From contig CAZCYZ010000001.1 in NCBI GenBank assembly GCA_964503465.1, positions 298,306 through 362,305 of the forward strand: a DNA stretch of 64,000 bases. The letters are read 5' to 3'. The position numbers and the translations under genes are program-made. The notes beneath the pieces were generated by a model. It saw only the letters and a list, made by a program, of their open reading frames with translations, made no database searches and had not been told where the DNA came from. This stretch comes from an uncultured Gammaproteobacteria bacterium. Lineage in GTDB: Bacteria; Patescibacteriota; Microgenomatia; UBA12405. Shown piece after piece: positions 1 through 64,000 of the stretch. How positions within the stretch are numbered: position 1 is the first letter of the stretch; each line of letters starts with the position of its first letter.

Positions 1-96
1 TTGAGGAAAGAAATGCGCACCCTCGCTCTCGATCTTAATTTCGAAGAGGCCATCAAGCTCCGTGATAAGATTAAGGAATTAGAAGTTATCTCAAAA
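1..96 (+). CDS. uvrB: 3' end of excinuclease ABC subunit B (UvrB); the gene begins upstream of the window
   Basis: Frame 1 translates to LRKEMRTLALDLNFEEAIKLRDKIKELEVISK*. This matches the C-terminal UVR domain of UvrB, which interacts with UvrC. The stop codon is at 94-96. Confidence 0.5.
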
Positions 97-102
97 TAAC
101 TT

Positions 103-855
103 ATGAATATCAAAATCGCTACTTGGAATATCGCTGGAGCCAGAAAGATAAAATCACTCAACCGTTGGGATTATCAGGACGAGGAACTCGACTATTTTGT
201 TGCTCAACTTAAAACCTTATCCCCAGACATCATCTGTCTTCAAGAAAGTCATTCTAACCCTTCCAGGTCGCAGGCAGAAGAAATTACCAAAAAAATCGGG
301 TTTAGTTTTTTTGCTGACTGTCCTATGTCGGAAGCAAGAATTGACCCTCAATATCAAACCTCTATCTCCATTATCTCCAATACCCCAATATCCAATATTG
401 AAACCAAAAAACTCGATTACCCAGAATTTAAATTAGTTTTTCCTGACGGTAAAGAAGCCAGAAAATACGACAAATATTATCTTTCAACCACTATTCAAGG
501 TATCCAAGTCGTTAATATCCAAGTCCAACCACTGCACATTTGGGGGCACAATTATGAAACTAGCCCTGGAAGTGAATTAGCTCTTAAGTACCAACAATAC
601 TTTCTGGGCTTTACTGAACCACTAATCCTTTGTGGTGATTTGAACACCAATCAGCCCGATCAGGTATATTCGGAGTTCTTTGGTAAGTTTAAGCTTGCAG
701 AAGCCCTTCCAGATAAAATCACTCGTCCTGACCAGGGAAACAAATCAAGGAAATCAGACCACATATTTTATTCAAGTAGTATCAAAAAAATTAATTCCGA
801 CGTCGTTGTCACCGACACAGACCACTATCTTTGTTATTCGGAGTTTCAACTCTAA
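103..855 (+). CDS. endonuclease/exonuclease/phosphatase (EEP) family protein
   Basis: 250 aa. The N-terminus reads IKIATWNIAGAR, followed by ICLQE, and the C-terminus has SDHIFYSS followed by D..DH. This is the typical catalytic motif order of EEP-family enzymes. The gene sits between the uvrB end and uvrA. Confidence 0.6.
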   Translation: MNIKIATWNIAGARKIKSLNRWDYQDEELDYFVAQLKTLSPDIICLQESHSNPSRSQAEEITKKIGFSFFADCPMSEARIDPQYQTSISIISNTPISNIETKKLDYPEFKLVFPDGKEARKYDKYYLSTTIQGIQVVNIQVQPLHIWGHNYETSPGSELALKYQQYFLGFTEPLILCGDLNTNQPDQVYSEFFGKFKLAEALPDKITRPDQGNKSRKSDHIFYSSSIKKINSDVVVTDTDHYLCYSEFQL

Positions 856-912
856 ACTACCTCTTCTGGATTAGGAGTAGTTATTTTCGTACCCAAATAA
901 AACCCAAATCTC

Positions 913-978
913 TGCTACAATATAATTCATCATCATGATTCCCTCCATTCTTCAAGGGAGGGTGAAGGGTGGGTTTTT
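913..978 (+). promoter_or_regulatory. putative extended -10 promoter (TGcTACAAT) plus a 7-bp stem hairpin directly upstream of uvrA
   Basis: The sequence tgctacaat at 914-922 resembles an extended -10 element. A hairpin tccctcc/attcttcaa/gggaggg lies at about 940-962. A purine-rich stretch aagggtggg lies 6-14 nt upstream of the ATG at 979. Confidence 0.25.
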
Positions 979-3645
979 ATGATCGACAAAATTATTGTTA
1001 AAGGAGCTAGGGAAAATAATCTTGCCAATGTCTCCTTTGAGTTTCCCAAAAACAAGCTAGTTGTTTTCACCGGTGTTTCTGGATCCGGCAAATCTTCCAT
1101 GGCCTTCGATACTCTTTTTGCCGAAGGCCAACGTCGTTATGTCGAAAGTTTGTCAAGTTACGCCCGTCAGTTCCTTGGTAATCTTAAACGACCCCAGGTT
1201 GATCTTATCGAAGGCCTGTCGCCTAGTATTGCCATCAATCAAAAAGCTATTTCCCACAACCCCCGCTCAACCGTTGGCACCGTTACCGAGGTCTATGATT
1301 ACCTCCGCTTACTCTTTGCTCGAATTGGCCACCCTCATTGCCCAAACTGCGGTCGTGAAGTTTCCCCTCAAACCAGCAAACAAATTGTCAACCAAATTTT
1401 GGACATCGCCAAATTAAATGCTGTCGGTTTAGATCATTACCGCTTTTTAGTTTTGGCACCATTGGTCCGGAATCGTGCCGGTGACTTTCGTGGTTTGGTC
1501 GAAAATCTTCGAAAACAAGGTTACAAATGGATCCGTATCGATAATCAAGTCGTCGATCTATATTCTGATTTTGGTATTGCCAAAACCAACAAGCACAACA
1601 TCGATGCTGTTATTGATCGGATTTCAATTAATAAAGACAGTCTCAAAGAACCCAAGATAATTTCTGACCGTTTAATTGATGACGTCGAAGCCTCCATGAA
1701 GTTAAGCAATGGCTTGGTTGTTGTTGGTCATGTTACCGACAACTCACTTGAGTTTCCCGACAAACCTACCCAAGTTACTGACACTCTCTATTCCGAAAAC
1801 TACGCTTGCCCTGTCTGCAATTTATCTCTCCCGGCCCTTGAACCCAGTTTGTTTTCTTTTAATTCCCCCCAAGGTGCCTGCCCCGAATGTAAGGGTTTGG
1901 GTTTTAAATACCAAATTGATCGTAGTAAGTTTCCCGAATGGAAGGCTAGGATGCTTGAGGCTAGATTTTTTAGCAGTACTTCCGAAAATGTCCGGGACGA
2001 ACTCTCCCGTTTTATGTCCCGCAAAGATTGTCCTGTTTGTCTTGGTTCTCGACTCAATCCCGAAGCCCTGTCAGTCCATATTTTTGGTCAAAATATTTAC
2101 CAGATTTGTCAACTGCCCATTGACAAACTTTGGCAGTTTATCAGCCAGCTTCCCCATGAACTAAAAAGTAGTCAGGAGATCGAAATTCTAACTCCCATCC
2201 AAGGCGAAATTAATTCTCGTCTAGAATTCTTACTTGCCGTTGGTCTTGACTATCTTTCCCTCGATCGTGAGGCCGGTACTCTTTCTTCCGGTGAATCCCA
2301 GCGAATTCGATTGGCTTCTCAAATTGGTACCGGTCTGACTGGAGTACTTTATATTCTTGATGAACCCACTATTGGTCTTCATCCCCGCGACAATGATCGT
2401 CTTATCGCCACTCTCAAGAAACTTCGGGAGCTAGGTAACACTGTTGTTGTCGTTGAACACGATGAAGATGTCATTCGTAACGCCGATTATCTAGTTGATT
2501 TTGGTCCCTTTGCTGGCCACTTGGGTGGCAACATTATTGCCCAGGGCTCTCTTGATGACATCAAAAAATCTTCCAAGTCCCTTACCGGTCAATATCTATC
2601 AGGTAAAAAATCTATTTCTTCCAACCAACCCACAACTCGTAACTCTCAACTAATAACTATTACCAATTGTTCTCAGTTTAACCTCAAGAACATAAATGTT
2701 TCCTTTCCCGTTGGCAAGTTTATTTCTGTCACCGGTGTTTCCGGTTCCGGCAAATCAACCCTGGTTCACGATACTATTTATGCTGGTTTGAAAAAACAAA
2801 TTTATGGTGCTTATTACGACACTATTGGTGCGTTTGACCACATAACCGGTTGGGAACGTATTAAAGATGTTTTACTAGTCGATCAATCTCCCATTGGTCG
2901 CACCCCCAGAAGTAATCCCGCCACCTATACAAAACTTTTTGACGACATTCGTGTTCTTTTGGCCAAAACTACCGAAGCTCAAATTCGAGGTTTTAGTAGC
3001 GGCCGTTTTTCTTTTAATGTCAAAGGTGGTCGCTGTGAGGCCTGTGAAGGTCAAGGGCAAATCAAAATTGAAATGCAATTTTTACCCGATATCTATGTTA
3101 CTTGTGATCAATGTCACGGTACCAGGTTTAAAGACGAAACCTTGGAGGTTGAGTACAAGGGTAAAAATATTGCCGAAATTCTTGATATGTCAGTTGACGA
3201 AGCTGTTAATTTTTTTGGCAATATCCCTAGTCTCAAGCGTAAGCTAGTTACCATTGAAGAAGTTGGCTTGGGCTATCTTCGCTTGGGTCAACCTAGCAAC
3301 ACTCTCTCCGGCGGCGAGTCACAGAGGTTAAAAATAAGTCGGGAACTAGTCAAAAAGAAAAGCAATCACACCCTTTATGTTCTTGACGAACCTACCACTG
3401 GCCTCCATTTTTATGATGTTGACAAACTTATCAAGGTACTTCGTAAATTAGTCGACATGGACAACACTGTTATGGTTATCGAACACAATCTTGATGTTAT
3501 CAAAAATACCGACTGGGTTATCGATCTTGGGCCCGAAGGCGGGGACAAAGGTGGCCGTATCGTCGCCTCTGGTCCGGTTGCCGATATTATAAAATGCCAA
3601 AACAGTTACACCGGCCAGTATCTCAAAAAGCACCTCAACGCCTAA
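979..3645 (+). CDS. uvrA: excinuclease ABC subunit A (UvrA)
   Basis: 888 aa. It has two ABC ATPase modules, with Walker A motifs GVSGSGKSS and GVSGSGKST. Zinc-finger CxxC pairs are present (CPNCGRE, CPVCN, CPECKG, CEACEG, CDQCHG). The LSGGESQR signature occurs twice. Confidence 0.95.
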   Translation: MIDKIIVKGARENNLANVSFEFPKNKLVVFTGVSGSGKSSMAFDTLFAEGQRRYVESLSSYARQFLGNLKRPQVDLIEGLSPSIAINQKAISHNPRSTVGTVTEVYDYLRLLFARIGHPHCPNCGREVSPQTSKQIVNQILDIAKLNAVGLDHYRFLVLAPLVRNRAGDFRGLVENLRKQGYKWIRIDNQVVDLYSDFGIAKTNKHNIDAVIDRISINKDSLKEPKIISDRLIDDVEASMKLSNGLVVVGHVTDNSLEFPDKPTQVTDTLYSENYACPVCNLSLPALEPSLFSFNSPQGACPECKGLGFKYQIDRSKFPEWKARMLEARFFSSTSENVRDELSRFMSRKDCPVCLGSRLNPEALSVHIFGQNIYQICQLPIDKLWQFISQLPHELKSSQEIEILTPIQGEINSRLEFLLAVGLDYLSLDREAGTLSSGESQRIRLASQIGTGLTGVLYILDEPTIGLHPRDNDRLIATLKKLRELGNTVVVVEHDEDVIRNADYLVDFGPFAGHLGGNIIAQGSLDDIKKSSKSLTGQYLSGKKSISSNQPTTRNSQLITITNCSQFNLKNINVSFPVGKFISVTGVSGSGKSTLVHDTIYAGLKKQIYGAYYDTIGAFDHITGWERIKDVLLVDQSPIGRTPRSNPATYTKLFDDIRVLLAKTTEAQIRGFSSGRFSFNVKGGRCEACEGQGQIKIEMQFLPDIYVTCDQCHGTRFKDETLEVEYKGKNIAEILDMSVDEAVNFFGNIPSLKRKLVTIEEVGLGYLRLGQPSNTLSGGESQRLKISRELVKKKSNHTLYVLDEPTTGLHFYDVDKLIKVLRKLVDMDNTVMVIEHNLDVIKNTDWVIDLGPEGGDKGGRIVASGPVADIIKCQNSYTGQYLKKHLNA

Positions 3646-3841
3646 TTATTGCCTCACGCCAACCCTCATTTCCAAATTCTGTAATTTCACCTGGAGTTAG
3701 CCAAGACTGTTGAATTGTGTGTCCAGTTTTTGGATCTATTCGCACCGCTCTCACAAATAACTCATTTCGACGCGCTGGATCAACATATTTTGGTGGTCTC
3801 GAGTTAATCTCTCCCAGTCGCGCCGTTCTTTCGTCCATCAA
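3635..3841 (-). CDS. hypothetical small protein (68 aa, TTG/ATG start)
   Basis: An ORF on the opposite strand in a 210-bp gap downstream of uvrA whose composition looks coding. No motif was recognised. It overlaps the uvrA stop by 11 bp. Confidence 0.2.
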   Translation of the reverse strand: MMDERTARLGEINSRPPKYVDPARRNELFVRAVRIDPKTGHTIQQSWLTPGEITEFGNEGWREAIIRR

Positions 3842-3854
3842 AAAAGATTATAAT

Positions 3855-4058
3855 ATGCTCACCATGAGTTTAAAAGCCAGCTTTCTCAAAATTTACGCCG
3901 ATATACCGCTCGGGGCTCGGGGAGAAATTATTGCTGTTATCAACGATGAGCCCATTACCTGGAACAGTGCTCGGGTTGAGATCGAGAACGATACCGCTAT
4001 CGGTAAAAAGATTCTCGACCAATTAGTTGATCTCAAAATTATCGATGCCCAAAATTAA
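3855..4058 (+). CDS. hypothetical small protein (about 67 aa)
   Basis: The start was moved to the ATG at 3855 (MLTMSLKASF...), which is preceded by TATAAT at 3849-3854. The longer 3717 start would overlap the minus-strand ORF. No recognised domain. Confidence 0.3.
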   Translation: MLTMSLKASFLKIYADIPLGARGEIIAVINDEPITWNSARVEIENDTAIGKKILDQLVDLKIIDAQN

Positions 4059-4263
4059 CCCTCTTGCCAAAAAACTCGCTCTTGCTCGCATTGCTGCTTA
4101 TTCTGAAAAAATCAAAATTCACCTTGGTGGTCAATCTACTCTTACTCGTCGGCAACTTTTGTCTCACGTCAAAAACGAAACCGCTACTGGTCAGAAGATA
4201 GTTGATATTGAAATAGAATTCTTACGTGATTTAGCCCATGGTCAAATTTATCGCGATGCCTAG
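4045..4263 (+). CDS. hypothetical small protein (72 aa)
   Basis: Starts at the ATG at 4045 (MPKINPLAKKLALARIAAY...) and overlaps the upstream small ORF by 14 bp. The two look like a co-translated pair. No recognised domain. Confidence 0.3.
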   Translation: MPKINPLAKKLALARIAAYSEKIKIHLGGQSTLTRRQLLSHVKNETATGQKIVDIEIEFLRDLAHGQIYRDA

Positions 4264-4900
4264 AAGTTTTCTTATCACCCGCCCCAATCATGATATTGCT
4301 ACCGCCTATCTTTCTGTTTATTCCCAGCTTCTGATTGATCAGGCAGTCAAAAAACAATTTACCGTCGTTGATCTTGCTGGCCAACTAGCCAATCCCAAAA
4401 ATTTTCATCAAAAAATCAAATCCCAGTTCTCTTTAATCCTTCTTAATGGTCATGGTTCATCACACATCATTAACGGTCAAGACAATCAACCCCTGATTAC
4501 TGCTCCAGTATCCGAATTTGATTTCCAATCCGCCATTATCTATGCCCGCAGTTGCCAAACCGCCACTGCTCTTGGTCCGTATCTTATTCTGCACCACGCT
4601 ACCGCCTTTATTGGTTACCAAAACGATTTTATTCTCGTCACTCTCGACGAGTCAGACCCTATTCATGACCCACTGGCCAAGTTTTTTCTCACCCCTAGTA
4701 ATGCTATTGTTAGCAGTCTTATCAACGGTAGAACTGTGGGTTATTCCAATCGACGTTCCAGAAAAATGACGCTTAAAAATCTCCAATCGGTTCTCAAGAG
4801 TCGTGTCAAAACTCGTCGCGAAATTGCTGCTTATCTTTGGCACAATATTAAATATCAACTAGTTTTGGGTAATGATCAATCTCGAATCTCTACCAACTAA
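4256..4900 (+). CDS. hypothetical protein with a caspase/gingipain-like (clan CD) His-Gly...Cys arrangement
   Basis: 214 aa from MPRSFLITRP. A hydrophobic strand followed by HG (FSLILLNGHG) comes about 34 residues before a second hydrophobic strand followed by Cys (SAIIYARSCQTA). This layout is the hallmark of clan CD peptidases. The ORF overlaps the uvrC start by 29 bp. Confidence 0.3.
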   Translation: MPRSFLITRPNHDIATAYLSVYSQLLIDQAVKKQFTVVDLAGQLANPKNFHQKIKSQFSLILLNGHGSSHIINGQDNQPLITAPVSEFDFQSAIIYARSCQTATALGPYLILHHATAFIGYQNDFILVTLDESDPIHDPLAKFFLTPSNAIVSSLINGRTVGYSNRRSRKMTLKNLQSVLKSRVKTRREIAAYLWHNIKYQLVLGNDQSRISTN

Positions 4901-6122
4901 ACCCGGTGTCTACATTTACCGTAACCTAGCAGGGGAAATTATTTATGTTGGCAAAGCCATCAACCTCAAAAAGCGAGTCTCCCAGTATTTTCAACGCGAT
5001 GACGCTTTGGGCCCAAAGACGGCTCGGCTCGTCTCTCAAATCAATTCCATCGAGACCAAAACTGTCGACTCCGAAATTGAGGCTCTAGTCCTCGAAGCCA
5101 GGCTTATCAAAAAACATCGTCCAAAATACAACTCACTTCTCAAAGATGACAAAAGCTATCTTTATATTACTATTTCTCACGACCACCTCCCCGTTATTTC
5201 CACTGCTCGAGTTACCAATTTACCCCCAAAATCTGACATCTATGGCCCATTTCCCAACGGTTCTGCTGTCAAATATCTTTTAAAAACCATTCGTCACGTT
5301 TTTCCTTATCTCTCCAAAAAACATTCATCATCTTCTTGTCTATATTGCCATCTTCACCTCTGTCCTGGTCCCGATCCAGACATCAAAGTTTATCGCCAAA
5401 ACATCGGTAAAATCAAAAAGATTCTTAACGGTCACTTTAAGCTTTTGCAACGCCAACTTCATCGGGAAATCAAACTTTTCACTGCCTCAGAAAACTTTGA
5501 GCTAGCTATTACTGCCCGTGATCAACTCCAGGCTCTCAACTATATTGTTTCCGGTTGGCACCACCTCAGTAATTTTTTTGGCCAGGTCAACCTCCCCGAA
5601 GACCGTGCCAATCACGCCGTTAACCAACTTTCCCTTGTCCTAAAAATTAACCCTATCCGTCGTATTGAATGTTTCGATATCTCTCAGCTTGGTAGTCACT
5701 TTTTTGTTGGCTCGATGACTGTTTGGCAAGACGGGCATCTCGATTCAGGTCAGTACCGTAAGTTTAGAATTCGTACCAAATTTACTCCCGACGACCAGTA
5801 TATGATACGCGAAGTAGTTTACCGTCGTCTCAAACACCCAGAGTGGGGGACGCCCGATTTAATTGTGGTTGATGGCGGTAAACCTCAAATCTCCGCCGTC
5901 TCCATTATCGACAATCTACCACCGACGATCAAAATTATTGGCCTAGCCAAAAAATTTGAAACCATAGTCTATAAAAAAAATACTAATTTTTTTGAAATTA
6001 ATCTTCCTGACAATTCTTCTGCCCTTAATCTTCTCAAATCCCTTCGCAACGAAGCCCATCGTTTTGCCAACAATTATCGTCGCCAACTAATTAGTCGTAA
6101 ACTGTTAGAATCAACTAAATGA
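4872..6122 (+). CDS. uvrC: excinuclease ABC subunit C (UvrC), short form lacking the C-terminal (HhH)2 domain
   Basis: A GIY-YIG motif is present (GVYIYRN...EIIYVGKAINLKKRVSQYF). A UVR-like helix follows (ITARDQLQALNYI). The RNase H-like endonuclease region has IECFDISQLGS. The C-terminus carries EAHRFANNYRRQ. At 416 aa it is much shorter than E. coli UvrC (610 aa). Confidence 0.85.
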   Translation: MINLESLPTKPGVYIYRNLAGEIIYVGKAINLKKRVSQYFQRDDALGPKTARLVSQINSIETKTVDSEIEALVLEARLIKKHRPKYNSLLKDDKSYLYITISHDHLPVISTARVTNLPPKSDIYGPFPNGSAVKYLLKTIRHVFPYLSKKHSSSSCLYCHLHLCPGPDPDIKVYRQNIGKIKKILNGHFKLLQRQLHREIKLFTASENFELAITARDQLQALNYIVSGWHHLSNFFGQVNLPEDRANHAVNQLSLVLKINPIRRIECFDISQLGSHFFVGSMTVWQDGHLDSGQYRKFRIRTKFTPDDQYMIREVVYRRLKHPEWGTPDLIVVDGGKPQISAVSIIDNLPPTIKIIGLAKKFETIVYKKNTNFFEINLPDNSSALNLLKSLRNEAHRFANNYRRQLISRKLLESTK

Positions 6123-6844
6123 AACCTCTGATCTCCGTTGTTGTTCCCGCCTATAACGAAGAAAAGCTTCTTCCGGGTTGTCTTACTAGTCTTCAAAAAC
6201 AATCCTTCACTAAACCCTTCGAAATTGTTGTGGTTGACAACAACTCCACCGATAGGACCCCGACAATTGCCAGGCAATTTGGTGTCAGAGTAGTTACAGA
6301 AAGGAACAAGGGAGTTATTTTTGCCAAGCAACAAGGTTACCTTTCTTCTCGTGGTAATTTTGTTGTCTTTGTTGACGCCGACTGTATTGTTCCGCCTACG
6401 TGGTTACAAAACATAATTTCCCCCTTCCACGATCCTACTGTTGTCGCCGTTACTGGGCCCTATACCATTATCGATGGCCCAAAGTTCCATCAATATTATG
6501 CTCGATTTGCCCAATTTATCACTTGGATTTGTTATCGATATTGGGGAAAAAATTTATATTTATCCGGAGGTAATTGCGCTTATCGGAAAACAGTTCTTGA
6601 CAAGTTTCACTGCTTTGATGTTACTAAAGGTGTGGGGGAGGACGAATATGGCATTCTTTCCAAGGTCTTAAAATATGGACGGGTGATCTATTGCCCAAAA
6701 ACTCGCATTTTAACATCTGGCCGACGAGCCAGTAGAGGATTTTTTGATTTTCTTTCCCAAATGTTGGTTCGTTACAGTCTCAACTTTATTAGTCTTCGCA
6801 CCTTTGGCAAAGCAATTTTTCCACCCTACAGTGATTTTCGTTAA
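6119..6844 (+). CDS. family 2 glycosyltransferase (GT-A)
   Basis: ISVVVPAYNEEKLLPGCLTSLQKQ...VVDNNSTD, then a DxD-type VFVDADC. The start overlaps the uvrC stop (ATGA). Confidence 0.7.
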   Translation: MKPLISVVVPAYNEEKLLPGCLTSLQKQSFTKPFEIVVVDNNSTDRTPTIARQFGVRVVTERNKGVIFAKQQGYLSSRGNFVVFVDADCIVPPTWLQNIISPFHDPTVVAVTGPYTIIDGPKFHQYYARFAQFITWICYRYWGKNLYLSGGNCAYRKTVLDKFHCFDVTKGVGEDEYGILSKVLKYGRVIYCPKTRILTSGRRASRGFFDFLSQMLVRYSLNFISLRTFGKAIFPPYSDFR

Positions 6845-7944
6845 CTAGCCAACAAACTCTTCATCTTCTTCAGGGCTTCTTGATTTGCACCAACCTCAAA
6901 ATGTTTTCTGGCTGGTTCTAATTTAATCACCAACCACTCGATCAAGGCATTTTTTAAATCAAGTGGAAAAAGTTTTTCCTCAGCATAATCCTTCTCCACT
7001 TCGTCGTAAGTAAGGTACTTCTTATTCCCACCAAACCTCCCCTCCCGTTTTATCTCAAATTCTCCTTTGTTTTCCCCCCAGAATACCAATGTTTTTACCC
7101 AATTTAACAGGGGATTATGCTCCACCATTTTTGGTGGCCCATATGCCTTCATAATCTTAACCCTAATTTCTTCGGGGTCATCGTGGACAAATATCGCTGA
7201 TCCCGGTTTTGACTTACTCATTTTGAGTGATTCGTCGTTGTTTATTCCAGTCTCCGGTGCTGTTAAGCCGGCAATCAAGTTTTGATGTATTGCAATTGGT
7301 GCCCAGCCACCAGGAAGTTTAGGTAAAGCCTCCCGCGCAATCACATGGGCCTTTCTTTGATCCATTCCAGCGTGGGCTAAAGTTATCCCCATCGTAACGA
7401 TATCAGCCACTTGTAATGGTGGATAGAATAGTGTCGCCATATCTACCTCCTGGCCTTGTTTTTTCCCCATAATCGAAATCGATCGTAAATTTCTCGACAA
7501 AGTTATTTGTTTTCCAACTCGCATAAAAGTCTCCCAATGTTGTGGGTTATTTTCATATAGTTCTTTGCCACTAACAAATTCAACTTCGTTTTCTCCCACC
7601 CCAAAGCATTTCAGCGAGGCAATCAACGCTTGCTTAAAGTAATTCTCTGCCGCCCAGCGAATATTCTCCCAGTTACCGCCTAACTTGTTGTTCAGGTAAG
7701 TGTGAAAGTCAGCCAAGAATATTCGACACCTCACTCCAGCTTTTAGGAAATCAGCAATTTTTCCCATTGACATCAATCCCGTCCCAAGGTGTACCAATCC
7801 CGATATCTCAAAACCAATATAGTGGTTGATTACTTTATTGGACTCGACTAATGCCCTCAGATCTCCCTCCGTCAGTACTTCCTGACAATTTCTGGTTATT
7901 AATTGAAATTTCTCATCATTCGTCATTAGGCTAGTATAACTCAA
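6841..7944 (-). CDS. tyrS: tyrosine--tRNA ligase, archaeal/eukaryotic type (class I, no S4 domain); tryptophanyl-tRNA ligase not fully excluded
   Basis: The HIGH-region analogue is HYIGFEISGLVHLGTG. It also has LADFHTYLNNK and a KMSKS motif (KMSKSKPGSAIF). At 367 aa it has no C-terminal S4 domain. Confidence 0.6.
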   Translation of the reverse strand: MSYTSLMTNDEKFQLITRNCQEVLTEGDLRALVESNKVINHYIGFEISGLVHLGTGLMSMGKIADFLKAGVRCRIFLADFHTYLNNKLGGNWENIRWAAENYFKQALIASLKCFGVGENEVEFVSGKELYENNPQHWETFMRVGKQITLSRNLRSISIMGKKQGQEVDMATLFYPPLQVADIVTMGITLAHAGMDQRKAHVIAREALPKLPGGWAPIAIHQNLIAGLTAPETGINNDESLKMSKSKPGSAIFVHDDPEEIRVKIMKAYGPPKMVEHNPLLNWVKTLVFWGENKGEFEIKREGRFGGNKKYLTYDEVEKDYAEEKLFPLDLKNALIEWLVIKLEPARKHFEVGANQEALKKMKSLLAS

Positions 7945-8648
7945 TAATCACTTCTTCTGGCAAAGACCAATAGTCTTTTCCAATCTGTGCCCAACGGCCA
8001 GCAGGTTTGAAGTATCAAAGTTTCTTTGTCTGGTTCAGTGTAGTTTAAATATTCCACCTCCTGGGCCGCCACTACCTTTTTTTGATAAACCCGATAGTTA
8101 TAAACCAATCCTTTGTATTTAATGAAAATAATATCATCATCCTTAAGCTCCCCTAGTAGATAAAAAACTGCGTTTTTCCGAGCCATCCCCACTCCCTGTC
8201 GCGTCGAATGGGCAAATACATAGGTACTTTTCCCCACTCCATTTCCTGGAGGGCTACTTCCCTTGGATTGAGCCACCACCTCATCCTCCAGTACTTTCAG
8301 ATACTCTCCAGGGTCATATGGTGACACCCCTTCGATTACTTTCGACTTAGCCAAAATTTTTGGGATTTCAATTTCATAATTACTATCCATTATTCCTATT
8401 GTCGGGGTTGGATACACCACCATCTCATCACCACCCTGCCGCCTGGTGCTCATTTCATACCTCAAGATTGCCCTTCCTAGCGGGTAATAAAGGTATATAC
8501 CATAAATCATTGCACCCACCATCAAGCTATTTCCTAGGCCAAAAATTACCTTTTTATAACCAGGAGGATTATGGTAAATTACACCACTCTTTTTTACCTT
8601 CACTGACCTTTTTTTAGGCACCACTCTAAAAAAGTCCAACATTACCAT
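7941..8648 (-). CDS. sortase family transpeptidase (membrane-anchored)
   Basis: N-terminal TM helix (VIFGLGNSLMVGAMIYGIYLYY). A His region follows (YVFAHSTRQG). The catalytic TLxTC-type motif is ETLILQTCWP, with a downstream Arg (KRLLVFA). Confidence 0.55.
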   Translation of the reverse strand: MVMLDFFRVVPKKRSVKVKKSGVIYHNPPGYKKVIFGLGNSLMVGAMIYGIYLYYPLGRAILRYEMSTRRQGGDEMVVYPTPTIGIMDSNYEIEIPKILAKSKVIEGVSPYDPGEYLKVLEDEVVAQSKGSSPPGNGVGKSTYVFAHSTRQGVGMARKNAVFYLLGELKDDDIIFIKYKGLVYNYRVYQKKVVAAQEVEYLNYTEPDKETLILQTCWPLGTDWKRLLVFARRSDY

Positions 8649-8920
8649 ATTTTAACCATTTAAATTGACAAAACCAGACCCCTGCCTTAACATATACACT
8701 TGTGGCCACGAATATTAAGCTTTACCAAAGCTTGCAATACCCCCTCTTTATTATGAGGGGCAATTTCCTGGCCACTATTTGCCTCTCTTGCTAAGTTGGG
8801 TCAATTTAAAACCCAATTTTAGCCAAAACATTCGAGAGGTTTTTTTAGTTTTTTGCCCAAAGATACAATCCCGAAAAGATGTAGTCGATATCGGGGTAAT
8901 CATTAGTTTAACCAAACACC

Positions 8921-9385
8921 ATGTGTCCAAAAACACCTATTACCCAAGAAGGTTACGACAAACTGGCTCAGGAACTATTAGAGCTTCAACAAAAACGTGA
9001 TCGTCTTATCACTCAGATTGAGGAGGTTGCCCAACCTGACGAAGCCGGTGAAGACGCTCTAGCCACTCAGCTAAAAGAAGAATTAGAGGTTGTTAACGAC
9101 AAAGTGGCTGATCTCGAGGAAGCTCTGGAAAATCCTCAAATAGTCAACGGATCATCTCGAGTCACCAATCTCGTTCAAATCGGTAATAAAGTCAAAATTA
9201 AAATCTCAGACAACGCCGTTAAGGAGTTTTGCATTGTCAGTCATCTTGAAGCTGATCCAACCCAAAATAAAGTTTCTGATCAGTCCCCCTTAGGGCTAGC
9301 CCTAATTGGCAAAAAAGTCGGCGATTCACTTGAGGTCAATGCTCCAATTGGCAAACTCACCTACAAGATTGTTTCCATCTCATAG
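8921..9385 (+). CDS. greA: transcription elongation factor GreA
   Basis: 154 aa. An N-terminal coiled-coil (TQEGYDKLAQELLELQQKRDRL) and a C-terminal FKBP-like domain (SPLGLALIGKKVGDSLEV). Confidence 0.85.
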   Translation: MCPKTPITQEGYDKLAQELLELQQKRDRLITQIEEVAQPDEAGEDALATQLKEELEVVNDKVADLEEALENPQIVNGSSRVTNLVQIGNKVKIKISDNAVKEFCIVSHLEADPTQNKVSDQSPLGLALIGKKVGDSLEVNAPIGKLTYKIVSIS

Positions 9386-9410
9386 TTGGGTTTGTTTGCT
9401 AGAATAACTC

Positions 9411-11219
9411 ATGTCTGATCTTCGACTGCAACGCCTCAACAAGTTGGCCGGAATCAAATCACTCGGTCTTGATCCCTATCCTCAGCCAGATTTATCCCAC
9501 AAACAATCTTGCCAGGAAGCAAAAAATCTCATTGACCAAACAGTCACTGTCGCCGGACGATTAATGTCTCTCCGTGGACATGGTAAGATCTTGTTTGCCG
9601 ATCTTCTGGATCGCACCGATAAAATTCAGCTTTTCTTCGAGAGCAATTCGCTTCCTCAAATTTTTAATCAAACAAAACTTTTAGATATCGGCGATATTTT
9701 GTCTGTTGTCGGTACTGTCTTCAAAACTCAAGCTGGCGAGGTAACTATTCGAGTGACCCAATTTCAAATTTTAGCCAAAAATATTCGCCCCTTACCCGAA
9801 AAATGGCACGGCTTAACCGATATCGAGGAGCGTTATCGTCAACGTTACCTTGACCTGATCGTTAACCCAGATTCTCGTCAGGTTTTTCTGGCTCGAACCA
9901 AGATTCTCACCACTCTTCGTCAGTTTCTCGATAATCACGGTTTTCTTGAGGTTGAAACTCCCATCCTTCAGCCTGTTTATGGTGGGGCCTCGGCCAAACC
10001 TTTTGTCACCCATCACAATGAGCTTAATCAGGACATGTACCTTCGTATCAGTGACGAGCTTTATCTTAAGCGCCTTATTGTTGGTGGTTTCGAAAAAGTC
10101 TATGAAGTCTCTCGTGATTTCAGAAACGAGAGTGTTTCCCGTTTCCATAACCCGGAGTTTACTCAAGTCGAGTTCTACTGGGCTTACGTTGACTACGAAG
10201 TCCTGATGAAATTTACCGAAGACCTTTTTGTCCACCTCATTAAAACTGTTAAACCATCACTTCAGTTTTCCTTTAATGGTCAGCAACTTGACTTTACTCC
10301 ACCATTTAAGCGCCTTAGCTTTCGGGATGCGATTTTAGAAAAAACAGGTATCGATGTCGACCAAATTCAAACCGAAAAACAATTTTTTGAAAATTTAAAA
10401 ATTGCCAAATTGAAAATTGAGACCGAAGGTCTTTTTGGCCTCGGGGCTCTTTTTGACGCTCTCTACAAAGAACATGTTCGACCATATCTTGTTGGTCCGG
10501 TATTTCTCACCGATTATCTGGCAGAAATGATTCCGCTGGCCAAAAGAAAAGTCAATAATCCCAATAAAATTGCCTCATTTCAGTTGTTAGCCTGTGGCAC
10601 CGAACTCCTTAAAGCCTACAATGAACTTAATGATCCCCAGGATCAAAGAAATCGTTGGCTCGAGGAAGAAGCCCTGGCCAAAAAAGGTAAAGCTGAAGCC
10701 GAACAGTTAGACGAAGACTATATCCGAGCTTTGGAATACGGCATGCCGCCTACGGCTGGTTGGGGTATGGGTATTGACCGCCTCACCCAGTTTTTAACTG
10801 ACACCCCAACTATCAAAGATGCCATTCTTTTTCCCTCAATGAGATCAGAGAAAGCCAACCACGTTTCCACGTCAATCGTCATTAGTCAAGTTTTGGAGAT
10901 CGCCAATCATCCAAATTCCGACAAACTTCACCTGGTTAAAGTTACCGACGGTCAAATCAATTACGATGTTGTCTGTGGCTGCGATAATTACAAGATCGGG
11001 GATCTGGTTGGCCTGGCTCTCCCGGGAACTACAGTTCCCACCCCAGAAGGTAATACCCAAACCATTAGTAAAATCAAACTCCGTGGTGTCGAATCAAACG
11101 GCATGCTCTGCTCCCCCTTAGAACTCGGTGTTTCCACCGACCACACCTGTATCTATATTCTTCCTCAAAAACTCTCCCAGTACCTTGGTCAACCCGTATC
11201 AAAATACCTTACTCGTTAA
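9411..11219 (+). CDS. lysS: lysine--tRNA ligase (class II) fused to a C-terminal tRNA-binding (EMAP/Myf-like) domain
   Basis: N-terminal OB-fold anticodon-binding region. The class II motifs FLEVETPILQ, GGASAKPF and YEVSRDFRNE are present, as is GMPPTAGWGMGIDRL. About 100 extra C-terminal residues (ISQVLEIANHPNSDKLHLVKVTDGQ...GVESNGMLCS) resemble a tRNA_bind domain. Confidence 0.9.
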   Translation: MSDLRLQRLNKLAGIKSLGLDPYPQPDLSHKQSCQEAKNLIDQTVTVAGRLMSLRGHGKILFADLLDRTDKIQLFFESNSLPQIFNQTKLLDIGDILSVVGTVFKTQAGEVTIRVTQFQILAKNIRPLPEKWHGLTDIEERYRQRYLDLIVNPDSRQVFLARTKILTTLRQFLDNHGFLEVETPILQPVYGGASAKPFVTHHNELNQDMYLRISDELYLKRLIVGGFEKVYEVSRDFRNESVSRFHNPEFTQVEFYWAYVDYEVLMKFTEDLFVHLIKTVKPSLQFSFNGQQLDFTPPFKRLSFRDAILEKTGIDVDQIQTEKQFFENLKIAKLKIETEGLFGLGALFDALYKEHVRPYLVGPVFLTDYLAEMIPLAKRKVNNPNKIASFQLLACGTELLKAYNELNDPQDQRNRWLEEEALAKKGKAEAEQLDEDYIRALEYGMPPTAGWGMGIDRLTQFLTDTPTIKDAILFPSMRSEKANHVSTSIVISQVLEIANHPNSDKLHLVKVTDGQINYDVVCGCDNYKIGDLVGLALPGTTVPTPEGNTQTISKIKLRGVESNGMLCSPLELGVSTDHTCIYILPQKLSQYLGQPVSKYLTR

Positions 11220-11466
11220 CTTTGTAGACTACCGCTCCTTCATGACTCGCTTGAGCCAATTTTAGTCCTGCTTCTTGACCAACTCCAATACTATTGACTG
11301 GTAAATGATCAATTTGGAGAGAATCCACTATTTGTTCAAAACCCACACCCTCCTCGCCAATCCTAATGGTGTCACCTACCTTAACCTCTCCCTCACTTAC
11401 AGCCAGCACTCCTACCTGAATTTTGTCAAAATAATGAGTAATTTTTCCTACCTGCGTGTAGTTCAT
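11209..11466 (-). CDS. small EF-Tu domain-2-like beta-barrel protein (85 aa)
   Basis: The sequence GKITHYFDKIQVGVLAVSEGEVKVGDTIRI...GFEQIVDSLQIDHLPVNSI resembles stand-alone elongation-factor domain-2-like proteins. It overlaps the lysS stop by 11 bp on the opposite strand. Confidence 0.35.
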   Translation of the reverse strand: MNYTQVGKITHYFDKIQVGVLAVSEGEVKVGDTIRIGEEGVGFEQIVDSLQIDHLPVNSIGVGQEAGLKLAQASHEGAVVYKVNE

Positions 11467-11480
11467 TTTTATTCTCCAAT

Positions 11481-11519
11481 AAACAATTAATATTAATTGT
11501 TTCTATGCTAATATTAGCA
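11481..11519. promoter_or_regulatory. two perfect palindromes in a 57-bp divergent promoter region (candidate operator)
   Basis: AAACAATTAATATTAATTGTTT (11481-11502, 22 bp) and TGCTAATATTAGCA (11506-11519, 14 bp). They lie between the divergently transcribed 85-aa ORF and the HD-domain gene. Confidence 0.3.
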
Positions 11520-11523
11520 CAAT

Positions 11524-12117
11524 ATGACCTACAATCATCAAAAGTTTTACGATGCTATTAAAGATAATTTAGAAGACAATATTTTCCGTCATTCATTAGC
11601 CCTTGAAGCCTGCATGCTTGGACTCTATGACTATTTCCAACAGAACAATCTGCTTGACTCAAACGAGCCTGGTCGAGAGGAGTGGGGGATTGCTGGTTTG
11701 ATCCATGACATTGACTTCGCTGGTGACACCAAAGAACAACACCCTCTCAAAACTAAGGAAGTATTGGCCAAATATAGTTTAGAGATCTCCGACATTGTTC
11801 ACCGTATTATCCTGGCTCACGATGGACGGCAGGGGATTAACAAAACCACTAAGGCTGAATGGTCGATATTTTGCGCTGATTCTCTCACTGGTTTAATTAT
11901 GGCCGTCGCCTACGTTTATCCATCTCGAAAACTGGCCGATGTCAAAGTTTCATCAGTGGTCAAAAGATTTCTAAAAGAACCAAAGTTTGCCGCTGGTACT
12001 CGACGAAACGAAGTCGCTCAATGTTCCGATTCCGCTGGTTTGAATCTTCCTTTGGAAAAGTTTATTGAAATTTGCCTTAGTTCAATGCAAAAAATTGCTT
12101 CAGAGCTTGGTCTCTGA
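11524..12117 (+). CDS. HD-domain phosphohydrolase
   Basis: 197 aa with an H...HD...D pattern: RHSLALEA, AGLIHDIDFA, and a later ILAHDG. Confidence 0.55.
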   Translation: MTYNHQKFYDAIKDNLEDNIFRHSLALEACMLGLYDYFQQNNLLDSNEPGREEWGIAGLIHDIDFAGDTKEQHPLKTKEVLAKYSLEISDIVHRIILAHDGRQGINKTTKAEWSIFCADSLTGLIMAVAYVYPSRKLADVKVSSVVKRFLKEPKFAAGTRRNEVAQCSDSAGLNLPLEKFIEICLSSMQKIASELGL

Positions 12118-12137
12118 CATGATAAAATACTTCATTC

Positions 12138-13403
12138 ATGCTCGACATCAATGTCATTCGCAACAATTCTGATTTAGTCAAAACTGCTCTGCTCAATCGC
12201 CAAAAAGATCCGTCTCTTCTTGTTCAAGTCACCGAGGCCGATCAAAAATATCGCCAAACTTTAGTTGAGGTTGAGAAACTTCGTGCTGATCAAAACAATC
12301 TCTCTCGTCAAATAAAAGGAAAACCCAGTGACGACCAAATTGCCCAAGGTAAAGCGATTAAAGATCAACTCAAAAAAGTCGAAGAACGATTAAGCCAAGA
12401 ACTTAAGATTCTTAACCAATTTCTTGAAGAGATCCCCAACATCCCCGCATCCGATGTCCCCGTTGGCAAGGATGATTCCGATAATGTCGTCATCAAAACT
12501 GTTGGTGAAATTCCCAAGTTTGACTTTGCCCCCAAGGACCATGTTGATTTGGGCAGACAACTTGACATCTTGGATGTCGATAAAGCTGGTCAACTTTCGG
12601 GTTCTCGTTTTGGTTACTTCAAAGGTCAAGGAGCCGTATTGGAAATGTCTCTTATGTTCTATGCCTTCAAAAAACTAGTTTCCAAAGGATGGCAAGGTAT
12701 GATTCCTCCGGCTATGGTCAAAAGTCAAACTGAATGGGGCTGTGGTTATGCCAGTAACAAAAATCTTTTTAATGCCTACTATTCTGTTCCCGAAGATGAT
12801 TTAGTCTTTATTAGTAGCTCCGAACATGCCGTTGTCCCTTATCATAGCAACGAAATAATTGATCCGCGCCGACTACCAATCAAATATGTTAACTTTTCGC
12901 CCTGTTTTCGTCGTGAAGCAGGGACATATGGTAAAGATACTCGTGGTCTTTTTCGTGTCCATTTTTTCAACAAAGTCGAAATGAATGTTTTTGTTCTCCC
13001 CGACGAAAAACTTTCTGATACCACTTGTTTGGAAATGCTTGCCCTTGAAGAAGAATTGATGCAGGAATTAGGATTACCATATCAAGTAGTTGCCTGTTGT
13101 ACCGGTGATTTGCCTCAACCTAATCGCCGAATGTACGATCTCAATACTTGGTTTCCCGGACAAAATACCTATCGCGAAACCCAGTCTTGTAGTAATTGCA
13201 CCGACTACCAATCCCGACGTCTAAATACCAAAGTAAAAATCAACAACACCAACGAACTTGTTCATATTCTTAATGCTACTCTCATTACCGATCGAGCTGT
13301 TTTGGCCATTATTGAAAACTTTCAAACTAAAGAAGGTTACATTACTATTCCCAAATGTCTTCAGCCGTTCTGCGGCTTTGACATTATCAAACCTGCGTCC
13401 TAA
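12138..13403 (+). CDS. serS: serine--tRNA ligase
   Basis: N-terminal coiled-coil arm. Class II motifs FRREAGTYGKDTRGLFRVHFFNKVEM, and TDYQSRRLN near the C-terminus. Confidence 0.9.
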   Translation: MLDINVIRNNSDLVKTALLNRQKDPSLLVQVTEADQKYRQTLVEVEKLRADQNNLSRQIKGKPSDDQIAQGKAIKDQLKKVEERLSQELKILNQFLEEIPNIPASDVPVGKDDSDNVVIKTVGEIPKFDFAPKDHVDLGRQLDILDVDKAGQLSGSRFGYFKGQGAVLEMSLMFYAFKKLVSKGWQGMIPPAMVKSQTEWGCGYASNKNLFNAYYSVPEDDLVFISSSEHAVVPYHSNEIIDPRRLPIKYVNFSPCFRREAGTYGKDTRGLFRVHFFNKVEMNVFVLPDEKLSDTTCLEMLALEEELMQELGLPYQVVACCTGDLPQPNRRMYDLNTWFPGQNTYRETQSCSNCTDYQSRRLNTKVKINNTNELVHILNATLITDRAVLAIIENFQTKEGYITIPKCLQPFCGFDIIKPAS

Positions 13404-13423
13404 TTTGTAGAGGAGCCATCCTA

Positions 13424-13468
13424 TCCCGATCCCCGACATCGGTCGGGGCATCGGGAGGATTTTTTTTA
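13424..13468 (+). terminator. rho-independent terminator downstream of serS
   Basis: The arm tcccgatccccgac, a 4-nt loop atcg and the arm gtcggggcatcggga (one bulge) form a 14-bp GC-rich stem. It is followed by a run of 8 T residues. Confidence 0.6.
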
Positions 13469-13488
13469 AGCTATACTATATCCTGTCT

Positions 13489-16134
13489 ATGTTTTCTTTT
13501 CTCAAAAACATTTTTGATGACAATCACCGTCGTATCGCCGGATACCAGCCGATTGTTAATAAAATTAACTCTATCGAACCAAGCATTCAGCAATTATCCG
13601 ATTCCGATTTGGCCCAAAAAACCAAATATTTCAAAGACCAGCTCAAGAGCGGTAAGACTTTAGATGAAATACTTCCCGAAGCTTTTGCAGTTGTTCGTGA
13701 AGCTATCAAACGTACTGTTGGCGAGCGGGCCTATGACGTTCAACTTATTGCCGCCATCACTCTCCACCAAGGAGCCATTGCCGAACAAAAAACCGGTGAA
13801 GGCAAAACTCATTCAGTTATTTTCCCTGCTTATCTTAATGCTCTTACTGGCCAAGGTGTCCACATTGTTACTCCCAACGATTATCTCTCTCGGGTTGGAG
13901 CCGGCTGGTATCCCCGGGCTCTAAATTTTTTAGGTATTTCTACTTCCTGCATCATTCACGAGGAATCTTTTATCCTCGACTCTTCTTACACTAATCCCAA
14001 CGAAACAGTCGACAATCGTCTCGCTCACCTTCGGCCGGTGTCTCGACAAGAAGCCTACCGGGCTGATATTACTTATGGCACCAATAATGAATTTGGGTTT
14101 GATTATCTTCGTGACCATATGGTTGGCAATATCGACGACAAGGTCCAGCGTGATCATTACTTTGCTATTGTCGATGAGGTTGATTTTGTTCTCATTGACG
14201 AAGCTAGAACTCCTCTCATTATTTCTTCCCCCAACAACCAACCAGTTGATAAATATTATCGTTTTGCTCAAATTGCGGCTGGGCTTCAACCTACGGACTA
14301 TGTTATTGACGAAAAGGCCCGATCGGCCACCCTTTCTGAGTTTGGTATTCGCAAGGTTGAGAAAATTCTAAACGTTAACAATCTTTACGAGGAATCATTC
14401 GAAACCATCCACTACATCGAAAATGCTATTAAGGCTCAGGCGATGTATCATCGCGACCGTGATTATGTTATCAAAGATAACGAAATAATTATTGTTGATG
14501 AATTTACCGGTCGTTTAATGTATGGTCGCCGTTGGTCAGATGGCCTTCATCAAGCAGTTGAGGCCAAGGAAAATGTCCCAGTTCAACGTGAGTCTCAAAC
14601 TTGGGCCACCATTACTTTTCAAAATTATTTTCGTCTCTATCAAAAACTTGCCGGTATGACCGGCACTGCCGCCACCGAATCCGAAGAGTTCCGAAAAATT
14701 TACCATCTTGATGTTGTTCCTATTCCAACTCACCTATCGGTTAAACGGCAGGATCATCAAGATCTTATTTTTAAAACTCAAAGAGCCAAATATGCCGCCC
14801 TAGCTGCCAAAATCGAAGAACTTCATCATTTAGGCCAACCGGTTTTGGTGGGTACTACTAGCATTGACAAAAACGGCATCATCTCTTCAATGCTTCAAAA
14901 AAAAGGTATTCCTCACCAAGTTCTTAATGCTAAAAATCATCGTACTGAAGCCGAAATTATTGCCAAAGCCGGTGCTAAAGGGGCAGTTACCGTTGCTACC
15001 AACATGGCCGGTCGTGGCGTTGATATTATTTTAGGTGGCCCCAAAGACACTACTCCAGATTGGCCCAAACATCATCAAGAGGTTGTCGATTTGGGTGGAC
15101 TAGCTGTTCTTGGCACCGAGCGACACGAATCACGGCGAATCGACAATCAGCTTCGGGGACGTTCTGGCCGTCAAGGGGATCCTGGTAGCTCTCAATTTTA
15201 TGTTGCCCTTGATGATGACTTAATGAGAATTTTTGGTGGCGAGAAAATTCAAAGCCTTATGACTCGGTTCAATATGCCCGAAGATGAGGCGTTAACCCAC
15301 CCTTTGGTTTCCAAGGTTCTTGAGCAAATTCAAATCAAAGTTGAAGGTTATAACTTTGATGTTCGTAAAAATTTAGTCGAATATGATGATGTTATTAACA
15401 AACAACGCCAAATTGTCTATTCACTCCGTGACAAAACTCTATTAAATAGTCACGACAACCCCCAGCTTAACCATCAGGAGATTTTTAAGCATCTTGCTGA
15501 CGAAGTCAATTCACTTATTTCTCAAAATACCTTCACTAACGGCACTCCATCCGACTGGCAAAAAGTGGTTTTAGAATTTTCCGAAATACTCCCGTTTCCT
15601 GAACCTCATCGTCCCAAACTAATTGCTAAACTTTCTCAGGCCAATGATCCTGGCGATGTTCTAATCAAACTCTTAAATGATCAATGGCAACAACGGCTTG
15701 ATTTTTTTGGGACAGAGATATCCAACAATATTCTTTCTTATGCCATTATTAGTACACTTGACCCCCTTTGGGTAGAACATCTCACTCACCTTGATGATCT
15801 CCGAGAAGGAGTCCGTCTTCGTGGCTATGCCCAAAAAGATCCCCTAGTCGAATACCGCAAAGAAGGTTATGAAATGTTTCAAAGGCTTATGAGTCAATTT
15901 GAATACAATCTCAACCGCAAAATCTTCCGTCTCGAACCGGTTAATAATCCTATTTCTACTCCCGCCAATGTCAACGAAACCCGTGGTCAACTATCAGTTC
16001 CCGGTCAAGAACCTCAGCCCTCTACCACTCCATCAACCCCGGCCGTCTCTAGTTCCACTCTTGGCCGCAACGATCCCTGTTGGTGCGGTTCCGGTAAAAA
16101 ATTTAAAAAATGTCATTACCCAGCCTTATCCTGA
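13489..16134 (+). CDS. secA: preprotein translocase ATPase SecA
   Basis: 881 aa. DEAD-like motor with TGEGKTHSVIFPAYLNALTGQGVHIVTPNDYL and VDEVDFVLIDEARTPLII. C-terminal zinc-binding motif CWCGSGKKFKKCH. Confidence 0.95.
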   Translation: MFSFLKNIFDDNHRRIAGYQPIVNKINSIEPSIQQLSDSDLAQKTKYFKDQLKSGKTLDEILPEAFAVVREAIKRTVGERAYDVQLIAAITLHQGAIAEQKTGEGKTHSVIFPAYLNALTGQGVHIVTPNDYLSRVGAGWYPRALNFLGISTSCIIHEESFILDSSYTNPNETVDNRLAHLRPVSRQEAYRADITYGTNNEFGFDYLRDHMVGNIDDKVQRDHYFAIVDEVDFVLIDEARTPLIISSPNNQPVDKYYRFAQIAAGLQPTDYVIDEKARSATLSEFGIRKVEKILNVNNLYEESFETIHYIENAIKAQAMYHRDRDYVIKDNEIIIVDEFTGRLMYGRRWSDGLHQAVEAKENVPVQRESQTWATITFQNYFRLYQKLAGMTGTAATESEEFRKIYHLDVVPIPTHLSVKRQDHQDLIFKTQRAKYAALAAKIEELHHLGQPVLVGTTSIDKNGIISSMLQKKGIPHQVLNAKNHRTEAEIIAKAGAKGAVTVATNMAGRGVDIILGGPKDTTPDWPKHHQEVVDLGGLAVLGTERHESRRIDNQLRGRSGRQGDPGSSQFYVALDDDLMRIFGGEKIQSLMTRFNMPEDEALTHPLVSKVLEQIQIKVEGYNFDVRKNLVEYDDVINKQRQIVYSLRDKTLLNSHDNPQLNHQEIFKHLADEVNSLISQNTFTNGTPSDWQKVVLEFSEILPFPEPHRPKLIAKLSQANDPGDVLIKLLNDQWQQRLDFFGTEISNNILSYAIISTLDPLWVEHLTHLDDLREGVRLRGYAQKDPLVEYRKEGYEMFQRLMSQFEYNLNRKIFRLEPVNNPISTPANVNETRGQLSVPGQEPQPSTTPSTPAVSSSTLGRNDPCWCGSGKKFKKCHYPALS

Positions 16135-16135
16135 C

Positions 16136-17152
16136 ATGAATTACCAAACTCTCGCCCCAAAGATTCTAAAAGAAATTCATTCTTCTAAAAATATACTTCT
16201 CCATCTCCATCCTTCTCCTGACGCTGATAGCCTAGGAAGTGCTTTAGCTTTTTACTGGTACCTTAAAAGTATCGGTAAAAATCCAACGGTCATTAAAGGT
16301 GACTCCGAATTGCCTAACTATTTATCAGTTTTACCCGGGTTTGACCACATCGTTCCGCAGAACTTCTTTGAGACTAACTTAAAAAGGTTCGACCTTTTTA
16401 TTAGTCTTGATACTTCAGCTCCAAATCAAATATCAAAAATTGACAAAATCATTCTTCCTCTTCCACTTAAAACCATCGTTATCGATCACCATCAAACCAA
16501 CTTTTCCTACGGTCTAGTTAATCTGGTCGATACCACCTCCCCTGCTACTGCTCAAATTGTATATCAACTCTTTAGGTTATGGAAAGTCAAAATGACTCGA
16601 AACGTGGCGGTTAATCTCTTTGTTGGTATTTATCATGACACCGGAGGATTTAAGTACCAAAAGACCACCGCTGATACCTTCATTATTGCGTCAGAACTGG
16701 TCAAACACTGTCCCGACTTTACCCAAATACTATTCGATATTGATAATAGCAACCTTCCCCAGCATCTCTACTTTAAGGGCTTAGCTCTGTCAAACATCAA
16801 AACTTATTTCAATCAAAAATTAGCTGTTTCTGCCATTTCATATAAGGTATTAGAGAAGTTTCAAATCAGCTCTAGCTTCAGCGAAAAAAGTGAAATCTCC
16901 AATATGCTCAAGTCAGTTGTGGGTTGGGACATTGGGGCCACTATTGTCGAAAGATCACCTGGTGTCTGCACTCTAAGTTTAAGAACTCGGGATTCATCCG
17001 TCTATGATCTCTCCAAAGTTGCCTCATCAGTGGGTGAGGGTGGCGGTCATCCTGCCGCCGCTGGCTCGACTATTTATGCCCCAATTAGTAAAGCTGTTAA
17101 GATACTTTTAACAACCGTCCAACAATTACATCCCGATTTAGGCAGTCCTTAA
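16136..17152 (+). CDS. DHH-family phosphoesterase (NrnA-like nanoRNase / pAp phosphatase)
   Basis: The start was set at the ATG at 16136, immediately after the secA stop. DHH motifs are present: HLHPSPDADSLGSALA, SLDTS, DHHQTN. A DHHA1-like C-terminus (GGGHPAAAGST) follows. Confidence 0.75.
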   Translation: MNYQTLAPKILKEIHSSKNILLHLHPSPDADSLGSALAFYWYLKSIGKNPTVIKGDSELPNYLSVLPGFDHIVPQNFFETNLKRFDLFISLDTSAPNQISKIDKIILPLPLKTIVIDHHQTNFSYGLVNLVDTTSPATAQIVYQLFRLWKVKMTRNVAVNLFVGIYHDTGGFKYQKTTADTFIIASELVKHCPDFTQILFDIDNSNLPQHLYFKGLALSNIKTYFNQKLAVSAISYKVLEKFQISSSFSEKSEISNMLKSVVGWDIGATIVERSPGVCTLSLRTRDSSVYDLSKVASSVGEGGGHPAAAGSTIYAPISKAVKILLTTVQQLHPDLGSP

Positions 17153-17153
17153 T

Positions 17154-17561
17154 TTGCTAAAATATTTCATGTCCGATTGTGTTTTTTGTAAGATTGTTGC
17201 GGGGGAATTGCCGTCTTATAAAACCTACGAAGATGATTTGTTCTTGGCCTTTCTCGACATCAAGCCCCTTACTCCCGGTAACTCACTCCTAATCCCCAAA
17301 AAACATTTCCGTTGGGTTACCGATGTCCCGGAATTTGGTAAGTATTGGGAGGTTGCCAAAAAACTTGCCCTCAAAACTCAAACCATTGTCAAATCAGACT
17401 ACACCACCTTTTTAACCTTAGGTATGGAAGTACCCCACGCCCATATCAGAATTATCCCAAGATTTTACAATGATCAACACTCTACTGGGGTCAATCTTGA
17501 CAAAGTTGTTTCTATTTCACCAGGAGAAATGATTAAACTTTCTGCTAAGATAAAATTATGA
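17154..17561 (+). CDS. HIT-family (histidine triad) nucleotide hydrolase
   Basis: CVFCKIVAGELPSYKTYEDDLFLAFLDIKPLTPGNSLLIPKKHF and the histidine triad HAHIRIIP. The true start may be the ATG at 17169. Confidence 0.8.
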   Translation: MLKYFMSDCVFCKIVAGELPSYKTYEDDLFLAFLDIKPLTPGNSLLIPKKHFRWVTDVPEFGKYWEVAKKLALKTQTIVKSDYTTFLTLGMEVPHAHIRIIPRFYNDQHSTGVNLDKVVSISPGEMIKLSAKIKL

Positions 17562-17839
17562 CTCCCGACGAAGAACTAATTATTGAAATTAAAAAGTTAA
17601 ACCAAAAACTAAGTTTTTTAGAAAGCCCACTTAGGAATGCCTGGTACAACTTTATTTCTGGTACTTTTCGCTCATTAGGTAATCTTTTTGGCACTGTCGT
17701 CGTCGCTGCCTTGATTGTCTACCTTTTTTCTCAATTTCGCCTTGGCCAACTCATTACTCAGTGGTTTCAGGGAATGATCGAATCAACCGTCAATCAAATT
17801 TTACCCCAAATTACCCCTTCAAGCCCCTTTGGTATCTGA
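17558..17839 (+). CDS. hypothetical small membrane protein
   Basis: 93 aa with one predicted TM helix (LFGTVVVAALIVYLFSQF). No recognised motif. Confidence 0.3.
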   Translation: MTPDEELIIEIKKLNQKLSFLESPLRNAWYNFISGTFRSLGNLFGTVVVAALIVYLFSQFRLGQLITQWFQGMIESTVNQILPQITPSSPFGI

Positions 17840-19673
17840 CCCTGTCGGTTTTACTTAACCATCTTTTTCTCAGGCGGACATTCTTAGGAGTTATATCTAT
17901 TAATTCGTCATCCTCAATAAAGTCAAGAGCTTCTTCAATGCTGTATTTTACTGTCGGTGCCAGAATAATCGCATCATCATTTCCCGCCGATCTCATATTC
18001 GTCAGTTGTTTCCCCTTACAGACGTTTATCTCCAAATCTCCCGCCAACGGTCTCAGGCCCACAATTTGTCCTTCATAAATCATTTCGGTTGGTGATACAA
18101 ACGTTATTCCCCTTTTTTGGGCCAAATCCAAACCGTATGACAAAGCCTTCCCCGATTCCGAAGCGATCAATACCCCGTTTCTTTGTCGTACTACCTCATC
18201 CTCAATCGGTTCATAACCCAAAAAGAAAAAATTAAGCGACATTTGCCCCCGGGTTTCCGTCATCAAGCTACTACGTAATCCCAGGGCATTTTTTTCACTT
18301 ATTTTGTAAACCATTTTTACTTGGCTCTTGTCATCACTCTGCATATCAATCATTTTGGCTTTTCTTTTTCCCAGCTCACTACTAACTGCCCCGACATAAT
18401 CGGAAGTGGTAATTACCGTCAACTCGTTAACCGGCTGGCAAACTATTCCCTTAATCTTTTTTAAAATTACTTCCGGCTTGCCAACTTCCATGGCAAATCC
18501 TTCTCGTCTCAGTTTCTCTGTCAGCATCGCCAAGTGCAACTCCCCTCGGCCTGACACCACTGTTCTAATACTGTCTTTTTGATCAACCTCCAACCTCAAC
18601 CCCAAATCAGTTTCAATTTCCACCGCCAATCTCTCCTTAAGTTCTCGACTGGTTAGGAATTTCGATTCATCCCTGGCAAAAACCGAAGTATTCGGTCCGA
18701 AACTAGCCTTTAATGTCGGTTCACTAACACTAATCGTTGGCATTGCCACCTGGCAGTGAATATCGGTTAGAGTATCACCAATTTTGATTTTTGGTACCCC
18801 GGCCAAATAAACGATTTCCCCGCTACAGGCTTCATCTATTTCGACTTTCGAAATTCCCTCATTTCGATACATCCGCTCAATTTTAAAGTTTCCCTCTACC
18901 ACCTGGTCCGGTCTTATCCAGGAAACAAAATCGTTCTTTCGAATCTTCCCCCCATTAATTCTGCCCACCGCTAATTTCCCTAAATATTCATTTCTCTCAA
19001 AGGCCGAAATCAACATCTGGAAAGGTTTATCGGGGTTTTTCACCGAACTTGGGATATTGACCATAATAGTTTCCAGTAGGGGAGTAATGTCACCTTCTTC
19101 TTCAAGCGAATTTGGTATCTTATTAAAAGCCTTTCCTTCCCGTCCGATAGCGTATACCACCGGGAAATCTAAACTATTAATATCCTTGGCCAGTGACAGA
19201 AATAATGATTCAGTATCCGACAATACCCTTTTAATATCGGCGTCCTTTCGGTCGATCTTGTTAATTACCACTATTACTTTTAACCCACTCTCCAATGCCT
19301 TTTTTAAAACAAACTTTGTTTGCGATAAAGGTCCTTCAGCCGCATCAATAATCAATAATGCTCCGTCGGCCATATTAAGCACTCTTTCGACCTCACCCCC
19401 AAAATCTGCATGACCCGGAGTATCAATAATATTTATTTTGGTATTTTTATAAAAAATTGATGTATTTTTCGACATTATCGTAATTCCCTTTTCCCGCTCC
19501 AGTTCATTACTGTCCATGATCCTGTCAATGGTCATCTCTTCTTGGTTATCCCGGAATGTGTGAGTTTGTTTTAACATCGCATCCACCAATGTCGTTTTCC
19601 CATGGTCAACATGAGCAATCACCGCTACATTAATAATATCCCCAAAATTAGGCATTCGCTCATTATACTCCAT
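17811..19673 (-). CDS. typA: translational GTPase TypA/BipA
   Basis: Begins INVAVIAHVDHGKTTLVDAML. The G-domain motifs DTPGHADFGGEVER and NKIDR are present. Length and EF-G-like domain order fit BipA. The true start may be Met7. Confidence 0.9.
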   Translation of the reverse strand: MEYNERMPNFGDIINVAVIAHVDHGKTTLVDAMLKQTHTFRDNQEEMTIDRIMDSNELEREKGITIMSKNTSIFYKNTKINIIDTPGHADFGGEVERVLNMADGALLIIDAAEGPLSQTKFVLKKALESGLKVIVVINKIDRKDADIKRVLSDTESLFLSLAKDINSLDFPVVYAIGREGKAFNKIPNSLEEEGDITPLLETIMVNIPSSVKNPDKPFQMLISAFERNEYLGKLAVGRINGGKIRKNDFVSWIRPDQVVEGNFKIERMYRNEGISKVEIDEACSGEIVYLAGVPKIKIGDTLTDIHCQVAMPTISVSEPTLKASFGPNTSVFARDESKFLTSRELKERLAVEIETDLGLRLEVDQKDSIRTVVSGRGELHLAMLTEKLRREGFAMEVGKPEVILKKIKGIVCQPVNELTVITTSDYVGAVSSELGKRKAKMIDMQSDDKSQVKMVYKISEKNALGLRSSLMTETRGQMSLNFFFLGYEPIEDEVVRQRNGVLIASESGKALSYGLDLAQKRGITFVSPTEMIYEGQIVGLRPLAGDLEINVCKGKQLTNMRSAGNDDAIILAPTVKYSIEEALDFIEDDELIDITPKNVRLRKRWLSKTDRVRYQRGLKG

Positions 19674-19675
19674 AG

Positions 19676-20407
19676 TTGCTAAAATGGTCTATGCAAACAG
19701 TCAAATCTCTTCTTTTGGTCCTTGTTTCTTTTTTCGCTTCATTTTTTCACCAACCGTCTCAAACCATTACCAGGCTTCAAGAGAACATCAATCCCGCTCC
19801 TACCAAAATTCTTGACAATGGCCTCCCCAACAAACATCTTATCAAAACAGCTTTTGTCGCTCAGGCTCCTGAAAAACAATGGGATCAACCATGGCAAGAC
19901 GCCTGTGAAGAAGCCGCGCTTATAACTGTCGATTATTATTACCGTCAAATCTCTCCCTCAATCGTTGACCAAAAAAATGCCATTCTTTCAATGATCACCT
20001 TCGAGGACCAGCAAGGTTGGACTCATGACGTCAACTTGAATCAGATGGCCATCATCGGATCCCAGTACCTTAGCTATCAAACCAAAATTATTACCAATCC
20101 TAGTATCAAAGATATTAAAACTTATCTTGCTCAAGACATTCCAGTTATCATCCCTGCCAATGGCAAAACACTTTATCGTGAAAACCGCCATTTCAAAAAT
20201 GGCGGTCCTTGGTATCACAATTTAGTTATTCTTGGCTACAATGACGAACTTAATCAATTCACCGTACATGATGTTGGTACTCAGTTTGGCCCATATTTCC
20301 ACTATACATATAATACTATTCTTGATAGTATCCACGACTTTCCTTCCACTGGTCACAAAGAGGACATCAATTCTGGACCCAAAAAAATCCTACTTTTGTT
20401 AAAATAG
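19676..20407 (+). CDS. secreted peptidase C39-like domain protein
   Basis: N-terminal signal or TM segment. The motif QPWQDACEEAALITVDYYY (the Cys context of the C39_2 family), and later HNLVILGYND with a His. Confidence 0.45.
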   Translation: MLKWSMQTVKSLLLVLVSFFASFFHQPSQTITRLQENINPAPTKILDNGLPNKHLIKTAFVAQAPEKQWDQPWQDACEEAALITVDYYYRQISPSIVDQKNAILSMITFEDQQGWTHDVNLNQMAIIGSQYLSYQTKIITNPSIKDIKTYLAQDIPVIIPANGKTLYRENRHFKNGGPWYHNLVILGYNDELNQFTVHDVGTQFGPYFHYTYNTILDSIHDFPSTGHKEDINSGPKKILLLLK

Positions 20408-20410
20408 GCC

Positions 20411-21004
20411 ATGACCAAACCCAAACTGTCTTCACTTCTCATCGTTTTATTTAGTTGTTCTCTTCTGTCAGCCTGTGGCCCCAGTCAAAAATCTTCCCCG
20501 TCTGTCGATTCCGACAATCCCAGCCCAACTAATTCCACCCTTACCATTATTCCTTCAATCCAAAATATGAACGACACTGTTGTTACTCTTAAAACCAAGT
20601 CTGGTCCTATCGCTCTTAAGTTATATTCCAAAGAAGCCCCCAAAACAGTTGCTAATTTTCTCAAAAAAGTCAACAGCGGTTTCTACAACAATCTCAGTTT
20701 CCATCGTGTCGAACCAGGTTTTGTTGTTCAAGGAGGTGATCCTCAAGGAAATGGTACTGGAGGCGGCAAAATTTCTTCAGAAATCAATACCATTGCCTTT
20801 AGGCGTGGCTCTCTAGGCTTGGCCCGTGGCCCAATCAAATCTGAATCAAATGATAGTCAATTCTTTATTTGCCTTAGTTCCGACACCTGCTCCCACCTTA
20901 CCAACGAATATGTCAACTTTGGTGAAGTTATCTCTGGCATGGAATTTGTTGATCAAATTAAGGTCGGAGACAAAATTGTCGAAATTACCCCCTATACCAA
21001 ATGA
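20411..21004 (+). CDS. cyclophilin-type peptidyl-prolyl cis-trans isomerase, lipoprotein
   Basis: Lipobox LLSAC, then FHRVEPGFVVQGGDPQGNGTGG. Confidence 0.85.
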   Translation: MTKPKLSSLLIVLFSCSLLSACGPSQKSSPSVDSDNPSPTNSTLTIIPSIQNMNDTVVTLKTKSGPIALKLYSKEAPKTVANFLKKVNSGFYNNLSFHRVEPGFVVQGGDPQGNGTGGGKISSEINTIAFRRGSLGLARGPIKSESNDSQFFICLSSDTCSHLTNEYVNFGEVISGMEFVDQIKVGDKIVEITPYTK

Positions 21005-21378
21005 GGAAGTTTCTCCTAATTATTATTGCCCTCGTTGGTGTTGTTGGGCTTTTCAAGCTTTTATCCACCAATCCCTCTGCCACTGGTAGTCCCGAAAATG
21101 AATCAGACGTCATTCTCTATTGGGGGATCGATTGCCCTCACTGTGAAAAAGTTAAAGAATACATCAAAAACAAACAAATTGACCAGCAGGTCAAGGTTAC
21201 TTACAAAGAAGTCTATTATAATCAACAGAACAAGAAGGATTTAGAAGATACCGCCACTCAATGCCAGATTGATACCAAAGATGGCATTGGAGTCCCTTTG
21301 GCATACTTTAAAAACCCTCCACTTTGCCTTGTGGGTGACCAACCGATTATTGACAAGTTAAGCTCAATGTTACAATGA
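21001..21378 (+). CDS. membrane-anchored thioredoxin-fold protein (CPHC active site)
   Basis: N-terminal TM helix. ILYWGIDCPHCEKVKEYI has a CxxC motif in a thioredoxin/DsbA-like context. Confidence 0.45.
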   Translation: MRKFLLIIIALVGVVGLFKLLSTNPSATGSPENESDVILYWGIDCPHCEKVKEYIKNKQIDQQVKVTYKEVYYNQQNKKDLEDTATQCQIDTKDGIGVPLAYFKNPPLCLVGDQPIIDKLSSMLQ

Positions 21379-21381
21379 GTT

Positions 21382-21729
21382 GTGTCCCACAAATCCCACG
21401 AATCTGACTTTCACCTTGGCCCAAAACACCTTATTCGATTAACTATCTTCATCATTATTTATCTTTTAATTATTCAATTCCTAACCACCTCCTCTAAAAA
21501 ACCGTTATCTTTAATTCCAAAACTTCCGTCACTTTATCAATTACTTCCTCAAAAAAGTCGCCAACAATTGGATAACATTAATCAAAACCCCAATCTTATT
21601 TTCATCCAAAACAAAGTTTTTCAGGTCCAAAATCAATTAAAAGACTTTCCCCAGCAACAAATCAAAGATTTTCAAAAATGGTTAATCAAAAGTGTTTCTC
21701 AACAATTACTTAAAAACCTCGAACCATAA
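21382..21729 (+). CDS. hypothetical membrane-anchored protein
   Basis: 115 aa with one TM helix and a Gln-rich tail. No recognised motif. Confidence 0.3.
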
Positions 21730-22799
21730 TGTCAATCACCGATCTCAAAACCAAACTCACCAACACTGCCCAGAAACTCAATCTTTCTTCAAAGCGACAA
21801 GAACTATCCCAGCTCAAGGCTATTTCAGCCGACCCTATCTTTTGGCATGATCCATCCAAAGCTTCCAAAACCATGCAACAAATATCCCACCTGGAGTCAA
21901 TTATCAACACCGTTGACGCTCTTCAACACGAACTTGACACCATTGAAGGACTCGAATCTATCTCTGCCCAATCTAACGACCCAGCTTTCCAGTTAGAATT
22001 TAATCAAGCCTATCAACAATTATCTCAAAATATTACTAACCTTGAAAATCAAATTTATCTTTCCGGTAAATACGATAATTGTGATGTAATCTTCTCTATT
22101 CATGCTGGCCAAGGTGGTACTGAAGCCATGGATTGGGCCTCAATGCTGCAGCGGATGTACCTCCATTTCTTCGACAAAAGGGGATGGAAGTATCAGCTAC
22201 TAGATCTTACCCCGGGCGAAGAAACCGGCGTTAAGTCAGTCTATTTCAAGATCACTGGTGCCACTATTTACGGATATCTCCGCCACGAACACGGAACTCA
22301 CCGTTTGGTTCGTTTATCTCCTTTCAATGCTGATAATCTCCGCCAAACTTCTTTTGCCAAAGTCGAAGTTGTTCCTGTTATCGTTGATTCTCCAGAAGTT
22401 GTTATTCGTCCCGAAGATATTGAGTTCAGTGCCTATCGCGCCGGGGGGCACGGCGGTCAAAATGTCAATAAAGTTTCGACAGCAGTCAGGTTAACCCATA
22501 AGCCCACCGGCATTACTGTCGCTTGTCAAAGCCAGCGTTCCCAAGATCAAAATCGGCTTCTGGCCATGGAAATGCTTCAATCAAAACTTTGGGCCATTGA
22601 AGAAGAAAAACGAACCTCCGAGGCACAAAACATCAAGGGAGAAAATGTTATTGCCGGTTGGGGCCGACAAATCAGATCTTATGTTCTTCATCCTTATAAG
22701 TTAGTCAAAGACTTACGTACCAAATACGAAACTTCTGATGCCGAATCTGTTCTTAATGGCAATCTTGATGCCTTTATCACCGCTGAGATCAAATTATGA
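21729..22799 (+). CDS. prfB: peptide chain release factor 2
   Basis: The SPF tripeptide ([16 protein letters not shown]) and the GGQ motif ([20 protein letters not shown]) are present. The 356-aa reading frame is continuous, with no +1 frameshift site. Confidence 0.85.
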
Positions 22800-23806
22800 A
22801 ATCAGTCGCCAAAGTTCTCCTTAGCCTTCTTTTTTTAAGCGTCATTATTATGTTTATATTTTTTAACTATTTGGCTCGAAAGACTAATCAACCGTTCTAT
22901 TATTATCCACGTCTTTTTTTTCAAGCTCTCAAAAACCCTAACCTTTCCCCTGACTTTTCTTTTCTCATTCTTGGGCTTGACTATCGTGACGACACCCTAG
23001 AACAAACTCAAACCACTGATACTATTATTTTTGGCCATCTTAACTCAAGCAAGTTAACTGTTTCGCTTGTCTCCCTTCCACGTGATTTGTGGAACTACTC
23101 GTCAAGTTCAAAAATTAATCAAATATATCCCGTTTCTCTGTCCAAAGCCTCACCTCTGACCTCTATCAAAGAGCAATTTTTACCCATTATTGGTCAGCCA
23201 ATTGATCGCGTTTTGGTAATTAACACCGATACTTTGGCCAAAATAATTGATATTTTTGGTGGTGTCGATGTTTATTTACCGCAAGCCTACCGTGACACCC
23301 ATTTTCCCAATCCCGCCTACATAGAAAACCCTTCACCCCAAATCCCCACCTTTATCACTGTTGAGTTCCCTGTTGGTTGGAATCACATTGACTCTACCAA
23401 CATTGATTTTTTTGTTCGTTCTCGCAAAGGTGGCGAAACTGCCGAAACAGGAGGCACCGATCTTGGTCGGATTCATCGCCAGCAACTTCTTCTAGATAGT
23501 CTTTTTAAAAAAATAAAAACTGATTCATCGATTCTTGAATTCGACACCCTGGTCAAACTCTATCAATTATTTCATCAAGAACTCTTTACTGACATTACCG
23601 ATAATGACTTATTCAGTCTCATCCTTCATTATCGTCGTCAACTACTCAATTTATCACTCCAACGTTTTGAAGTTCCTGTTGGGGCTAATCCACAATCAAG
23701 TCCCATCTACGATCCTGGCAAGCTTGTATATGGCCAATGGCTTTTTCTACCATCAGACAAAGGCTACCAACAGCTCCATCAATTCATCAAAGATAGACTT
23801 TTGTGA
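22796..23806 (+). CDS. LytR-CpsA-Psr (LCP) family glycopolymer transferase
   Basis: N-terminal TM helix, then ILGLDYRDD...[26 protein letters not shown]. Confidence 0.75.
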
Positions 23807-24477
23807 CCACTTATTACCAAATCCACCACTACCGCTTCCAATACCTTATTCGAATTATCGATCGGCTTAACCTTCCCTCAAAATCAAAAGTCCTCGACCT
23901 CGGGTGTTATCCTCTTTATTTATTTCGCTTGCTTCGCCACCGTGGTTTTAATGTTTTTGGAGTCTCCTCCTCGCACGAAAAAGTTGTTAATCCCAAAATC
24001 AATGTTCTCAATCTTGAAACTGACCAGCTTCCTTACCCGTCCCTAAGTTTTAAATTGGTTATCCTATCGGAGGTTATTGAGCACTTGTCAACTTCTCCTA
24101 TTAAGCTTTTCAATGAGGTTTACCGCACCCTTCTCCCTGGTGGTTATTTTTTGCTTACCACCCCCAACGTCGTTCGCTTTCAAAACTTGATTAATTTACT
24201 TTTAGGTAAAAATATATATTTCCCCCTATCTCAACTATCACAAAATATTAATCATCGCCATCACCGCGAATACACTCTGACCGAACTACTAACCTATTTC
24301 AACCCCAACCAGTATTCAATAATTAAAGCTCAACACTTTATCTCCTATCCTCCCTATCGACCAAAGAATCGTCACGATAACCCTGTCCTTAAACTAATCA
24401 AATATCTTAATTTTGCACTTATGTCTGTTTTCCCCTCCAGAAGAGATACCATTCTCATCCTAGCCCAGAAAATCTAA
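23803..24477 (+). CDS. class I SAM-dependent methyltransferase
   Basis: KVLDLGCYP (motif I-like) and LLPGGYFLLTTPN. Confidence 0.6.
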   Translation: MTTYYQIHHYRFQYLIRIIDRLNLPSKSKVLDLGCYPLYLFRLLRHRGFNVFGVSSSHEKVVNPKINVLNLETDQLPYPSLSFKLVILSEVIEHLSTSPIKLFNEVYRTLLPGGYFLLTTPNVVRFQNLINLLLGKNIYFPLSQLSQNINHRHHREYTLTELLTYFNPNQYSIIKAQHFISYPPYRPKNRHDNPVLKLIKYLNFALMSVFPSRRDTILILAQKI

Positions 24478-24495
24478 TTTGCTATACTCTTTATT

Positions 24496-24981
24496 ATGGA
24501 CATACCAAATCTTACCTCGCCCTCTACTACTCCTCTGTCATCTCTTCCCCCAAGTCCAACAAAAAAATCCAACATTGTCTACATATTAGCCATAGTCCTA
24601 GCTATTACTGTCGGATTTTGGTTGTCACGTTTCTCGTCAGTCAAGCCGTCAGGCGTTTCGAGCGATAATCTTGCCGGGAATGTTGTCCCCGCTGAGGAAA
24701 TTTCTCAGAAAGAAAACATCAAAGCCGGTATTGTCTATGGGGATAATGCCGCTAATTTTAAGGACACCGCCTCCGGAGTGATCAAAAAAGGTGGTATTAA
24801 TGGTGAAGGAACTCACACCCTAGAACGTGCCGGAGGGGCATCTCAAAATGCTTCTCTTACCTCCTCCACTCTTGATCTTGATCTATTTGTTGATCGTAAG
24901 GTTGAAGTTCGTGGCGAAACTAATGCTTCCAATAAGTCTGGTTGGCTATTAGATGTTGGTAGTATCAAAGTACTCGAATAA
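24496..24981 (+). CDS. hypothetical membrane-anchored extracytoplasmic protein
   Basis: Pro/Ser-rich N-terminus, one TM helix (IVYILAIVLAITVGFWL) and a Gly/Ser-rich ectodomain. Confidence 0.35.
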   Translation: MDIPNLTSPSTTPLSSLPPSPTKKSNIVYILAIVLAITVGFWLSRFSSVKPSGVSSDNLAGNVVPAEEISQKENIKAGIVYGDNAANFKDTASGVIKKGGINGEGTHTLERAGGASQNASLTSSTLDLDLFVDRKVEVRGETNASNKSGWLLDVGSIKVLE

Positions 24982-24992
24982 ATGCCACTAAC

Positions 24993-25655
24993 ATGAGACT
25001 CTGCCTAACTCATGTCTCCAAAAGTTTTGGATCCATTGTTACTCTCAAAGAAGTTGATCTAGAAATACAACCCGGGGAGTTTGTCTTTATTTGCGGGCCA
25101 TCAGGAGCCGGTAAGTCAACCCTTATTAAATTGATCCTTGGTCAAATCAAACCCACCTCGGGTCAAATAATTGTGGGGGATATTGATATTACCAAAGCCT
25201 CAAAACGTCAGCTAGAACTAGTCAGAAGAAAAATCGGAGTCATTTTCCAAGACTATCAACTCATACCTGACCAAACTATTGAAGAAAACATTGTTCTCAG
25301 CCTTGACATTGTCTCCTTTCCCGAATCCGAAATTGCCTCCCGAGTTAATGAGGTTCTCAAAAAAGTTGGTCTACTCAACCGCCGTCACCTCTTCCCTTCA
25401 CAACTCTCCGGTGGTGAGCTTCAACGAGCCGCCCTCGCCAGAGCCTTATCCATTCAACCAGAAATAATCCTCGCCGATGAACCAACCGGCAATCTAGACG
25501 TCGATAATAGCTGGAACTTATTAAAATTACTCAAGGACATTAATCGCCAAAATGGGACTACTGTTGTTATTACCACTCATGATCAGGGAATTATTGAAAC
25601 TCTTGGTCGTAGAACTATATATATTAAAAACGGTCATCTTTCTGATAACCTATGA
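24993..25655 (+). CDS. ftsE: cell-division ABC ATPase FtsE
   Basis: Walker A GPSGAGKST, signature LSGGELQR and Walker B ILADEPTGNLD. The gene sits immediately upstream of an FtsX-like permease. Confidence 0.85.
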   Translation: MRLCLTHVSKSFGSIVTLKEVDLEIQPGEFVFICGPSGAGKSTLIKLILGQIKPTSGQIIVGDIDITKASKRQLELVRRKIGVIFQDYQLIPDQTIEENIVLSLDIVSFPESEIASRVNEVLKKVGLLNRRHLFPSQLSGGELQRAALARALSIQPEIILADEPTGNLDVDNSWNLLKLLKDINRQNGTTVVITTHDQGIIETLGRRTIYIKNGHLSDNL

Positions 25656-26524
25656 TTCAGACCAAAACTACTTGGCACCATCTTCGTCGATCTCCTTTTC
25701 AAAGCTTAGCCGCCTTCTTTATCACCTCACTTTCTTTTTTTGTTATCGTTGCCTACATCATTCTCAGTTTCGGTATTTCTGCCACCATGCAGTATTTTCA
25801 AACCAAGCCAGAAATTACCATTTTTCTCAAGGACGGCCTGGAACGAAGTCAGGTCGAAGGTCTTCAGCAAGAATTGGCCTCATATTCCAACATTAAAGAA
25901 ATAAAATTCATCTCCAAGGAACAAGCTCTTAGCCTGTATCGCCAGCAAAACAGCAACAATCCTCTTCTAACCGAAATGGTCACTGCCAGTATTCTTCCAG
26001 CATCTTTCGAGGTATCTGCCACTGATCCCAAAATGCTTAAAACAATTTCTGACAATTTCTCTCAAAAAACTAATCTTGTCGAAGAGATTGTTTTTGAACA
26101 GGATATTGTTAACGCTCTTATTACCTGGGTTGCGGTTTTTCGCCAGATTGGGTTAATTACCTCAATTAGCCTTCTGTTAACCTCTTTTGTCATCATTTTG
26201 GTAATTATCGGTATGAAAGTTACCAGCCACAAGGATGAAATAAAAATTAGTCGACTGCTTGGGGCTTCAAGACTTTACGTTGAGTCTCCTTTTGTTTTTG
26301 AGGGAATCATTTACGGTATTTTAGGTAGCCTGGCCGGCACCTTTTCTTGTTTTATTTTGGCTTTTTATCTCCGTCCCCGCCTAAATCTTTTCTTTCAGCC
26401 AATAGTTTTCATTAGCACCGACCCACTGTTTTTTCTCATCCTGGCCATTGGGGCAGTTACCGGTGGTACCCTTATTGGATATTTCAGTAGTTGGTCTAGC
26501 GTTCGCAGGTTCATCAAATTCTAA
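25652..26524 (+). CDS. ftsX: FtsX-like permease
   Basis: 290 aa. TM1, then an extracytoplasmic loop, then three C-terminal TM helices. Coupled to ftsE (ATGA overlap). Confidence 0.75.
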   Translation: MIQTKTTWHHLRRSPFQSLAAFFITSLSFFVIVAYIILSFGISATMQYFQTKPEITIFLKDGLERSQVEGLQQELASYSNIKEIKFISKEQALSLYRQQNSNNPLLTEMVTASILPASFEVSATDPKMLKTISDNFSQKTNLVEEIVFEQDIVNALITWVAVFRQIGLITSISLLLTSFVIILVIIGMKVTSHKDEIKISRLLGASRLYVESPFVFEGIIYGILGSLAGTFSCFILAFYLRPRLNLFFQPIVFISTDPLFFLILAIGAVTGGTLIGYFSSWSSVRRFIKF

Positions 26525-26526
26525 CC

Positions 26527-27624
26527 GTGGTTCTTCTTGTTGTTCTATTTACTTTAGTTTTTAGCTTGTTTCCGGTTTCTTCGTTTGCGGCTTGCTCTGA
26601 CTCTTGTCAAAACAGTCAAGAATGCCAGAACATCATCAACGAATGCAGCCAAAAACTTGACGAACTTTCGAAATCCAAAGACACCCTTAGCAATCAAATA
26701 AAAATCATCAATTCGCAGGTCGAGCTTACTTTACTCAAAATCACTCAAACAGAAACCGCAATCACTAGTTTGATTAAAGAGATTAATAACCTTTCTTCCA
26801 AAATCGAATCTCTTGATGTCTACCTAAACCAACTTTCTCTTAGCTTTATCAATCTCACCAATCAAAATTATCACTTTTCCAAACAAAACCCTCTTTTTGC
26901 CTTTCTGTTTACCGGTAATCTGAACAATTTCTTGCGTCAATATAAGTACACCGCCACTATCCAAAAACAGGTCCGAAATAACCTTCTTGATTTTGAAACC
27001 ACCCGAACCAATTTCAACATCCAAAAAGACGAAAAGAAACGAAAACAGGCCGAACTTGAAGTTCTTCAAAAAAAGCTTTCAGAGCAGAAAAACAGTCTCG
27101 CCCACCAAAAAAGCAGCAAGGTAAATTTATTAGAAATTACCAAAAATGACGAGAAGCGCTATCAGCAGCTCAAAAAAGCCGCTGAAGATGAACTCAATTC
27201 ATTATTAACCGCCAAGCTAGACAAGGTCATTCAGGTTAAAAAAGGTCAAGCCATTGGTCTTATGGGCAACACCGGCTATTCATTTGGGGATCATCTTCAC
27301 TTTGGCCTTTATCAACTAGCCGAATCAAATCTAAAGTCCTGGGCTTACGCCAACGACAGTGACCCGCTCGATTACCTTAAACAAAACCTTTGGCCAATGA
27401 ATGACCCTATCGAAGTGACTCAGGGTAGGGGAGTTACCAAATACTCCTATCTTTACAAAGATCATTACCACCATGGAATTGATATGGTCTCTCAAAACAA
27501 GGTGGTCAGGGCCGTTAACGATGGGGTCGCTTATATCTATCGTAATTCACAAAGTAGCCTTGGCAACCACATCAAGATTTTTCACTCAGACGGCAAAATG
27601 TCACTTTATCTTCACCTTCAGTAG
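26527..27624 (+). CDS. coiled-coil M23 (LytM) peptidase, EnvC-like partner of FtsEX
   Basis: Signal peptide, a long coiled-coil, and a C-terminal M23 domain (GNTGYSFGDHLHFGLYQ ... HHGIDM). Confidence 0.75.
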   Translation: MVLLVVLFTLVFSLFPVSSFAACSDSCQNSQECQNIINECSQKLDELSKSKDTLSNQIKIINSQVELTLLKITQTETAITSLIKEINNLSSKIESLDVYLNQLSLSFINLTNQNYHFSKQNPLFAFLFTGNLNNFLRQYKYTATIQKQVRNNLLDFETTRTNFNIQKDEKKRKQAELEVLQKKLSEQKNSLAHQKSSKVNLLEITKNDEKRYQQLKKAAEDELNSLLTAKLDKVIQVKKGQAIGLMGNTGYSFGDHLHFGLYQLAESNLKSWAYANDSDPLDYLKQNLWPMNDPIEVTQGRGVTKYSYLYKDHYHHGIDMVSQNKVVRAVNDGVAYIYRNSQSSLGNHIKIFHSDGKMSLYLHLQ

Positions 27625-28232
27625 TCCCGAGAAAATTTCCTCAAACTCCAGCCTGCCGCAGCAGTCATTGCCAATATTCCGGTTTTATAGATCATGTCAA
27701 CATCTCCAGTAGTTGGTACGGTTTTACTCATCACATAATACTTTGCTGTGTCCCTATCACCATCAGCATAGACCACATTCTCCATTAGCCGTGGATTAGT
27801 CGATGAATACCAGCTCGGTACACCATTAATCATTCCACGAATGTTAAACCTTTTGATCTCACCTGTTTTTAGCTCGTCAATTCTCCACTCAACGATATTC
27901 GAATCGGTATTATATGTCCCCGGGTAAAATATAAGCTTCAAATACACCGGCAACTTATCAGTTACCTTAATATTCTCAAAAGTCTCATCGGAAGTATTCT
28001 CCACCGTTACAATAAACTCAATCGTCTCCCCCTCAACAAAAACCTTTTGTCCTTTGTCAAAATTATCGGCCACTAAACCGTCGCTAAAGGACTTGATCTT
28101 TTTGTCAATCAGCACTTCCCCGCCAATTTCCTCATTTTGGTATTGGGCACCTACCTGAACCGGGGCAAACAATACCGTCATTACGCCAATACACCCCATG
28201 GCTATTTTTAACTGTCTTAATACGGATTGCAT
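27618..28232 (-). CDS. secreted surface protein with a C-terminal sortase sorting signal (VPTTG)
   Basis: Signal peptide (MQSVLRQLKIAMGCIGVMTVLFAPVQVGA), beta-rich repeat-like ectodomain. The C-terminus has VPTTG, a hydrophobic stretch ILAMTAAAGWSL and a basic tail RKFSRDY. Confidence 0.5.
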   Translation of the reverse strand: MQSVLRQLKIAMGCIGVMTVLFAPVQVGAQYQNEEIGGEVLIDKKIKSFSDGLVADNFDKGQKVFVEGETIEFIVTVENTSDETFENIKVTDKLPVYLKLIFYPGTYNTDSNIVEWRIDELKTGEIKRFNIRGMINGVPSWYSSTNPRLMENVVYADGDRDTAKYYVMSKTVPTTGDVDMIYKTGILAMTAAAGWSLRKFSRDY

Positions 28233-28314
28233 ATATGTACAATAAATAAGATTACAGGCTATTATACCGAACCTTTGGTAGCTTGTCAACCACGGCTTTG
28301 CTATACTCTTAGAC

Positions 28315-29037
28315 ATGACCAAAGCCTACCTTCTTCCAGAACTATCTGTCTTTTTTCCCTGTTACAACGTCGAAAAATCTTTTCCCGAAACATTCAGCAA
28401 AACAATCAGTACTCTTCAGAAAATCACCCCTAAATGGGAGGTAATCCTAATCGAGGATGGCTCATACGACGGCACCAAAAAAGTAGTCACCAATTTAGCC
28501 AAAAAATACCCCAAAAACGTTCGGGTCATTTACCATCCCCAAAACTGGGGATATGGAGGCACCATCAAACAAGGCTTGTTTTCGTCTAAATATCAATGGG
28601 TCACTTTTACTGATTCGGATGGTCAGTTCGATTTTTCCGAAATAACCAAGCTAATTTCCGCCCAAAAAAAACACCAAGTCAAAGTTGTTTTGGGCTACCG
28701 TATCAAAAGAGTTGATCCCCCAATCAGGCTATTTATAGGTTTTATGCTCAAAATTTGGTGTTATCTTTGGTTTGGATTTTGGGGGGTCAAAGATATTGAT
28801 TGTGGATTCAAGTTATTCCACAAAGAGGTCCTCGATAAGGTTGGTTCTCTTAAAACAGATAGTGCCATTACCTCAACTGAACTTCTAATTCGTATCCAAA
28901 GACTCGGGTATCAGTGGTCTCAGGTCGGTGTTCATCACTACGAAAGAAAATATGGCAAACAAACCGGATCCAATTTTAAGGTGATGAAGAAAGCCGCCAT
29001 TGACTCAATCAATCTATGGAAAGCTCTTCGGCAATAA
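28315..29037 (+). CDS. GT2 polyprenol-phosphate sugar synthase (DPM1/GtrB/ArnC-like)
   Basis: LSVFFPCYNVEKSFPETF...VILIEDGSYDGT and TDSDGQF (DxD). Its size and motifs resemble Dpm1. Confidence 0.75.
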   Translation: MTKAYLLPELSVFFPCYNVEKSFPETFSKTISTLQKITPKWEVILIEDGSYDGTKKVVTNLAKKYPKNVRVIYHPQNWGYGGTIKQGLFSSKYQWVTFTDSDGQFDFSEITKLISAQKKHQVKVVLGYRIKRVDPPIRLFIGFMLKIWCYLWFGFWGVKDIDCGFKLFHKEVLDKVGSLKTDSAITSTELLIRIQRLGYQWSQVGVHHYERKYGKQTGSNFKVMKKAAIDSINLWKALRQ

Positions 29038-30437
29038 TCAAATTCTGGCATAAAAACTGGCATATCAGTATCGTTATCCTGATAGCCGCTGTTCTTAGAC
29101 TTTATCAGATAGGGGACTATATGGAGTTTCTGGGTGATCAGGGTCGAGATATGGTTATTGTTCGTGATTTTCTCAAAAATGGGAACCTCTTTTTTATTGG
29201 TCCCCAAACCAGCATTGGCAACATGTATCTTGGGCCATTTTATTATTATCTTATTGCCCCATCGCTTTGGCTTGCAAATTACAACCCTATTGGTCCAGCC
29301 ATTCTTGTCGCTTTAATAGGAGTTGCCACCGTGGCACTGATTTACTTTGTCACCGCCAAGTGGTTTGATCCCAAGACTGCCCTGATTGCCGCCTTTTTGT
29401 ATGCTTCCTCGCCTACTGTTATTAAGTATTCAAATTTTTCTTGGAATCCCAACGTTATGCCTTTTTTCTCCCTTTTATTTATCTATCTTTTTTGGCGAAA
29501 GAATTATATTTTGGCTTCGTTTGCCTTTATTATGGCACTCAATTCTCACTTCTTGGCACTATTGCTGCTTCCTACTGCTTTTGTTATTTGGCTTCAAAAT
29601 CGGAGCCATCACCAATCGTTACGTCCAATTATCATCGCCGCGGCTATTTTTCTTATCTCCTTAACTCCACAAATTCTTTTTGATATCAAGCACCAAGGTC
29701 AAAACATTAAAGCAATCACTGGTTTTTTTACCAAACGCGAAACCACCGTCAACGCCAAACTTTACAAAGCTATTCCCAAATTATTCCCTCTTCATTTTCA
29801 AATTACCACCAGTCTTCCTGCGGCCAGGAATCAACTCCTCGGCTATATTATTGGCACCATTCTCATATTTGGCACGATCTATCTTTTGATCATTTCTGAC
29901 TTCCGCCACTACTTTCTTCTGTGGTGGTACCTCGTCGGTCTTATCGGTCTCGGGGTTTACAAGCAACATGTTTACGATCATTATTTTGGATTTATTTTTC
30001 CAGTACTTTATATAATTCTTGCCAAAATAATCACTAAACACCATTACCTTGGTTATTTAATCATTATCCCAATACTTATATTTTCGGTATCAAATTCCCC
30101 CCTCCGTCACCCCTTAAAACAACTCTCCTCCAATCAAAAAATCACCCAACTTATTAATCAAAACTCCAATGGTCAACCATTCAATTTTGCCCTTATTGCA
30201 AAACAAAATTACGATCCACCCTATCTTTATTTTTTTTATCAATCAGGTAGTCCTGTTTATCATATTAACAACAAGCTAACCGATCAACTCTTTGTTGTTT
30301 GTGAGCCATTCCAGGTCGATTGCAACCCCATCAATCACCCCGAATGGTCTATTGCCGCTTTTGGTTGGGCCAAAATAGACAACCAATGGCAAGTTGACGA
30401 CAAGATTGTTTATCGCTTGGTTCATACTCAACCATGA
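29016..30437 (+). CDS. polytopic GT-C-type membrane glycosyltransferase (PMT_2/ArnT-like), paralogue A
   Basis: 473 aa with at least 10 TM helices. N-terminal loop motif FLGDQGRD. Follows the DPM1-like GT2. Confidence 0.55.
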   Translation: MESSSAIIKFWHKNWHISIVILIAAVLRLYQIGDYMEFLGDQGRDMVIVRDFLKNGNLFFIGPQTSIGNMYLGPFYYYLIAPSLWLANYNPIGPAILVALIGVATVALIYFVTAKWFDPKTALIAAFLYASSPTVIKYSNFSWNPNVMPFFSLLFIYLFWRKNYILASFAFIMALNSHFLALLLLPTAFVIWLQNRSHHQSLRPIIIAAAIFLISLTPQILFDIKHQGQNIKAITGFFTKRETTVNAKLYKAIPKLFPLHFQITTSLPAARNQLLGYIIGTILIFGTIYLLIISDFRHYFLLWWYLVGLIGLGVYKQHVYDHYFGFIFPVLYIILAKIITKHHYLGYLIIIPILIFSVSNSPLRHPLKQLSSNQKITQLINQNSNGQPFNFALIAKQNYDPPYLYFFYQSGSPVYHINNKLTDQLFVVCEPFQVDCNPINHPEWSIAAFGWAKIDNQWQVDDKIVYRLVHTQP

Positions 30438-31909
30438 AATATTATTTTATTATCTTTATCTGGCTTAGTGCTCTTTTTCTGCGCTGTTACCGCCAGTCAG
30501 TTCTTCTTGGTTTTTACTATGATCAGGGTCGCGACGCTTTTATTGCTCGAGACATCATCACCACCAAAAACTTCCCCACCATCGGCCCCACCACCGGTAT
30601 TCAGGGCCTTCATCTTGGACCGTTTTGGTACTATCTAATTACTCCCGGTTATCTCTTTGGTCAAGGTAGTCCTGTTATTGCTTCGTATTTCATTGCCTTT
30701 ATAGAAAGCCTTACTGTTCCGCTGATCTTTATGACTCTCAGTCGATATTGGAGTATTCCATCAGCTGTTTTTACTTCCACTCTCTGGGCGTTTAGTTATT
30801 ATATTATTCGTTCAGCCCGTTGGTTTTCCAATCCCTCCCCACTGCCATTTTTTGTTATCCTCATGATTTTTTTTCTGGCCAAAATAATAATTGATAAAAA
30901 AACAAAATTTTTTCCCTACTTAGTTCTTCTTTTTGGTCTTTCCCTTCAGCTTGAAGCAGCTTCAGCCATTTTCTTTTTCCCGTCAATTGCCATTATCCTT
31001 TTCCTTCACCGGCCAATTTTAAAAAGAATTAAGTTTCAGCAGTACGTTTTTGCCGTTGGCCTGTTTCTACTCCTTCTGGTCCCGCAACTGCTTTTTGATT
31101 TAAAAAACAAATTTTTAATCCTCGGTAACTTCCTCAAATTTTTCACCGGTAATCTCAATACCATTCACGGACAAAGCTGGGCCATTCCCAACAAACAATT
31201 CTTGCTACAACGATTAGTTGAGTATTATCGTATATTTTTTTCCAAACTTGACACCAACCTCACCCCAATCGCCATTATCCTTCTTTGTTTATTTGTAATC
31301 AGCCTCATTTTTACCATCAGCAAATATCGCCACCGGCCATTTCTTCAAATAATCTTGGCTTGGCTATTTGTTCCACTCGCACTTCTCTTGTTTTTCATTG
31401 GTAATTATGGTCGACTCTACGACTATTATTTGACTGGTTTTTTTGTTTCCTTTTTTATTCTTTTTGGTATTAGTCTTACCTCGATCCCTGTTCTTCCCAT
31501 TATTGTTTTTGTTTTGTTTATAAAAGGTAATTTTGTTTTTATTCGAAACTACCTTTCTGCTAACCCCGACGGTCCGCAGCACATTAGTCTTGGCAACCAA
31601 CTCCAGGCCCTAAAACACGTTTGCCAAATTACTGGCAATCAACCATACCTACTCAACATCTATCTCCCCGCCATTGTCCCGACCACTTATGACTACTTAT
31701 TAGCCTGGCTTAATAGTCAAGGTTATTGTCAACTACCTCTTCCAACCGATGACCACCAAAACCCATACATTTTTTCACTTTACGAAGTGGATCAGGACCA
31801 TCCTGAACGAATCGAAAAATGGTTAGATGCTCAAAATGTGGTTTATCCCGTTATTTCTCAAACCCACTTCGGTGGTATAGTAGTTCAACAGCGATCAAGA
31901 CCAAAATGA
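30434..31909 (+). CDS. polytopic GT-C-type membrane glycosyltransferase, paralogue B
   Basis: 491 aa and multi-TM. The loop motif YYDQGRDAFIARD matches paralogue A. ATGA overlap with paralogue A. Confidence 0.55.
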   Translation: MKYYFIIFIWLSALFLRCYRQSVLLGFYYDQGRDAFIARDIITTKNFPTIGPTTGIQGLHLGPFWYYLITPGYLFGQGSPVIASYFIAFIESLTVPLIFMTLSRYWSIPSAVFTSTLWAFSYYIIRSARWFSNPSPLPFFVILMIFFLAKIIIDKKTKFFPYLVLLFGLSLQLEAASAIFFFPSIAIILFLHRPILKRIKFQQYVFAVGLFLLLLVPQLLFDLKNKFLILGNFLKFFTGNLNTIHGQSWAIPNKQFLLQRLVEYYRIFFSKLDTNLTPIAIILLCLFVISLIFTISKYRHRPFLQIILAWLFVPLALLLFFIGNYGRLYDYYLTGFFVSFFILFGISLTSIPVLPIIVFVLFIKGNFVFIRNYLSANPDGPQHISLGNQLQALKHVCQITGNQPYLLNIYLPAIVPTTYDYLLAWLNSQGYCQLPLPTDDHQNPYIFSLYEVDQDHPERIEKWLDAQNVVYPVISQTHFGGIVVQQRSRPK

Positions 31910-32682
31910 CCCCCCCAATAGCCATTTCCATTATTATTCCCTGTTACAACGAAGAAGAAAATCTCAAAAGAGGTGTTCTGTTGGAGATGGATAAGTTTTT
32001 GTCCACTCAGAAGTTTGATTATGAAGTTATCATCAGTAACGATCAGTCAACCGACAACAGCCTTAAGTTGATCCAGGATTTTACTAGTAAACATCCCCAC
32101 TTCAAGGTTTTTAGTTTCCCCAAGGGTGGTAAACCAGGTGCTATCTGGAACGGCCTCCAGAAAGCCAAATATCCGTATTCTCTATTCACCGACATGGACC
32201 AATCCACCCCCATTAAGGAAATTCTCAAATTTATACCCTATTATCAGCAGAATTTTGATATTATTATTGGATCGCGTGGCCTGGAACGTCAGGGACAAAG
32301 TTTATTGCGCCAACTTGGTTCAACTGTTTTTTCTACCATTCGTAATTTTTTATTGCATACTCACATCGCGGATACCCAGTGTGGCTTCAAATCTATGAAG
32401 ACTAACATTGCTCTAAAATTGTTCCCTCAACTGGCTGTTATTAAAAATATTCAAAACGGTCAAGGTTGGCGAGTCACTGCCTATGATGTTGAACTCCTAT
32501 TTATCGCCCAGAAACTTGGCTACAAAATTAAAGAAATTGCAGTTAACTGGAAAAACGAGGACACTAGCATCACCAAAGGCAATATTACTGCTCGATATAT
32601 TAGGGAATCGAAACAAATGGCTAAGGAAGTTTGGCGAATTTTTGTCAATAATCTTAAGGGGCTATATGACTCCCAAAATTAA
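31906..32682 (+). CDS. GT2 polyprenol-phosphate sugar synthase (DPM1/GtrB-like)
   Basis: The start was set at the ATG at 31906 (ATGA overlap). ISIIIPCYNEEENL...ISNDQSTDNS and TDMDQS. Confidence 0.7.
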   Translation: MTPPIAISIIIPCYNEEENLKRGVLLEMDKFLSTQKFDYEVIISNDQSTDNSLKLIQDFTSKHPHFKVFSFPKGGKPGAIWNGLQKAKYPYSLFTDMDQSTPIKEILKFIPYYQQNFDIIIGSRGLERQGQSLLRQLGSTVFSTIRNFLLHTHIADTQCGFKSMKTNIALKLFPQLAVIKNIQNGQGWRVTAYDVELLFIAQKLGYKIKEIAVNWKNEDTSITKGNITARYIRESKQMAKEVWRIFVNNLKGLYDSQN

Positions 32683-34099
32683 TCGGCATTTTTGGTTTTT
32701 ATTGCTTGTTTTTCTCATTCTTTACCTTGTAACGCGACTTCAAAATCTCACCGCCATTCCAGTGTTTGGTGACGAGGCTATCTATCTTCGGTGGTCACAA
32801 ATTATCAAGTCAGTTGAGACCTTGCGATTTATTCCTCTGACTGATGGCAAACAACCCCTATTCATGTGGTTGACCGTTCCGATCTTCAAGTTTGTTTCCA
32901 ACCCCCTAATTGCCGGCAGATTACTTTCAGTACTAGCTGGACTAGTTACCGCCATTACCCTGTACTTCATTACTCACACTTGGTATGCTCCTTTCTTCTA
33001 CTTAGTTATCCCATTTACTTTCTTTTTTGATCGTCTTGCCCTGTCAGATGGTCTGCTGTCAATGTTTGGAGGTCTTTCTCTTTTGTTTTCACTTCTTCTA
33101 GCTACCAACCCCAGATTAGACTTGTCGCTGATTCTTGGGGGAATACTCGGACTTAGTTGGTTGACCAAATCACCCGCCATTTTTTTTATTATCCTTGCTT
33201 TTTTTACTTTTTTAGTCTTCAATTTTAATCCCAAAAAAGTCAAGTACGTATTCTACCCATTAATTTCTCTTTTTGTCGCTTTTTGCATCTACAATGTCCT
33301 TCGTCTTGGTCCTCAATTTCATCAAATAGCACTTCGTAATCAAGATTATGTTTGGCCAATAACTGAAATTCTTCGCCACCCACTTGATCCTCTAAAGCCC
33401 CATCTTTCCGACATAGTCACTATTTTCTCTCAATACATTGGCCCAATACTTGTGTTATTACTATTGTCTCCGCGGCTTTTCTTATCATCACCCAAGTTGT
33501 CCTTAGTCCTCGTTAGTTGGTCAATCTTTCCACTTTTGGCCAATGCTATCTTTGCTAAGGTTTTTACTGCCCGCTACGTCCTTTATACCGTTCCCCCTCT
33601 CATTTCATTCATCAGTCTAACTATTAATCAATACAGATTTAAATACAAAAAATTGTTTCTTGTTCTTTGTCTTGTTCCCAACATTTATTGGCTTTACCGT
33701 ATTTCATTTAACCCCGCCACAGTTATTCTCCCTTCAACTGAAACCGGTTACCTTCAAGAGTGGACTTCGGGTTGGGGGATCAGCGACGCTGCTGGCTATC
33801 TTATCACTCGTGCCAAGGAGGCCAATGTTATTGTTGGAACCGAAGGATACTTTGGTACCCTCCCCGATGGACTTCAAATTTTTGTTAATAACGTCCCTCG
33901 GCTAACTGTCGTTGGTGTCGGTTTAGGCTTTACCCAAATACCCTCAAATCTTCTCAATGCCTATAATTTTGGTGATGAAGTTTATCTTCTTATCAATCAA
34001 TCTCGACTAAAACTTGATTCCTCCGAGCTTCAAAAACTCAAGGTAGTACGCGAGTATCCAAAGCCCGGGAATGATAAACTAGTTCTATTCCAATTATGA
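32666..34099 (+). CDS. GT-C membrane glycosyltransferase, ArnT/PMT family (DE motif)
   Basis: The start was set at the ATG at 32666. First extracytoplasmic loop reads IPVFGDEAIYLRWSQ (DE motif). At least 11 TM helices. Confidence 0.65.
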   Translation: MTPKINRHFWFLLLVFLILYLVTRLQNLTAIPVFGDEAIYLRWSQIIKSVETLRFIPLTDGKQPLFMWLTVPIFKFVSNPLIAGRLLSVLAGLVTAITLYFITHTWYAPFFYLVIPFTFFFDRLALSDGLLSMFGGLSLLFSLLLATNPRLDLSLILGGILGLSWLTKSPAIFFIILAFFTFLVFNFNPKKVKYVFYPLISLFVAFCIYNVLRLGPQFHQIALRNQDYVWPITEILRHPLDPLKPHLSDIVTIFSQYIGPILVLLLLSPRLFLSSPKLSLVLVSWSIFPLLANAIFAKVFTARYVLYTVPPLISFISLTINQYRFKYKKLFLVLCLVPNIYWLYRISFNPATVILPSTETGYLQEWTSGWGISDAAGYLITRAKEANVIVGTEGYFGTLPDGLQIFVNNVPRLTVVGVGLGFTQIPSNLLNAYNFGDEVYLLINQSRLKLDSSELQKLKVVREYPKPGNDKLVLFQL

Positions 34100-35760
34100 G
34101 TCGGGTCTACCTCCTAATTTTATTATTGCTCACCCTTCCTGCTACTGCCTTCCTCTTCAGGCCAGGTGAATATTGGAACATGCACGATGATATGCAAATG
34201 GTTCGACAGCTGGAACTAGAAAAATGCTTACTAGACGGCCAAATTCCTTGTCGTTGGGTTCCTGATTTGGGTTTTGGTTACGGTTACCCATTGTTTAATT
34301 TTTATCCCCCCTTCCCTTATTTTGTTGGTCAAGTTTTCCGTCTTTTTAGTTTTTCATTCGTTGCCACTGTTAAATTAACTGCCATTACTCAAATTATCGC
34401 CTCTTCGCTAACTATGTTTCTTTTAGCTTCGTCACTTTTTGGTAATCTTGGTGGTCTTATTGCCGCTTTGTTTTATGTTTATGCCCCATATCACGCTCTT
34501 AATATCTTCGTTCGTGGGGCTATGAACGAAGCCTGGGCATCTGTTTTCTTTCCCCTCATTTTTTATTTCGGTCGCCGTCTTATTAACAAACCGCAACTAT
34601 CGTCAATCTTTTTTCTGGCCATTTCTTATGCCGGCATACTGCTTTCCCACAACCCCATGGCCTTAATCATTGCTCCTTTCTTTTTCCTCTGGTGTCTTTA
34701 CTTTTTTATCAGACAACCCCGCACTAAAACTATTTTATATTTATTTCTATCCGGTGTTTTGGCTATTTCACTTTCAGCTTTCTACACCCTCCCGGTTCTC
34801 TTGGAAACTAAATATGTTCAAATAGAAAGCATGTTTCAAAATTATTACCATTTTTCAGTCCACTTTACCACTCTTTTTCAATTATTTATCAGTAATTTTT
34901 GGGGTGATGGAGCTTCAGTTTGGGGAACCGAGGACAATATGTCCTTTGCCGTTGGCTATCTCCATTGGATAATCCCGGTTTTAATTCTTGGCTACCTCAT
35001 TTTTTACTCATTAAAAAAACACAAGCGCCACCCACACCTTATTCTTGTCAGTCTAATTTTTACCATGGCCTTGACCACTCTTTTTATGACTCATAATAAG
35101 TCAACTCCAATTTGGTTACTTGCTAAATTTATCCAAAAGATTCAATTCCCCTGGCGCTTTCTTAATTTAAGCGTTTTTTTTACCAGTCTCCTAGTTGGGG
35201 TTTTAGGAAAACTCTCTCGCCCAATCACTATAATTGTCATTCCCGCTCTTATTATTCTCAATCTGCGTTACTTTACCCCCCTCACTCACGGGCCAATTAC
35301 AGATCAACAAAAATTTTCTGGTCAATCATGGACCTACCAGATTACCTCAGGTATTTATGATTATCTCCCCAAAACTGCTCGAATTGCCGCCCAGTCAAAA
35401 GCCACTGAATTTATCGATCAAACAGATCCTAAGACGTCATATCAGTTAACTGGTCAAAAACACGGAACTGACTGGTTGTTCTTCAACCTTTCACTTCCTC
35501 AAACCACTACAGTTACTATGTCTCAGTTAGCATTTCCCAAATTTGTTATCACTGACAACGGTCGCCAAATAAACTACCAAATCGAACCCGAGTTGGGGCG
35601 AATGGTAATAAGTTTGCCCGCTGGAACCCATCAGCTTTATCTTAAACTCCACAATACTCCCGTTCGTACATTCTCAAACATTGTTAGCTGCCTAGCTATT
35701 CTTTTAGTTGTCATATATTTTTCTTTACGCCATTCCACCTCATGGATCAACAAGAAATAA
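34096..35760 (+). CDS. large polytopic membrane protein, GT-C-like (YfhO / PTPS-related-type)
   Basis: 554 aa. MHDDMQMVRQLELEKCLLDGQIPCRWVPDLGFGYGYPLFNFYPP, about 11 TM helices and a C-terminal soluble domain. Confidence 0.4.
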   Translation: MSRVYLLILLLLTLPATAFLFRPGEYWNMHDDMQMVRQLELEKCLLDGQIPCRWVPDLGFGYGYPLFNFYPPFPYFVGQVFRLFSFSFVATVKLTAITQIIASSLTMFLLASSLFGNLGGLIAALFYVYAPYHALNIFVRGAMNEAWASVFFPLIFYFGRRLINKPQLSSIFFLAISYAGILLSHNPMALIIAPFFFLWCLYFFIRQPRTKTILYLFLSGVLAISLSAFYTLPVLLETKYVQIESMFQNYYHFSVHFTTLFQLFISNFWGDGASVWGTEDNMSFAVGYLHWIIPVLILGYLIFYSLKKHKRHPHLILVSLIFTMALTTLFMTHNKSTPIWLLAKFIQKIQFPWRFLNLSVFFTSLLVGVLGKLSRPITIIVIPALIILNLRYFTPLTHGPITDQQKFSGQSWTYQITSGIYDYLPKTARIAAQSKATEFIDQTDPKTSYQLTGQKHGTDWLFFNLSLPQTTTVTMSQLAFPKFVITDNGRQINYQIEPELGRMVISLPAGTHQLYLKLHNTPVRTFSNIVSCLAILLVVIYFSLRHSTSWINKK

Positions 35761-37187
35761 TTTCTATTAAAACAAAATCCACTAGCAGTGTTCTGTTTCT
35801 TACACTTCGCAACATCGGTATCCAATCTGTTTCCCTGATAGGCTTTTTTCTTTTAACCATTCTTTTGGGTCCAGCCGAAGTTGGTTTATTTGCCATAGTG
35901 GCCGAGTCTATTAGTATTTTAGGGTACTTTTCCGATCTTGGCTTAGCCGCTGCCTTAATTCAACAATCCAAAAAAGTCGACCGCCAAGAACTCCAAACCA
36001 GTTTTTTTGTTCAACAAGTTCTTGTCCTTATATCCTTATCTTTAGTAATTTATATTTACTCGCGAGTTCAGTTTCAAAAGTCATATGGCTCAAAAGAACT
36101 TTGGATTTTTGTTTCTCTTTGTTTTTCTTATTTAACTGCTTCACTCAAAACCATTCCTTCAGTCCTTTTGGAAAGGAAACTTAACTTTCAGCTCATTTCT
36201 ACTATCGATATTGTTGAAAATCTCACTTTTTACATTTTAGCGGTTGTTTTTGCTTATTTTGGTTATGGGGGATACTCTTATGCCATCGCCACCTTTTTCC
36301 GCAGTCTAATTGGTCTTGTGATGATCTACCATTATCAACCCTGGCCAATTGGTGTCTCTTTTTCACTTCCAACTCTCAAGTCTCTTTTTCGCTTCGGCAT
36401 TCCTTTTCAAGTTAACTCACTCATTGCCATGGCCAAAGATCGACTATCCAATCTTGTCGTTGCTGGCATCATTGGTCGTGAAGGTTTTGGTCTTTTGTCT
36501 TGGGCCCAGAAAGGGCCTCGTCTTCCACTCTCACTTATGGATGCAGTCATGAGAGTCACCTTTCCCACCTTTTCCCGACTTCAGCACGAACCAAAACTCT
36601 TATCAATTTCTCTCAAAAAAACGGTTTTTTATGTTTCCTTCTTTGTTTTCCCCATTATCACCGGTATTGCTCTGGTGGCCGGTGACGTTATCAATATAAT
36701 TCCCAAATATTCCAAATGGTCACAAGCTTTATTCCCTCTCTATTTGTATGCTGTTAATTACGCCATTGCCGCTATTACTACCCCACTCACCAATGCCTTC
36801 AATGCTGTTGGTCAAATTACTACCACCACTAAATTCATGGTTATGTGGACCGTTCTCACCTGGGTACTTTACCCGCCTCTTAGTATTCATTATGGTTACT
36901 CTGGCACTGCCATCGCCTCACTCTTGGTTGGTCTAAGCTCTTTTGTTGTTTGGCATCAAGCCAGCAAGATTTTTCAGCTAAATATTTTTTTCTCGGTTCT
37001 TCATCCACTACTCTCATCCCTCCTTATAATTATTACCATTGTCCTCATCAATCCACCCCTGCTTCTCAAAGTCTTTTTTGGAATATTAATTTATTCACTT
37101 TATCATTATTATTTTTCCCGTCCAGAAATTATTTGGCTTAAAAACGAAATTGTATGTCACTTCGGCAAAAAATCCTCTTTGCGTTAA
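35742..37187 (+). CDS. Wzx-like oligosaccharide flippase (MOP superfamily)
   Basis: 481 aa with 12-14 TM helices. The LRNIGIQSVSLIGFFLLTILLGPAEVGLFAIV start is typical of polysaccharide-biosynthesis flippases. Confidence 0.65.
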   Translation: MDQQEIISIKTKSTSSVLFLTLRNIGIQSVSLIGFFLLTILLGPAEVGLFAIVAESISILGYFSDLGLAAALIQQSKKVDRQELQTSFFVQQVLVLISLSLVIYIYSRVQFQKSYGSKELWIFVSLCFSYLTASLKTIPSVLLERKLNFQLISTIDIVENLTFYILAVVFAYFGYGGYSYAIATFFRSLIGLVMIYHYQPWPIGVSFSLPTLKSLFRFGIPFQVNSLIAMAKDRLSNLVVAGIIGREGFGLLSWAQKGPRLPLSLMDAVMRVTFPTFSRLQHEPKLLSISLKKTVFYVSFFVFPIITGIALVAGDVINIIPKYSKWSQALFPLYLYAVNYAIAAITTPLTNAFNAVGQITTTTKFMVMWTVLTWVLYPPLSIHYGYSGTAIASLLVGLSSFVVWHQASKIFQLNIFFSVLHPLLSSLLIIITIVLINPPLLLKVFFGILIYSLYHYYFSRPEIIWLKNEIVCHFGKKSSLR

Positions 37188-38839
37188 CTCTTTTTATCTG
37201 CGTTATTTCGCAAACACTACCGATTATTCGTAGCGGCCTACATTATTCCTATGGTTTGGGTTTTTGGGGACCAATGGGACACGACGGCATTTGGCATTTA
37301 GCACTCATCAATCAAATCCGTAATCCATTTCACATCCCCGCACCAAGTTTTGCTGGAGAATTGCTCCAAAACTATCACCCATTTTTTGATATATTCATTG
37401 CCTTCTTTAGTTCCCTAACTCACATTTCTGCCTCCATTTGGCTTTTTCAAATCGGTCCCATCCTGATTTCGTTAGCTTTTCTTGTGTTAAGTTTTGTTCT
37501 GGGGTACCGTCTCACTCATCGTTACCTTGGTGGGATTATATTAGTATTTCTCAATACGTTTTCCAATTCATTCGGCTGGCTAGTTAGCTTGACCCGAGGG
37601 CAGGGGATTGGCGGAGAGTCCTTGTTTTGGTCAATGCAACCACCCTCATTTCATCTTAATCCACCATTTGCTTTATCGATGGTTTTTATTTATTTACTTC
37701 TTATCATTGCCTGCTTTAATCAAAAAAAATTCTCAGTCACCTCTTCGATCCTAGTAGTCACCATTCTTGGTCTATTACCCATCACCAAGGCCTACGCTGG
37801 TGTAGCTGCGTTTCTGTTTTTTGGTTTCTATTCTCTTTATCAACTTATTCAACGGCACTACCGCCCACTGGTTATCCTTTGCGCTTCATTTGTTGTTGCC
37901 ATATGTATATTTCGAATATACAACCATAGTTCAATTAGTTTGATTCAATATCAACCATTTTCATTAATCAACAGTATGATCGACTCCCCTGATCGGTTCT
38001 ACCTCCCCCGTGTCAGTAGTTTTCGTCAAAATATATCCTCATCAAATGTTTTTGACCCCCGATTAATTGTCGTAATTTTGGGATCAGTTTCCATCTTCAT
38101 TGTCGGAAATTATTCATGGAGGCTGTTGGGTTTTACAATTTCTCGCCAACGGATCAAAGATTATTTCATCGGACCAATCATATTGACCATCATTCTACTC
38201 ACTCTTTTCCCCATCCTTTTTGTTCAACAAGCAACTGCTTGGAACATAGTTCAATTTCTCTATTACGCTATATTCCTATCAAACATTCTTCTAGTTGTAT
38301 TTCTTGTACCTCGCTTGTCATCTACTTTTTTTAGTCTCGCCACTATTGTTATTTTTAGCACTTCAATTTTGGCTGTTATCCCCACTTATCAAAACTATCT
38401 TGGCAATCCATCACCTGCATCTCTTCCTGTTGGTGAACTTGAGGCATTAAGTTTTTTACGTCTTCAGCCAACCGGAATCGTTCTCACCTACCCCTATGAT
38501 CCCGAAGTTAAAAAGGGATATTCTAGTACCCCAATCCCACTTTATGCTTATGAAACCACCGCGTACGTCTCCGCTTTTTCTCATCACCGAACCTTCCTTG
38601 AGGACCAAATGAATCTTAACAATTCTGCTTATAACTGGCAGTCTCGACTCGATGCTGTCAACAAGTTTTTTTCTCAACAATCAGTTTTTACCAATCGAGG
38701 ATTCTTGCTTAACAATCAAATCGATTACATCTACCTTACGACCACCCAGGCTAAATTAATCCAACTTTCTGAAACCGCTATTTCGGTCGAAATAATCTTT
38801 CAAAACTCCTCCGCCGTCATCTATCGGGTTAAAAAATGA
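37154..38839 (+). CDS. large polytopic membrane protein (putative polymerase or GT-C-like)
   Basis: 561 aa and multi-TM. WGPMGHDGIWHLALINQ sits in the first loop. A C-terminal soluble domain. No secure family. Confidence 0.35.
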   Translation: MSLRQKILFALTLFICVISQTLPIIRSGLHYSYGLGFWGPMGHDGIWHLALINQIRNPFHIPAPSFAGELLQNYHPFFDIFIAFFSSLTHISASIWLFQIGPILISLAFLVLSFVLGYRLTHRYLGGIILVFLNTFSNSFGWLVSLTRGQGIGGESLFWSMQPPSFHLNPPFALSMVFIYLLLIIACFNQKKFSVTSSILVVTILGLLPITKAYAGVAAFLFFGFYSLYQLIQRHYRPLVILCASFVVAICIFRIYNHSSISLIQYQPFSLINSMIDSPDRFYLPRVSSFRQNISSSNVFDPRLIVVILGSVSIFIVGNYSWRLLGFTISRQRIKDYFIGPIILTIILLTLFPILFVQQATAWNIVQFLYYAIFLSNILLVVFLVPRLSSTFFSLATIVIFSTSILAVIPTYQNYLGNPSPASLPVGELEALSFLRLQPTGIVLTYPYDPEVKKGYSSTPIPLYAYETTAYVSAFSHHRTFLEDQMNLNNSAYNWQSRLDAVNKFFSQQSVFTNRGFLLNNQIDYIYLTTTQAKLIQLSETAISVEIIFQNSSAVIYRVKK

Positions 38840-38850
38840 TAAACTAGCTT

Positions 38851-39792
38851 ATGAGTACGAGCAAGAGACCCTTAATTTCCGCCGTTATCAATACTTTCAA
38901 CGAAGCTGAGTATCTTCCCCGATGTCTCAAATCACTTCAAAATTTTGCCGAAGAGATCATCGTCGTTGACATGCATTCTACCGATGGTAGTCCAGATATT
39001 GCTTCCGGTTTTGGAGCCAAGGTATTCCCATATCGGTGGTCAGCTGTTGTTGAACCAGCCCGTAATTTTGCCCTTTCTAAAGCCACCGGAAAATGGATTA
39101 TTCTTCTTGACCCCGATGAGTATTTGGGTAAAACCTTAAAAAAAGAACTACTTAATATCACCAAGCGCAATGATATTGACTTTGCCAAAATTCCCCGCAA
39201 AAACATTATTTTTGGTAAATGGATAAAACATTCTAATTTTTGGCCAGATTATTTAGTTCGCTTTTTCAAAAAAGGTGCAGTCATTTGGAATAAAGAAATT
39301 CATAGCCAACCAACCACTAAGGGAACTGGTCTAACTGTCTTAGATTCAGAAAAACTAGCCATTCGCCATCTCAACTATCTCAACACGACCCATTTTATTC
39401 TCCGAGCTCTTCGTTACAGCGATGTTCAAGCCAACGAGCTCAAACTTTCCGGCTACAAAACTAAAATCAGTGATTTTATTCTCAAGCCCATCCAAGAGTT
39501 TAACAGCCGGTTTTTTGCCTCTGAAGGGTATAAGGATGGTATCCACGGGTTAGTTCTGGCTTTACTCCAAAGCTTCAGTATCGCCCTTATATACATTCGT
39601 CTTTGGGAAAAACAGGGTGTCGAGGACAAAACTCTTTCCAAAGAGTCTTTTGTTTCCGCCAGTCTTGAGGCTAACTACGAATTCAACCACTGGTTCACTA
39701 ATTACTTTATAGGGGAGTATACCCACAACCCTTTCAAGAGGTTGTTTATCAAGATAAGGCAACTTTTTTTACGTCTAACAAAAAACCTCTAA
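38851..39792 (+). CDS. GT2 glycosyltransferase
   Basis: ISAVINTFNEAEYLPRCLKSL...IIVVDMHSTDGS and LLDPDE. Confidence 0.7.
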   Translation: MSTSKRPLISAVINTFNEAEYLPRCLKSLQNFAEEIIVVDMHSTDGSPDIASGFGAKVFPYRWSAVVEPARNFALSKATGKWIILLDPDEYLGKTLKKELLNITKRNDIDFAKIPRKNIIFGKWIKHSNFWPDYLVRFFKKGAVIWNKEIHSQPTTKGTGLTVLDSEKLAIRHLNYLNTTHFILRALRYSDVQANELKLSGYKTKISDFILKPIQEFNSRFFASEGYKDGIHGLVLALLQSFSIALIYIRLWEKQGVEDKTLSKESFVSASLEANYEFNHWFTNYFIGEYTHNPFKRLFIKIRQLFLRLTKNL

Positions 39793-40721
39793 TGTTACCC
39801 AAAGTCGCCATTATCATCCTTAATTGGCAACAACCGAAACTTACTATTGATACCGTTAATTCACTCCTAAAAATTACCCATCCTAGATTTGATTACCACA
39901 TTTTTCTGGTTGATAATGGTTCCGCTGATAATTCACTTTGGCAATTTCAACAAGCTTTTCGCCATCACCCCAAAATAAGTCTTCTTCAAACCTCCCGAAA
40001 TCTTATGTTTGTTGCCGGTAACAACTTCGCTATCGGGAAAATACCTGCCCGCATTTTTAAATACACCCTTCTTCTTAATAATGACATCATTGTTGACCCA
40101 GATTTTTTAACTACTTTGGTTAATTATTTGGAAAGCCATTCCCGTTTTGGGGCCGTTGGTCCAAAAATTTTCTTTGCTCCTGGTTATGAATTCCAATCAA
40201 ACTATTCCAAAAAACAAATTGGTCGGGTTATTTGGTCTGTTGGTGGTCAAGTAGACTGGAGTAATGTTTATGCCAGCAACTCGTTTATTAATAAAGTGGA
40301 CACCGGTCAGTTTGAGTCAATCATTATCGATCCCGACTATATTAGCGGTTGTTGTTTACTAACCCAAACTAAATTGTTAAAAAAATATTACCTTGACACT
40401 AATTACTGGATGTATCTTGAAGACGTCGACTTTTGTCAAAAAATCAAAAAGGGTGGTTTTCACTTAGCAGTCATTCCGCAGGCCAAAATCTGGCATCTCA
40501 ACTCGGGGTCTACTCGGGCTGGTGGTGGACCACTTCACGACTATTTTCTTAGCCGTAATCGACTCATTTTTGGCTTTAAGTATTCATCTTTAAAAACTAA
40601 ATTCGCTCTAATTCGTCAGTCATTTAGCCAGCTTTTTTCTACCTCAACCAAATGGCAAAAATTAGGAATTTTAGACTTTTACCTCCATCGTTGGGGGCAA
40701 GGGAGCTGGCCCAATGCCTAA
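39792..40721 (+). CDS. GT2 glycosyltransferase
   Basis: VAIIILNWQQPKLTIDTVNSL...FLVDNGSADNS and LLNNDIIV. Confidence 0.7.
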   Translation: MLPKVAIIILNWQQPKLTIDTVNSLLKITHPRFDYHIFLVDNGSADNSLWQFQQAFRHHPKISLLQTSRNLMFVAGNNFAIGKIPARIFKYTLLLNNDIIVDPDFLTTLVNYLESHSRFGAVGPKIFFAPGYEFQSNYSKKQIGRVIWSVGGQVDWSNVYASNSFINKVDTGQFESIIIDPDYISGCCLLTQTKLLKKYYLDTNYWMYLEDVDFCQKIKKGGFHLAVIPQAKIWHLNSGSTRAGGGPLHDYFLSRNRLIFGFKYSSLKTKFALIRQSFSQLFSTSTKWQKLGILDFYLHRWGQGSWPNA

Positions 40722-41481
40722 TAATCTTTCAATAATCATTAACTCCGGCAACGAACAGCAAGTAATTGGAGATTGTTTACGGTCTGCTCTATTTGCTGAT
40801 GAAATAATTTTTGTTGCCGCCAATTCTACGGACAATACCATCAGAATAGTCAAAGACATTGCTCCACAAGCTAAAATATTCACAGTTTTCGATTCATACG
40901 GTAAAAATTTTGCCAAATGGCACAATATTGGCCTTCGACAAGCCACCAAAAACTGGGTCTTCCACCTCGATGCCGATGAAAGAATCACTCCCAAGCTCAA
41001 AACCGAAATCATAGCCACTATCAATCACCCGTGTCACACTTACTATGCCATCCCCCGAGCCAATTACTTTTTGGGCAAGAGAGTATTGTACGGTGGTACT
41101 TATCCCGACTATGTTAAACGTCTATTCCTCCGCTCAAAACTTAAAAAATGGTCAGGCAAAATTCACGAAGAACCACAGATCGATGGAGAAATTGGTTATT
41201 TACAACATAGTCTTATCCATTTAACTCACCGTGACTTAGCATCTATGCTCCAAAAAAGTATTCTTTGGACCGATGTTGAAGCCCAAGCTCTTCATCAAGA
41301 CAGACACCCTCCTGTTGTTTGGTGGAGAATATTAAGAATGATGTTCACTAAACTCTGGCATCGGCTATTGATTCAGTCTATGTGGCGTGATGGGGTTATC
41401 GGTTGGGTGTCAGTCATTTTTGAAACCTTTGATACTTACATGATTTATTCTCGTCTATGGGAAATTCAACATCTCCGCTAA
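40714..41481 (+). CDS. GT2-like glycosyltransferase
   Basis: LSIIINSGNEQQVIGDCLRS...FVAANSTDNT and HLDADE. Confidence 0.6.
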   Translation: MPNNLSIIINSGNEQQVIGDCLRSALFADEIIFVAANSTDNTIRIVKDIAPQAKIFTVFDSYGKNFAKWHNIGLRQATKNWVFHLDADERITPKLKTEIIATINHPCHTYYAIPRANYFLGKRVLYGGTYPDYVKRLFLRSKLKKWSGKIHEEPQIDGEIGYLQHSLIHLTHRDLASMLQKSILWTDVEAQALHQDRHPPVVWWRILRMMFTKLWHRLLIQSMWRDGVIGWVSVIFETFDTYMIYSRLWEIQHLR

Positions 41482-42638
41482 AAGCCGCTATCTATGACCC
41501 TTATCTCGATTCTCTCGGTGGTGGTGAAAGGTATTGTCTTACTTTTGCCGAAATTCTTCTCCACCAACACTATCAAGTCGATCTCCTCTGGTCGGGAAGT
41601 CCAGAAATCATTGATCAAGCCCAGCATTTTTTCTCTCTCGACCTAAAAGGCCTTAACCAAATCCCAAGTATTTTCAGTGATCGTCCCAAAACATTAGGCC
41701 CAATTCAAACTTTATCTGACACCCTCAAACTTACCAACCACGCTACTCGAGTCCACCATCTTTTACGCCGCTTTCTTCATCTTCATCAATATGATCTTTT
41801 AATTTATTTAGGAGATGGCAGTATTCCTTTTCTTTTTGCCAAAAAAAACATTCTGCACATTCAGGTTCCTTTACAAATAAAATTATCTTTTCCTCAAAAG
41901 TTTCAAAATCTAATAAAACTTCTCTTTATTAACCAGGTCTTGTTTAACTCAAACTTTACTACCCAGCATACTTCTTACATCCCCAAATCAAAGTCAACTA
42001 TCTTGTATCCTCCAGTCGACGTCAACAAGTTTTACTCCAGTTCCCGAAAGGACAATATCATTCTTTCGGTCGGTAGATTTGATGATATTCTCAACATAAA
42101 ACGACAAGATATTTTGATTGAAGCTTTTAAAACTTTTTACCAACAGCGTCGATATTCGGATTGGAAACTTATTTTAGCCGGAGGTACTATTCAAGATCCA
42201 CAATTCAATCATTACTTGTCCTCGTTGCAACAACAAGCTAAAGGTTATCCAGTTGAATTTCTCGTGAAACCCAACTTCGATACTCTTCGCCAAACTTACT
42301 CCAGAGCCAAGATATATTGGCATGCAGCCGGTTATGCAGTTGATCAAAACATCCATCCGGAAATGACCGAGCACTTTGGTATCACCTTAGTCGAAGCCAT
42401 GGCTTCTGGTGTCGTTCCAATTGCCGTCAATCGCGGCGGACTTCCGGAAATCATCGAAAACAATATCGAAGGTTTCCTTTGGGATCATCCCGACTCCCTT
42501 ATTGTTCACACTCAAAAACTCGCTGACTCTCCTCAGTTGCTCCAAACAATGTCTCAAAAGGCCATTAAAAAGTCACAGTTGTTTTCCAAGGCAAATTTTG
42601 AAGCCAACTTTATTAAACTTCTTCATCCATCATCATGA
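41457..42638 (+). CDS. GT4 (GT-B) glycosyltransferase
   Basis: C-terminal EHFGITLVEAMASGVVPIAVNRGGLPEII. The true start is possibly downstream. Confidence 0.7.
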   Translation: MGNSTSPLKAAIYDPYLDSLGGGERYCLTFAEILLHQHYQVDLLWSGSPEIIDQAQHFFSLDLKGLNQIPSIFSDRPKTLGPIQTLSDTLKLTNHATRVHHLLRRFLHLHQYDLLIYLGDGSIPFLFAKKNILHIQVPLQIKLSFPQKFQNLIKLLFINQVLFNSNFTTQHTSYIPKSKSTILYPPVDVNKFYSSSRKDNIILSVGRFDDILNIKRQDILIEAFKTFYQQRRYSDWKLILAGGTIQDPQFNHYLSSLQQQAKGYPVEFLVKPNFDTLRQTYSRAKIYWHAAGYAVDQNIHPEMTEHFGITLVEAMASGVVPIAVNRGGLPEIIENNIEGFLWDHPDSLIVHTQKLADSPQLLQTMSQKAIKKSQLFSKANFEANFIKLLHPSS

Positions 42639-43519
42639 AGCAAAAAATTTCCGTCATTATTACCAACTGGAATGGTTGTAAATTGCTTCAAAAACACTTA
42701 ACATCCGTTTTGCACAACTCCCCCGAAGCTTGCGAATTTATCATTGCCGATGATGCCTCTACTGACGACAGCCTTCAATATGTTTCTCAACTTCAAAAGA
42801 AATACTCCCGTATAAAAATAATCAAACAGCCAGCTAACACCGGTTTTATCTACAACAGTAATAATGCTGTTGGTCAAAGTCGAGGTGATTTGGTTGTACT
42901 GCTTAACAATGATATCAATGTGTTTCCCGGATACATCAAACACTCCCTTCATCACTTTACTAACTCCAAACTATTTGGGGTCGGTTTCTCCGAAATCAAT
43001 CATCCTAACTGGCCAAAAATTTTTTGGCAAGATGGTTATCTTCAATATTCCCCAGTCGTTAATTACCCCAAGGCCCACATTACCGGTTGGCTCTCTGGCG
43101 GCAGTTCGATCATCAGAAAATCCATTTACAAACAACTCGGAGGTTTTGATGGCATTTATGCCCCATTCTATTGTGAAGACCTAGACTTGGGATTTCGTGC
43201 CTGGAAATCTGGTTTTATTTCTATCTGGGAACCAAAATCTCAAGTCAACCATTGCCACGAAAGCACCACTTCTCGATTTCCTAAACGCTTCCTTGATTAT
43301 GTTAAAGAACGGAACCGTCTTTTGACAGTTTGGCGAAATATTTCCGATCCCAAGCTACTTTCTTCAAATAAATTAGCCTTAATTACTCGGATAATACTTG
43401 GACCCAACTACATCAAAATCATTTTAGCTGCTCGTAAATGTATTACAAACCACCCCCCACCTATTACTCTTTCGGTACTAAAGGACATCGAAGTTTTCAA
43501 CCTTTTTAAAAATGAATAA
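42635..43519 (+). CDS. GT2 glycosyltransferase
   Basis: ISVIITNWNGCKLLQKHL...IIADDASTDDS and LLNNDINV. Confidence 0.7.
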   Translation: MKQKISVIITNWNGCKLLQKHLTSVLHNSPEACEFIIADDASTDDSLQYVSQLQKKYSRIKIIKQPANTGFIYNSNNAVGQSRGDLVVLLNNDINVFPGYIKHSLHHFTNSKLFGVGFSEINHPNWPKIFWQDGYLQYSPVVNYPKAHITGWLSGGSSIIRKSIYKQLGGFDGIYAPFYCEDLDLGFRAWKSGFISIWEPKSQVNHCHESTTSRFPKRFLDYVKERNRLLTVWRNISDPKLLSSNKLALITRIILGPNYIKIILAARKCITNHPPPITLSVLKDIEVFNLFKNE

Positions 43520-44336
43520 CACTTTAAGTATTATTATTCCCAGCTGGAATACTGCCGATATTACCTGTCGTTGTCTCAAAAGTATCCATCGTCACTTAAA
43601 ATTTATTGGACCAGAGATAATCGTTGTCGACAACGGTTCCACCGATGATTCCGTACTAAAAATTAAGAAATTAAAAAGTTCATTGAAAGTTAAGAAGTTA
43701 AAACTAATTCTTAATTCCAAGAACTTGGGTTTTTCAAAAGCTAACAATATTGGTGCCAAGCACGCTACCGGCAACTTCCTCTTCTTTCTTAATTCTGACA
43801 TGGAAATTGTCGATCATAGCCTGACTAAAATGATCGATTTTCTGGTCACTCAAAAAAATGTAGGCGTTATTGGCCCCAAATTTTTGAATCCCGATCACTC
43901 ACCTCAACCATCAGTATTTCCACCTCAAACTCCACTTAATGCTTTCCGCGAGTTTTGGCTTCACCAAGCCAACAAATATTCAAAATTTCTCCCCGTCACC
44001 ACCAAGCCTTCTTCTTCTTGGGCAATTTCCGGCGGTGCTCTACTAATTCAGACTACTGTCTTCAATCAAATTGGTGGTTGGGATGAACGTTATTTTTTTT
44101 ACTATGAAGATCTTGAATTATGCCGTCAAATCAGAAATCTAGGCCTAGATATTGTTTTTTTTCCTCAAACCACCGTTATTCATCGTCATGGTTTTAGTGG
44201 CCGACATCTATCTTCAACCAGCAATCAATGGCGCCGTCTTATCCCCAGTAGTGTTAAGTATCACGGTGCCTTAACCCACTATCTCATTAATTTCATTATT
44301 TGGTCGTCACAAAAATGTCATTTCGTTTCATTTTGA
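43512..44336 (+). CDS. GT2 glycosyltransferase
   Basis: LSIIIPSWNTADITCRCLKSI...IIVVDNGSTDDS and FLNSDMEI. Confidence 0.7.
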   Translation: MNNTLSIIIPSWNTADITCRCLKSIHRHLKFIGPEIIVVDNGSTDDSVLKIKKLKSSLKVKKLKLILNSKNLGFSKANNIGAKHATGNFLFFLNSDMEIVDHSLTKMIDFLVTQKNVGVIGPKFLNPDHSPQPSVFPPQTPLNAFREFWLHQANKYSKFLPVTTKPSSSWAISGGALLIQTTVFNQIGGWDERYFFYYEDLELCRQIRNLGLDIVFFPQTTVIHRHGFSGRHLSSTSNQWRRLIPSSVKYHGALTHYLINFIIWSSQKCHFVSF

Positions 44337-45556
44337 TTTTGGGTTTTTGTGTTCGACTCATGCTGCTATTAATCTCGGCCTCTCATCCGGATGTCGGTAA
44401 TCATCTCGACTGGGGAAATAAATTTTGGCAATACGGCCCAAATACTTTCTATCAGCAATCGATTTGGAAGGTCTCCTGGCCAAATCAACCAATTGGTAGT
44501 ATCTACCTTTTTGCGGCTCTCTCCTGGATCAATCAAAAAACCTTTTCCTTTTTTTGGTATCTCAACACTCAATACCCTATTTTTCCATCAAAGCTAATTC
44601 CCATCCTTGAGGCCAATCTTCATGTTTGGTTAGTCAAAATCCCGTTTCTAGCTGCCGATATCCTGTTGGCCTATTTAATATATCTTGCCACCAACAAACG
44701 AAAAATATTTTCAGTGTTGTTTCTATTCAACCCGGCAGTAATCTATAACTCAACTGTTTGGGGTCAAACAGATTCTCTTATTAATTTACTTTCTTTGGCC
44801 GGAATTTTTTTAGTCTATCATCGCCAATTTTTGGGAGGCACGTTTCTTTTCTTAGGATCTCTACTTTTTAAAATGTCACTTCTAATTTATTTACCTGTTT
44901 TTATTTGGCTCCTTTTTCTCTACCGTCGTGATTGGCTCAAATGGTCTATAGCCATACTCCTATTTTTGGCCCTAACTATAGTTTTAGCGATTCCATTTTC
45001 AATCAATCAAAACCCACTCACCTGGCTATCCCATCTATATCGCGACCTAGTTTTTAATCGTCAAGGACACATGCTCAATGGTAATGCTTTTAATCTCTGG
45101 TTAATTGTTTTTGGTGTTAGTTTAAGTCGACTCGACAATTATCCCATCTTTGGTTTTCCAACCTCATTAATTGCCTTCATCATATTTGGGCTAAGTTTCT
45201 TGCCTCTGGCTTCCAAATATGTTCGCCAAGAATCCTCGCTCAAAAACATCTGGAATTTTCTTTTTTTAACATCTTTTGCCAGTTTTCTCTTTCTGACCAA
45301 TATGCATGAACGTTATTTTTATCCCATCATGCCTCTTTTACCAATACTTCTTTATTATCGTCTAATCAACTTTCAGCTTTTTATATTCCTCAGCCTTACC
45401 CATCTCCTTAATCTTTATAATCTTTGGTTTTATCCTCTCATTCCCTGGATCAAATTAACTCTAGAATCCTTTAATTATCTTCTCCCGCGCCTATTATCTT
45501 CGCTCCTTATCATCATTTACCTTAAATTTTGGATAAAATATATACAAAGTGAATAG
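44315..45556 (+). CDS. polytopic membrane protein, GT-C-like (DUF2029/GT87-like)
   Basis: About 413 aa and multi-TM. HPDVGNHLDWGNKFWQ sits in loop 1. Confidence 0.4.
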   Translation: MSFRFILILGFCVRLMLLLISASHPDVGNHLDWGNKFWQYGPNTFYQQSIWKVSWPNQPIGSIYLFAALSWINQKTFSFFWYLNTQYPIFPSKLIPILEANLHVWLVKIPFLAADILLAYLIYLATNKRKIFSVLFLFNPAVIYNSTVWGQTDSLINLLSLAGIFLVYHRQFLGGTFLFLGSLLFKMSLLIYLPVFIWLLFLYRRDWLKWSIAILLFLALTIVLAIPFSINQNPLTWLSHLYRDLVFNRQGHMLNGNAFNLWLIVFGVSLSRLDNYPIFGFPTSLIAFIIFGLSFLPLASKYVRQESSLKNIWNFLFLTSFASFLFLTNMHERYFYPIMPLLPILLYYRLINFQLFIFLSLTHLLNLYNLWFYPLIPWIKLTLESFNYLLPRLLSSLLIIIYLKFWIKYIQSE

Positions 45557-47147
45557 GTGGTTGTTACTAGTCTTATTAGTAGCTTTTTTCGTTAGAGTCT
45601 ATCGACTAGACACCTTGACCCTTTTTGGTGACGAAATTGATGTTGGCAACCAAGCCTATTCACTCCTGACTACCGCCAAAGACTATCGAGGTAACCTTCT
45701 ACCTAGTTATCTTCAGTCGTTTACTGAGTCACGCGCTCCTTTGTTAATCTATTTAACCGTTCCCTCAGTCGCCATTTTTGGCCGCAATGAATATGGGGTC
45801 AGATTACCAGCTGTAGTTTTTGGTCTCGCTTCCATTTTAGGTTTCTATCTTCTTTCATATCGTCTCACTAAATCAAACAAGATCTCTCTTTTGGCCAGTC
45901 TTCTTCTTTCAGTCACCCCTTGGCATTTTCATTACAGCCGCGCTGCCTTTGAGGTCACCCTACTTTTGTCTTTACTTATTTTTGCCACTTGGTTTTATCT
46001 TCAGTCAAAGCCAATTACCTCTCTGGTTCTTTTTGCTCTTTCTTTTTATACCTACAACACCGCCAACGTTTTTACTCCACTGCTTCTCCTGTTTCTCTGT
46101 CTAACCCACCATCTTCCTTTCAAAAAAGTTTTTCCCGGTCTAATCTTATCCCTGATTGTGGTTCTGCCATTACTCTTTCAAATCATTCTTGGTCAAGCCG
46201 GTAATCGCTTCAGTCTCATTAGCGTCTTTAATAGTTCCCAAATCATTAACCAGATTGTTGATCAACGAATCTCCGTCTCTTCCGGCCCCCCATCTTTTTT
46301 TGAAAGAATCTTTCACAACAAACTAATTGCCTATCCAGTCACCATCACCACCAATTACCTTACCAGTTTTTCTCCCCAATTTATTTTTTTTAACGGTGAC
46401 CCCAACCCACGCCACCAAGTTCCCAACTTTGGTCCGTTACTTTTGATCTTCGCTCCCTTACTGATTATCGGACTGTTAAAATATCATCAAAAGTATCCCC
46501 TATTTCTTTTTTGGTTGTTGATTTCTCCTATTGCCTCATCGCTAACCGTTGATGGTGGTCAACATGCCACCAGACTTTTCACTATGCTTCCTCCACTAAT
46601 ATTTTTTACCACCATCGGCCTTCAGTCTTTAAACTTTAAAACTCTGGCCTTACTCACCCCACTCATTTTTATGAATTTCACTCTCTATCTTCATCAATAT
46701 TTTGTTCACCTTCCCAAAATTAATTTTTCCAGTTGGAATTATGGTCAAAAGTATCTTTATTCCACCCCCATTCCTCCATCATCACCAGTGTATGTCAGTA
46801 ATACCAATTTCGATTCGCTCAATTCTTATATTTTTTATCAACATCAAAATTCCCAACTTACTCAAGACCCTTCGTTTAGCGACGTGGAACAAGCCAATGT
46901 CATTGACAACCTTCCCGGATTTAAACTTAACCCCAATACTTATTTTATTAACAATTGGCAAACCCCCGACACTCTCAACCTCATTCAGCAAACGGCCAAA
47001 AAAGGCAATATATATTTCCTTCTTCAGCTTAAAGATATTCCCGGTGATTGGGACCTAACCAAAAGCCCACTTCCAGGTTTTGTCACTCTTAATACCGTCT
47101 ACTTACCCAATCACCAAATTTACGGTCAAGTTATTCAAAAACTGTGA
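45549..47147 (+). CDS. GT-C ArnT/PMT-like membrane glycosyltransferase, tandem paralogue 1
   Basis: GTG start overlapping the upstream stop. TLFGDEIDVGNQAYSLL carries the DE motif. About 11 TM helices and a C-terminal soluble domain. Confidence 0.6.
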   Translation: MNRWLLLVLLVAFFVRVYRLDTLTLFGDEIDVGNQAYSLLTTAKDYRGNLLPSYLQSFTESRAPLLIYLTVPSVAIFGRNEYGVRLPAVVFGLASILGFYLLSYRLTKSNKISLLASLLLSVTPWHFHYSRAAFEVTLLLSLLIFATWFYLQSKPITSLVLFALSFYTYNTANVFTPLLLLFLCLTHHLPFKKVFPGLILSLIVVLPLLFQIILGQAGNRFSLISVFNSSQIINQIVDQRISVSSGPPSFFERIFHNKLIAYPVTITTNYLTSFSPQFIFFNGDPNPRHQVPNFGPLLLIFAPLLIIGLLKYHQKYPLFLFWLLISPIASSLTVDGGQHATRLFTMLPPLIFFTTIGLQSLNFKTLALLTPLIFMNFTLYLHQYFVHLPKINFSSWNYGQKYLYSTPIPPSSPVYVSNTNFDSLNSYIFYQHQNSQLTQDPSFSDVEQANVIDNLPGFKLNPNTYFINNWQTPDTLNLIQQTAKKGNIYFLLQLKDIPGDWDLTKSPLPGFVTLNTVYLPNHQIYGQVIQKL

Positions 47148-48721
47148 AAATAAAAATTATTTTAGCCACATTAATTGTCCTTGGCACATTTTTGCGATTT
47201 TACCGTTTAGGTGATCTTCCTAATTCCTATACTCCCGACGAAATCGCTCAAGGGTACACCGCATATTCAATCATTAAAACCGGCCACGACGAGTGGGGTG
47301 ATCATAACTTTTTATCCCTCCGCTCTTTTGGGGATTTCAAGCCAAGTCTTCAAACCCTACTTATGATCCCTTTCGTCAAGGTTTTTGGTCTTACTCCATT
47401 TGCCATCCGTCTTCCTAATGCTGTTCTTTCTATCCTTTTAATCCCGCTTACATTTGTTTTGGCTCAAAAACTCCTTTTTAACTCTTCCGTTTCCATACTA
47501 GCTACTCTGCTAGTTACCCTCTCTCCCATTACACTTCCTTTGTCACGCCTTGCCCTTGAGGCTAATCTCTTGGTAATCATTAATCTGATTGCTGTTATCC
47601 TTTTTTTGACCAGTCACCGTTATTTCTCACTCTTATTTTTTAGTTTGAGTTTAATCACCTATCATTCAAGCAAAATACTATTTCCACTAATTTTTATCAC
47701 ACTAATTCTCTTCTACAAACGCAGTCGTCGCCTAGTTACTTTGGCTCTAATTTTTTACGTTACCGTCTCACTGCTAACATCTTTCAATCGTACCACTGAT
47801 ATCGCTATCTTTAATCCTACCGATTCTTGGTCATCAGTTTCTGAATCACGTTTCCAGGCTACCAAATCAGGCCTTCCTGACTCCATTAGTCGCATATTTA
47901 ATAATAAGGTCACTTATACATTTTTTCTTTTTGCACATAATTATCTTTCTTATTTTTCTCCTCAGTTCTTAGCCACCAGTGGTGCCGGCGAAACCACTTA
48001 TGGCATGATCCCAGGGCAGGGGATTTTAGGTATCATCCCTTTTTTGGGTCTTTGTTTAGCACTCGTTTTTCTTCTTAGAACTAAGAATAAATCACTCTTG
48101 TTTCTTTTTGTAATTGTTCTGATTACTCCCATTGCTGCCGCCTTGTCAAAAGGTAGTTATTCCGCCAATCGCCTAAGCTCCATCAGCCCCTACATTCAAA
48201 TACTCGCCGCCTACGGTCTTTTTCAATTATTTCAGCTTCGTCATCGCTGGCTCAGTCTACTTCTTGTGGCATTTCTTTCTTTTGAAATAGGAAATTTCCT
48301 GGTTACTTATTTCTTTCGGGCCAATCAGATCCTCGCCCCAGGCATGCTTTATGGCCATCGTCAAGCTCTCGAATACCTTCGTCAATATTCCAATTCAACT
48401 ATTATCTATTCTCGTCGCCTTTCTGAACCGCAAGCATATGTCAGTTTTTTTAACCAAGTTGACCCCTTTATTGTCCAACAGGCCTCAACCCAATGGCTTA
48501 ATTATCAAGGCAAAGGCCTTAAGTTTCTGGACCAACTAGGTGAATACCATCTTCAAAATTATCTTTTTAAAGAAATTAACTTTTCCTCCGATAGTCAAAT
48601 ACCCAACTCCATCCTGGTTGGTCGCCCAGAAGAGTTTCCCGGTGTCACCCCAAGTAAAATAATTTTCTATCCGGACTTCAATCATCTTAGCCCAGCCATT
48701 TATATCTATCACTCTCAATGA
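47144..48721 (+). CDS. GT-C ArnT/PMT-like membrane glycosyltransferase, tandem paralogue 2
   Basis: GTG start (GTGA overlap). YTPDEIAQGYTAYSIIKTGHDEWG...RSFGDFKP. Confidence 0.65.
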   Translation: MKIKIILATLIVLGTFLRFYRLGDLPNSYTPDEIAQGYTAYSIIKTGHDEWGDHNFLSLRSFGDFKPSLQTLLMIPFVKVFGLTPFAIRLPNAVLSILLIPLTFVLAQKLLFNSSVSILATLLVTLSPITLPLSRLALEANLLVIINLIAVILFLTSHRYFSLLFFSLSLITYHSSKILFPLIFITLILFYKRSRRLVTLALIFYVTVSLLTSFNRTTDIAIFNPTDSWSSVSESRFQATKSGLPDSISRIFNNKVTYTFFLFAHNYLSYFSPQFLATSGAGETTYGMIPGQGILGIIPFLGLCLALVFLLRTKNKSLLFLFVIVLITPIAAALSKGSYSANRLSSISPYIQILAAYGLFQLFQLRHRWLSLLLVAFLSFEIGNFLVTYFFRANQILAPGMLYGHRQALEYLRQYSNSTIIYSRRLSEPQAYVSFFNQVDPFIVQQASTQWLNYQGKGLKFLDQLGEYHLQNYLFKEINFSSDSQIPNSILVGRPEEFPGVTPSKIIFYPDFNHLSPAIYIYHSQ

Positions 48722-50247
48722 TTTTAATACTCTTCTTAATTGCTCTTATTCCTCGAATTATCTCCATCAGTTTCCTTCCTCCAAGCCTCAATTGGGATGA
48801 AGTTTCGCATGGTTACAACGCTTATTCCCTACTTTCTACCGGCAAAGACGAGTGGGGACACTCTCTGCCTCTTATTTTTCAAGCCTATGGTGACTACAAA
48901 CTACCACTATATGTTTATCTCACCACCATTCCGGTTGCCATTTTCGGGCTTAATCCTTTGTCGGTTCGTTTAATTTCAATTTTGGCTGGTAGTCTTCTCC
49001 CAATTGTTATCTATTTTTTCCTCAAAAAGTTCATTTCTTCAACTTCAGCCTTTATTACCAGTCTTGTGATTGCACTCTCTCCCTGGTCAATTTTTCTTTC
49101 CCGAATCGCCGTCGAAGCCAACCTTTTTCTTTTCCTCTATATCACCTCGCTCTACTTCCTTTCTCGACACCGGTTCGCTTATAGTACTTTTTTTTACGCT
49201 CTATCACTTCTAACCTACAACAGCAGCCGGGTACTTATATTTCCATATTTTTTAGCCACTTTTTTCATTGCCCGCCAACAGCATTATTCATTTCTAAAAA
49301 ACTTACCAAAATTTATCTTTCCTGCACTAGTATTCGTCGTTGTTCTCATTCAGTCTTCTTCACCCGCAGGTCAAGCTCGCTATCAGTGGGTCTCTATTCT
49401 TGATTCCGGTGCCATCAACCATATTGAACAACTTCGTCAAAAATACCCCAGAATTCTAGTTAACAAAGTTACCTATTTTACCTATCAAACAACCAAGAAT
49501 TATCTGGCTCATTTTAACCCTGCCTACTTATTCTTAAATGGGGGATCACATTATCAATTCAACATCCCTCAGTTTTATCTTATCAGTCCTCTACTTATAC
49601 CATTCCTCTTGCTTGGTTTTTTGGCACTCAAAAAATACCCCTTAATACTCTTCTTTCTTCTTGTTTCACCACTCCCTTCTGCTATTACCCGCGACGCTCC
49701 ACAAATTCTTCGCAGTCTAGCCTTTTTACCCCTTATCTCAATGGTCATTGGGCTTGGAATTAATCACAGTCTCAAAAATAAACCTTTCTTTTTCCTGAGT
49801 TTATTTTTTCTCTTTTTAACATTAGTCATTTCTCAAGTCCAATTTTGGTCAAGTTACCAAGAATATCGATATCAATATTCTCAGTCTTGGCAGTACGGTC
49901 ATCAACAACTAGTCAATAGCGTTAAATCAAAATACTCACGGTACCAAAAAATAATCGTCACCAAAAGATATGGTGAACCACATGAGTTTTTTCTTTTCTT
50001 CTGGCCATGGCCTCCTCAAGATTACCAAAAAAACAAACTATGGGACTATCATGCCAACTGGTACTGGATTAATGGTTTTGATAAGTTCACCTTCGTCAAC
50101 GATTGGGACATCAAAGACCTTTCTATCGCACCATCTACTTTATTAGTCACCAGTCCAGGTAATTTCCCGTCGGGAAGCCACCGCCTCCTCGAGACTATTA
50201 ATTTCCTTGACGGCCAACCAGCTTTTGATCTTATTAGCTATGAATAA
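48718..50247 (+). CDS. GT-C ArnT/PMT-like membrane glycosyltransferase, tandem paralogue 3
   Basis: ATGA overlap. NWDEVSHGYNAYSLLSTGKDEWG...QAYGDYKLP. The C-terminus has YGEPHEFFLFFWPWPP. Confidence 0.65.
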   Translation: MILILFLIALIPRIISISFLPPSLNWDEVSHGYNAYSLLSTGKDEWGHSLPLIFQAYGDYKLPLYVYLTTIPVAIFGLNPLSVRLISILAGSLLPIVIYFFLKKFISSTSAFITSLVIALSPWSIFLSRIAVEANLFLFLYITSLYFLSRHRFAYSTFFYALSLLTYNSSRVLIFPYFLATFFIARQQHYSFLKNLPKFIFPALVFVVVLIQSSSPAGQARYQWVSILDSGAINHIEQLRQKYPRILVNKVTYFTYQTTKNYLAHFNPAYLFLNGGSHYQFNIPQFYLISPLLIPFLLLGFLALKKYPLILFFLLVSPLPSAITRDAPQILRSLAFLPLISMVIGLGINHSLKNKPFFFLSLFFLFLTLVISQVQFWSSYQEYRYQYSQSWQYGHQQLVNSVKSKYSRYQKIIVTKRYGEPHEFFLFFWPWPPQDYQKNKLWDYHANWYWINGFDKFTFVNDWDIKDLSIAPSTLLVTSPGNFPSGSHRLLETINFLDGQPAFDLISYE

Positions 50248-51820
50248 AGAAAAATTTATCCTAATCGGCATTCTTCTTGGCTCAGTTCTAATCAGAACCT
50301 ATCGGGTAGGGGACACCCCCCCACTTCTCTGGGACGAGGCCGCTCTTGGTTATAATGCCTATTCCATTCTTCAAACCGCCCATGACGAACATGGCCAGTT
50401 GTTACCCCTAATTTTTAAATCCTTCGGCGACTATAAACCAGGAATTTATATTTACTTAACTCTTCCTTGTATTGCTATTTTTGGACTCAACCCTTTTTCA
50501 GTTCGCTTGCCATCTATTTTGTCTGGTTCTCTTATCCCCCTACTTCTATATTTACTTATTCGACAATTACTTCCTCGGCAAAGAAATCTCGCCACACTTT
50601 CAGCTCTGATTATGGTTTTTAATCCATTCAACATTCATTTTTCTCGAGGAGCATGGGAAACTAATATCCTTACCTTTCAAATTTTATTGGCCAGTTTACT
50701 TTTTTTCCGTAAAAAATACCTTACTTCAGCCATTATTTTTGGTATTTCTCTCTACACTTATCAATCAGCTAAGCTTTTAAGCCCCCTTATAATCTTAGCT
50801 CTAATCATTTCCACTCAAAGTAATCTCAGATCTATCTTAAATAAATTTTTCTTACCCCTATTGACCATCTCTATTCCCTTGATTTACGGGATTGTTTTTG
50901 GTCAAGATTCAAACCGCCTCAAAGTTATGAGTCTTCTCTCCTATCCTCGATCGACCACCGAAACTCAAACCATCATTACAGAATCAAATATCACCAACTA
51001 TCAACTTTTTCATAACCAACTGATTTTCTTTAGTCGAAATTTCTTTTCCCGCTACTTTAATCATTTTTCTCCTCGCTTTCTTATTTTTGAAGGAGACTGG
51101 CAAAACCCTCGCCATTCCGCCCCATATGTCGGTCTTCTTCTTTATCCTTCAATCGTTTTTTTTCTCATCGGTTTGTTATCTTCAGATTATCGATTACCAG
51201 CTACCAAGCTCTTACTTCTCTGGTTAATTTTAGCCCCTATCCCCTCAGCTCTTACCCGCGATTCCGTCTCCGCCGTCAGAGCCTTACCGCTTTCAATCCC
51301 CTCAGTCTATTTTATTGCCACCGGCATTAATATTTTTCTTTACCGATATAAGTCCATCACTATCTACTGTTTGTTGTTTACTGTCTACATACTTTCATTT
51401 ACCTATTATTCCGATCTCTATCTAAACCACATGGTTAAAAGATCACCCAAAGACTTTTTATACGGTTATAGCCAAGCTATAAACTATGTCATCCAAAATC
51501 AATCCAAATATCAACAGGTTATTTTTACTCAATTTTATGGCCAACCATATATCTATTACCTTTTTTACAGTCACTATTCACCATCCTCCTATCAACAACA
51601 AAATAGTTACAATCAAAACGGCCTTGATACGGGAGTTGTGTCCCAAATTGGTAATGTTTATTTTAAAGAACCCCAATTTAACCAAGTCGAACTTCAGCCA
51701 GGAACACTAGCCATTTTTTCCCACGACGAAGTTCTTCGTCAAAACATTGATCCCCAAACTCTTATCTCCCTAAGTCCTATTGGTGGTTATTCAACTTTCT
51801 ATGCCTATGAAAACCCCTAA
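50240..51820 (+). CDS. GT-C ArnT/PMT-like membrane glycosyltransferase, tandem paralogue 4
   Basis: The start was set at the ATG at 50240. LWDEAALGYNAYSILQTAHDEHG...KSFGDYKP. The C-terminus has YGQPYIYYLFYSHYSP. Confidence 0.65.
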   Translation: MNKEKFILIGILLGSVLIRTYRVGDTPPLLWDEAALGYNAYSILQTAHDEHGQLLPLIFKSFGDYKPGIYIYLTLPCIAIFGLNPFSVRLPSILSGSLIPLLLYLLIRQLLPRQRNLATLSALIMVFNPFNIHFSRGAWETNILTFQILLASLLFFRKKYLTSAIIFGISLYTYQSAKLLSPLIILALIISTQSNLRSILNKFFLPLLTISIPLIYGIVFGQDSNRLKVMSLLSYPRSTTETQTIITESNITNYQLFHNQLIFFSRNFFSRYFNHFSPRFLIFEGDWQNPRHSAPYVGLLLYPSIVFFLIGLLSSDYRLPATKLLLLWLILAPIPSALTRDSVSAVRALPLSIPSVYFIATGINIFLYRYKSITIYCLLFTVYILSFTYYSDLYLNHMVKRSPKDFLYGYSQAINYVIQNQSKYQQVIFTQFYGQPYIYYLFYSHYSPSSYQQQNSYNQNGLDTGVVSQIGNVYFKEPQFNQVELQPGTLAIFSHDEVLRQNIDPQTLISLSPIGGYSTFYAYENP

Positions 51821-53396
51821 GATATTCCTTACCATTATTTTTTGCCTTGCTACTTTTTTGAGACTGTATCATCTTGGTTTCTATCCTACTCTCAATCCTG
51901 ACGAGGCCGCCCTAGGTTACAATGCTTTTTCGCTTCTTCAAACAGGCAAAGATGAGCATGGTGTTTCCTGGCCACTTCATCTTAAATCATTTGGTGACAA
52001 CAAACCGGCCGGCTACACCTATCTTCTTCTTCCGTTTATCAAAATTATTGGCCTTACCCCATTGGCTGTTCGACTCCCCAATGCCATTTTTTCAATTTTG
52101 GCCATCTATATTCTATATAAACTTATTTTGCTTTTAACCTCAAATCAAAATCTTTCCCTTTTAACCTCATTTATTCTAGCTATCAATCCATGGCATATTC
52201 ACTTCTCTCGAGGAGCTTGGGAGTCATCGACTGCCCTGACCCTTGTCCTTCTGGGAATCTATTTTTTCTATCTTCATCTCAAAAATTTCAAACTACTCTA
52301 CCTTTCGATACTATTTTTTGTTCTCTCGCTCTACTTCTATCATTCTGCTCGTATTATTGCTCCACTTCTGCTTCTATCTCTATGTTTTGTCCATAAATCA
52401 TACTTCATAAATCACATTTCAAAGATATTTCTTCCTTTTGTTTTTGGCGCTATTCTGGTTCTTCCTGTCCTATTCTCTTTTCTCAAAAACGGTGGTGCCA
52501 CCCGTTTTAGCGGCGTTGGCCTAACGGCCGATTATGGCCCTATCTCGCGGGCGGAAGAACTTCTAAACCACCACATGAATATCAAGCTCGTCAATCGCAT
52601 TATTCACAACAAAAGAACCCTATATTTTATCTCCTGGGGGCAAAAGTATTTTTCTCATTTTGATATCAATTTTCTCTTTGTTAATGGTGATGAAGTTCCT
52701 CGCTCCAAAGTTCCCGAAATGGGCCAATTCTACCTTCTTGAATTTCCATTTTTACTTCTCGGAGTTTTTTTCTTGTTTAATTCTCCCCAATTTAAAACTT
52801 TAAAATTTCTCACCCTAAATTTGCTCGTTGTCTCCCCCCTAGCATCATCATTGACCTTCCAGGCCCCTTCCGCTCTTCGATCTCTACCTCTAAGTATCCC
52901 CCTAACTGTTCTCATTTCTCTTGGCTTATATCAAGCCATCAACCGATTTCCTAAAGTTAGTTACAGCTTATTATTCATAGGCTATCTTCTTTCAATTACC
53001 TATTATCTTGATTCCTACTACGTTCATTACCAAAAACGTTATCCCTTTGCCTGGAATTACGGCTTTGATCAAGTTACTTCCTATCTTCAATCCCAAAAAA
53101 ACAATTACCAAAACATTTATCTTACTAATAAATATGACCAGCCATATATTCTTTATCTCTTTTTCTCCCAATATCCGCCCCAACAACTTCATTCTCAAAT
53201 TAAGTTGACTCCACCCGACCAATTTGGTTTCTCCACTGTTCATCAAATCGATAATCTTCATTTTGAAAAAATAGACTGGAACAACATCCCCTCAGACTCC
53301 CTAGTTATCACGGCTGATGAACCCATCCCAATAGACCCCATCAAAATCATTAACTTTCCCAATTACGCCCCAGGATTTAAAATATATATCAAATGA
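51807..53396 (+). CDS. GT-C ArnT/PMT-like membrane glycosyltransferase, tandem paralogue 5
   Basis: The start was set at the ATG at 51807. LNPDEAALGYNAFSLLQTGKDEHG...KSFGDNKP. The C-terminus has YDQPYILYLFFSQYPP. Confidence 0.65.
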   Translation: MKTPKIFLTIIFCLATFLRLYHLGFYPTLNPDEAALGYNAFSLLQTGKDEHGVSWPLHLKSFGDNKPAGYTYLLLPFIKIIGLTPLAVRLPNAIFSILAIYILYKLILLLTSNQNLSLLTSFILAINPWHIHFSRGAWESSTALTLVLLGIYFFYLHLKNFKLLYLSILFFVLSLYFYHSARIIAPLLLLSLCFVHKSYFINHISKIFLPFVFGAILVLPVLFSFLKNGGATRFSGVGLTADYGPISRAEELLNHHMNIKLVNRIIHNKRTLYFISWGQKYFSHFDINFLFVNGDEVPRSKVPEMGQFYLLEFPFLLLGVFFLFNSPQFKTLKFLTLNLLVVSPLASSLTFQAPSALRSLPLSIPLTVLISLGLYQAINRFPKVSYSLLFIGYLLSITYYLDSYYVHYQKRYPFAWNYGFDQVTSYLQSQKNNYQNIYLTNKYDQPYILYLFFSQYPPQQLHSQIKLTPPDQFGFSTVHQIDNLHFEKIDWNNIPSDSLVITADEPIPIDPIKIINFPNYAPGFKIYIK

Positions 53397-54145
53397 CCAT
53401 TTCTGTTGCCATCGCCACTTACAACGAAGAGGCCAATATCCAACGCTGTTTAAAAGCAGTTTCCGACTGGGTCAACGATATCGTCATTTATGATGGTCAA
53501 TCTTCCGATAATACGGTTAAAGTTGCTAGAACTTTCAAGAAAGTCCAAATCATATCTGGCCCTAATCATCAAATTTTTCATATCAACAAACAAGCTGCCA
53601 TTGACGCCTGTAAAAGTGATTGGATTCTTCAGCTTGATGCCGACGAAGTTGTTACCCCACAATTGGCCACCGAAATCCAACAAATTATTCAAAATACCCC
53701 CCACAATGGTTTTTGGCTTAAACGCAAAAACTATTTTCTTGGAACCTTTCTTACTAAAGGGGGCACATACCCTGACTCCACTCTCAGGCTTTACCGACGA
53801 GGAAAAGGGGCACTACCCTGTCACGATGTCCACGAACAGGCTATTGTCGACGGTTCCACCTCCAGCCTCCAAAATGATCTTTTACATTATGATTCTCCCA
53901 CCTTTAGTCGCTTTATCTTTAGAAACGATCATTATAGTAGCATTCTTGCCACCCAAATTACTAATCCAAATTTTGTCAGTTATTTCTTTTTAAAACCATG
54001 CCTCACTTTTTTTTCCATTTTTCTCCGGCACCGAGGTTATATTGATGGTTTCCCTGGTTTTGTCTTTGCTTTTTATTCTGCTTTGCGATTTCCTTCGGCC
54101 TATGTTAAATACTGGGAAAACCATTATGCCAAAAATCGCCATTGA
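53393..54145 (+). CDS. GT2 glycosyltransferase
   Basis: ISVAIATYNEEANIQRCLKAV...VIYDGQSSDNT and QLDADE. Confidence 0.7.
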   Translation: MTISVAIATYNEEANIQRCLKAVSDWVNDIVIYDGQSSDNTVKVARTFKKVQIISGPNHQIFHINKQAAIDACKSDWILQLDADEVVTPQLATEIQQIIQNTPHNGFWLKRKNYFLGTFLTKGGTYPDSTLRLYRRGKGALPCHDVHEQAIVDGSTSSLQNDLLHYDSPTFSRFIFRNDHYSSILATQITNPNFVSYFFLKPCLTFFSIFLRHRGYIDGFPGFVFAFYSALRFPSAYVKYWENHYAKNRH

Positions 54146-55184
54146 CATATCGCCAACTATCGATGGTAACGCAGTTCGTGGTATTGGCTACTACACCAAG
54201 AATTTAGTCTCTGCAATTCAATCCGAGGTCAAAACCAACCCACACTACCACAATTGGCAAATCAATCTAATCACCAGTCCACAATCGTTAACCTCTAATT
54301 ATCAACTTATCCACTACCCATACTTCGATCCTTTCAAGCTTACTCTGCCCCACCGACAATCAGTTCCCACCATCGTCACTGTTCCCGATTTGATACCCAT
54401 CCAATTTGCCAAACATTTTCCGGTTGGTGTTAAGGGTCAAATCAAATGGTTAATTCAAAAAAACCAACTCAAAAAAACGACCTATATCATCACCATTTCT
54501 CACTATGTCAAACATGTCATCAGGAATATCATTGGTTACCCCAAGGATCGTATTTTTGTTACCTGGCTAGACGCGTCTTTAATGTCTCAGCCAGTTAAAA
54601 ACAACTTTAAAACCATGGTCCAAAAATATAATTTACCGCCTAAATTCATCCTCTATGTCGGTGACGTTAATTGGAACAAAAATATTCCCAATCTAGTTCG
54701 CGCCTGTTTATCTCTAGGCTATCATTTGGTTATCGCTGGTGCTTCAGCCACTAAATCCGTCCCAGACCATCCTTGGACCCAAGATATCATTTGGTTGCAG
54801 CAACAAAAATCTCCTTTCCTCCACCTTCTAGGATTTGTTCCAGATGAAGACAAACCTTATCTCTTCAAATTAGCCACCATTTACTGTCAACCGTCTTTTT
54901 CCGAAGGCTTTGGTATTCCCCCTGTCGAAGCCATGAAGTCTGGTTGTCCAGTTGCTTATAGTCAAGAAAGCAGTCTCCCAGAAGTCATGGATTTTTGCGG
55001 TGAGTTCTTTGATCCCTACTCTGTTGATTCAATTAAATCTAGTCTCCAAAAACTTTGGACCAACCAAAAGCTTCGTCAAAAATATATCCGGCTCGGTCTT
55101 GCCAGAGGTAAAGTTTTTGATTGGAAATATACCGCCCTTCAAACACTCGCCATCTATCAGCTAGCCTTATTAAATGAAAGATAA
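54126..55184 (+). CDS. GT4 (GT-B) glycosyltransferase
   Basis: The start was set at the ATG at 54126. C-terminal FSEGFGIPPVEAMKSGCPV. Confidence 0.65.
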   Translation: MPKIAIDISPTIDGNAVRGIGYYTKNLVSAIQSEVKTNPHYHNWQINLITSPQSLTSNYQLIHYPYFDPFKLTLPHRQSVPTIVTVPDLIPIQFAKHFPVGVKGQIKWLIQKNQLKKTTYIITISHYVKHVIRNIIGYPKDRIFVTWLDASLMSQPVKNNFKTMVQKYNLPPKFILYVGDVNWNKNIPNLVRACLSLGYHLVIAGASATKSVPDHPWTQDIIWLQQQKSPFLHLLGFVPDEDKPYLFKLATIYCQPSFSEGFGIPPVEAMKSGCPVAYSQESSLPEVMDFCGEFFDPYSVDSIKSSLQKLWTNQKLRQKYIRLGLARGKVFDWKYTALQTLAIYQLALLNER

Positions 55185-55977
55185 AAAACACTTTATCTCT
55201 GTTATTGTACCCATATATCAACAGGCCCGAACTATCCGTCAGGACCTTTATTCCATCTATGACACCCTCGAACAAATTCGATACGATTACGAAATTATTG
55301 CCATTGTTGACGGAACAAGCATCGATAATTCATACCAGGAAGCCAAGAAACTCAAACTCAAAAGACTAAAGGTTATCGGATATCCTCAAAATAAAGGTAA
55401 AGGTTATGCAGTCAGGTTTGGCATGGCACACACCACAGGCGATTACATTGCCTTTATTGATTCTGGAATGGATATTGATCCTAATGGTATTTCCATGATT
55501 CTAGAACACATGGAGTGGTATCAGGCCGATATTGTTGTTGGCTCAAAACGTCACCCGGCCTCACAAATCAACTACCCACTTCATCGTCGTATTATCAGTT
55601 TTGGTGCCCAATTAATTGCCAAATACCTACTTAACATTAATGTCACCGATACTCAGGTGGGGTTAAAGATTTTCCGCCGTCCAGTACTCGAAAAAGTTCT
55701 CCCTCGTCTTCTAGTCAAAACATTCGCTTTCGACCTCGAAATATTGTCTGTTGCTAACCGTTTAGGTTTTAGCAAAATTTACGAAGCCCCCATCAAAATA
55801 AATTTTGATTTCTCGGGATCTCATCTTCAGGGTAAATTCTTTCAAACCCTTCTTCTTTGCCTCAAAGATTCTTTGGCAGTTTTTTATCGCCTCCGGCTAC
55901 TTCGATACTACGATGATACCAGCAGAAGAAGGTGGAAATTTGATCCTCAACTTAAAATGCGTGTTAACATCGGTTAA
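55174..55977 (+). CDS. GT2 glycosyltransferase (DPM1/GtrB-like)
   Basis: ISVIVPIYQQARTIRQDL...IIAIVDGTSIDNS and FIDSGMDIDP. Confidence 0.7.
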   Translation: MKDKKHFISVIVPIYQQARTIRQDLYSIYDTLEQIRYDYEIIAIVDGTSIDNSYQEAKKLKLKRLKVIGYPQNKGKGYAVRFGMAHTTGDYIAFIDSGMDIDPNGISMILEHMEWYQADIVVGSKRHPASQINYPLHRRIISFGAQLIAKYLLNINVTDTQVGLKIFRRPVLEKVLPRLLVKTFAFDLEILSVANRLGFSKIYEAPIKINFDFSGSHLQGKFFQTLLLCLKDSLAVFYRLRLLRYYDDTSRRRWKFDPQLKMRVNIG

Positions 55978-56939
55978 TGTCACCACTACTTTTTTCAATT
56001 ATTATTCCCGTTAGGCTGAAAACTAATTATCTTCGCCAAACTCTCAAAAAACTCCAACAACAAACTTGCAAATCGTTTGAGGTCCTGGTCATAACCGACA
56101 AGTTGTCCGGCTCAGCCAACCCAGCTCAAAAACGTAATCTTGGTGCAAAAATGTCCCAAGGCAAATATCTTGCCTTCATAGATGACGACTCCTATCCTTC
56201 AAAAACCTGGCTGGAAAGTATCAATAAATTGTTTTCCCCTGGAATTGCCGCTGTTTGTGGTCCATGTCTTACCCCGGCCAGCGATAACATTTATCAAAAA
56301 GCTTCAGGGTTAGTTTGGAGCAGTTTATTGGGAAGTGGCGGTGCTGGCCTATATCGTAACAGTGTTCAAAAACCAATGTTCGTCGACGATTACCCGTCTG
56401 TTAATCTTATAGTCCGCAAAAATGACTTTACCGCCGTTAAGGGCTTTGATACCCACCACTGGCCCGGCGAAGATACAATCTTGTGCCTTAACTTAACTAA
56501 AAAACTTCACCAAAAGATTCTCTATCACCCATCAGTCATTGTCTATCATCATCGTCGTCCAGTTTTGATTCCCCATCTTCAGCAAATATCTCGCTATGCC
56601 CTACATCGCGGACACTTTGCCCGCGTATTTCCTGAAACCAGTTTTAAAATTGGTTATCTGATGCCCAGTTTGTCCGTAATATACTTCATCGTTTTTCCAA
56701 TTTTATTACCAGTTCTTCGACTCTATTACTTTATTCCTTTTATTGTCTATTTATTGCTTATTTTCTTTACTTTTATTTCTTTTCTTAAGAAAAACAATTT
56801 TTTGACTAGTATTTTGGCTACCATCACCATCCCCTTGACTCATCTTTATTACGGTATACTCTTTCCTATTGGCTTTTTCAAAAAAAACCTATCTTTCAAA
56901 GCCCACTCCACTAACAAACATGGCTACATCGGCGGTTAA
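55977..56939 (+). CDS. GT2 glycosyltransferase with C-terminal TM helices
   Basis: FSIIIPVRLKTNYLRQTLKKL...VLVITD and FIDDDS. The C-terminal hydrophobic segment has 2-3 TM helices. Confidence 0.6.
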   Translation: MSPLLFSIIIPVRLKTNYLRQTLKKLQQQTCKSFEVLVITDKLSGSANPAQKRNLGAKMSQGKYLAFIDDDSYPSKTWLESINKLFSPGIAAVCGPCLTPASDNIYQKASGLVWSSLLGSGGAGLYRNSVQKPMFVDDYPSVNLIVRKNDFTAVKGFDTHHWPGEDTILCLNLTKKLHQKILYHPSVIVYHHRRPVLIPHLQQISRYALHRGHFARVFPETSFKIGYLMPSLSVIYFIVFPILLPVLRLYYFIPFIVYLLLIFFTFISFLKKNNFLTSILATITIPLTHLYYGILFPIGFFKKNLSFKAHSTNKHGYIGG

Positions 56940-58368
56940 CTTTTTAATATCTATTTCGTACCCACCCCTATCATCACCCAAAGGTGTTCCCTTCCTTTCA
57001 CAAAACCGCCAATTTCAGTGGACCAATACAGACAATGTTATTTATCCCGTTGTTCCCGCCTACGCTGCCACCCTTCTTGTCAAAAATGGCTACCATGTTT
57101 TTTGGGATGATGCCATTGCTCAAAAACTTACCAAACAACAGTGGTTGGCTCGAATCATTAAACAACGCCCAAACCTCATTGCTATTGAAACCAAAACCCC
57201 AGTTATCAAAACACATTGGCGAATTATCAACACCCTTAAACAGAAGCTGCCTAAAACAATTATTGTTTTAATGGGTGACCATGTTACCGCTCTCCCCCAG
57301 GAATCTTTCCAGCATTCTAAGGTTGACTATGTTCTCACCGGTGGAGACTATGATTTCATGCTCCTTAACCTTGCTAATCACCTTACTAAAAAAACAAGTT
57401 TGGAACCAGGATTTTACATGTCAAGTTCCAACACGGGTCAATTCAAGCCTCACCATCATCTTGGTCAACTTCCAGTCCTTGACCGCCAGCTCACCCAATG
57501 GCAACTGTATTCTCGCCATAATACCAACTATAAGTACAAACCCGGTGCTTATATTATGTCAGCTCGTGATTGTTGGTGGGGCAAGTGCACCTTTTGTTCC
57601 TGGACTACTCTCTATCCTTCCTATCGCACTCTTTCTGTTAAACAAACTATCAATGAAATCAAAAACTTGGTTAAATTGGGTACTCGGGAAATATTTGACG
57701 ATGCTGGTACTATTCCAGTTGGCCCATGGCTTGGTGATCTTTGCCACCAGCTAGTTGATCAAGGACTAAATCAGAAGGTCACAATTAGTTGTAATATGCG
57801 TTTCGGTGCTCTCAATCAACAGCAATATCAATTAATGGGTCAGGCGGGTTTTCGTTTCCTTCTCTATGGACTCGAGTCAGCCAACCAAATGACCATTGAT
57901 CGGCTCAAGAAAAACATCAAAATTGACTGGATCAAAAGAGACCTAAAATGGGCAAAACAAGCTGGTCTCGAACCACACGTTACTATCATGATCGGTTACC
58001 CTTGGGAAGATTTATCTCAAGCCAAAAACACCCTATCTTTATCAAAGGAACTTTTTCGTCTTGGCCTAGTTGATAGCATGCAAGCCACCATTGTCATCCC
58101 TTATCCTGGTACCCCGCTTTTTGACTATTGTCAAAAAAACCAATTGCTTCTATCAACCAACTGGAATGACTACGATATGCGTCAACCAATAATGAAATCA
58201 CCTTTAACTCACCATCAGCTCCAAACATTAATTGATTCTCTTTTTAAATCAGCCTGGGAACCGAAGTTCCTTATTCGCAAAGTACTCTCTATTAGGTCAA
58301 TCGACGATATCAACCATCTAGTCAACTATGCCATTAAATTCTTACAAAAACTCCGTGACTTTAGTTAG
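56920..58368 (+). CDS. B12-binding-domain radical SAM protein (variant CX4CX2C cluster motif)
   Basis: The start was set at the ATG at 56920. N-terminal Rossmann-like B12-binding-type region (VPAYAATLLVKNGYHVFWDD). Then MSARDCWWGKCTFCSW, then a TIM-barrel-like region. Confidence 0.5.
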   Translation: MATSAVNFLISISYPPLSSPKGVPFLSQNRQFQWTNTDNVIYPVVPAYAATLLVKNGYHVFWDDAIAQKLTKQQWLARIIKQRPNLIAIETKTPVIKTHWRIINTLKQKLPKTIIVLMGDHVTALPQESFQHSKVDYVLTGGDYDFMLLNLANHLTKKTSLEPGFYMSSSNTGQFKPHHHLGQLPVLDRQLTQWQLYSRHNTNYKYKPGAYIMSARDCWWGKCTFCSWTTLYPSYRTLSVKQTINEIKNLVKLGTREIFDDAGTIPVGPWLGDLCHQLVDQGLNQKVTISCNMRFGALNQQQYQLMGQAGFRFLLYGLESANQMTIDRLKKNIKIDWIKRDLKWAKQAGLEPHVTIMIGYPWEDLSQAKNTLSLSKELFRLGLVDSMQATIVIPYPGTPLFDYCQKNQLLLSTNWNDYDMRQPIMKSPLTHHQLQTLIDSLFKSAWEPKFLIRKVLSIRSIDDINHLVNYAIKFLQKLRDFS

Positions 58369-59374
58369 TATCATTATCCCCACCCTCAATGCTGGTAGGG
58401 TCCTAATACCATGTCTCAAATCGATCGTCAAACAGAATTATCCACATACTGAGATCATTATTGCCGATGGTGGTTCAACCGACAATACCATTGCTATTGC
58501 CAACAAATTTAAAACCAAAATTGTTACCAATCAACTCAAGACCGCCGAAGCTGGTAAGGCCATCGGGCTCAAATATGCCAAAGGTCAATATATCGCCTTC
58601 ATCGATTCGGACAACATCCTCCCATATACGAACTGGCTGTCAACTATGCTAATTCCATTTAAAGACTCCGATATCGTCTGTACCGAACCAATCCGCTTTA
58701 CCTATCGTCGCAACGGGGGATTTATCGAGCGCTACGGTGCTCTTCTTGGGGCCAATGATCCTTATGCATGGTTCACTGGCGTTTATGATCGCTATAGTTA
58801 TCTTACCAACAATTGGACAGGTCTAAAATTAGATCAAATAGACAATCATAAATATATATCTGTCAATTTTAATAATAGTCAAATTCTCCCCACCATTGGT
58901 GCTAATGGGACTATCTTTAGGGCTAGTTTTCTCAAAAAGTACTTTTTCGGTCACTATCTTTTTGATATTGACATTCTTTCTTTGGCTTTACAGAAGAAAA
59001 ATACAGTTAAGGTTGCCAAACTAAAAACTGGCATTATCCATACATATTGTGAGTCATCAATTTCAAAATTCATTCGTAAACAAACCCGTCGTTTAACTGA
59101 CATGTATCAATACCAATCCATTCGCCAATATAACTGGCACCAAAAAAATAACATTTTCTCACTCGTTAAATCTAACTTTCGCTTTGCTCTCTACTCTATT
59201 CTCGTTCTTCCCGCGCTATTCGATTCTGTGCGTGGTTACCTCAAGAAAGCCGACTCGGCTTGGTTTTTCCATCCAATCGCCTGTTTTTTGTCTTTTATCA
59301 TTTATACCAGAGTAACCGTGGCTCATCTTCTTGGTATAAAACAGTATACCAGTAGACAACAATGGCAACAGTAA
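58328..59374 (+). CDS. GT2 glycosyltransferase
   Basis: VSIIIPTLNAGRVLIPCLKSI...IIIADGGSTDNT and FIDSDN. Confidence 0.65.
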   Translation: MPLNSYKNSVTLVSIIIPTLNAGRVLIPCLKSIVKQNYPHTEIIIADGGSTDNTIAIANKFKTKIVTNQLKTAEAGKAIGLKYAKGQYIAFIDSDNILPYTNWLSTMLIPFKDSDIVCTEPIRFTYRRNGGFIERYGALLGANDPYAWFTGVYDRYSYLTNNWTGLKLDQIDNHKYISVNFNNSQILPTIGANGTIFRASFLKKYFFGHYLFDIDILSLALQKKNTVKVAKLKTGIIHTYCESSISKFIRKQTRRLTDMYQYQSIRQYNWHQKNNIFSLVKSNFRFALYSILVLPALFDSVRGYLKKADSAWFFHPIACFLSFIIYTRVTVAHLLGIKQYTSRQQWQQ

Positions 59375-60468
59375 AACCAGGAATCTTAATCTTAAGTCCA
59401 TTTTTCTCTCCCAACATTGGTGGTGTCGAAACTCATCTTGATGATTTGGTTGCGGGTCTTCAAAATTTTTCTGTTTTTGTATTTTCTTACTCTCCAATTA
59501 CTACCCCCAATGTTCGTTATCAAATTTTTGAAAAACGAGGAAACCTCCAAATCGTCCGCCTTCCCCACTTTGGTAAAAATCTCTTCCACCAGCTAGAAAA
59601 ATATTCCATCCTTGACTTTTTATATCTCACACCATACCTTTTAATCTTCTCATTTTTATGGATGCTTTTTAACTCATCCAAAGTTAAGACAATTCATTCT
59701 CATGGTTTTAATGCCGCTTTTATTGGTAATCTCCTGGCCACTTTCTTTCGCAAAAAACATGTTACCTCAACTCATGCTGTTTACGAACACATTCATGGTC
59801 TCAGTTTAAAGTTAGTCGTTGCCACCCTTTCCGCCGTCGACCACATTCTCTGCCTTTCCCAAGCCTCACAAAAACAACTTTTAAGCTGGGGACTAAGTCC
59901 TGCCAAAACAAGCCTTTATCAATATTGGATTAACTTAAATAATTTTGTTCCAGTCACCACTCCACCCAAAAAATTTACTGTTCTTTATGTTGGCCGCTTA
60001 ATCACAAAGAAGGGAATCCGATTAATCCTTCAATCAGCCATCAATATTCGTTCTGCCCAATTTAACTTTATCGGTACTGGACCAGCAGAAGAAACCATTA
60101 GAAGGTTTTCCAAAAAATACAAAAATATTAATTTCACTGGCCCCATCCCCAATTCCTATCTACCTCAGTACTATCAACAAGCATCCATACTCTGCCTTCC
60201 GTCACTTTATCCCGAAGGTTATGGCCGAGTTGTCATGGAAGCGGTTGCGTCTGGACTACCTGTTATCGCCTCCAACACCGCTGGTCTCAAAGAAGCTTTA
60301 AGCTCCAAAGTTGCTATTCTTATCAAGCCAACTGTCAAAAATCTCACTTTGGCTATTAAAAAACTCCAGCATAAACAAACTTATAATCATCTTCGTCGAA
60401 ACTGCCGTCACTATGCCCTTGCAAAGTTTAGCTCCTCAAATATAAAATCGATCACCAGGTTCTATTAA
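59362..60468 (+). CDS. GT4 (GT-B) glycosyltransferase
   Basis: ILSPFFSPNIGGVETHLDDL, and C-terminal EGYGRVVMEAVASGLPVIASNTAGLKEAL. Confidence 0.7.
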   Translation: MATVKPGILILSPFFSPNIGGVETHLDDLVAGLQNFSVFVFSYSPITTPNVRYQIFEKRGNLQIVRLPHFGKNLFHQLEKYSILDFLYLTPYLLIFSFLWMLFNSSKVKTIHSHGFNAAFIGNLLATFFRKKHVTSTHAVYEHIHGLSLKLVVATLSAVDHILCLSQASQKQLLSWGLSPAKTSLYQYWINLNNFVPVTTPPKKFTVLYVGRLITKKGIRLILQSAINIRSAQFNFIGTGPAEETIRRFSKKYKNINFTGPIPNSYLPQYYQQASILCLPSLYPEGYGRVVMEAVASGLPVIASNTAGLKEALSSKVAILIKPTVKNLTLAIKKLQHKQTYNHLRRNCRHYALAKFSSSNIKSITRFY

Positions 60469-62231
60469 TGAAAGTCTTATTCATCCTTCCCTACCACAAT
60501 GCCTCGGCCGCCGTTTTCGAAAACGGTCAATGCCTTGAATATCTTCATGAAGAAAAGTTTACCAATATCAAAAGCCACTGGGGATTTCCCGGGTTGTCAG
60601 TAGACTATCTTGTCAACAAGTATTCCCTAAAATCTACTGACCATGTTGTTTTTTCCGGTAAACAGCTCCTTCTTCATACTCTTCCAAAACCATCCAGTAA
60701 CCTAGCAGAGGACATTGGCACCAATCCCCATCTCCGACAATTAACCAATTACGTTGAATACAAGACTAAAGCCAAAAAACTTTTTTTTACCATCCGCTCA
60801 ATCTTTCTTGACAAAATAATCTCTCCATTAGCCAGAAACCAAATGCGACAATATCTCTTAACAAGATACAATGTACCAACCAATAATACACATTTTTTTG
60901 ACCACCATCTCTGTCACGCCCTTTCTCCAGTTCATTTTTATAATCTTCACTCTCAAACTCACCCAATTTTAATCTTTACTATGGATGGAAGCGGGGACAA
61001 TTATTTCTCAAAAACTTTCATATATTATCCTGCCAACAACAAACTCAAACCAATTGCTAAGTCTCGTTTTGATTCATCTCTCGGACTGCTATATTCTGGT
61101 TTAACCCAATTTTTGGGGATGAAACCTTACGAGCATGAATACAAAGTTATGGGATTAGCTGCTTACCCTAACGATCCAAAATACTACCAAAACATTCTCA
61201 TTCGTCTTCAAAAAGATTTTGGTTATGATCAAAAGTCTCAAACATTTCAATCATCATTCAACACCAACTATTCATTTTATTATTTTAAAGAACATTTTGT
61301 TGGTCAAAGGTTCGATAATCTAGCCGCTGCTCTCCAAACACACCTCGACAACCTTATAACACTATGGATCACCACTACTATTAAAAAATACCACATCCAC
61401 ACCATCGCTTTATCGGGTGGGGTTTTTATGAACGTCAAGGTTAATAAGCTAATTCAAGAGCTCCCCTTAGTCAAAAAGGCTTATTTTATGCCATCTGCAG
61501 GAGATGAAAGTCTTGGTTGGGGAGCGGCATATCAAATTTTTTCTCAAAGAAAAATTAACACCCAGTCCAATTCTACTATGTTTCTTGGGCTTAATTATTC
61601 AAATCAACAAATCCAAGCATTTATTAAAAAAAATAGATTAGATAAAAAATTTGATATAAAGTATTTAAAAAATCCCAGCCAAAAAATTGCCAATTTACTT
61701 AGCCATCATCAAGTTGTTGCCTGGTTTACTGGAGCAGGGGAGTGGGGTGCTCGATCTTTGTGTCATCGGACGATTCTTGCCAATGCCTCTGATTTCAATT
61801 CTTATCACCAGGTCAATGATGCTATCAAAATGCGTGACTTCTGGATGCCTTTTGCCCCGACAATTCTCTTCGATTGGGCACCAAGATATATTAAAAACTG
61901 GCAAAAATTAAAAAACAAAATCAAAGAAAGTTCCAAATATATGATTACTGCATTTGACTCCACCCCATTGGCTCAAAAACACCTAATTGCTGCCATCCAC
62001 TCCAAAGACAAAAGCCTCCGCCCCCAATTGGTCGAAAAATCGGACCACCCAACACTCTATCGACTCCTCAAATATTTCGAAAAATATACCGGTATGGGCG
62101 GGGTGATGAATACATCTCTCAACATCCATGGTTATCCGTTAGTTGGCAACCTCAATCAGGCTATTTTCACCCTCGAGAACTCCCAGCTTAAGTATCTGGT
62201 TCTAGAAAACTATCTTCTTATTAAAAAATGA
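60468..62231 (+). CDS. NodU/CmcH/TobZ-family O-carbamoyltransferase
   Basis: 587 aa. N-terminal MKVLFILPYHNASAAVFENGQ...EEKFTNIKSHWGFP. HHLCHALSPVHF is the family His signature. A C-terminal YrdC/Kae1-like domain. Confidence 0.7.
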   Translation: MKVLFILPYHNASAAVFENGQCLEYLHEEKFTNIKSHWGFPGLSVDYLVNKYSLKSTDHVVFSGKQLLLHTLPKPSSNLAEDIGTNPHLRQLTNYVEYKTKAKKLFFTIRSIFLDKIISPLARNQMRQYLLTRYNVPTNNTHFFDHHLCHALSPVHFYNLHSQTHPILIFTMDGSGDNYFSKTFIYYPANNKLKPIAKSRFDSSLGLLYSGLTQFLGMKPYEHEYKVMGLAAYPNDPKYYQNILIRLQKDFGYDQKSQTFQSSFNTNYSFYYFKEHFVGQRFDNLAAALQTHLDNLITLWITTTIKKYHIHTIALSGGVFMNVKVNKLIQELPLVKKAYFMPSAGDESLGWGAAYQIFSQRKINTQSNSTMFLGLNYSNQQIQAFIKKNRLDKKFDIKYLKNPSQKIANLLSHHQVVAWFTGAGEWGARSLCHRTILANASDFNSYHQVNDAIKMRDFWMPFAPTILFDWAPRYIKNWQKLKNKIKESSKYMITAFDSTPLAQKHLIAAIHSKDKSLRPQLVEKSDHPTLYRLLKYFEKYTGMGGVMNTSLNIHGYPLVGNLNQAIFTLENSQLKYLVLENYLLIKK

Positions 62232-62857
62232 CCAACTATTACCACCGATATTGGCAAAAAAAACTTAAAAGCAAAAGTCAGGGAAGTCCACCTATCTGGA
62301 CCCAAGCAAACTTCAACTATCATTTTGATTTTGCAAAACCATACTTTGGATCAAAAATACTCGACATTGGAGCCGGTGACGGCACCTTCGACAACTATCT
62401 CCAATCAAAAATTAATTCCAATGTCATCTCGCTTGAGCCTACCCTACAGGCTATCAAACAAGGTCAAAAACTCTACCCCAATAACAAGTTTATAAACTCC
62501 TCAGCCGAAAAACTTCCGTTTTCCGCAAACAGCTTCAACACCGCCCTTCTTATTGAAGTTATCGAACACTTAATCGATACCGATATCGCTTTGTCAGAGA
62601 TATATCGAATTTTAAAACCAAAAGGATATCTATTTATCACCACCACTGATTTTAATTTTCTCAAAAAGGTTCTCCTTGCCGCCTTCGCTTGGGACAAATA
62701 TTTTTACCCCAATAATCCCCATATCCGCTTCTTTACTCGTCAAACACTAACAGAAATCTGCTCAACACATCATTTTAAATTAATTAAGTACCAATGGAAC
62801 GGTAGTTATTTTCACCTAATGCCCAAAGGTCAAATGGCTATCTTTCAAAAATGCTAA
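62228..62857 (+). CDS. class I SAM-dependent methyltransferase
   Basis: ILDIGAGDGTF and LKPKGYLFITT. ATGA overlap with the carbamoyltransferase. Confidence 0.6.
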   Translation: MTNYYHRYWQKKLKSKSQGSPPIWTQANFNYHFDFAKPYFGSKILDIGAGDGTFDNYLQSKINSNVISLEPTLQAIKQGQKLYPNNKFINSSAEKLPFSANSFNTALLIEVIEHLIDTDIALSEIYRILKPKGYLFITTTDFNFLKKVLLAAFAWDKYFYPNNPHIRFFTRQTLTEICSTHHFKLIKYQWNGSYFHLMPKGQMAIFQKC

Positions 62858-63972
62858 AACCAAAAACTATTTTTGTTGCCAACAACAATATCGGCATTGG
62901 ACTCTCTGGCGGTGATCGCATATTTCTAGAACTTGCTCGCTATTGGCAACCCAAAACCGATTTAATCATTATCGGTTCTGCCGAAACCAAAAGATTAATC
63001 AAAAGATACCGACTCCCCCCTATCACTTTTCATCAAACCGACACCATCAGCCGTCGTCAACTACTCACCCATCAGCTCCACCGAACTCTTAAGGCTATCA
63101 AATTTGTACTTAAACATCATCATCTCTTTCGAGAAACTCAATACATATATACTGCTTCAGACTTTATTCCTGACTTAATTTTTGGACCTTTAGCCAAGAT
63201 AATCAACCCGAACATTCATTGGATTGCCGGCTACTACCTCATAGTTCCGCCGCCATGGCAAAACAACACCTATCACCCCCTTTATTATTTTTCCCAGCTT
63301 ATTACTCGATCACTCACCAACCTAATGGCCAATACCGTTTATTTAACTTCTACACCCGATCAAAAGTTTTTTTCTCCAAAAAAAAGCATTATCGTTCAAG
63401 GTGGAGTTACCCCAGTCAAAAATACCACTAAACTCAAGTCAAAATATCAGGCAGTCTTCATCGGACGTCTCCACCCCCAGAAAGGAATCCTCGAGCTCGT
63501 CGACATTTGGCGTCTAGTAGTCAACCAAATTCCACTGGCCAAATTGGCTGTTATTGGTAACGGCCCGCTTCTACATCAAATCAAAAGAAAAATAAAAAAA
63601 CTTAAACTCCTATCAAATATCTCTCTTCTTGGCTTCCTCGACGGTCCACCAAAAAATAAAATAATTCGCCAAGCACAAATTGTTCTTCACCCGGCCACTT
63701 ATGACAGTGGTGGCATGGCCGCCGCCGAAGCCATGCTTTTTGGGCTGCCAGGAATCTCCTTTGACCTTCCCGCTCTCCTTACTTACTACCCCCAAGGAAT
63801 GATCAAAACTCCTTGCTTCTGTTATCAAAAGTTTGCCGACAATATTATTAACTTGTTGACCAACCCGGTGCTTTACCAAACAACATCCACTAAAGCAAAA
63901 AACTTAATTCATAAAGATTGGCTTTGGCCACAACGTGCCAACTTAATTTTTCAAAAGACATTCCTGCTATAA
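62851..63972 (+). CDS. GT4 (GT-B) glycosyltransferase
   Basis: VFIGRLHPQKGILELVD, and C-terminal GGMAAAEAMLFGLPGISFDLPAL. Confidence 0.65.
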   Translation: MLKPKTIFVANNNIGIGLSGGDRIFLELARYWQPKTDLIIIGSAETKRLIKRYRLPPITFHQTDTISRRQLLTHQLHRTLKAIKFVLKHHHLFRETQYIYTASDFIPDLIFGPLAKIINPNIHWIAGYYLIVPPPWQNNTYHPLYYFSQLITRSLTNLMANTVYLTSTPDQKFFSPKKSIIVQGGVTPVKNTTKLKSKYQAVFIGRLHPQKGILELVDIWRLVVNQIPLAKLAVIGNGPLLHQIKRKIKKLKLLSNISLLGFLDGPPKNKIIRQAQIVLHPATYDSGGMAAAEAMLFGLPGISFDLPALLTYYPQGMIKTPCFCYQKFADNIINLLTNPVLYQTTSTKAKNLIHKDWLWPQRANLIFQKTFLL

Positions 63973-64000
63973 TCTTTCAAAGTCCACATAACATTCTCTA

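Follow-up and report, generated by a model that had tools for sequence, protein, structure and literature searches.

In the 64,000-nt window analysed here, from an uncultured member of the Shapirobacteria (candidate phyla radiation), five head-to-tail genes on the + strand (45549-53396) encode related membrane proteins of 509-532 aa. We consider it likely that these are five anciently diverged, non-redundant GT-C glycosyltransferases of the PMT_2 family, which would transfer lipid-linked sugars to a cell-surface glycan in different linkages or at different acceptor positions. Member 1 (45549-47147, 532 aa) begins with GTG, as does member 2 (47144-48721, 525 aa), whose start lies within a GTGA, while member 3 (48718-50247, 509 aa) begins with the ATG of an ATGA. 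Member 4 (50240-51820) has 526 aa when read from the ATG at 50240 and 537 from an upstream TTG, and member 5 (51807-53396) has 529 aa if the ATG at 51807 is taken as its start and 538 from a TTG. Adjacent genes overlap by 4-14 nt. Read in the DNA, the first two junctions are GTGA at 47144 and ATGA at 48718, and the next two are overlaps of 8 nt (at 50240) and 14 nt (at 51807), which confirms the coordinates and the GTGA/ATGA junctions that an earlier note on this DNA had given for five consecutive overlapping ORFs. Member 1 and the gene upstream share 8 nt, and member 5 shares an ATGA at 53393 with the downstream GT2 gene. Overlaps of this kind imply that the genes are translationally coupled, and this suggests that they are co-expressed as one unit.

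The five proteins can be aligned over their full length, with 28-35% pairwise identity and 43 invariant columns, and each exceeds the gathering threshold of PMT_2 (PF13231, 26.1 bits) or PMT (PF02366, 22.7 bits) in Pfam, so their homology is far beyond chance. Members 1, 3 and 4 match PMT_2 with 38.8 bits (1.4e-9), 33.9 bits (4.6e-8) and 36.6 bits, and member 2 matches PMT with 38.3 bits (1.5e-9). Member 5 is marginal, scoring 26.3 bits for PMT_2 against the cut-off of 26.1, with PMT at 1e-3. The most divergent protein is member 1, which has a different and longer C-terminal domain. A gene at 32666, which the earlier note had called a related paralogue, is indeed related, but only as a distant PMT_2 relative (38 bits by BLASTP, below 1e-20 against the family profile). 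No solved GT-C enzyme was matched by sequence when profiles were searched against the PDB, and comparison with E. coli ArnT was not significant (hhalign probability 1.3%; phmmer E>0.01). Equivalences between residues discussed below consequently rest on motif-level alignment and fold.

Member 4 was modelled, giving 11 predicted transmembrane (TM) helices and a C-terminal alpha/beta domain of about 125 residues. A structural search with this model identified the GT-C fold, with ArnT, Pmt4, Pmt2, STT3 and ALG12 as the top matches, and the scores of ALG12, STT3 and ArnT were as good as or better than those of the PMTs. The proteins belong to the GT-C_A class of the GT-C superfamily, as the fold superposes on solved GT-C structures and an acidic D-E pair opens the first external loop. 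With the N-terminus inside and the C-terminus outside, the short loops carry 7-13 Lys and Arg residues on the cytoplasmic side vs 2-4 on the external side. The array proteins are thus predicted to have 11 TM helices in an N-in/C-out arrangement, with the catalytic loop, a long variable loop and the C-terminal domain all external.

The first external loop of member 4 (50327-50440, residues 30-67, LLWDEAALGYNAYSILQTAHDEHGQLLPLIFKSFGDYKP) has an equivalent in all five members. It holds the putative catalytic pair D32-E33 and a putative phosphate-binding residue, K66. Across the five members, 48 family sequences and all orthogroups, the D-E pair after TM1 never varies. In ArnT, the first periplasmic loop carries the motifs RYA and YFEKP, and the Lys of YFEKP is essential (PMC5377068); the active site is D55/E56 in ArnT and D77/E78 in Pmt1, and K85 binds the carrier phosphate (PMC7801869). 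At the level of motifs, the array loop aligns with PDETRYAE...YFEKP...FGANNFGVR of E. coli ArnT, with A-L-G / GYN at the residues aligned with RYA, which is not conserved. By this alignment we assign the shared N-terminal motif to the GT-C catalytic first external loop. Its Lys lies in a (G)D-x-K-P element that reads GD(Y/F/N)KP in members 2, 4 and 5, GDYKLP in member 3 and ESRAP in member 1, which lacks the Lys and has an Arg nearby. The N-terminal motif described in the earlier note is complete in members 2-5, but member 1 departs from it (FGDE...DYRG...SFTESRAP) and retains only its D-E together with the A, S, T, D and G. The second motif that the note attributed to the whole set, a C-terminal Y(G/D)(Q/E)P...LF, is clear in members 3-5 only; member 2 has a weak version of it (LSEPQAYVSFF), and member 1 has essentially none. 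"ArnT/PMT-like" was an apt description at the level of the superfamily, given the Pfam matches, the GT-C fold and the alignment with the DE and YFEKP of ArnT. Identification as a true ArnT (GT83) or a true PMT (GT39) was rejected, the former on the predicted number of helices, the family models and the gene context, the latter on domain content.

Comparison with other Shapirobacteria-type contigs, where the array has 3 to 7 members, indicates that the set is old. A neighbor-joining (NJ) tree resolves five orthogroups, with member 5 as the sister group of member 4, and each member, when compared with other genomes, matches best the gene in the corresponding position (45-68% identity vs ~30% to its own paralogues). 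For member 1 these orthologues are 63% identical in L012, 48% in L002 and L016, 46% in L015 and 45% in L017. Orthologues of member 2, again at the same position, are 49-65% identical, those of member 3 are 36-66% identical across all loci examined and those of member 5 are 56-68% identical at every locus. The full 1-5 set is collinear, at 45-68% identity, in at least 6 independent contigs, and members 3, 4 and 5 occur in the same order wherever a locus covers their positions. Lineages differ in the upstream part of the array, which means that not every member is indispensable: L001, L006, L009, L011 and L014 have only the 3-4-5 core and a divergent 'a' member, L016 and L017 have extra sixth or seventh members and a small inserted ORF, and member 3 is split in L007. 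Because related genomes carry 6-7 members, the array is not the most extensive of its kind; the earlier note had compared it with the multi-PMT or multi-AftA/EmbC arrays of actinobacteria and called it more extensive than those. No DNA repeat longer than 26 nt and no recent duplicate was found in 44300-54200. Values of dN/dS to the closest orthologues are about 0.09-0.17, though with dS saturated, and all comparisons point to purifying selection. The same ratio between paralogues, which the earlier note had proposed to compute, is meaningless because dS is saturated. The paralogy proposed there is borne out, but these comparisons date the duplications as ancient and mark the array as a conserved syntenic unit instead of a recent local expansion.

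Where the paralogues differ may also bear on function. The C-terminal domain, which in member 4 spans residues 402-526 (51443-51817; delimited by the secondary structure of the model and the Lys and Arg topology) and contains the YGQPYIYYLFYS motif, is the least conserved region between paralogues, with 20% identity vs 47% in the first loop. Between orthologues it is 62-69% conserved, so the expectation that the C-terminal domains are the divergent part holds. The long external loop (residues 221-300 of member 4, 50900-51139) has the same pattern, with 23-26% identity between paralogues vs 51-84% between orthologues, and carries signatures specific to each orthogroup: SGAGETTYGM(I/L)PG in member 2, FEGDWQNPRHSAPY in orthogroup d and NGDEVPRSKVPEMGQ in orthogroup e. 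Because this loop varies from one paralogue to another yet is kept within each orthogroup, it is a candidate region for acceptor or donor specificity. A specificity role for the C-terminal domain fits the data, but the loop is an equally good candidate. On sequence grounds, the pattern of divergence fits distinct specificities of the five members.

Around the array lies a + strand glycan cluster that extends over at least 36 kb. By Pfam it holds 15 GT2/GT4 genes, sugar-modifying enzymes and a Wzx-like flippase, and it includes GT2 enzymes resembling ArnC and GtrB/DPMS. Directly upstream of the array is a sixth GT-C gene (44300-45556, 418 aa) of a different GT-C class, which is ALG6/ALG3/PIG-M/PimE-like ('Gpi18-like'). 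The cluster begins with the ArnC-like Glycos_transf_2 gene (28315-29037), whose best PDB matches are ArnC (Und-P-Ara4FN synthase; 4.7e-13, residues 7-219), then DPMS and GtrB. The GtrB-like GT2 (31819-32682, true start probably near 31903) matches GtrB (sll0501; 3.8e-13) and an archaeal DPMS (Dol-P-Man synthase; 2.4e-10). Both are candidate synthases of polyprenyl-phosphate-sugar donors; they lie 13-17 kb upstream of the array, beside other GT-C genes, and have no counterpart of the TM helices found at the C-terminus of ArnC and GtrB. A membrane protein resembling Wzx/MOP-type polysaccharide flippases is encoded at 35742-37187 (Polysacc_synt_3, 3.4e-43; Polysacc_synt, 6e-21), and no GtrA-like small membrane protein was found among cluster ORFs of at least 120 aa. 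An LCP-like gene is also present upstream of the array. Downstream, a conserved module (53393-60468) comprises by Pfam GT2 at 53393, GT4 at 54042 (the listed TTG start is probably too far upstream), GT2 at 55174 and 55977, a B12-binding radical SAM protein at 56869, GT2 at 58328 and GT4 at 59362. This module follows the array in the same gene order at every locus examined (L001, L002, L009, L011, L012 and L014-L017). Its first GT2, adjacent to the array, resembles SunS/GmaR in its N-terminal part only.

Multi-component transmembrane glycosylation combines a PMT_2-type GT-C with a TM-less GT-A and a Wzx-type flippase (PMC8035078, PMC11127046). Following the model of ArnT, the PMTs, GacL/GtsC-type enzymes and the ER-lumenal ALG enzymes, we propose that polyprenyl-phosphate-sugar donors would be made on the cytoplasmic face, likely by the ArnC-like and GtrB-like GT2 enzymes of the cluster, and flipped outward. 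On the outer face, the array enzymes would transfer monosaccharides to a growing cell-surface glycan or glycoconjugate, the core of which may be built by the cluster's many cytoplasmic GT2/GT4 enzymes. The five members and the upstream ALG6/PimE-like GT-C would most likely form different linkages or act at different acceptor positions, and each member of the array probably adds a different sugar to a cell-surface glycan.

The acceptor could be a protein rather than a glycan. If the members were strict PMT-type protein O-glycosyltransferases, each would modify Ser/Thr on its own set of secreted or surface proteins, such as pilins, S-layer or sortase-anchored proteins, instead of extending a glycan. 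We regard this as unlikely, as none of the five proteins has a Pfam match to MIR or PMT_4TMC at E<=0.01, the structural matches favor PMTs no more than ALG12, STT3 or ArnT, and the GT2/GT4 enzymes, flippase, sugar-modifying enzymes and LCP-like gene form a context typical of polysaccharide assembly. Six different such enzymes in one operon would, in addition, be without precedent. We give a similarly small chance to a hetero-oligomeric complex like Pmt1-Pmt2 or EmbA-EmbB, in which the main role of some members would be to act as a scaffold or to bind the acceptor, rather than to work as independent enzymes. The overlaps at all junctions imply coupled translation and production in roughly stoichiometric amounts, the order of the genes is strictly conserved, the K-P motif is degenerate in member 1 and dimers of this kind are known among GT-C enzymes and appeared in the structural search (PDB 6p25/6p2r, 7bvc/7bvf). 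A further speculation is that GT-C enzymes of small size may depend on partner proteins to bind their acceptors (PMC8035078). However, all five members still have the D-E pair and the majority of the other invariant residues, so none looks like a dead subunit, and arrays of 3, 5, 6 or 7 members argue against a fixed stoichiometric complex. A complex of this sort is compatible with five distinct glycosyltransferases and does not exclude them.

The variation in number and identity of the upstream members by lineage, from loci with the 3-4-5 core to the extras of L016/L017 and the split member 3 of L007, is what would be expected of a fast-evolving diversification cassette. Evasion of phage or host would then be served by a surface glycan that changes as copies come, go and are swapped, with members interchangeable or lineage-specific. 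This we find quite improbable, as the 3-4-5 order is constant in every covering locus, the 1-5 set is collinear across contigs, no DNA-level repeat or recent duplicate is present and selection is purifying throughout. Assembly from a collapsed or mis-assembled repeat, for which we found no point in favor, is refuted and has next to no chance of being correct: the paralogues share only ~30% protein identity, DNA repeats longer than 26 nt are missing from 44300-54200 and independent assemblies from several samples and pipelines (JGI, ENA, Logan, NCBI) recover the same order of five genes.

Relative to ArnT, the undecaprenyl-phosphate-L-Ara4N:lipid A transferase, the array proteins have 11 modelled TM helices vs 13 (PMC5377068), lack RYA and show no significant sequence similarity. 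In an NCBIfam scan they matched no ArnT model and only Agl23, below threshold. There is no arnABDEF context around the array, as among the genes scanned by Pfam none was ArnA/B/D/E/F-like and only the GT2 at 28315 was ArnC-like. Patescibacteria are not known to make lipid A. The array proteins differ from the GT39 PMTs (Pmt1/2/4 and actinobacterial Pmt) in having neither the MIR domain that eukaryotic PMTs carry in their large lumenal loop nor the C-terminal PMT_4TMC module, but a small C-terminal alpha/beta domain, and in their polysaccharide-type context. Parallels are offered by the Gram-positive PMT_2-type GT-C enzymes of three-component transmembrane glycosylation, namely GacL, GtsC, CsdD/CsdF, GtlB/GttB and YkcB (PMC8035078). 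The array shares their Pfam family, a monoderm-type host envelope and a predicted role in adding single sugars to wall glycopolymers outside the cytoplasm. Its locus also holds cytoplasmic GT-A enzymes resembling GtrB/ArnC, 13-17 kb upstream, and a Wzx-like candidate flippase comparable to that of the GacI/GacK/GacL system. Known three-component systems, however, pair one GT-A with one GT-C, whereas here five PMT_2 paralogues and an ALG6/PimE-like GT-C are coupled, a GtrB-type partner or GtrA flippase is not adjacent, and the C-terminal domain and motifs are particular to the subfamily. Serial sets of lumenal or extracytoplasmic GT-C enzymes acting on one glycan are found in ALG3/9/12/6/8/10 of the ER and in mycobacterial PimE, AftA-D and EmbA-C (the embCAB array). 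The array paralogues are far smaller than Emb and AftD and do not have their carbohydrate-binding modules, and for the array, unlike these series, sequential action on one glycan is what we hypothesize. The host also differs, being a CPR bacterium with a genome of roughly 1 Mb rather than a eukaryote or an actinobacterium.

Five head-to-tail genes on the + strand, numbered here members 1 to 5, form an array of PMT_2-type GT-C genes between 45549 and 53396. In the ORF listing they run from 45549 to 47147 (member 1, 532 aa), 47144 to 48721 (member 2, 525 aa), 48718 to 50247 (member 3, 509 aa), 50207 or 50240 to 51820 (member 4, 537 or 526 aa) and 51780 or 51807 to 53396 (member 5, 538 or 529 aa), exactly where the earlier note had placed five consecutive open frames. 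For members 4 and 5, orthologue alignment supports the ATGs at 50240 and 51807 as the likely true starts. The stop/start overlaps that had been described were also recovered when the junctions were read in the DNA, with GTGA at 47144, ATGA at 48718, and overlaps of 8 nt at 50240 and 14 nt at 51807. An ALG6/PimE-like GT-C gene upstream (44300 to 45556, +) overlaps member 1 by 8 nt, and the downstream GT2 gene starts inside the ATGA at 53393. Scans for promoters and terminators across 27000 to 64000 gave counts at chance level, and the array had no internal signal.

Some features of this stretch concern annotation and composition. A 167-aa ORF at 53490 to 53993 (+) lies in another frame wholly within the GT2 gene (53393 to 54145) and looks spurious. 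The GT4 gene that follows is listed with a TTG start at 54042, which overlaps the GT2 gene by ~100 nt (54042 to 54145); the true start probably lies further downstream, as orthologues have 352 to 374 aa compared with 380 aa here. GC skew is negative in all 2-kb windows across 1 to 64000 despite nearly all genes being on the + strand, and it is strongest at 46001 to 54000, where it falls to between -0.32 and -0.40 over the five GT-C genes and AT skew is negative too. The probable source of the array skew is codon usage, as very hydrophobic proteins call for T/C-rich codons, and not a strand bias of replication.

All five proteins pass Pfam gathering thresholds, members 1, 3, 4 and 5 for PMT_2 (PF13231) and member 2 for PMT (PF02366), and their full-length alignment has 43 invariant columns and pairwise identities of 28-35%. 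NCBIfam gave only sub-threshold matches (Agl23, LA_3751 and AZOBR), PDB profile searches with 5-sequence and 48-sequence alignments found no GT-C match, and comparisons with E. coli ArnT were not significant (hhalign probability 1.3% for the family alignment, phmmer E>0.01). When E. coli ArnT is aligned with MAFFT, the family (P/W/G)DE falls in register with PDETRYAE, GD(Y/F)KP with YFEKP, and FGLNPFSVRL with FGANNFGVRA. The YFEKP Lys of ArnT is essential (PMC5377068), the active-site pair is D55/E56 in C. metallidurans ArnT and D77/E78 in Pmt1, and K85 contacts the carrier phosphate (PMC7801869). From this motif-level alignment, the residue roles and the fold, we infer that the N-terminal motif is the catalytic first external loop of a GT-C. 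All five members and every orthologue keep the D-E pair unchanged. The N-terminal motif as first described is complete in members 2 to 5 but only partial in member 1, where ESRAP replaces GDxKP; its C-terminal counterpart, YGxPxxxYLF, can be made out clearly in members 3 to 5 but only weakly in member 2, and member 1 has lost it.

The proposed ArnT/PMT-like identity therefore needs narrowing: the proteins belong to the GT-C superfamily as Pfam PMT_2 members, but not to ArnT or PMT in the strict sense. ArnT was rejected because 11 TM helices are predicted where ArnT has 13, the RYA motif is not conserved, an arn context is missing among the genes scanned with Pfam, and no curated model matched, and PMT because there is no MIR domain and no PMT_4TMC module. 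The family profile matched 28,933 50%-identity clusters with a threshold of E<=1e-3 and 5,432 with one of E<=1e-30. In public annotation the proteins already go under the names 'glycosyltransferase family 39' and 'phospholipid carrier-dependent glycosyltransferase'.

An 11-TM topology with the N-terminus inside fits both the helices of the model, built for member 4, and the positive-inside rule, with 7-13 K+R in short loops on the cytoplasmic side vs 2-4 on the external side. The modelled protein would fit an arrangement in which the first loop, a long loop (residues 221-300) and a C-terminal alpha/beta domain of ~125 residues all lie outside the membrane. We compared these regions between paralogues and between orthologues, the latter taken from the window and two related loci on other contigs, L002 and L012. 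Identity between paralogues is highest in the first loop (47%, compared with 72-89% between orthologues), followed by TM2-7 (32% vs 43-72%), the long external loop (26% vs 51-84%), TM8-11 (26% vs 42-67%) and the C-terminal domain (20% vs 47-69%), the last of these upholding the earlier claim of diverged C-terminal domains. The long external loop also carries orthogroup-specific signatures; group 4 has FEGDWQNPRHSAPY, for example, group 5 has NGDEVPRSKVPEMGQ and group 2 has SGAGETTYGM. As read from the alignments, the pattern is one of a shared, predicted catalytic loop combined with paralogue-private external regions that are conserved within each orthogroup. Distinct acceptor or linkage specificities would give such a pattern, although the pattern is not proof of them.

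Homologues place the organism in Candidatus Shapirobacteria (Microgenomates, candidate phyla radiation). A single-protein search of genome contigs yielded 5 loci, and nine further look-ups of homologue-encoding contigs made up the array-size sample; array content of the fetched loci was determined with a family-profile scan. The best match of each member in other contigs is the gene at the same position. Members 1 to 5 are 48, 49, 52, 55 and 59% identical to their L002 counterparts and 63-68% identical to those of L012, as against ~30% to their own paralogues. The phylogeny that the earlier note had proposed, here a neighbour-joining tree, resolves five orthogroups and joins 4 with 5 as sister groups. 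All five members stand collinear as 1-2-3-4-5 in L002/L003, L012 and L015, and also in L004, which is truncated at the left contig end. L016 and L017 have 6-7 members, while L001, L006, L009/L010, L011 and L014 have a 3-4-5 core with a divergent 'a'-type member. Behind the array, a GT2-GT4-GT2-GT2-radical SAM-GT2 module is found in each locus that reaches far enough downstream. Positional orthology and shared synteny together indicate that the duplications are old and that the array is a conserved operon-like unit with a variable upstream end. Recent tandem duplication is rejected by the positional orthology, and a collapsed-repeat assembly artefact is excluded because there are no DNA direct repeats >26 nt in 44300 to 54200. 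The suggested dN/dS analysis was informative only in part: the closest genome gave 0.09-0.17, to be read as a rough upper bound of ~0.1-0.2 since dS there is saturated (1.6-2.9). Saturation holds for paralogues and all orthologue pairs (dS 1.6 to >5, or undefined), which makes paralogue dS meaningless.

Several loci have peculiarities of their own. Between the member 3 and 4 orthologues, L016 and L017 carry a small ORF of 196-199 aa with no Pfam match (7787-8386 and 7813-8403, respectively) and an additional, sixth paralogue that shares ~31-32% identity with member 5 (8383-10020 and 8400-10004). L016 also has a seventh member (11598-13235) and a PTPS_related gene ahead of its member 5 orthologue. 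In L007 the member 3 orthologue is split over two overlapping open frames (833-1978 and 1789-2655), which points to a frameshifted pseudogene or else to an error in the sequence of this MAG. L004 (CAYSTF010000025.1), L006 (CAZIHS010000002.1) and L007 (CAZWUG010000046.1) carry collinear array orthologues at 49-57% identity, and their 'uncultured Gammaproteobacteria bacterium' titles are probably generic or wrong labels.

From 28315 to the window end, all listed genes are on the + strand with near-zero spacers, and this block encodes about ten GT2 and five GT4 enzymes. Counting the array, the upstream gene at 44300 and five further membrane proteins, there are about 11 GT-C-type genes in 25 kb. 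Three of the five are distant PMT_2 proteins by Pfam (29016-30437, 30434-31909 and 32666-34099, all +); the one at 32666 had been put forward as a related paralogue, but a score of only 38 bits does not bear out a close relationship. The others are a PTPS_related (PF10131) protein (34096-35760, +) and a 561-aa polytopic membrane protein (37154-38839, +) that matched nothing in Pfam at E<=5; candidate roles for the latter are those of polymerase, ligase or a further GT-C. A Wzx-like flippase, also assigned by Pfam, starts at 35742 (+). The GT2 at 28315 has ArnC as its best solved relative (4.7e-13) and that at 31819 has GtrB (3.8e-13), then Dol-P-Man synthase, such that both resemble polyprenyl-phosphate-sugar synthases in sequence. 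A B12-binding radical SAM enzyme (56869-58368, +) is retained behind the array in every related locus, and a carbamoyltransferase of NodU/CmcH type (60468-62231, +) and a SAM methyltransferase (62228-62857, +) lie among the glycosyltransferases, which suggests unusual sugar modifications, e.g. C-methylation or carbamoylation.

Outside this block, we noted by eye an LCP (LytR-CpsA-Psr)-like protein (22796-23806, +), a sortase-like protein with a TCWP motif (7941-8648, -) and a surface protein (27618-28322, -) with VPTTG near its end, next to a hydrophobic stretch and a basic tail. These could be the machinery and acceptor for wall-anchored glycoconjugates. A 12/12 sigma-70-like promoter (28289-28261, -) falls within the surface-protein ORF, a short way in from its listed start.

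As the most probable mechanism, we propose that each of the five enzymes would use a flipped polyprenyl-phosphate-monosaccharide as donor. The D-E pair would act as the base in catalysis and hold the metal, K-P would bind the phosphate, and each enzyme would transfer its sugar outside the membrane onto a specific position of a surface glycan whose core is supplied by cytoplasmic GT2/GT4 enzymes. That the array enzymes instead O-glycosylate proteins seems unlikely to us. We give the same low weight to a hetero-oligomeric complex of array members, which would be compatible with positional sugar transfer, and still less to the array being a diversification cassette. Somewhat better placed than these, if still doubtful, is a reading in which the array, the ALG6/PimE-like GT-C and the other GT-Cs of the cluster form an extracytoplasmic assembly line like that of the ER lumen. 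A complex surface oligosaccharide would then for the most part be built outside the membrane, stepwise, from polyprenyl-phosphate-monosaccharides, by a fixed and possibly physically associated series of GT-Cs. If true, this may tie to the organism's dependence on host cells.

Bacteria of the candidate phyla radiation (CPR), whose genomes are tiny, probably live attached to other cells, and their surface chemistry has hardly been described. Here, one glycan cluster takes at least 36 kb of genome, and at least six consecutive genes encode predicted lipid-linked-sugar transferases. A cluster of this size with about eleven such transferases suggests that a complex, conserved surface glycan matters to CPR biology. 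As the enzymes come from a well-known superfamily and are already labelled publicly, the finding is useful rather than surprising; as gene architecture, the conserved array of 5-7 genes is modestly new. The family is large and uncharacterised, and the five orthogroups of the array offer a natural experiment on how GT-Cs gain acceptor and linkage specificity.

Stepwise extracytoplasmic assembly by GT-Cs is known in eukaryotic N-glycan and GPI synthesis and in the mycobacterial wall; we know of no case from a minimal-genome CPR bacterium. Our search of the literature on GT-C, GT39 and glycosyltransferases in CPR, Patescibacteria, Shapirobacteria and Microgenomates found no paper on such arrays. 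In the Gram-positive scheme, C55-P-sugar from a GT-A enzyme is moved outward by a flippase of GtrA or Wzx type, and its sugar is then placed on a wall polymer by a PMT_2-type GT-C (PMC8035078; PMC11127046). The cluster would be like this multi-component transmembrane glycosylation through its PMT_2 GT-Cs, with the two synthase-like GT2 enzymes as candidate donor makers and the Wzx-like flippase as candidate exporter.

Follow-up and report, generated by a model that had tools for sequence, protein, structure and literature searches.

A radical-SAM gene with a B12-binding-type domain and a CX4CX2C cysteine loop in a glycosylation cluster: a predicted subfamily on the HpnJ/BchE branch

Closest described systems

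Among the radical-SAM enzymes with a B12-binding domain (class B, equivalent to SFLD subgroup 5 and to RadicalSAM.org Megacluster-2-1), a small and poorly understood set including HpnJ, BchE and OxsB may be non-methylating. HpnJ is a hopanoid-associated B12-type enzyme for which contraction of the glucosamine ring in bacteriohopanetetrol glucosamine has been proposed. It acts on a lipid-linked sugar, its gene adjoins the GT2 gene hpnI in the hpnI-hpnJ-hpnK locus, and its cysteine loop is the canonical CX3CX2C (CRSRCTFC). BchE, the cobalamin-dependent anaerobic cyclase of Mg-protoporphyrin monomethylester, belongs to the same branch and does not methylate; it also has CX3CX2C (CPFTCRFC), acts on a porphyrin and is encoded in a photosynthesis gene cluster. 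AprD4 (PDB 6fd2), a radical-SAM dehydratase that acts on the 1,2-diol of paromamine, has the reductase AprD3 as its partner and does not bind cobalamin (PMC12931638), so that the fold alone is insufficient for cobalamin binding. OxsB (PDB 5ul2-4) and GenD1/Sis14 are cobalamin-dependent, have the two-domain core of the protein described here and share its CX4CX2C spacing; in the crystal structure of OxsB, a normal [4Fe-4S]/SAM site is bound through this motif (CDYSRCTFC; PMC9204698), and GenD1, which modifies a sugar, is a C-methylase with Cx4Cx2C (PMC4340712).

We compared with these systems a gene found in a 64,000-nucleotide stretch of DNA (the window), whose product is 100% identical to an NCBI protein from a 470-kb contig (P0001). 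The best named family was HpnJ (TIGR03471; 129.3 bits, cut-off 577.6, residues 40-479), followed by BchE (TIGR02026; 96.1 bits, cut-off 481, residues 43-429). Identity to HpnJ is 25% over 362 residues, with the same domain order, and the E/H-T-x-T-P, GxH, GE-like, RxC...CTFCxW, GES and GxP positions are common to both proteins. Orthology with HpnJ is nevertheless ruled out by the score (129 against a cut-off of 577), by the CX3 loop of genuine HpnJ and by the adjacent upstream GT2, which has no similarity to HpnI (E = 0.19). Furthermore, no HpnK-like gene was present among the scanned neighbours, the hopanoid context is absent and the host phylum differs. The nearest structure was AprD4, and after it came the B12-dependent TsrM, CysS, MgmA, TokK and OxsB. 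Although AprD4 is the best fold match, with high similarity, sequence identity is 15%, its model (NF033070) matches residues 236-408 only, within the barrel, and orthology is ruled out at the sequence level (32.2 bits, cut-off 500).

By sequence comparison, then, the protein belongs to an uncharacterised subfamily on the HpnJ/BchE branch, widespread in Patescibacteria. At least 573 genomes at species level, most of them from Shapirobacteria and other Patescibacteria, carry a relative. Characterisation of one member would assign a function to this subfamily, which in those genomes stands at the centre of a conserved envelope-glycosylation module, and would bring one more example to the set of class-B enzymes that may be non-methylating. 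A literature search for Patescibacteria with radical SAM and glycosyltransferase returned nothing relevant.

The gene, its radical-SAM core and its neighbourhood

The initial annotation described a radical-SAM protein whose sole three-cysteine cluster reads C-x4-C-x2-C and whose gene lies in a glycosylation cluster, and all three statements hold (Table 1). The DNA at 57571-57597, TGT TGG TGG GGC AAG TGC ACC TTT TGT, translates to CWWGKCTFC, and only the first three of the six cysteines (218, 223, 226, 275, 291 and 404) are clustered. They stand at the aligned superfamily position, canonically CX3CX2C after barrel strand beta1, here in its x4 variant; the aromatic F225 before the third cysteine is invariant, and W228 lies two residues past it. 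The radical-SAM model PF04055 matches residues 218-372 at 49.9 bits, above its gathering threshold of 29.5, and the SAM motifs are kept. In an alignment of 89 sequences F259, D260, D261 and G263 are invariant (model strand E257-260), as are T355, G359, Y360, P361, W362 and E363 (model strand E351-358); the FDDAG region lines up with its counterpart in AprD4 and MgmA, and G-E-S is kept across the wider family, HpnJ included. In the AF2 model (pLDDT 89.7, pTM 0.90), residues 9-157 form a Rossmann-type domain of five strands and five helices, and the radical-SAM barrel comes after it.

On these observations the radical-SAM enzyme is intact and its front domain is of the vitamin-B12 type. Its architecture would be that of class B, in which a B12-binding-type Rossmann domain leads into a partial TIM barrel with a helical domain at the C-terminus, and C218, C223 and C226 would be the ligands of the [4Fe-4S] cluster. 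Two open reading frames at 56984-57271 and 57275-57754 were dismissed as mechanical artefacts because they run in another frame inside the strongly conserved coding frame. A tblastn search of the window found no further radical-SAM paralogue.

Table 1. Coordinates of the radical-SAM gene, its motifs and its neighbours in the window
Feature	Position	Strand	Basis or remark
Five tandem PMT_2/PMT (GT-C, ArnT-like) membrane glycosyltransferases, upstream of module	45549..53396	+	Pfam
GT2 - GT4 - GT2 of conserved module	53393..55977	+	Pfam
GT2 glycosyltransferase, C-terminal membrane region	55977..56939	+	Pfam GT2; overlaps radical-SAM start by 20 nt
Radical-SAM gene with B12-binding-type domain	56920..58368	+	ATG at 56920, stop codon included; 482 aa
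N-terminal Rossmann domain (flavodoxin-like, B12-binding-type), residues 9-157	56944..57390	+
Loop of invariant columns	57001..57021	+	89-sequence alignment; putative role after PMC9204698
A88-x-E90-x-K92-T93-P94 region	57181..57201	+	E90, K92, T93 invariant
G119-D-H121 after beta4, GG/'GPH' motif position	57274..57282	+	Invariant in clade
T140-G-G-D-Y-D145, start of alpha5, GE/'GEGE' position	57337..57354	+	Alignment
Extended cysteine loop R216-D-C...C-S-W228	57565..57603	+	R216, W228 invariant alignment columns
Cluster motif C218-WWGK-C223-TF-C226 (CX4CX2C)	57571..57597	+	DNA and translation
F259-D-D-A-G263, GGE-type SAM motif, end of barrel strand beta2	57694..57708	+	Invariant columns
G317-L-E-S320, ribose-binding motif	57868..57879	+	G317, E319, S320 invariant
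T355-I-M-I-G-Y-P-W-E363, GxIxGxxE motif	57982..58008	+	Invariant columns
Downstream GT2 glycosyltransferase	58328..59374	+	Pfam GT2; overlaps radical-SAM stop by 41 nt
GT4, NodU/CmcH-type carbamoyltransferase, class I SAM methyltransferase; downstream variable accessories	59362..62857	+	Pfam, NCBIfam

The glycosylation cluster comprises GT2, GT4, PMT_2, carbamoyltransferase and methyltransferase genes, and within it the radical-SAM gene is translationally coupled to the upstream GT2. Of 70 related loci, 60 have an orthologue of this GT2 immediately before the radical-SAM gene, which makes it the tightest-linked partner; directly downstream a GT2 is found in 31 of 65. The module PMT-GT2-GT4-GT2-GT2-rSAM-GT2 is conserved, with PMT-type genes upstream in related loci too and the GT2-GT4-GT2 order recurring in L001, L002 and most long loci. 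The GT4, carbamoyltransferase and methyltransferase accessories accompany it in only some of the loci. A more distant relative from Lawsonia (28% identity) lies in a locus with GT2, GalE, SIS and methyltransferase genes.

The N-terminal domain and the predicted chemistry

For the N-terminal 150 or so residues a Rossmann or cobalamin-binding domain had been proposed. The Rossmann fold is borne out, but cobalamin binding is a prediction: PF02310 falls just under its threshold (27.6 against 32.1 bits), and A-x-E, GDH and GGDYD stand where G-x-S, GPH and GEGE would be canonical. The N-terminal 170 residues alone gave only chance matches against PDB sequences. A precomputed PF02310 match is present in roughly half of 120 homologues, and four intein-bearing close relatives exceed the threshold, at 34-40 bits. 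Several cobalamin-motif positions are kept in modified form (T93-P94, G119, H121, G142 and D143). The HMMER profile alignment places A88, E90 and K92 on G182, S184 and N186 of OxsB, where distant relatives have G-[ST]-x-x-T-P; G119-D-H121 lines up with G-P-H in distant relatives and V-G-N in OxsB; and G141, G142, D143 and D145, all invariant, are aligned to G-E-x-E in relatives and K-E-G-E in OxsB. At the loop of invariant columns, HpnJ-like relatives read G-S-R-W. In one homologue (P0198) an intein is inserted exactly before T140, which suggests that the TGGDYD motif is functionally critical. The N-terminal domain would probably hold base-off cobalamin. Against this, Patescibacteria are not known to make cobalamin. 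A characterised member of the subfamily would show whether B12 nevertheless serves in surface-glycan assembly in organisms that cannot produce it.

Motif, conservation, fold, intact SAM motifs and synteny are, as a whole, best explained by a class-B enzyme of the HpnJ/BchE branch with non-methylating chemistry on a glycan sugar, a reading to which we give an even chance and in which cluster ligation, substrate class, cobalamin binding and reaction type are the predicted elements. The target is most likely a sugar of the envelope glycan. The reduced cluster would cleave SAM to give the 5'-deoxyadenosyl radical, which would remove a hydrogen from one of the sugar carbons in an intermediate of the envelope glycan. 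This intermediate would be made by the coupled GT2 and would probably be membrane-anchored, polyprenyl- or lipid-linked; the lipid-linked substrate is suggested by analogy with HpnJ, and the lack of similarity between the adjacent GT2 and HpnI speaks against it. The reaction we favour would be a rearrangement or an elimination with no methyl transfer, on the pattern of HpnJ, BchE and AprD4. The initial annotation expected C-methylation or epimerisation, which the nearest relatives do not favour, HpnJ and BchE being non-methylating and AprD4 a cobalamin-independent dehydratase.

Methylation is the stronger of the competing chemistries, although we consider it rather unlikely. The 5'-deoxyadenosyl radical would take a sugar hydrogen, the methyl radical would come from methylcobalamin, and another SAM molecule would then remethylate Co(I); GenK, GenD1 and TokK are the models for this scheme. 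Most class-B enzymes methylate (PMC9204698, PMC13598231), a sugar C-methylase with this very spacing exists in GenD1, and the methylase models PhpK and HpnR match below their cut-offs (77 and 63 bits). The invariant W228 occupies, by motif register only, the position of TokK Trp215, which stacks between cluster and cobalamin in Cys-X2-Cys-X-Trp, while R216, before the first cysteine, corresponds in the same register to TokK Arg204; a tryptophan of this type, two residues after the third cysteine, is predicted for radical methylases (PMC9204698). This residue does not discriminate, however, since HpnJ likewise has a tryptophan after its third cysteine. The top sequence models are those of non-methylases and the top structure is that of a dehydratase. 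Furthermore, the invariant K92, equivalent to the lower axial residue, is of the hydrophilic type found in non-radical-methylating enzymes (PMC12931638), as opposed to the hydrophobic Trp or Leu of radical methylases. The clusters also often hold separate class I methyltransferases, which again argues against a methylating radical-SAM enzyme. Because W228 is of TokK type and most class-B enzymes are methylases, methylation keeps a minor but real share of the probability.

Non-methylating chemistry on a glycan sugar, the preferred reading, may be extended to a Patescibacteria-wide cobalamin-dependent enzyme that rearranges a GT2-made, membrane-anchored sugar by ring contraction, dehydration or a similar reaction, much as HpnJ would act on hopanoid-linked glucosamine. 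In this full form we regard the proposal as doubtful. If true, an unusual envelope sugar would be made, bacteria with reduced genomes and largely uncultured would rely on scavenged B12 for cell-surface assembly, and cobalamin would sit in a distinct environment made up of the Trp-rich CX4 cysteine loop, the QNRQFQW 'His loop' and the invariant K92.

Doubtful too is a cobalamin-independent enzyme of AprD4 type, in which the Rossmann domain would serve only structure or substrate binding, and dehydration, deoxygenation or a similar radical reaction would proceed with SAM alone. AprD4 itself acts on an aminosugar with no cobalamin bound, and both the sub-threshold PF02310 score and the substituted cobalamin-motif residues would fit such an enzyme. 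So would the host phylum, as Patescibacteria have minimal cofactor biosynthesis. Against it, the AprD4 model covers the barrel only, whereas the B12-type models of HpnJ, BchE and PhpK extend through the N-terminal domain; the retained cobalamin-motif residues, T93-P94, G119, H121 and G142-D143, are invariant and include part of the motif targeted by the intein; and no AprD3-like reductase, the partner that AprD4 works with, was found among the Pfam-scanned neighbours.

Spacing of the cysteine loop

The x4 spacing had been put forward as rare, as a possible cause of altered chemistry or as the mark of a distinct subfamily; only the last survives. CWWG[KRQ]CxFC is present in all 120 of the closest homologues (60-100% identity, Patescibacteria). 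The refuting outcomes named in the initial annotation, CX3CX2C in homologues or no match to the models, were thus not observed. The 80 loci obtained by genome scan are a partly circular source for a count of the motif, because RDCWWG[KR]C was one of the two search patterns used. In BLASTP against annotated HpnJ, a one-residue gap is the sole difference within the cysteine loop, and the extra residue would be a clade-fixed insertion, CPFxC to CWWGKC, tolerated as in OxsB. The spacing also has precedents outside the subfamily: besides OxsB and GenD1, queuine lyase 6p78 carries CIWGKCSFC, and spacings between x4 and x11 are on record at RadicalSAM.org (PMC9477430). Loop length is evolutionarily labile, with x3, x4, x7, x9 and up to x17 across the wider family, so that nothing points to x4 altering the chemistry. 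With these precedents and this lability, CX4CX2C is a useful marker of the subfamily, itself of little weight, and gives no evidence of new chemistry.

That the extra residue reflects a local error of sequencing or assembly, or that the gene encodes a decaying pseudo-enzyme, is improbable in the extreme: the spacing, identical in 120 of 120 independent homologues, is real and the former is ruled out, while the frame is intact, every SAM-binding motif is invariant and synteny is conserved. Loss of function does happen in the family, as full-length paralogues without all three cysteines occur elsewhere (P0137, P0138, P0142, P0145 and P0153).

Spacing of the cysteine motif

The radical-SAM (rSAM) gene encodes a 482-aa protein with six cysteines (218, 223, 226, 275, 291 and 404), of which only the first three are clustered. 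The initial annotation had read this cluster as C-x4-C-x2-C instead of the canonical C-x3-C-x2-C, and both the DNA and its translation bear this out. A longer form starting at a TTG (56869) is possible, but we prefer the ATG, since homologue alignments begin at about residues 1-10 of the ATG form and this start gives a short overlap with the end of the upstream gene.

Features of the rSAM gene and its surroundings, in window coordinates
Feature	Position	Strand	Remarks
LCP-family gene (LytR_cpsA_psr)	22796-23806		upstream; adjoins a peptide chain release factor gene (PCRF/RF-1 domains)
Wzx-type flippase (Polysacc_synt_3)	35742-37187		inside the co-directional island
Five tandem PMT_2/PMT GT-C genes	45549-53396	+	Pfam matches
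Upstream GT2, C-terminal membrane region	55977-56939	+	overlaps rSAM gene by 20 nt (56920-56939)
rSAM gene	56920-58368	+	ATG start to end of stop
Cys motif C218-WWGK-C223-TF-C226	57571-57597	+	TGT TGG TGG GGC AAG TGC ACC TTT TGT
Downstream GT2	58328-59374	+	overlaps rSAM gene by 41 nt (58328-58368)
NodU/CmcH-type carbamoyltransferase	60468-62231		inside the glycan cluster; in only a few related loci

A sequencing error or a pseudogene is refuted as the origin of the spacing: the SAM motifs are invariant, and CWWG[KRQ]CxFC, with four residues (x4) between the first two cysteines, is shared by 120/120 of the best database homologues (60-100% identity); where the host is named, it belongs to Shapirobacteria, Microgenomates or 'Patescibacteria group'. 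When one genome per species was scanned, relatives turned up in at least 573 genomes, mainly of Patescibacteria lineages. The x4 spacing is present in 79 of the 80 best loci, a count that is partly circular because the motif formed part of one of the two search patterns. The canonical x3 is present in NCBI-annotated HpnJ (CRSRCTFC) and BchE (CPFTCRFC), and BLASTP against HpnJ places a one-residue gap within the Cys loop. In the 113 cluster representatives (50% identity) with a detectable motif, 57 have x3, 41 x4, seven x7 (CWWRKDGGCTFC), three x9 and five x10-x17; above about 35% identity the spacing is mostly x4, and below about 31% almost always x3. Judged from this identity-dependent spread, the length of the Cys loop varies within the branch, and x4 is the signature of a clade.

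The spacing had been regarded as rare and as possibly altering the chemistry; it is non-canonical, yet it has precedents, and no change of chemistry is known from it. Archaeal Elp3 has x4 as well, and the motif of the queuine lyase 6p78 is CIWGKCSFC. In crystal structures, OxsB (CDYSRCTFC in our HMMER alignment) has CX4CX2C and its [4Fe-4S]/SAM site is normal (PMC9204698), the cobalamin-dependent sugar C-methylases GenD1 and Sis14 have Cx4Cx2C (PMC4340712), and RadicalSAM.org contains clusters with spacings from x4 to x11 (PMC9477430).

Genes around the rSAM gene

The overlaps with both neighbouring GT2 (glycosyltransferase) genes indicate, at the level of gene layout, operonic and translationally coupled expression. 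The order PMT-GT2-GT4-GT2-GT2-rSAM-GT2 recurs in related loci, the upstream GT2 orthologue being directly adjacent in 60 of 70 and the downstream GT2 in 31 of 65. The upstream GT2 has no likeness to HpnI. Farther upstream lie GT2, GT4 and GT2 genes, and on the 3' side GT4, the carbamoyltransferase, which suggests an O-carbamoylated sugar, and a SAM methyltransferase. The co-directional island begins at about 28-29 kb and includes additional PMT_2 genes; its flippase, together with the LCP gene, would fit the flipping of a lipid-linked glycan and its attachment to the wall.

The tandem PMT_2/PMT paralogues (GT-C, ArnT-like; 29016-34099 and 45549-53396) are unusually many, at least seven having a Pfam match; large ORFs of similar size between them (e.g. 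30434-31909) have no Pfam match, and a 418-aa ORF of the co-directional cluster (44300-45556) has no Pfam or NCBIfam match. A 28% identical x3 relative on a Lawsonia plasmid lies among GT2, GalE, SIS and methyltransferase genes.

Family assignment and candidate chemistry

The profile searches proposed initially gave a clear match to PF04055 Radical_SAM (49.9 bits, threshold 29.5) and one slightly below threshold to PF02310 B12-binding (27.6 against 32.1). An AlphaFold2 model from an 89-sequence alignment (pLDDT 89.7, pTM 0.90) upholds the Rossmann fold predicted for the N-terminal 150 aa or so (five strands and five helices, residues 9-157); a linker, a barrel (about 205-400) and a helical C-terminal domain follow. 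The Cys loop has the lowest confidence within the core, as expected for a model without the cluster.

The protein contains the full set of classical SAM-binding elements, and F225 before the last cysteine, FDDAG 259-263, GLES 317-320 and TIMIGYPWE 355-363 are invariant in the alignment, so that by sequence the gene looks like one for an active enzyme rather than a relic. None of the features that define the radical-SAM superfamily fails. NCBIfam matches to class-B families are full-length, yet all sub-threshold (HpnJ 129 bits against a cut-off of 578, residues 40-479; BchE 96, PhpK 77, HpnR 63). The annotation 'B12-binding domain-containing radical SAM protein' is already in use for homologues, and the protein is an uncharacterised subfamily member within this known superfamily. 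The best explanation is a genuine class-B-type radical-SAM enzyme of a subfamily widespread in Patescibacteria.

Cobalamin-contact positions were mapped with the motif definitions of PMC9204698, a profile alignment to OxsB and the family alignment. The downstream motif G-x-S-x-L corresponds to A88-I-E90-T-K92, with K92 on OxsB N186 (the TsrM R69 position), GG/'GPH' to G119-D-H121 and GE/'GEGE' to G142-D143-Y-D145. These positions are invariant in the clade and substituted relative to canonical class-B enzymes; T93-P94 is kept throughout the family. R216, two residues upstream of the first cluster cysteine, and W228, two after the last, match TokK R204 and W215 by register, and a Trp after the last cysteine is common to HpnJ. 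The mapped positions are compatible with a putative modified cobalamin site.

The enzyme would modify a sugar of an envelope-glycan intermediate; this intermediate is probably made by the coupled GT2 and anchored in the membrane. The initial annotation had proposed C-methylation or epimerisation; by analogy we favour a chemistry without methylation, since the closest named families do not methylate, nor does the closest structure, AprD4, and the lower face carries a Lys. A hydrophilic residue there is the reported pattern of enzymes without radical methylation (PMC12931638). C-methylation, the activity of GenD1 and Sis14, is nevertheless a strong rival. A less likely rival is a cobalamin-independent mechanism like that of AprD4, which acts on sugars as a 1,2-diol dehydratase and binds no cobalamin (PMC12931638, PMC5461906). 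The NCBIfam profile of AprD4 aligns with the barrel alone (residues 236-408, 32 bits); in structural likeness AprD4 is followed by the B12-dependent TsrM, CysS, MgmA, TokK and OxsB. Should the favoured non-methylating enzyme prove to be a cobalamin-dependent, HpnJ-like sugar-rearranging one in organisms unable to make B12, its interest would be greater.

Paralogues, host labels and inteins

Five full-length paralogues outside the window (P0137, P0138, P0142, P0145 and P0153; about 33-39% identical) have lost all three cluster cysteines and keep much of the remaining protein; to judge from their sequences, these radical-SAM-like proteins probably lack catalytic activity. At the related locus L002, the orthologue is followed by more B12-type paralogues (9472-11019 and 16318-17479; about 23% identical) with canonical CX3CX2C (CPHRCAFC, CPSTCTFC), and radical-SAM copies occur in tandem or nearby at other loci too. 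Orthologues 52-64% identical with conserved synteny are found at L007, L013-L015, L018, L066, L069, L072 and other loci; the labels 'uncultured Gammaproteobacteria', 'Candidatus Methanoperedens', 'archaeon', 'Nitrospinae' and 'Deltaproteobacteria' in the record titles of these loci probably reflect mislabelled or contaminated bins, and no true occurrence outside Patescibacteria.

Outside the window, eight homologues (P0121, P0124, P0129, P0131, P0152, P0207, P0122 and P0198) carry inteins (Hint/Intein_splicing and LAGLIDADG). Three insertion sites occur, each in a motif that is among the best conserved in the protein: immediately before the third cluster cysteine (…CTF|C…intein…N|CSWTT), immediately before the first one (…HN|CWW…) and, in the N-terminal domain, ahead of T140 in the invariant TGGDYD.

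Follow-up and report, generated by a model that had tools for sequence, protein, structure and literature searches.

The analyzed window is a 64-kb (64,000 nucleotide) stretch of DNA, and SecA places its host, a very small uncultured bacterium, in the Shapirobacteria-like Microgenomates (CPR). A co-directional glycosylation array of 36 kb occupies positions 28315-63972. The window content includes approximately 11 GT2 and four GT4 glycosyltransferases, nine GT-C/PMT_2-like membrane proteins, and one Wzx-type flippase, while LytR_cpsA_psr (LCP-family) and sortase genes lie upstream. The distal part of the array, on the forward strand, contains a class III (CmcH/NodU/TobZ-type) O-carbamoyltransferase (60468-62231, 587 aa), a class I SAM-dependent methyltransferase (62228-62857, 209 aa), and a complete GT4 glycosyltransferase (GT-B, retaining-type; 62851-63972, 373 aa). 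They are preceded on the same strand by a B12-binding radical SAM enzyme (56869-58368), a GT2 glycosyltransferase (58328-59374), and a second GT4 (59362-60468, 368 aa). The ORF coordinates and Pfam matches agree with a first-pass annotation, made from the sequence alone, which had named the last three genes as a carbamoyltransferase, a methyltransferase, and a GT4 at the distal end of a glycosylation island.

Read directly from the sequence, the upstream GT4 and carbamoyltransferase genes overlap by 1 nt at 60468 (TAATG), the carbamoyltransferase and methyltransferase genes by 4 nt at 62228-62231 (ATGA), and the methyltransferase and downstream GT4 genes by 7 nt at 62851-62857 (ATGCTAA). Nothing resembling a Shine-Dalgarno sequence can be seen upstream. 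Across the 36-kb array, 28 of 29 adjacent gene pairs overlap, some of them inflated by the longest-ORF start rule, so overlap is not special to the module. The translational coupling proposed earlier is drawn from such overlaps, and the module genes may be co-translated. Nor does the sequence show the cluster continuing past the end of the window, as the first pass had stated: the last gene, the GT4, is complete, with its TAA stop codon at 63970-63972, and the remaining 28 nt to the window end contain no start codon.

The carbamoyltransferase matches Pfam Carbam_trans_N (PF02543; 105.6 bits, cutoff 24, E 4.8e-30, profile positions 9-345 of 346) and Carbam_trans_C (PF16861; 156.7 bits, cutoff 27, E 5.2e-46, profile positions 1-170 of 170). 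Both domains are above gathering score and form a single fusion of a Kae1/TsaD-like transfer domain (residues 1-354, 60468-61529; GdmN alignment and Foldseek) to a YrdC/TsaC-like adenylation domain (residues 408-586, 61689-62225; full Carbam_trans_C profile). In a phmmer comparison to the PDB, the matches were GdmN (6.7e-34), VtdB (7.4e-34), NovN (1e-30), and TobZ (2e-26). An AF2 model (pLDDT 91.4, pTM 0.91) superposes over its full length on VtdB, GdmN, NovN, and TobZ in Foldseek (TM 0.78-0.83). The same model also matches TsaD, Kae1, and HypF; the TsaD/Kae1 matches (E 4e-10 to 1e-7) cover the N-terminal domain only, in keeping with the Kae1/YgjD-like domain recognized in the first pass. No transmembrane segments were predicted in the carbamoyltransferase, methyltransferase, or downstream GT4. 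The protein is a well-supported, if rather ordinary, representative of a known enzyme family of very large size.

The catalytic residues are intact. The motif HHLCHALSP (60903-60929), picked out earlier as a signature, is confirmed by direct translation as the H-x3-H metal-binding motif, and the metal ligands H146, H150, D173, and D346 align with GdmN H133, H137, D156, and D333, while H10 is the counterpart of GdmN H27 and TobZ H14 and is the putative general base. In GdmN these residues serve as metal ligands and, for H27, as the catalytic base (PMC9633730). All four ligands are invariant in 31 of 31 homologues and H10 is His in 29 of 31. The KxR/SxN tetrad of the TsaC-like domain, as defined in PMC10321239, is K454, R456, S550, and N552 (the SxN part within NTSLN, 62109-62123), and T549 corresponds to TobZ T529, a residue in contact with the phosphate group of carbamoyl phosphate (PMC10321239); all five are invariant in the 31 homologues. 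PDB entries include the TobZ variants S530A, K443A, and H14N. The first-pass family assignment withstands its own check, with significant matches to PF02543 and PF16861 and the His/His/Asp/Asp metal set retained. The protein is probably an active carbamoyltransferase.

One position departs from the characterized enzymes. GdmN, NovN, and VtdB read K-x-R-E-x-F-R-P-F-A-P and NodU reads KFREHFRPVAP, whereas the carbamoyltransferase described here reads KMRDFWMPFAP (61827-61859), with Met460 in place of the Arg that all characterized enzymes checked have at this position, a residue conserved among those enzymes rather than established as class-defining. Met460 is invariant in the 31 homologues, and R-D-F-W-M-P-F occurs in essentially all of the best 142 50%-cluster representatives. 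The enzyme falls in a large and apparently uncharacterized subfamily with K-x-R-D-F-W-M-P-F that is separate from NodU; no acceptor, donor, or activity data for any member were found in the literature.

The methyltransferase matches Methyltransf_11 (67.1 bits, cutoff 21.2, 2.2e-18) and Methyltransf_23 (3.7e-18) in Pfam and has a glycine-rich SAM motif I (ILDIGAGDG), which places it in class I. No NCBIfam equivalog reached cutoff, and in the PDB the top hit is generic, 2avn (1e-10). The downstream GT4 has a GT-B C-terminal domain (Glycos_transf_1, 78 bits, cutoff 26.4, 8.4e-22) and no Pfam match to its N-terminal domain; its best PDB match is TarM, in the C-domain only (1e-8). The upstream GT4 matches Glycos_transf_1 (1.2e-27) and Glyco_transf_4 (1.5e-12), and the GT2 at 58328-59374 matches Glycos_transf_2 (1.6e-23). 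The ORF at 56869-58368 matches Radical_SAM (6e-13) and B12-binding (3e-6) but, at 129 bits, fell far short of the 577.6-bit cutoff for the hopanoid-associated B12 radical SAM protein HpnJ (TIGR03471), an assignment that was rejected; it is a generic B12-binding radical SAM enzyme that could act as a sugar C-methylase or rearranging enzyme.

Most of this arrangement is conserved. The gene order GT2, GT2, radical SAM, GT2, GT4, carbamoyltransferase, GT4 is kept in five related loci (L001-L005), whose carbamoyltransferases are 57-78% identical to the one described here. The upstream GT4 has an orthologue directly 5' of the carbamoyltransferase in L001-L005 (423-551 bits), the downstream GT4 has orthologues directly 3' in L001-L003 (50-64% identity), and the GT2 at 58328-59374 has orthologues in L001-L004 (352-521 bits). 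The B12-radical-SAM enzyme is the most conserved syntenic partner (704-768 bits in L001-L004, 571 bits in L013). The methyltransferase is the least stable: the closest relative alone has an orthologue (63% identity), and elsewhere among the relatives its place is taken by unrelated class I methyltransferases that differ in position or orientation. Among the 49 subfamily loci flanked on each side by 4 kb or more, a GT2 was present within 4 kb in at least 23, a GT4 in at least 21, a methyltransferase in at least 13, and a radical SAM enzyme in at least 10 (phmmer lower bounds); the enrichment is modest, because glycosyltransferases also abound in the outer shell (5-9 kb).

The characterized enzymes offer several points of comparison. 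Like TobZ, the tobramycin/nebramycin 6''-O-carbamoyltransferase (PDB 3VEN and related; 570 vs 587 aa), the protein joins a Kae1-like to a YrdC-like domain, has no dimerization domain, and shares the His base, the H-x3-H/D/D metal site, and the KxR/SxN tetrad (Foldseek TM 0.78/0.80); the acceptor of TobZ is a sugar hydroxyl. The two are only about 20% identical, however, with a sequence-level match limited to residues 282-586, and TobZ lies in an aminoglycoside antibiotic cluster rather than a glycosyltransferase/GT-C array and, as mapped from motif spacing, would have Arg in place of Met460. The polyketide and aminocoumarin O-carbamoyltransferases GdmN, NovN, and VtdB (PDB 7VYJ, 9S2T, and 7XB6) are the best matches (E 1e-30 to 1e-34, TM 0.80-0.83) and their catalytic residues align one to one, but GdmN and NovN are extended at the C terminus by a dimerization domain of roughly 100 aa, and their macrolactam or coumarin acceptors are hydrophobic (PMC9633730). 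The 587-aa protein has no such domain, and enzymes without it usually act on polar acceptors (PMC9633730). The nearest functional analogue on record, compared by description, is WapO (PA5005), which putatively 7-O-carbamoylates heptose II of the Pseudomonas LPS core; it is likewise a family member with glycosyltransferase genes around it and has been attributed to a surface glycan (PMC8005017). The Gram-negative LPS core pathway to which WapO belongs has no counterpart here. WapO is a precedent for a putative surface-glycan carbamoyltransferase.

We consider it probable that the protein is a functional, soluble, cytoplasmic O-carbamoyltransferase that acts with the module enzymes on a sugar of a cell-envelope glycan, the reading that best fits the genomic context and is the most plausible for its target. 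The C-terminal TsaC/YrdC-like domain would convert carbamoyl phosphate and ATP to carbamoyl-AMP, and His10 would take a proton from the acceptor hydroxyl, which would then receive the carbamoyl group. Carbamoyl phosphate is the presumed donor. The acceptor would most probably be a sugar residue of an envelope glycan or glycoconjugate, modified at the cytoplasmic face as a polyprenyl-phosphate-linked intermediate or nucleotide sugar before export to the cell surface. The flanking GT4s, the upstream GT2, and the B12-radical-SAM enzyme may build and modify the carbamoylated unit, to which the class I methyltransferase would add a methyl group; the "unusually decorated glycan" of the first-pass annotation is a prediction. 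Counted against this reading were Met460 in place of the Arg conserved in GdmN, NovN, VtdB, and NodU, the reduced metabolism of CPR bacteria together with no source of carbamoyl phosphate within the 64-kb window, the modest neighborhood enrichment, and the substrates of the characterized relatives, which do not include an envelope polysaccharide.

All characterized class III enzymes modify secondary metabolites, lipo-chitooligosaccharides (PMC6022934, PMC5080398), or DNA (PMC8670742), not envelope polysaccharide, and the module could instead modify a small molecule destined for secretion, for example an oligosaccharide signal resembling a Nod factor, an aminoglycoside-like compound, or a glycolipid. 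In the annotated nodABCSUIJ operon, as here, the carbamoyltransferase adjoins a SAM methyltransferase and a glycosyltransferase, and NodU/NolO and NodS decorate the Nod-factor sugar, the GlcNAc at the non-reducing end, ahead of export (PMC5080398). The pair nodS-nodU is a precedent for sugar O-carbamoylation paired with methylation. The nod operon follows the same logic (GT2, methyltransferase, carbamoyltransferase, ABC-2 exporter), genes for ABC2_membrane and ABC_tran proteins lie some kb further downstream in relatives L002 and L003, and B12-radical-SAM enzymes are frequent in natural-product pathways. The relationship to NodU itself is distant, however: the earlier placement in the NodU/CmcH/TobZ family holds at family level, but the score for the NCBIfam NodU equivalog (NF041651), 66.7 bits, lies below its cutoff of 1000, and identity to annotated NodU is 24%, in the C-terminal half only (residues 283-587). 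The methyltransferase is not NodS-like (25% identity over only 106 aa, E 0.002), the array yielded no homologues of NodA, NodB, or NodC, and the host is a CPR bacterium. The array also has no aminotransferase, cyclase, PKS/NRPS, acyltransferase, or deacetylase, and its nine GT-C/PMT_2-type membrane glycosyltransferases, Wzx-type flippase, and upstream LCP-family protein are typical of envelope glycopolymer synthesis or protein glycosylation. A small-molecule product is accordingly unlikely.

Carbamoylation of something other than a glycan, whether a protein side chain, a lipid, at its head group, peptidoglycan, nucleic acid, or the like, is less likely still. The family includes a phage DNA 5-hydroxymethylcytosine (5hmC) carbamoyltransferase (PMC8670742), HypF is a precedent for carbamoylation of a protein thiol, and the acceptor pocket is not readable from sequence. 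HypF and TsaC/TsaD (Sua5/Kae1) share the same two ancestral domains and acyl-adenylate logic (PMC10484737), but HypF also carries acylphosphatase and zinc-finger domains, both absent here, and its model (TIGR00143) scored 16 bits against a cutoff of 466, with only a weak match below cutoff to the HypF_C_2 sub-domain. TsaC and TsaD, for their part, are separate proteins acting on tRNA, and only the N-terminal domain of the carbamoyltransferase matches TsaD. The neighborhood contains neither thymidylate-synthase-like nor other DNA-hypermodification genes, and GT4s lie on both sides of the carbamoyltransferase, overlapping it or one gene away, in a conserved arrangement.

Least probable of all is that the chemistry of the R-D-F-W-M-P-F subfamily departs from the TobZ paradigm in donor or adenylate handling, making "carbamoyltransferase" only approximate: Met460 is invariant in the best approximately 140 independent 50%-cluster representatives as in the 31 homologues, characterized enzymes have Arg there, and carbamoyl-phosphate synthesis may be missing in CPR organisms, but every residue with a known carbamoyl phosphate or ATP contact is retained (the KxR/SxN tetrad and TobZ T529 counterpart), the metal site and base are intact, and the subfamily also occurs commonly in methanogens and free-living bacteria whose metabolism is complete.

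A more specific and speculative proposal is that the R-D-F-W-M-P-F branch is an uncharacterized glycan-dedicated class III lineage which, in CPR bacteria and perhaps DPANN archaea, acts with a conserved B12-radical-SAM enzyme and two GT4s; we regard this as doubtful at present. If true, it would mean that these episymbionts display a carbamate-capped, methylated terminal sugar on their surface, and that the carbamoyl donor may be handled in an altered way.

The distal part of the 36-kb co-directional glycosylation gene array consists of a carbamoyltransferase (60468-62231, 587 aa; hereafter the query), a class I SAM methyltransferase (62228-62857, 209 aa) and a GT4 glycosyltransferase (62851-63972, 373 aa), all on the + strand, and the Pfam family scores, far beyond chance, bear out all three ORFs as read in the first-pass annotation. 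The query matches Carbam_trans_N (4.8e-30, 105.6 bits, profile positions 9-345 of 346) and Carbam_trans_C (5.2e-46, 156.7 bits, 1-170 of 170), the methyltransferase matches Methyltransf_11, _23 and _25 (best E 2e-18), and the GT4 matches Glycos_transf_1 (8.4e-22). The peptide HHLCHALSP, quoted as a family signature, is encoded at 60903-60929. Junctions read from the DNA overlap by 1 nt (TAATG, upstream GT4 and carbamoyltransferase), 4 nt (ATGA, carbamoyltransferase and methyltransferase) and 7 nt (ATGCTAA, methyltransferase and GT4). The overlaps in the trio are not peculiar to it, as 28 of 29 adjacent gene pairs in 28315-63972 overlap, some of them inflated by the longest-ORF convention. The cluster had also been described as running off the end of the window; however, the GT4 ends at its own TAA stop codon (63970-63972) and the last 28 nt hold no start codon. 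Promoter-like and terminator-like signals between 53000 and 64000 are at the chance level (27 vs 27.7 and 9 vs 8.3 expected, respectively).

The fold of the query is that of the class III O-carbamoyltransferases. Among PDB sequences, phmmer matched the query to GdmN (6.7e-34), VtdB (entry 7XB6, 7.4e-34), NovN (1e-30) and TobZ (2e-26), all reference enzymes with solved structures; a literature search for a paper on 7XB6 found none. An AlphaFold2 model built from a 31-sequence alignment (mean pLDDT 91.4, pTM 0.91) was aligned over its full length by Foldseek to VtdB (TM 0.83/0.82), NovN (0.81), GdmN (0.80) and TobZ (0.78/0.80), with E values of about 1e-38. The next tier of matches, TsaD/Kae1/Qri7 (E 1e-10 to 1e-7) and HypF (8e-7), is restricted to the N-terminal domain, in agreement with its earlier description as Kae1/YgjD-like. 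Assignment of the query to HypF itself was rejected by the score of the equivalog model.

The iron ligands of GdmN are H133, H137, D156 and D333, conserved across class III enzymes, and its general base is H27 (PMC9633730). In the HMMER alignment these correspond to H146, H150, D173, D346 and H10 of the query, respectively; across 31 homologues (42-78% identity) the four metal ligands never vary, and 29 of the 31 have His at the position of H10. The C-terminal domain carries the KxR/SxN tetrad of the TsaC family (K454, R456, S550, N552) and T549. The latter matches T529 of TobZ, a residue that forms a hydrogen bond with the phosphate group of carbamoyl phosphate (PMC10321239). All five residues are invariant. 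The first-pass assignment therefore stands: the family matches are significant, and the His/Asp metal ligands are kept. The catalytic equipment of the query is intact, and its enzymatic activity is predicted. No transmembrane segment is predicted in the query, and it differs from GdmN and NovN in lacking their dimerisation domain of about 100 residues. Class III enzymes without this domain usually act on polar acceptors, e.g. tobramycin (PMC9633730).

One residue sets the query apart from the characterised enzymes. The motif at its KxR element is K-M-R-D-F-W-M-P-F-A-P (61827-61859), compared with K-x-R-E-x-F-R-P-F-A-P in GdmN, NovN and VtdB and KFREHFRPVAP in an annotated NodU, so that Met460 replaces a conserved Arg. 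Met460 is invariant in the 31-sequence alignment and is found in almost every one of the 120 top word-index matches. Because the peptide IKMRDFWM was one of the seeds of the genome scan that yielded the homologous carbamoyltransferase loci L001-L085, the prevalence of KMRDFWMPFAP in L006-L085 is biased, and the motif was re-tested on representatives recovered seed-free by HMMER. That search was exhaustive over 1.84 billion cluster representatives. Its matches, clustered at 50% identity, number 2,198 (E<=1e-30) or 7,431 (E<=1e-10), which makes the family very large; of the 142 new best representatives, essentially all have R-D-F-W-M-P-F. The Met form was found in no characterised enzyme, and open-access text yielded nothing on the role of the matching Arg of TobZ. 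Met460 is a clean but unexplained marker of the subfamily, and altered chemistry in the Met form is improbable because the residues contacting carbamoyl phosphate are retained.

Two related loci encode both forms in one cluster: L008 (7297-8970) and L011 (4851-6521) have, two genes ahead of the Met-form gene, a divergent carbamoyltransferase paralogue (168-180 bits) whose motif is of the Arg form, KHRE[ND]WRPFAP. In L018, L019, L020 and L022, from Peribacteria- or Gracilibacteria-labelled and unlabelled MAGs, the carbamoyltransferase is read as several ORFs under translation table 11, likely reflecting UGA recoding (genetic code 25) rather than pseudogenisation.

The first 28 kb of the window encode housekeeping functions (UvrA, UvrC, three aminoacyl-tRNA synthetases, GreA, SecA, BipA, a release factor and FtsEX). 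A SecA 100% identical to that of the window is encoded on the 470,112-bp NCBI contig that also carries the exact carbamoyltransferase protein. Named relatives of the SecA protein, at 72-75% identity, belong to Candidatus Shapirobacteria or the Microgenomates group, which identifies the window as part of a CPR (Patescibacteria) chromosome. A sortase (7941-8648, - strand), a LytR_cpsA_psr (LCP) protein (22796-23806, + strand) and a DUF11-repeat protein (27618-28322, - strand) are of a kind usual in Gram-positive-type envelopes and may mark the place where the glycan is anchored. The + strand of the window is strongly C-rich, with windowed GC skew between -0.09 and -0.40. Skew at third codon positions is -0.44 in the 50 + strand genes and +0.36 (coding orientation) in the four - strand genes; given these opposite signs, the bias follows the DNA strand and not transcription. 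The C-rich strand thus carries 50 of 54 genes, and genes on the C-rich strand are conventionally a lagging-strand signature.

The array itself (28315-63972) contains about 11 GT2 genes, four GT4 genes, a Wzx-type flippase (Polysacc_synt_3, 3.4e-43), a B12-binding radical SAM enzyme and the carbamoyltransferase module. Nine multi-TM GT-C/PMT_2-like paralogues lie at 29016-35760 and 45549-53396, five of them head-to-tail in the latter interval; they are mutually just 28-34% identical, so the duplications are old. Two further multi-TM ORFs have no Pfam match (37154-38839, 10 TM; 44300-45556, 7 TM) and might encode proteins akin to polymerases or ligases. Apparent overlaps of 200 nt (31819-32682 with 32483-34099) and 104 nt (53393-54145 with 54042-55184) are most likely artefacts of choosing the first possible start (ATG at 32483, TTG at 54042). 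The first-pass annotation called the region an island, and this holds in the sense of a functional gene cluster but not of a mobile element, since the window has no tRNA genes or Rfam matches, no integrase or other mobility gene was seen among the annotated proteins, and GC in the array is only slightly lower.

Gene order around the carbamoyltransferase is conserved in the closest retrievable relatives, L001 (78% identity to the query), L002 (59%) and L003-L005 (57%), all of which keep the series GT2, GT4, GT2, GT2, B12-radical SAM, GT2, GT4, carbamoyltransferase, GT4, preceded by GT-C genes. Upstream GT4 orthologues score 423-551 bits and downstream GT4 orthologues are 50-64% identical. The methyltransferase is orthologous in L001 only (63%). 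L002 has two methyltransferases, one of 28% identity that follows the GT4 and one upstream in reverse orientation; in L003 a methyltransferase of no significant similarity, likewise reversed, separates the carbamoyltransferase from the GT4. These exchanges make the methyltransferase a recurrent but interchangeable neighbour, and the radical SAM enzyme and the GT4 pair the stable core. Past the GT4, L001, used as a proxy for the region downstream of the window, has a weak GT4-like gene; next come an NDP-sugar epimerase/dehydratase gene in convergent orientation and another B12-radical SAM gene. The end of the window gave no alignment to the gene start in L001.

The B12-binding radical SAM gene (56869-58368), here part of a glycosylation array in a CPR bacterium of reduced genome, is the most strongly conserved syntenic partner (704-768 bits in L001-L004), and relatives have a second and even a third radical SAM gene nearby. 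Its best NCBIfam model, HpnJ, was rejected (129 bits vs a cutoff of 577). Just downstream, L002 (18762-19754) and L003 (16358-17344) carry a CofD-family (2-phospho-L-lactate transferase-like) gene and a large TPR protein.

Within 4 kb of the carbamoyltransferase, 49 subfamily loci (those with at least 4 kb on both sides) have GT2 in 23, GT4 in 21, a methyltransferase in 13 and radical SAM in 10; in the 5-9 kb shell of 37 loci the counts are 12, 11, 5 and 3, respectively, all lower bounds given the sensitivity of phmmer. The best relatives in the genome database (37-59% identity) are mostly from CPR (Moraniibacteriota, Saccharibacteria, WWE3, Peribacteria, Gracilibacteria) and DPANN (Micrarchaeota, Woesearchaeota) MAGs, with some from MAGs under other labels, and those below 36% identity come from diverse bacteria and methanogens. 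Against plasmids, tblastn recovered only relatives of at most 30% identity, with true nodU genes among the weakest matches.

The nearest operational analogue is nodS-nodU, in which a methyltransferase and a carbamoyltransferase tailor an oligosaccharide made by a GT2; within nodABCSUIJ, their products decorate the non-reducing GlcNAc before ABC export (PMC5080398). Neither protein of the module is a direct counterpart: the query scores 66.7 bits against the NodU equivalog cutoff of 1000 and is 24% identical over half the protein, and a NodS-like identity of the methyltransferase (62228-62857) was rejected by comparison with NodS. Among enzymes assigned to surface glycans, the nearest analogue is WapO (PA5005), itself putative, which is assigned to carbamoylating O-7 of heptose II in the LPS core of Pseudomonas (PMC8005017). 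The substrates of other family members are antibiotics or phage DNA (PMC8670742). The literature searched agrees with the earlier remark that, of carbamoylated glycans, those in Nod factors and aminoglycosides are more familiar than those in surface polysaccharides, and a search for carbamoyltransferases in Patescibacteria returned nothing relevant.

In the family scheme, the YrdC-like domain makes carbamoyl-AMP from carbamoyl phosphate and ATP, and this intermediate moves to the Kae1-like domain; there the metal holds it, and a His base activates the acceptor hydroxyl (PMC6022934, PMC9633730). The query is soluble, overlaps the upstream GT4 and is parted from the downstream GT4 by the methyltransferase alone. 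Because it is flanked in this way, in an array of glycosyltransferases, a flippase and GT-C enzymes, its acceptor is most plausibly a sugar hydroxyl, carried either by a polyprenyl-phosphate-linked glycan intermediate or by a nucleotide sugar. Carbamoylation would take place on the cytoplasmic side, before export, and the methyltransferase and the B12-radical SAM enzyme would add further decorations. The LCP protein, the sortase and a weak TarM similarity of the GT4 hint that the glycan could be destined for a secondary cell-wall polymer; it could equally be one of the glycans that the GT-C enzymes attach to proteins.

The annotation of the query as an intact class III carbamoyltransferase, set in a conserved block for glycan tailoring in a CPR bacterium, is correct and well supported. 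The family, its mechanism, the idea of carbamoylated sugars and the database annotation of the gene are already established, with homologues labelled carbamoyltransferase by NCBI and JGI, and the finding is thus a reasonable annotation and not a surprise. Residual interest lies in the Met460 subfamily, the tight linkage to a B12-radical SAM enzyme and the source of carbamoyl phosphate in a CPR cell. The CPR lifestyle depends on host-cell contact and, to our knowledge, almost nothing is known experimentally of the surface glycans of these organisms. If the proposed role is correct, Shapirobacteria-like CPR bacteria would have an envelope glycan that bears O-carbamoyl and methyl groups, and the module would offer a first functional handle on a very large uncharacterised branch of carbamoyltransferases of about 2,200 50%-identity clusters (E<=1e-30).
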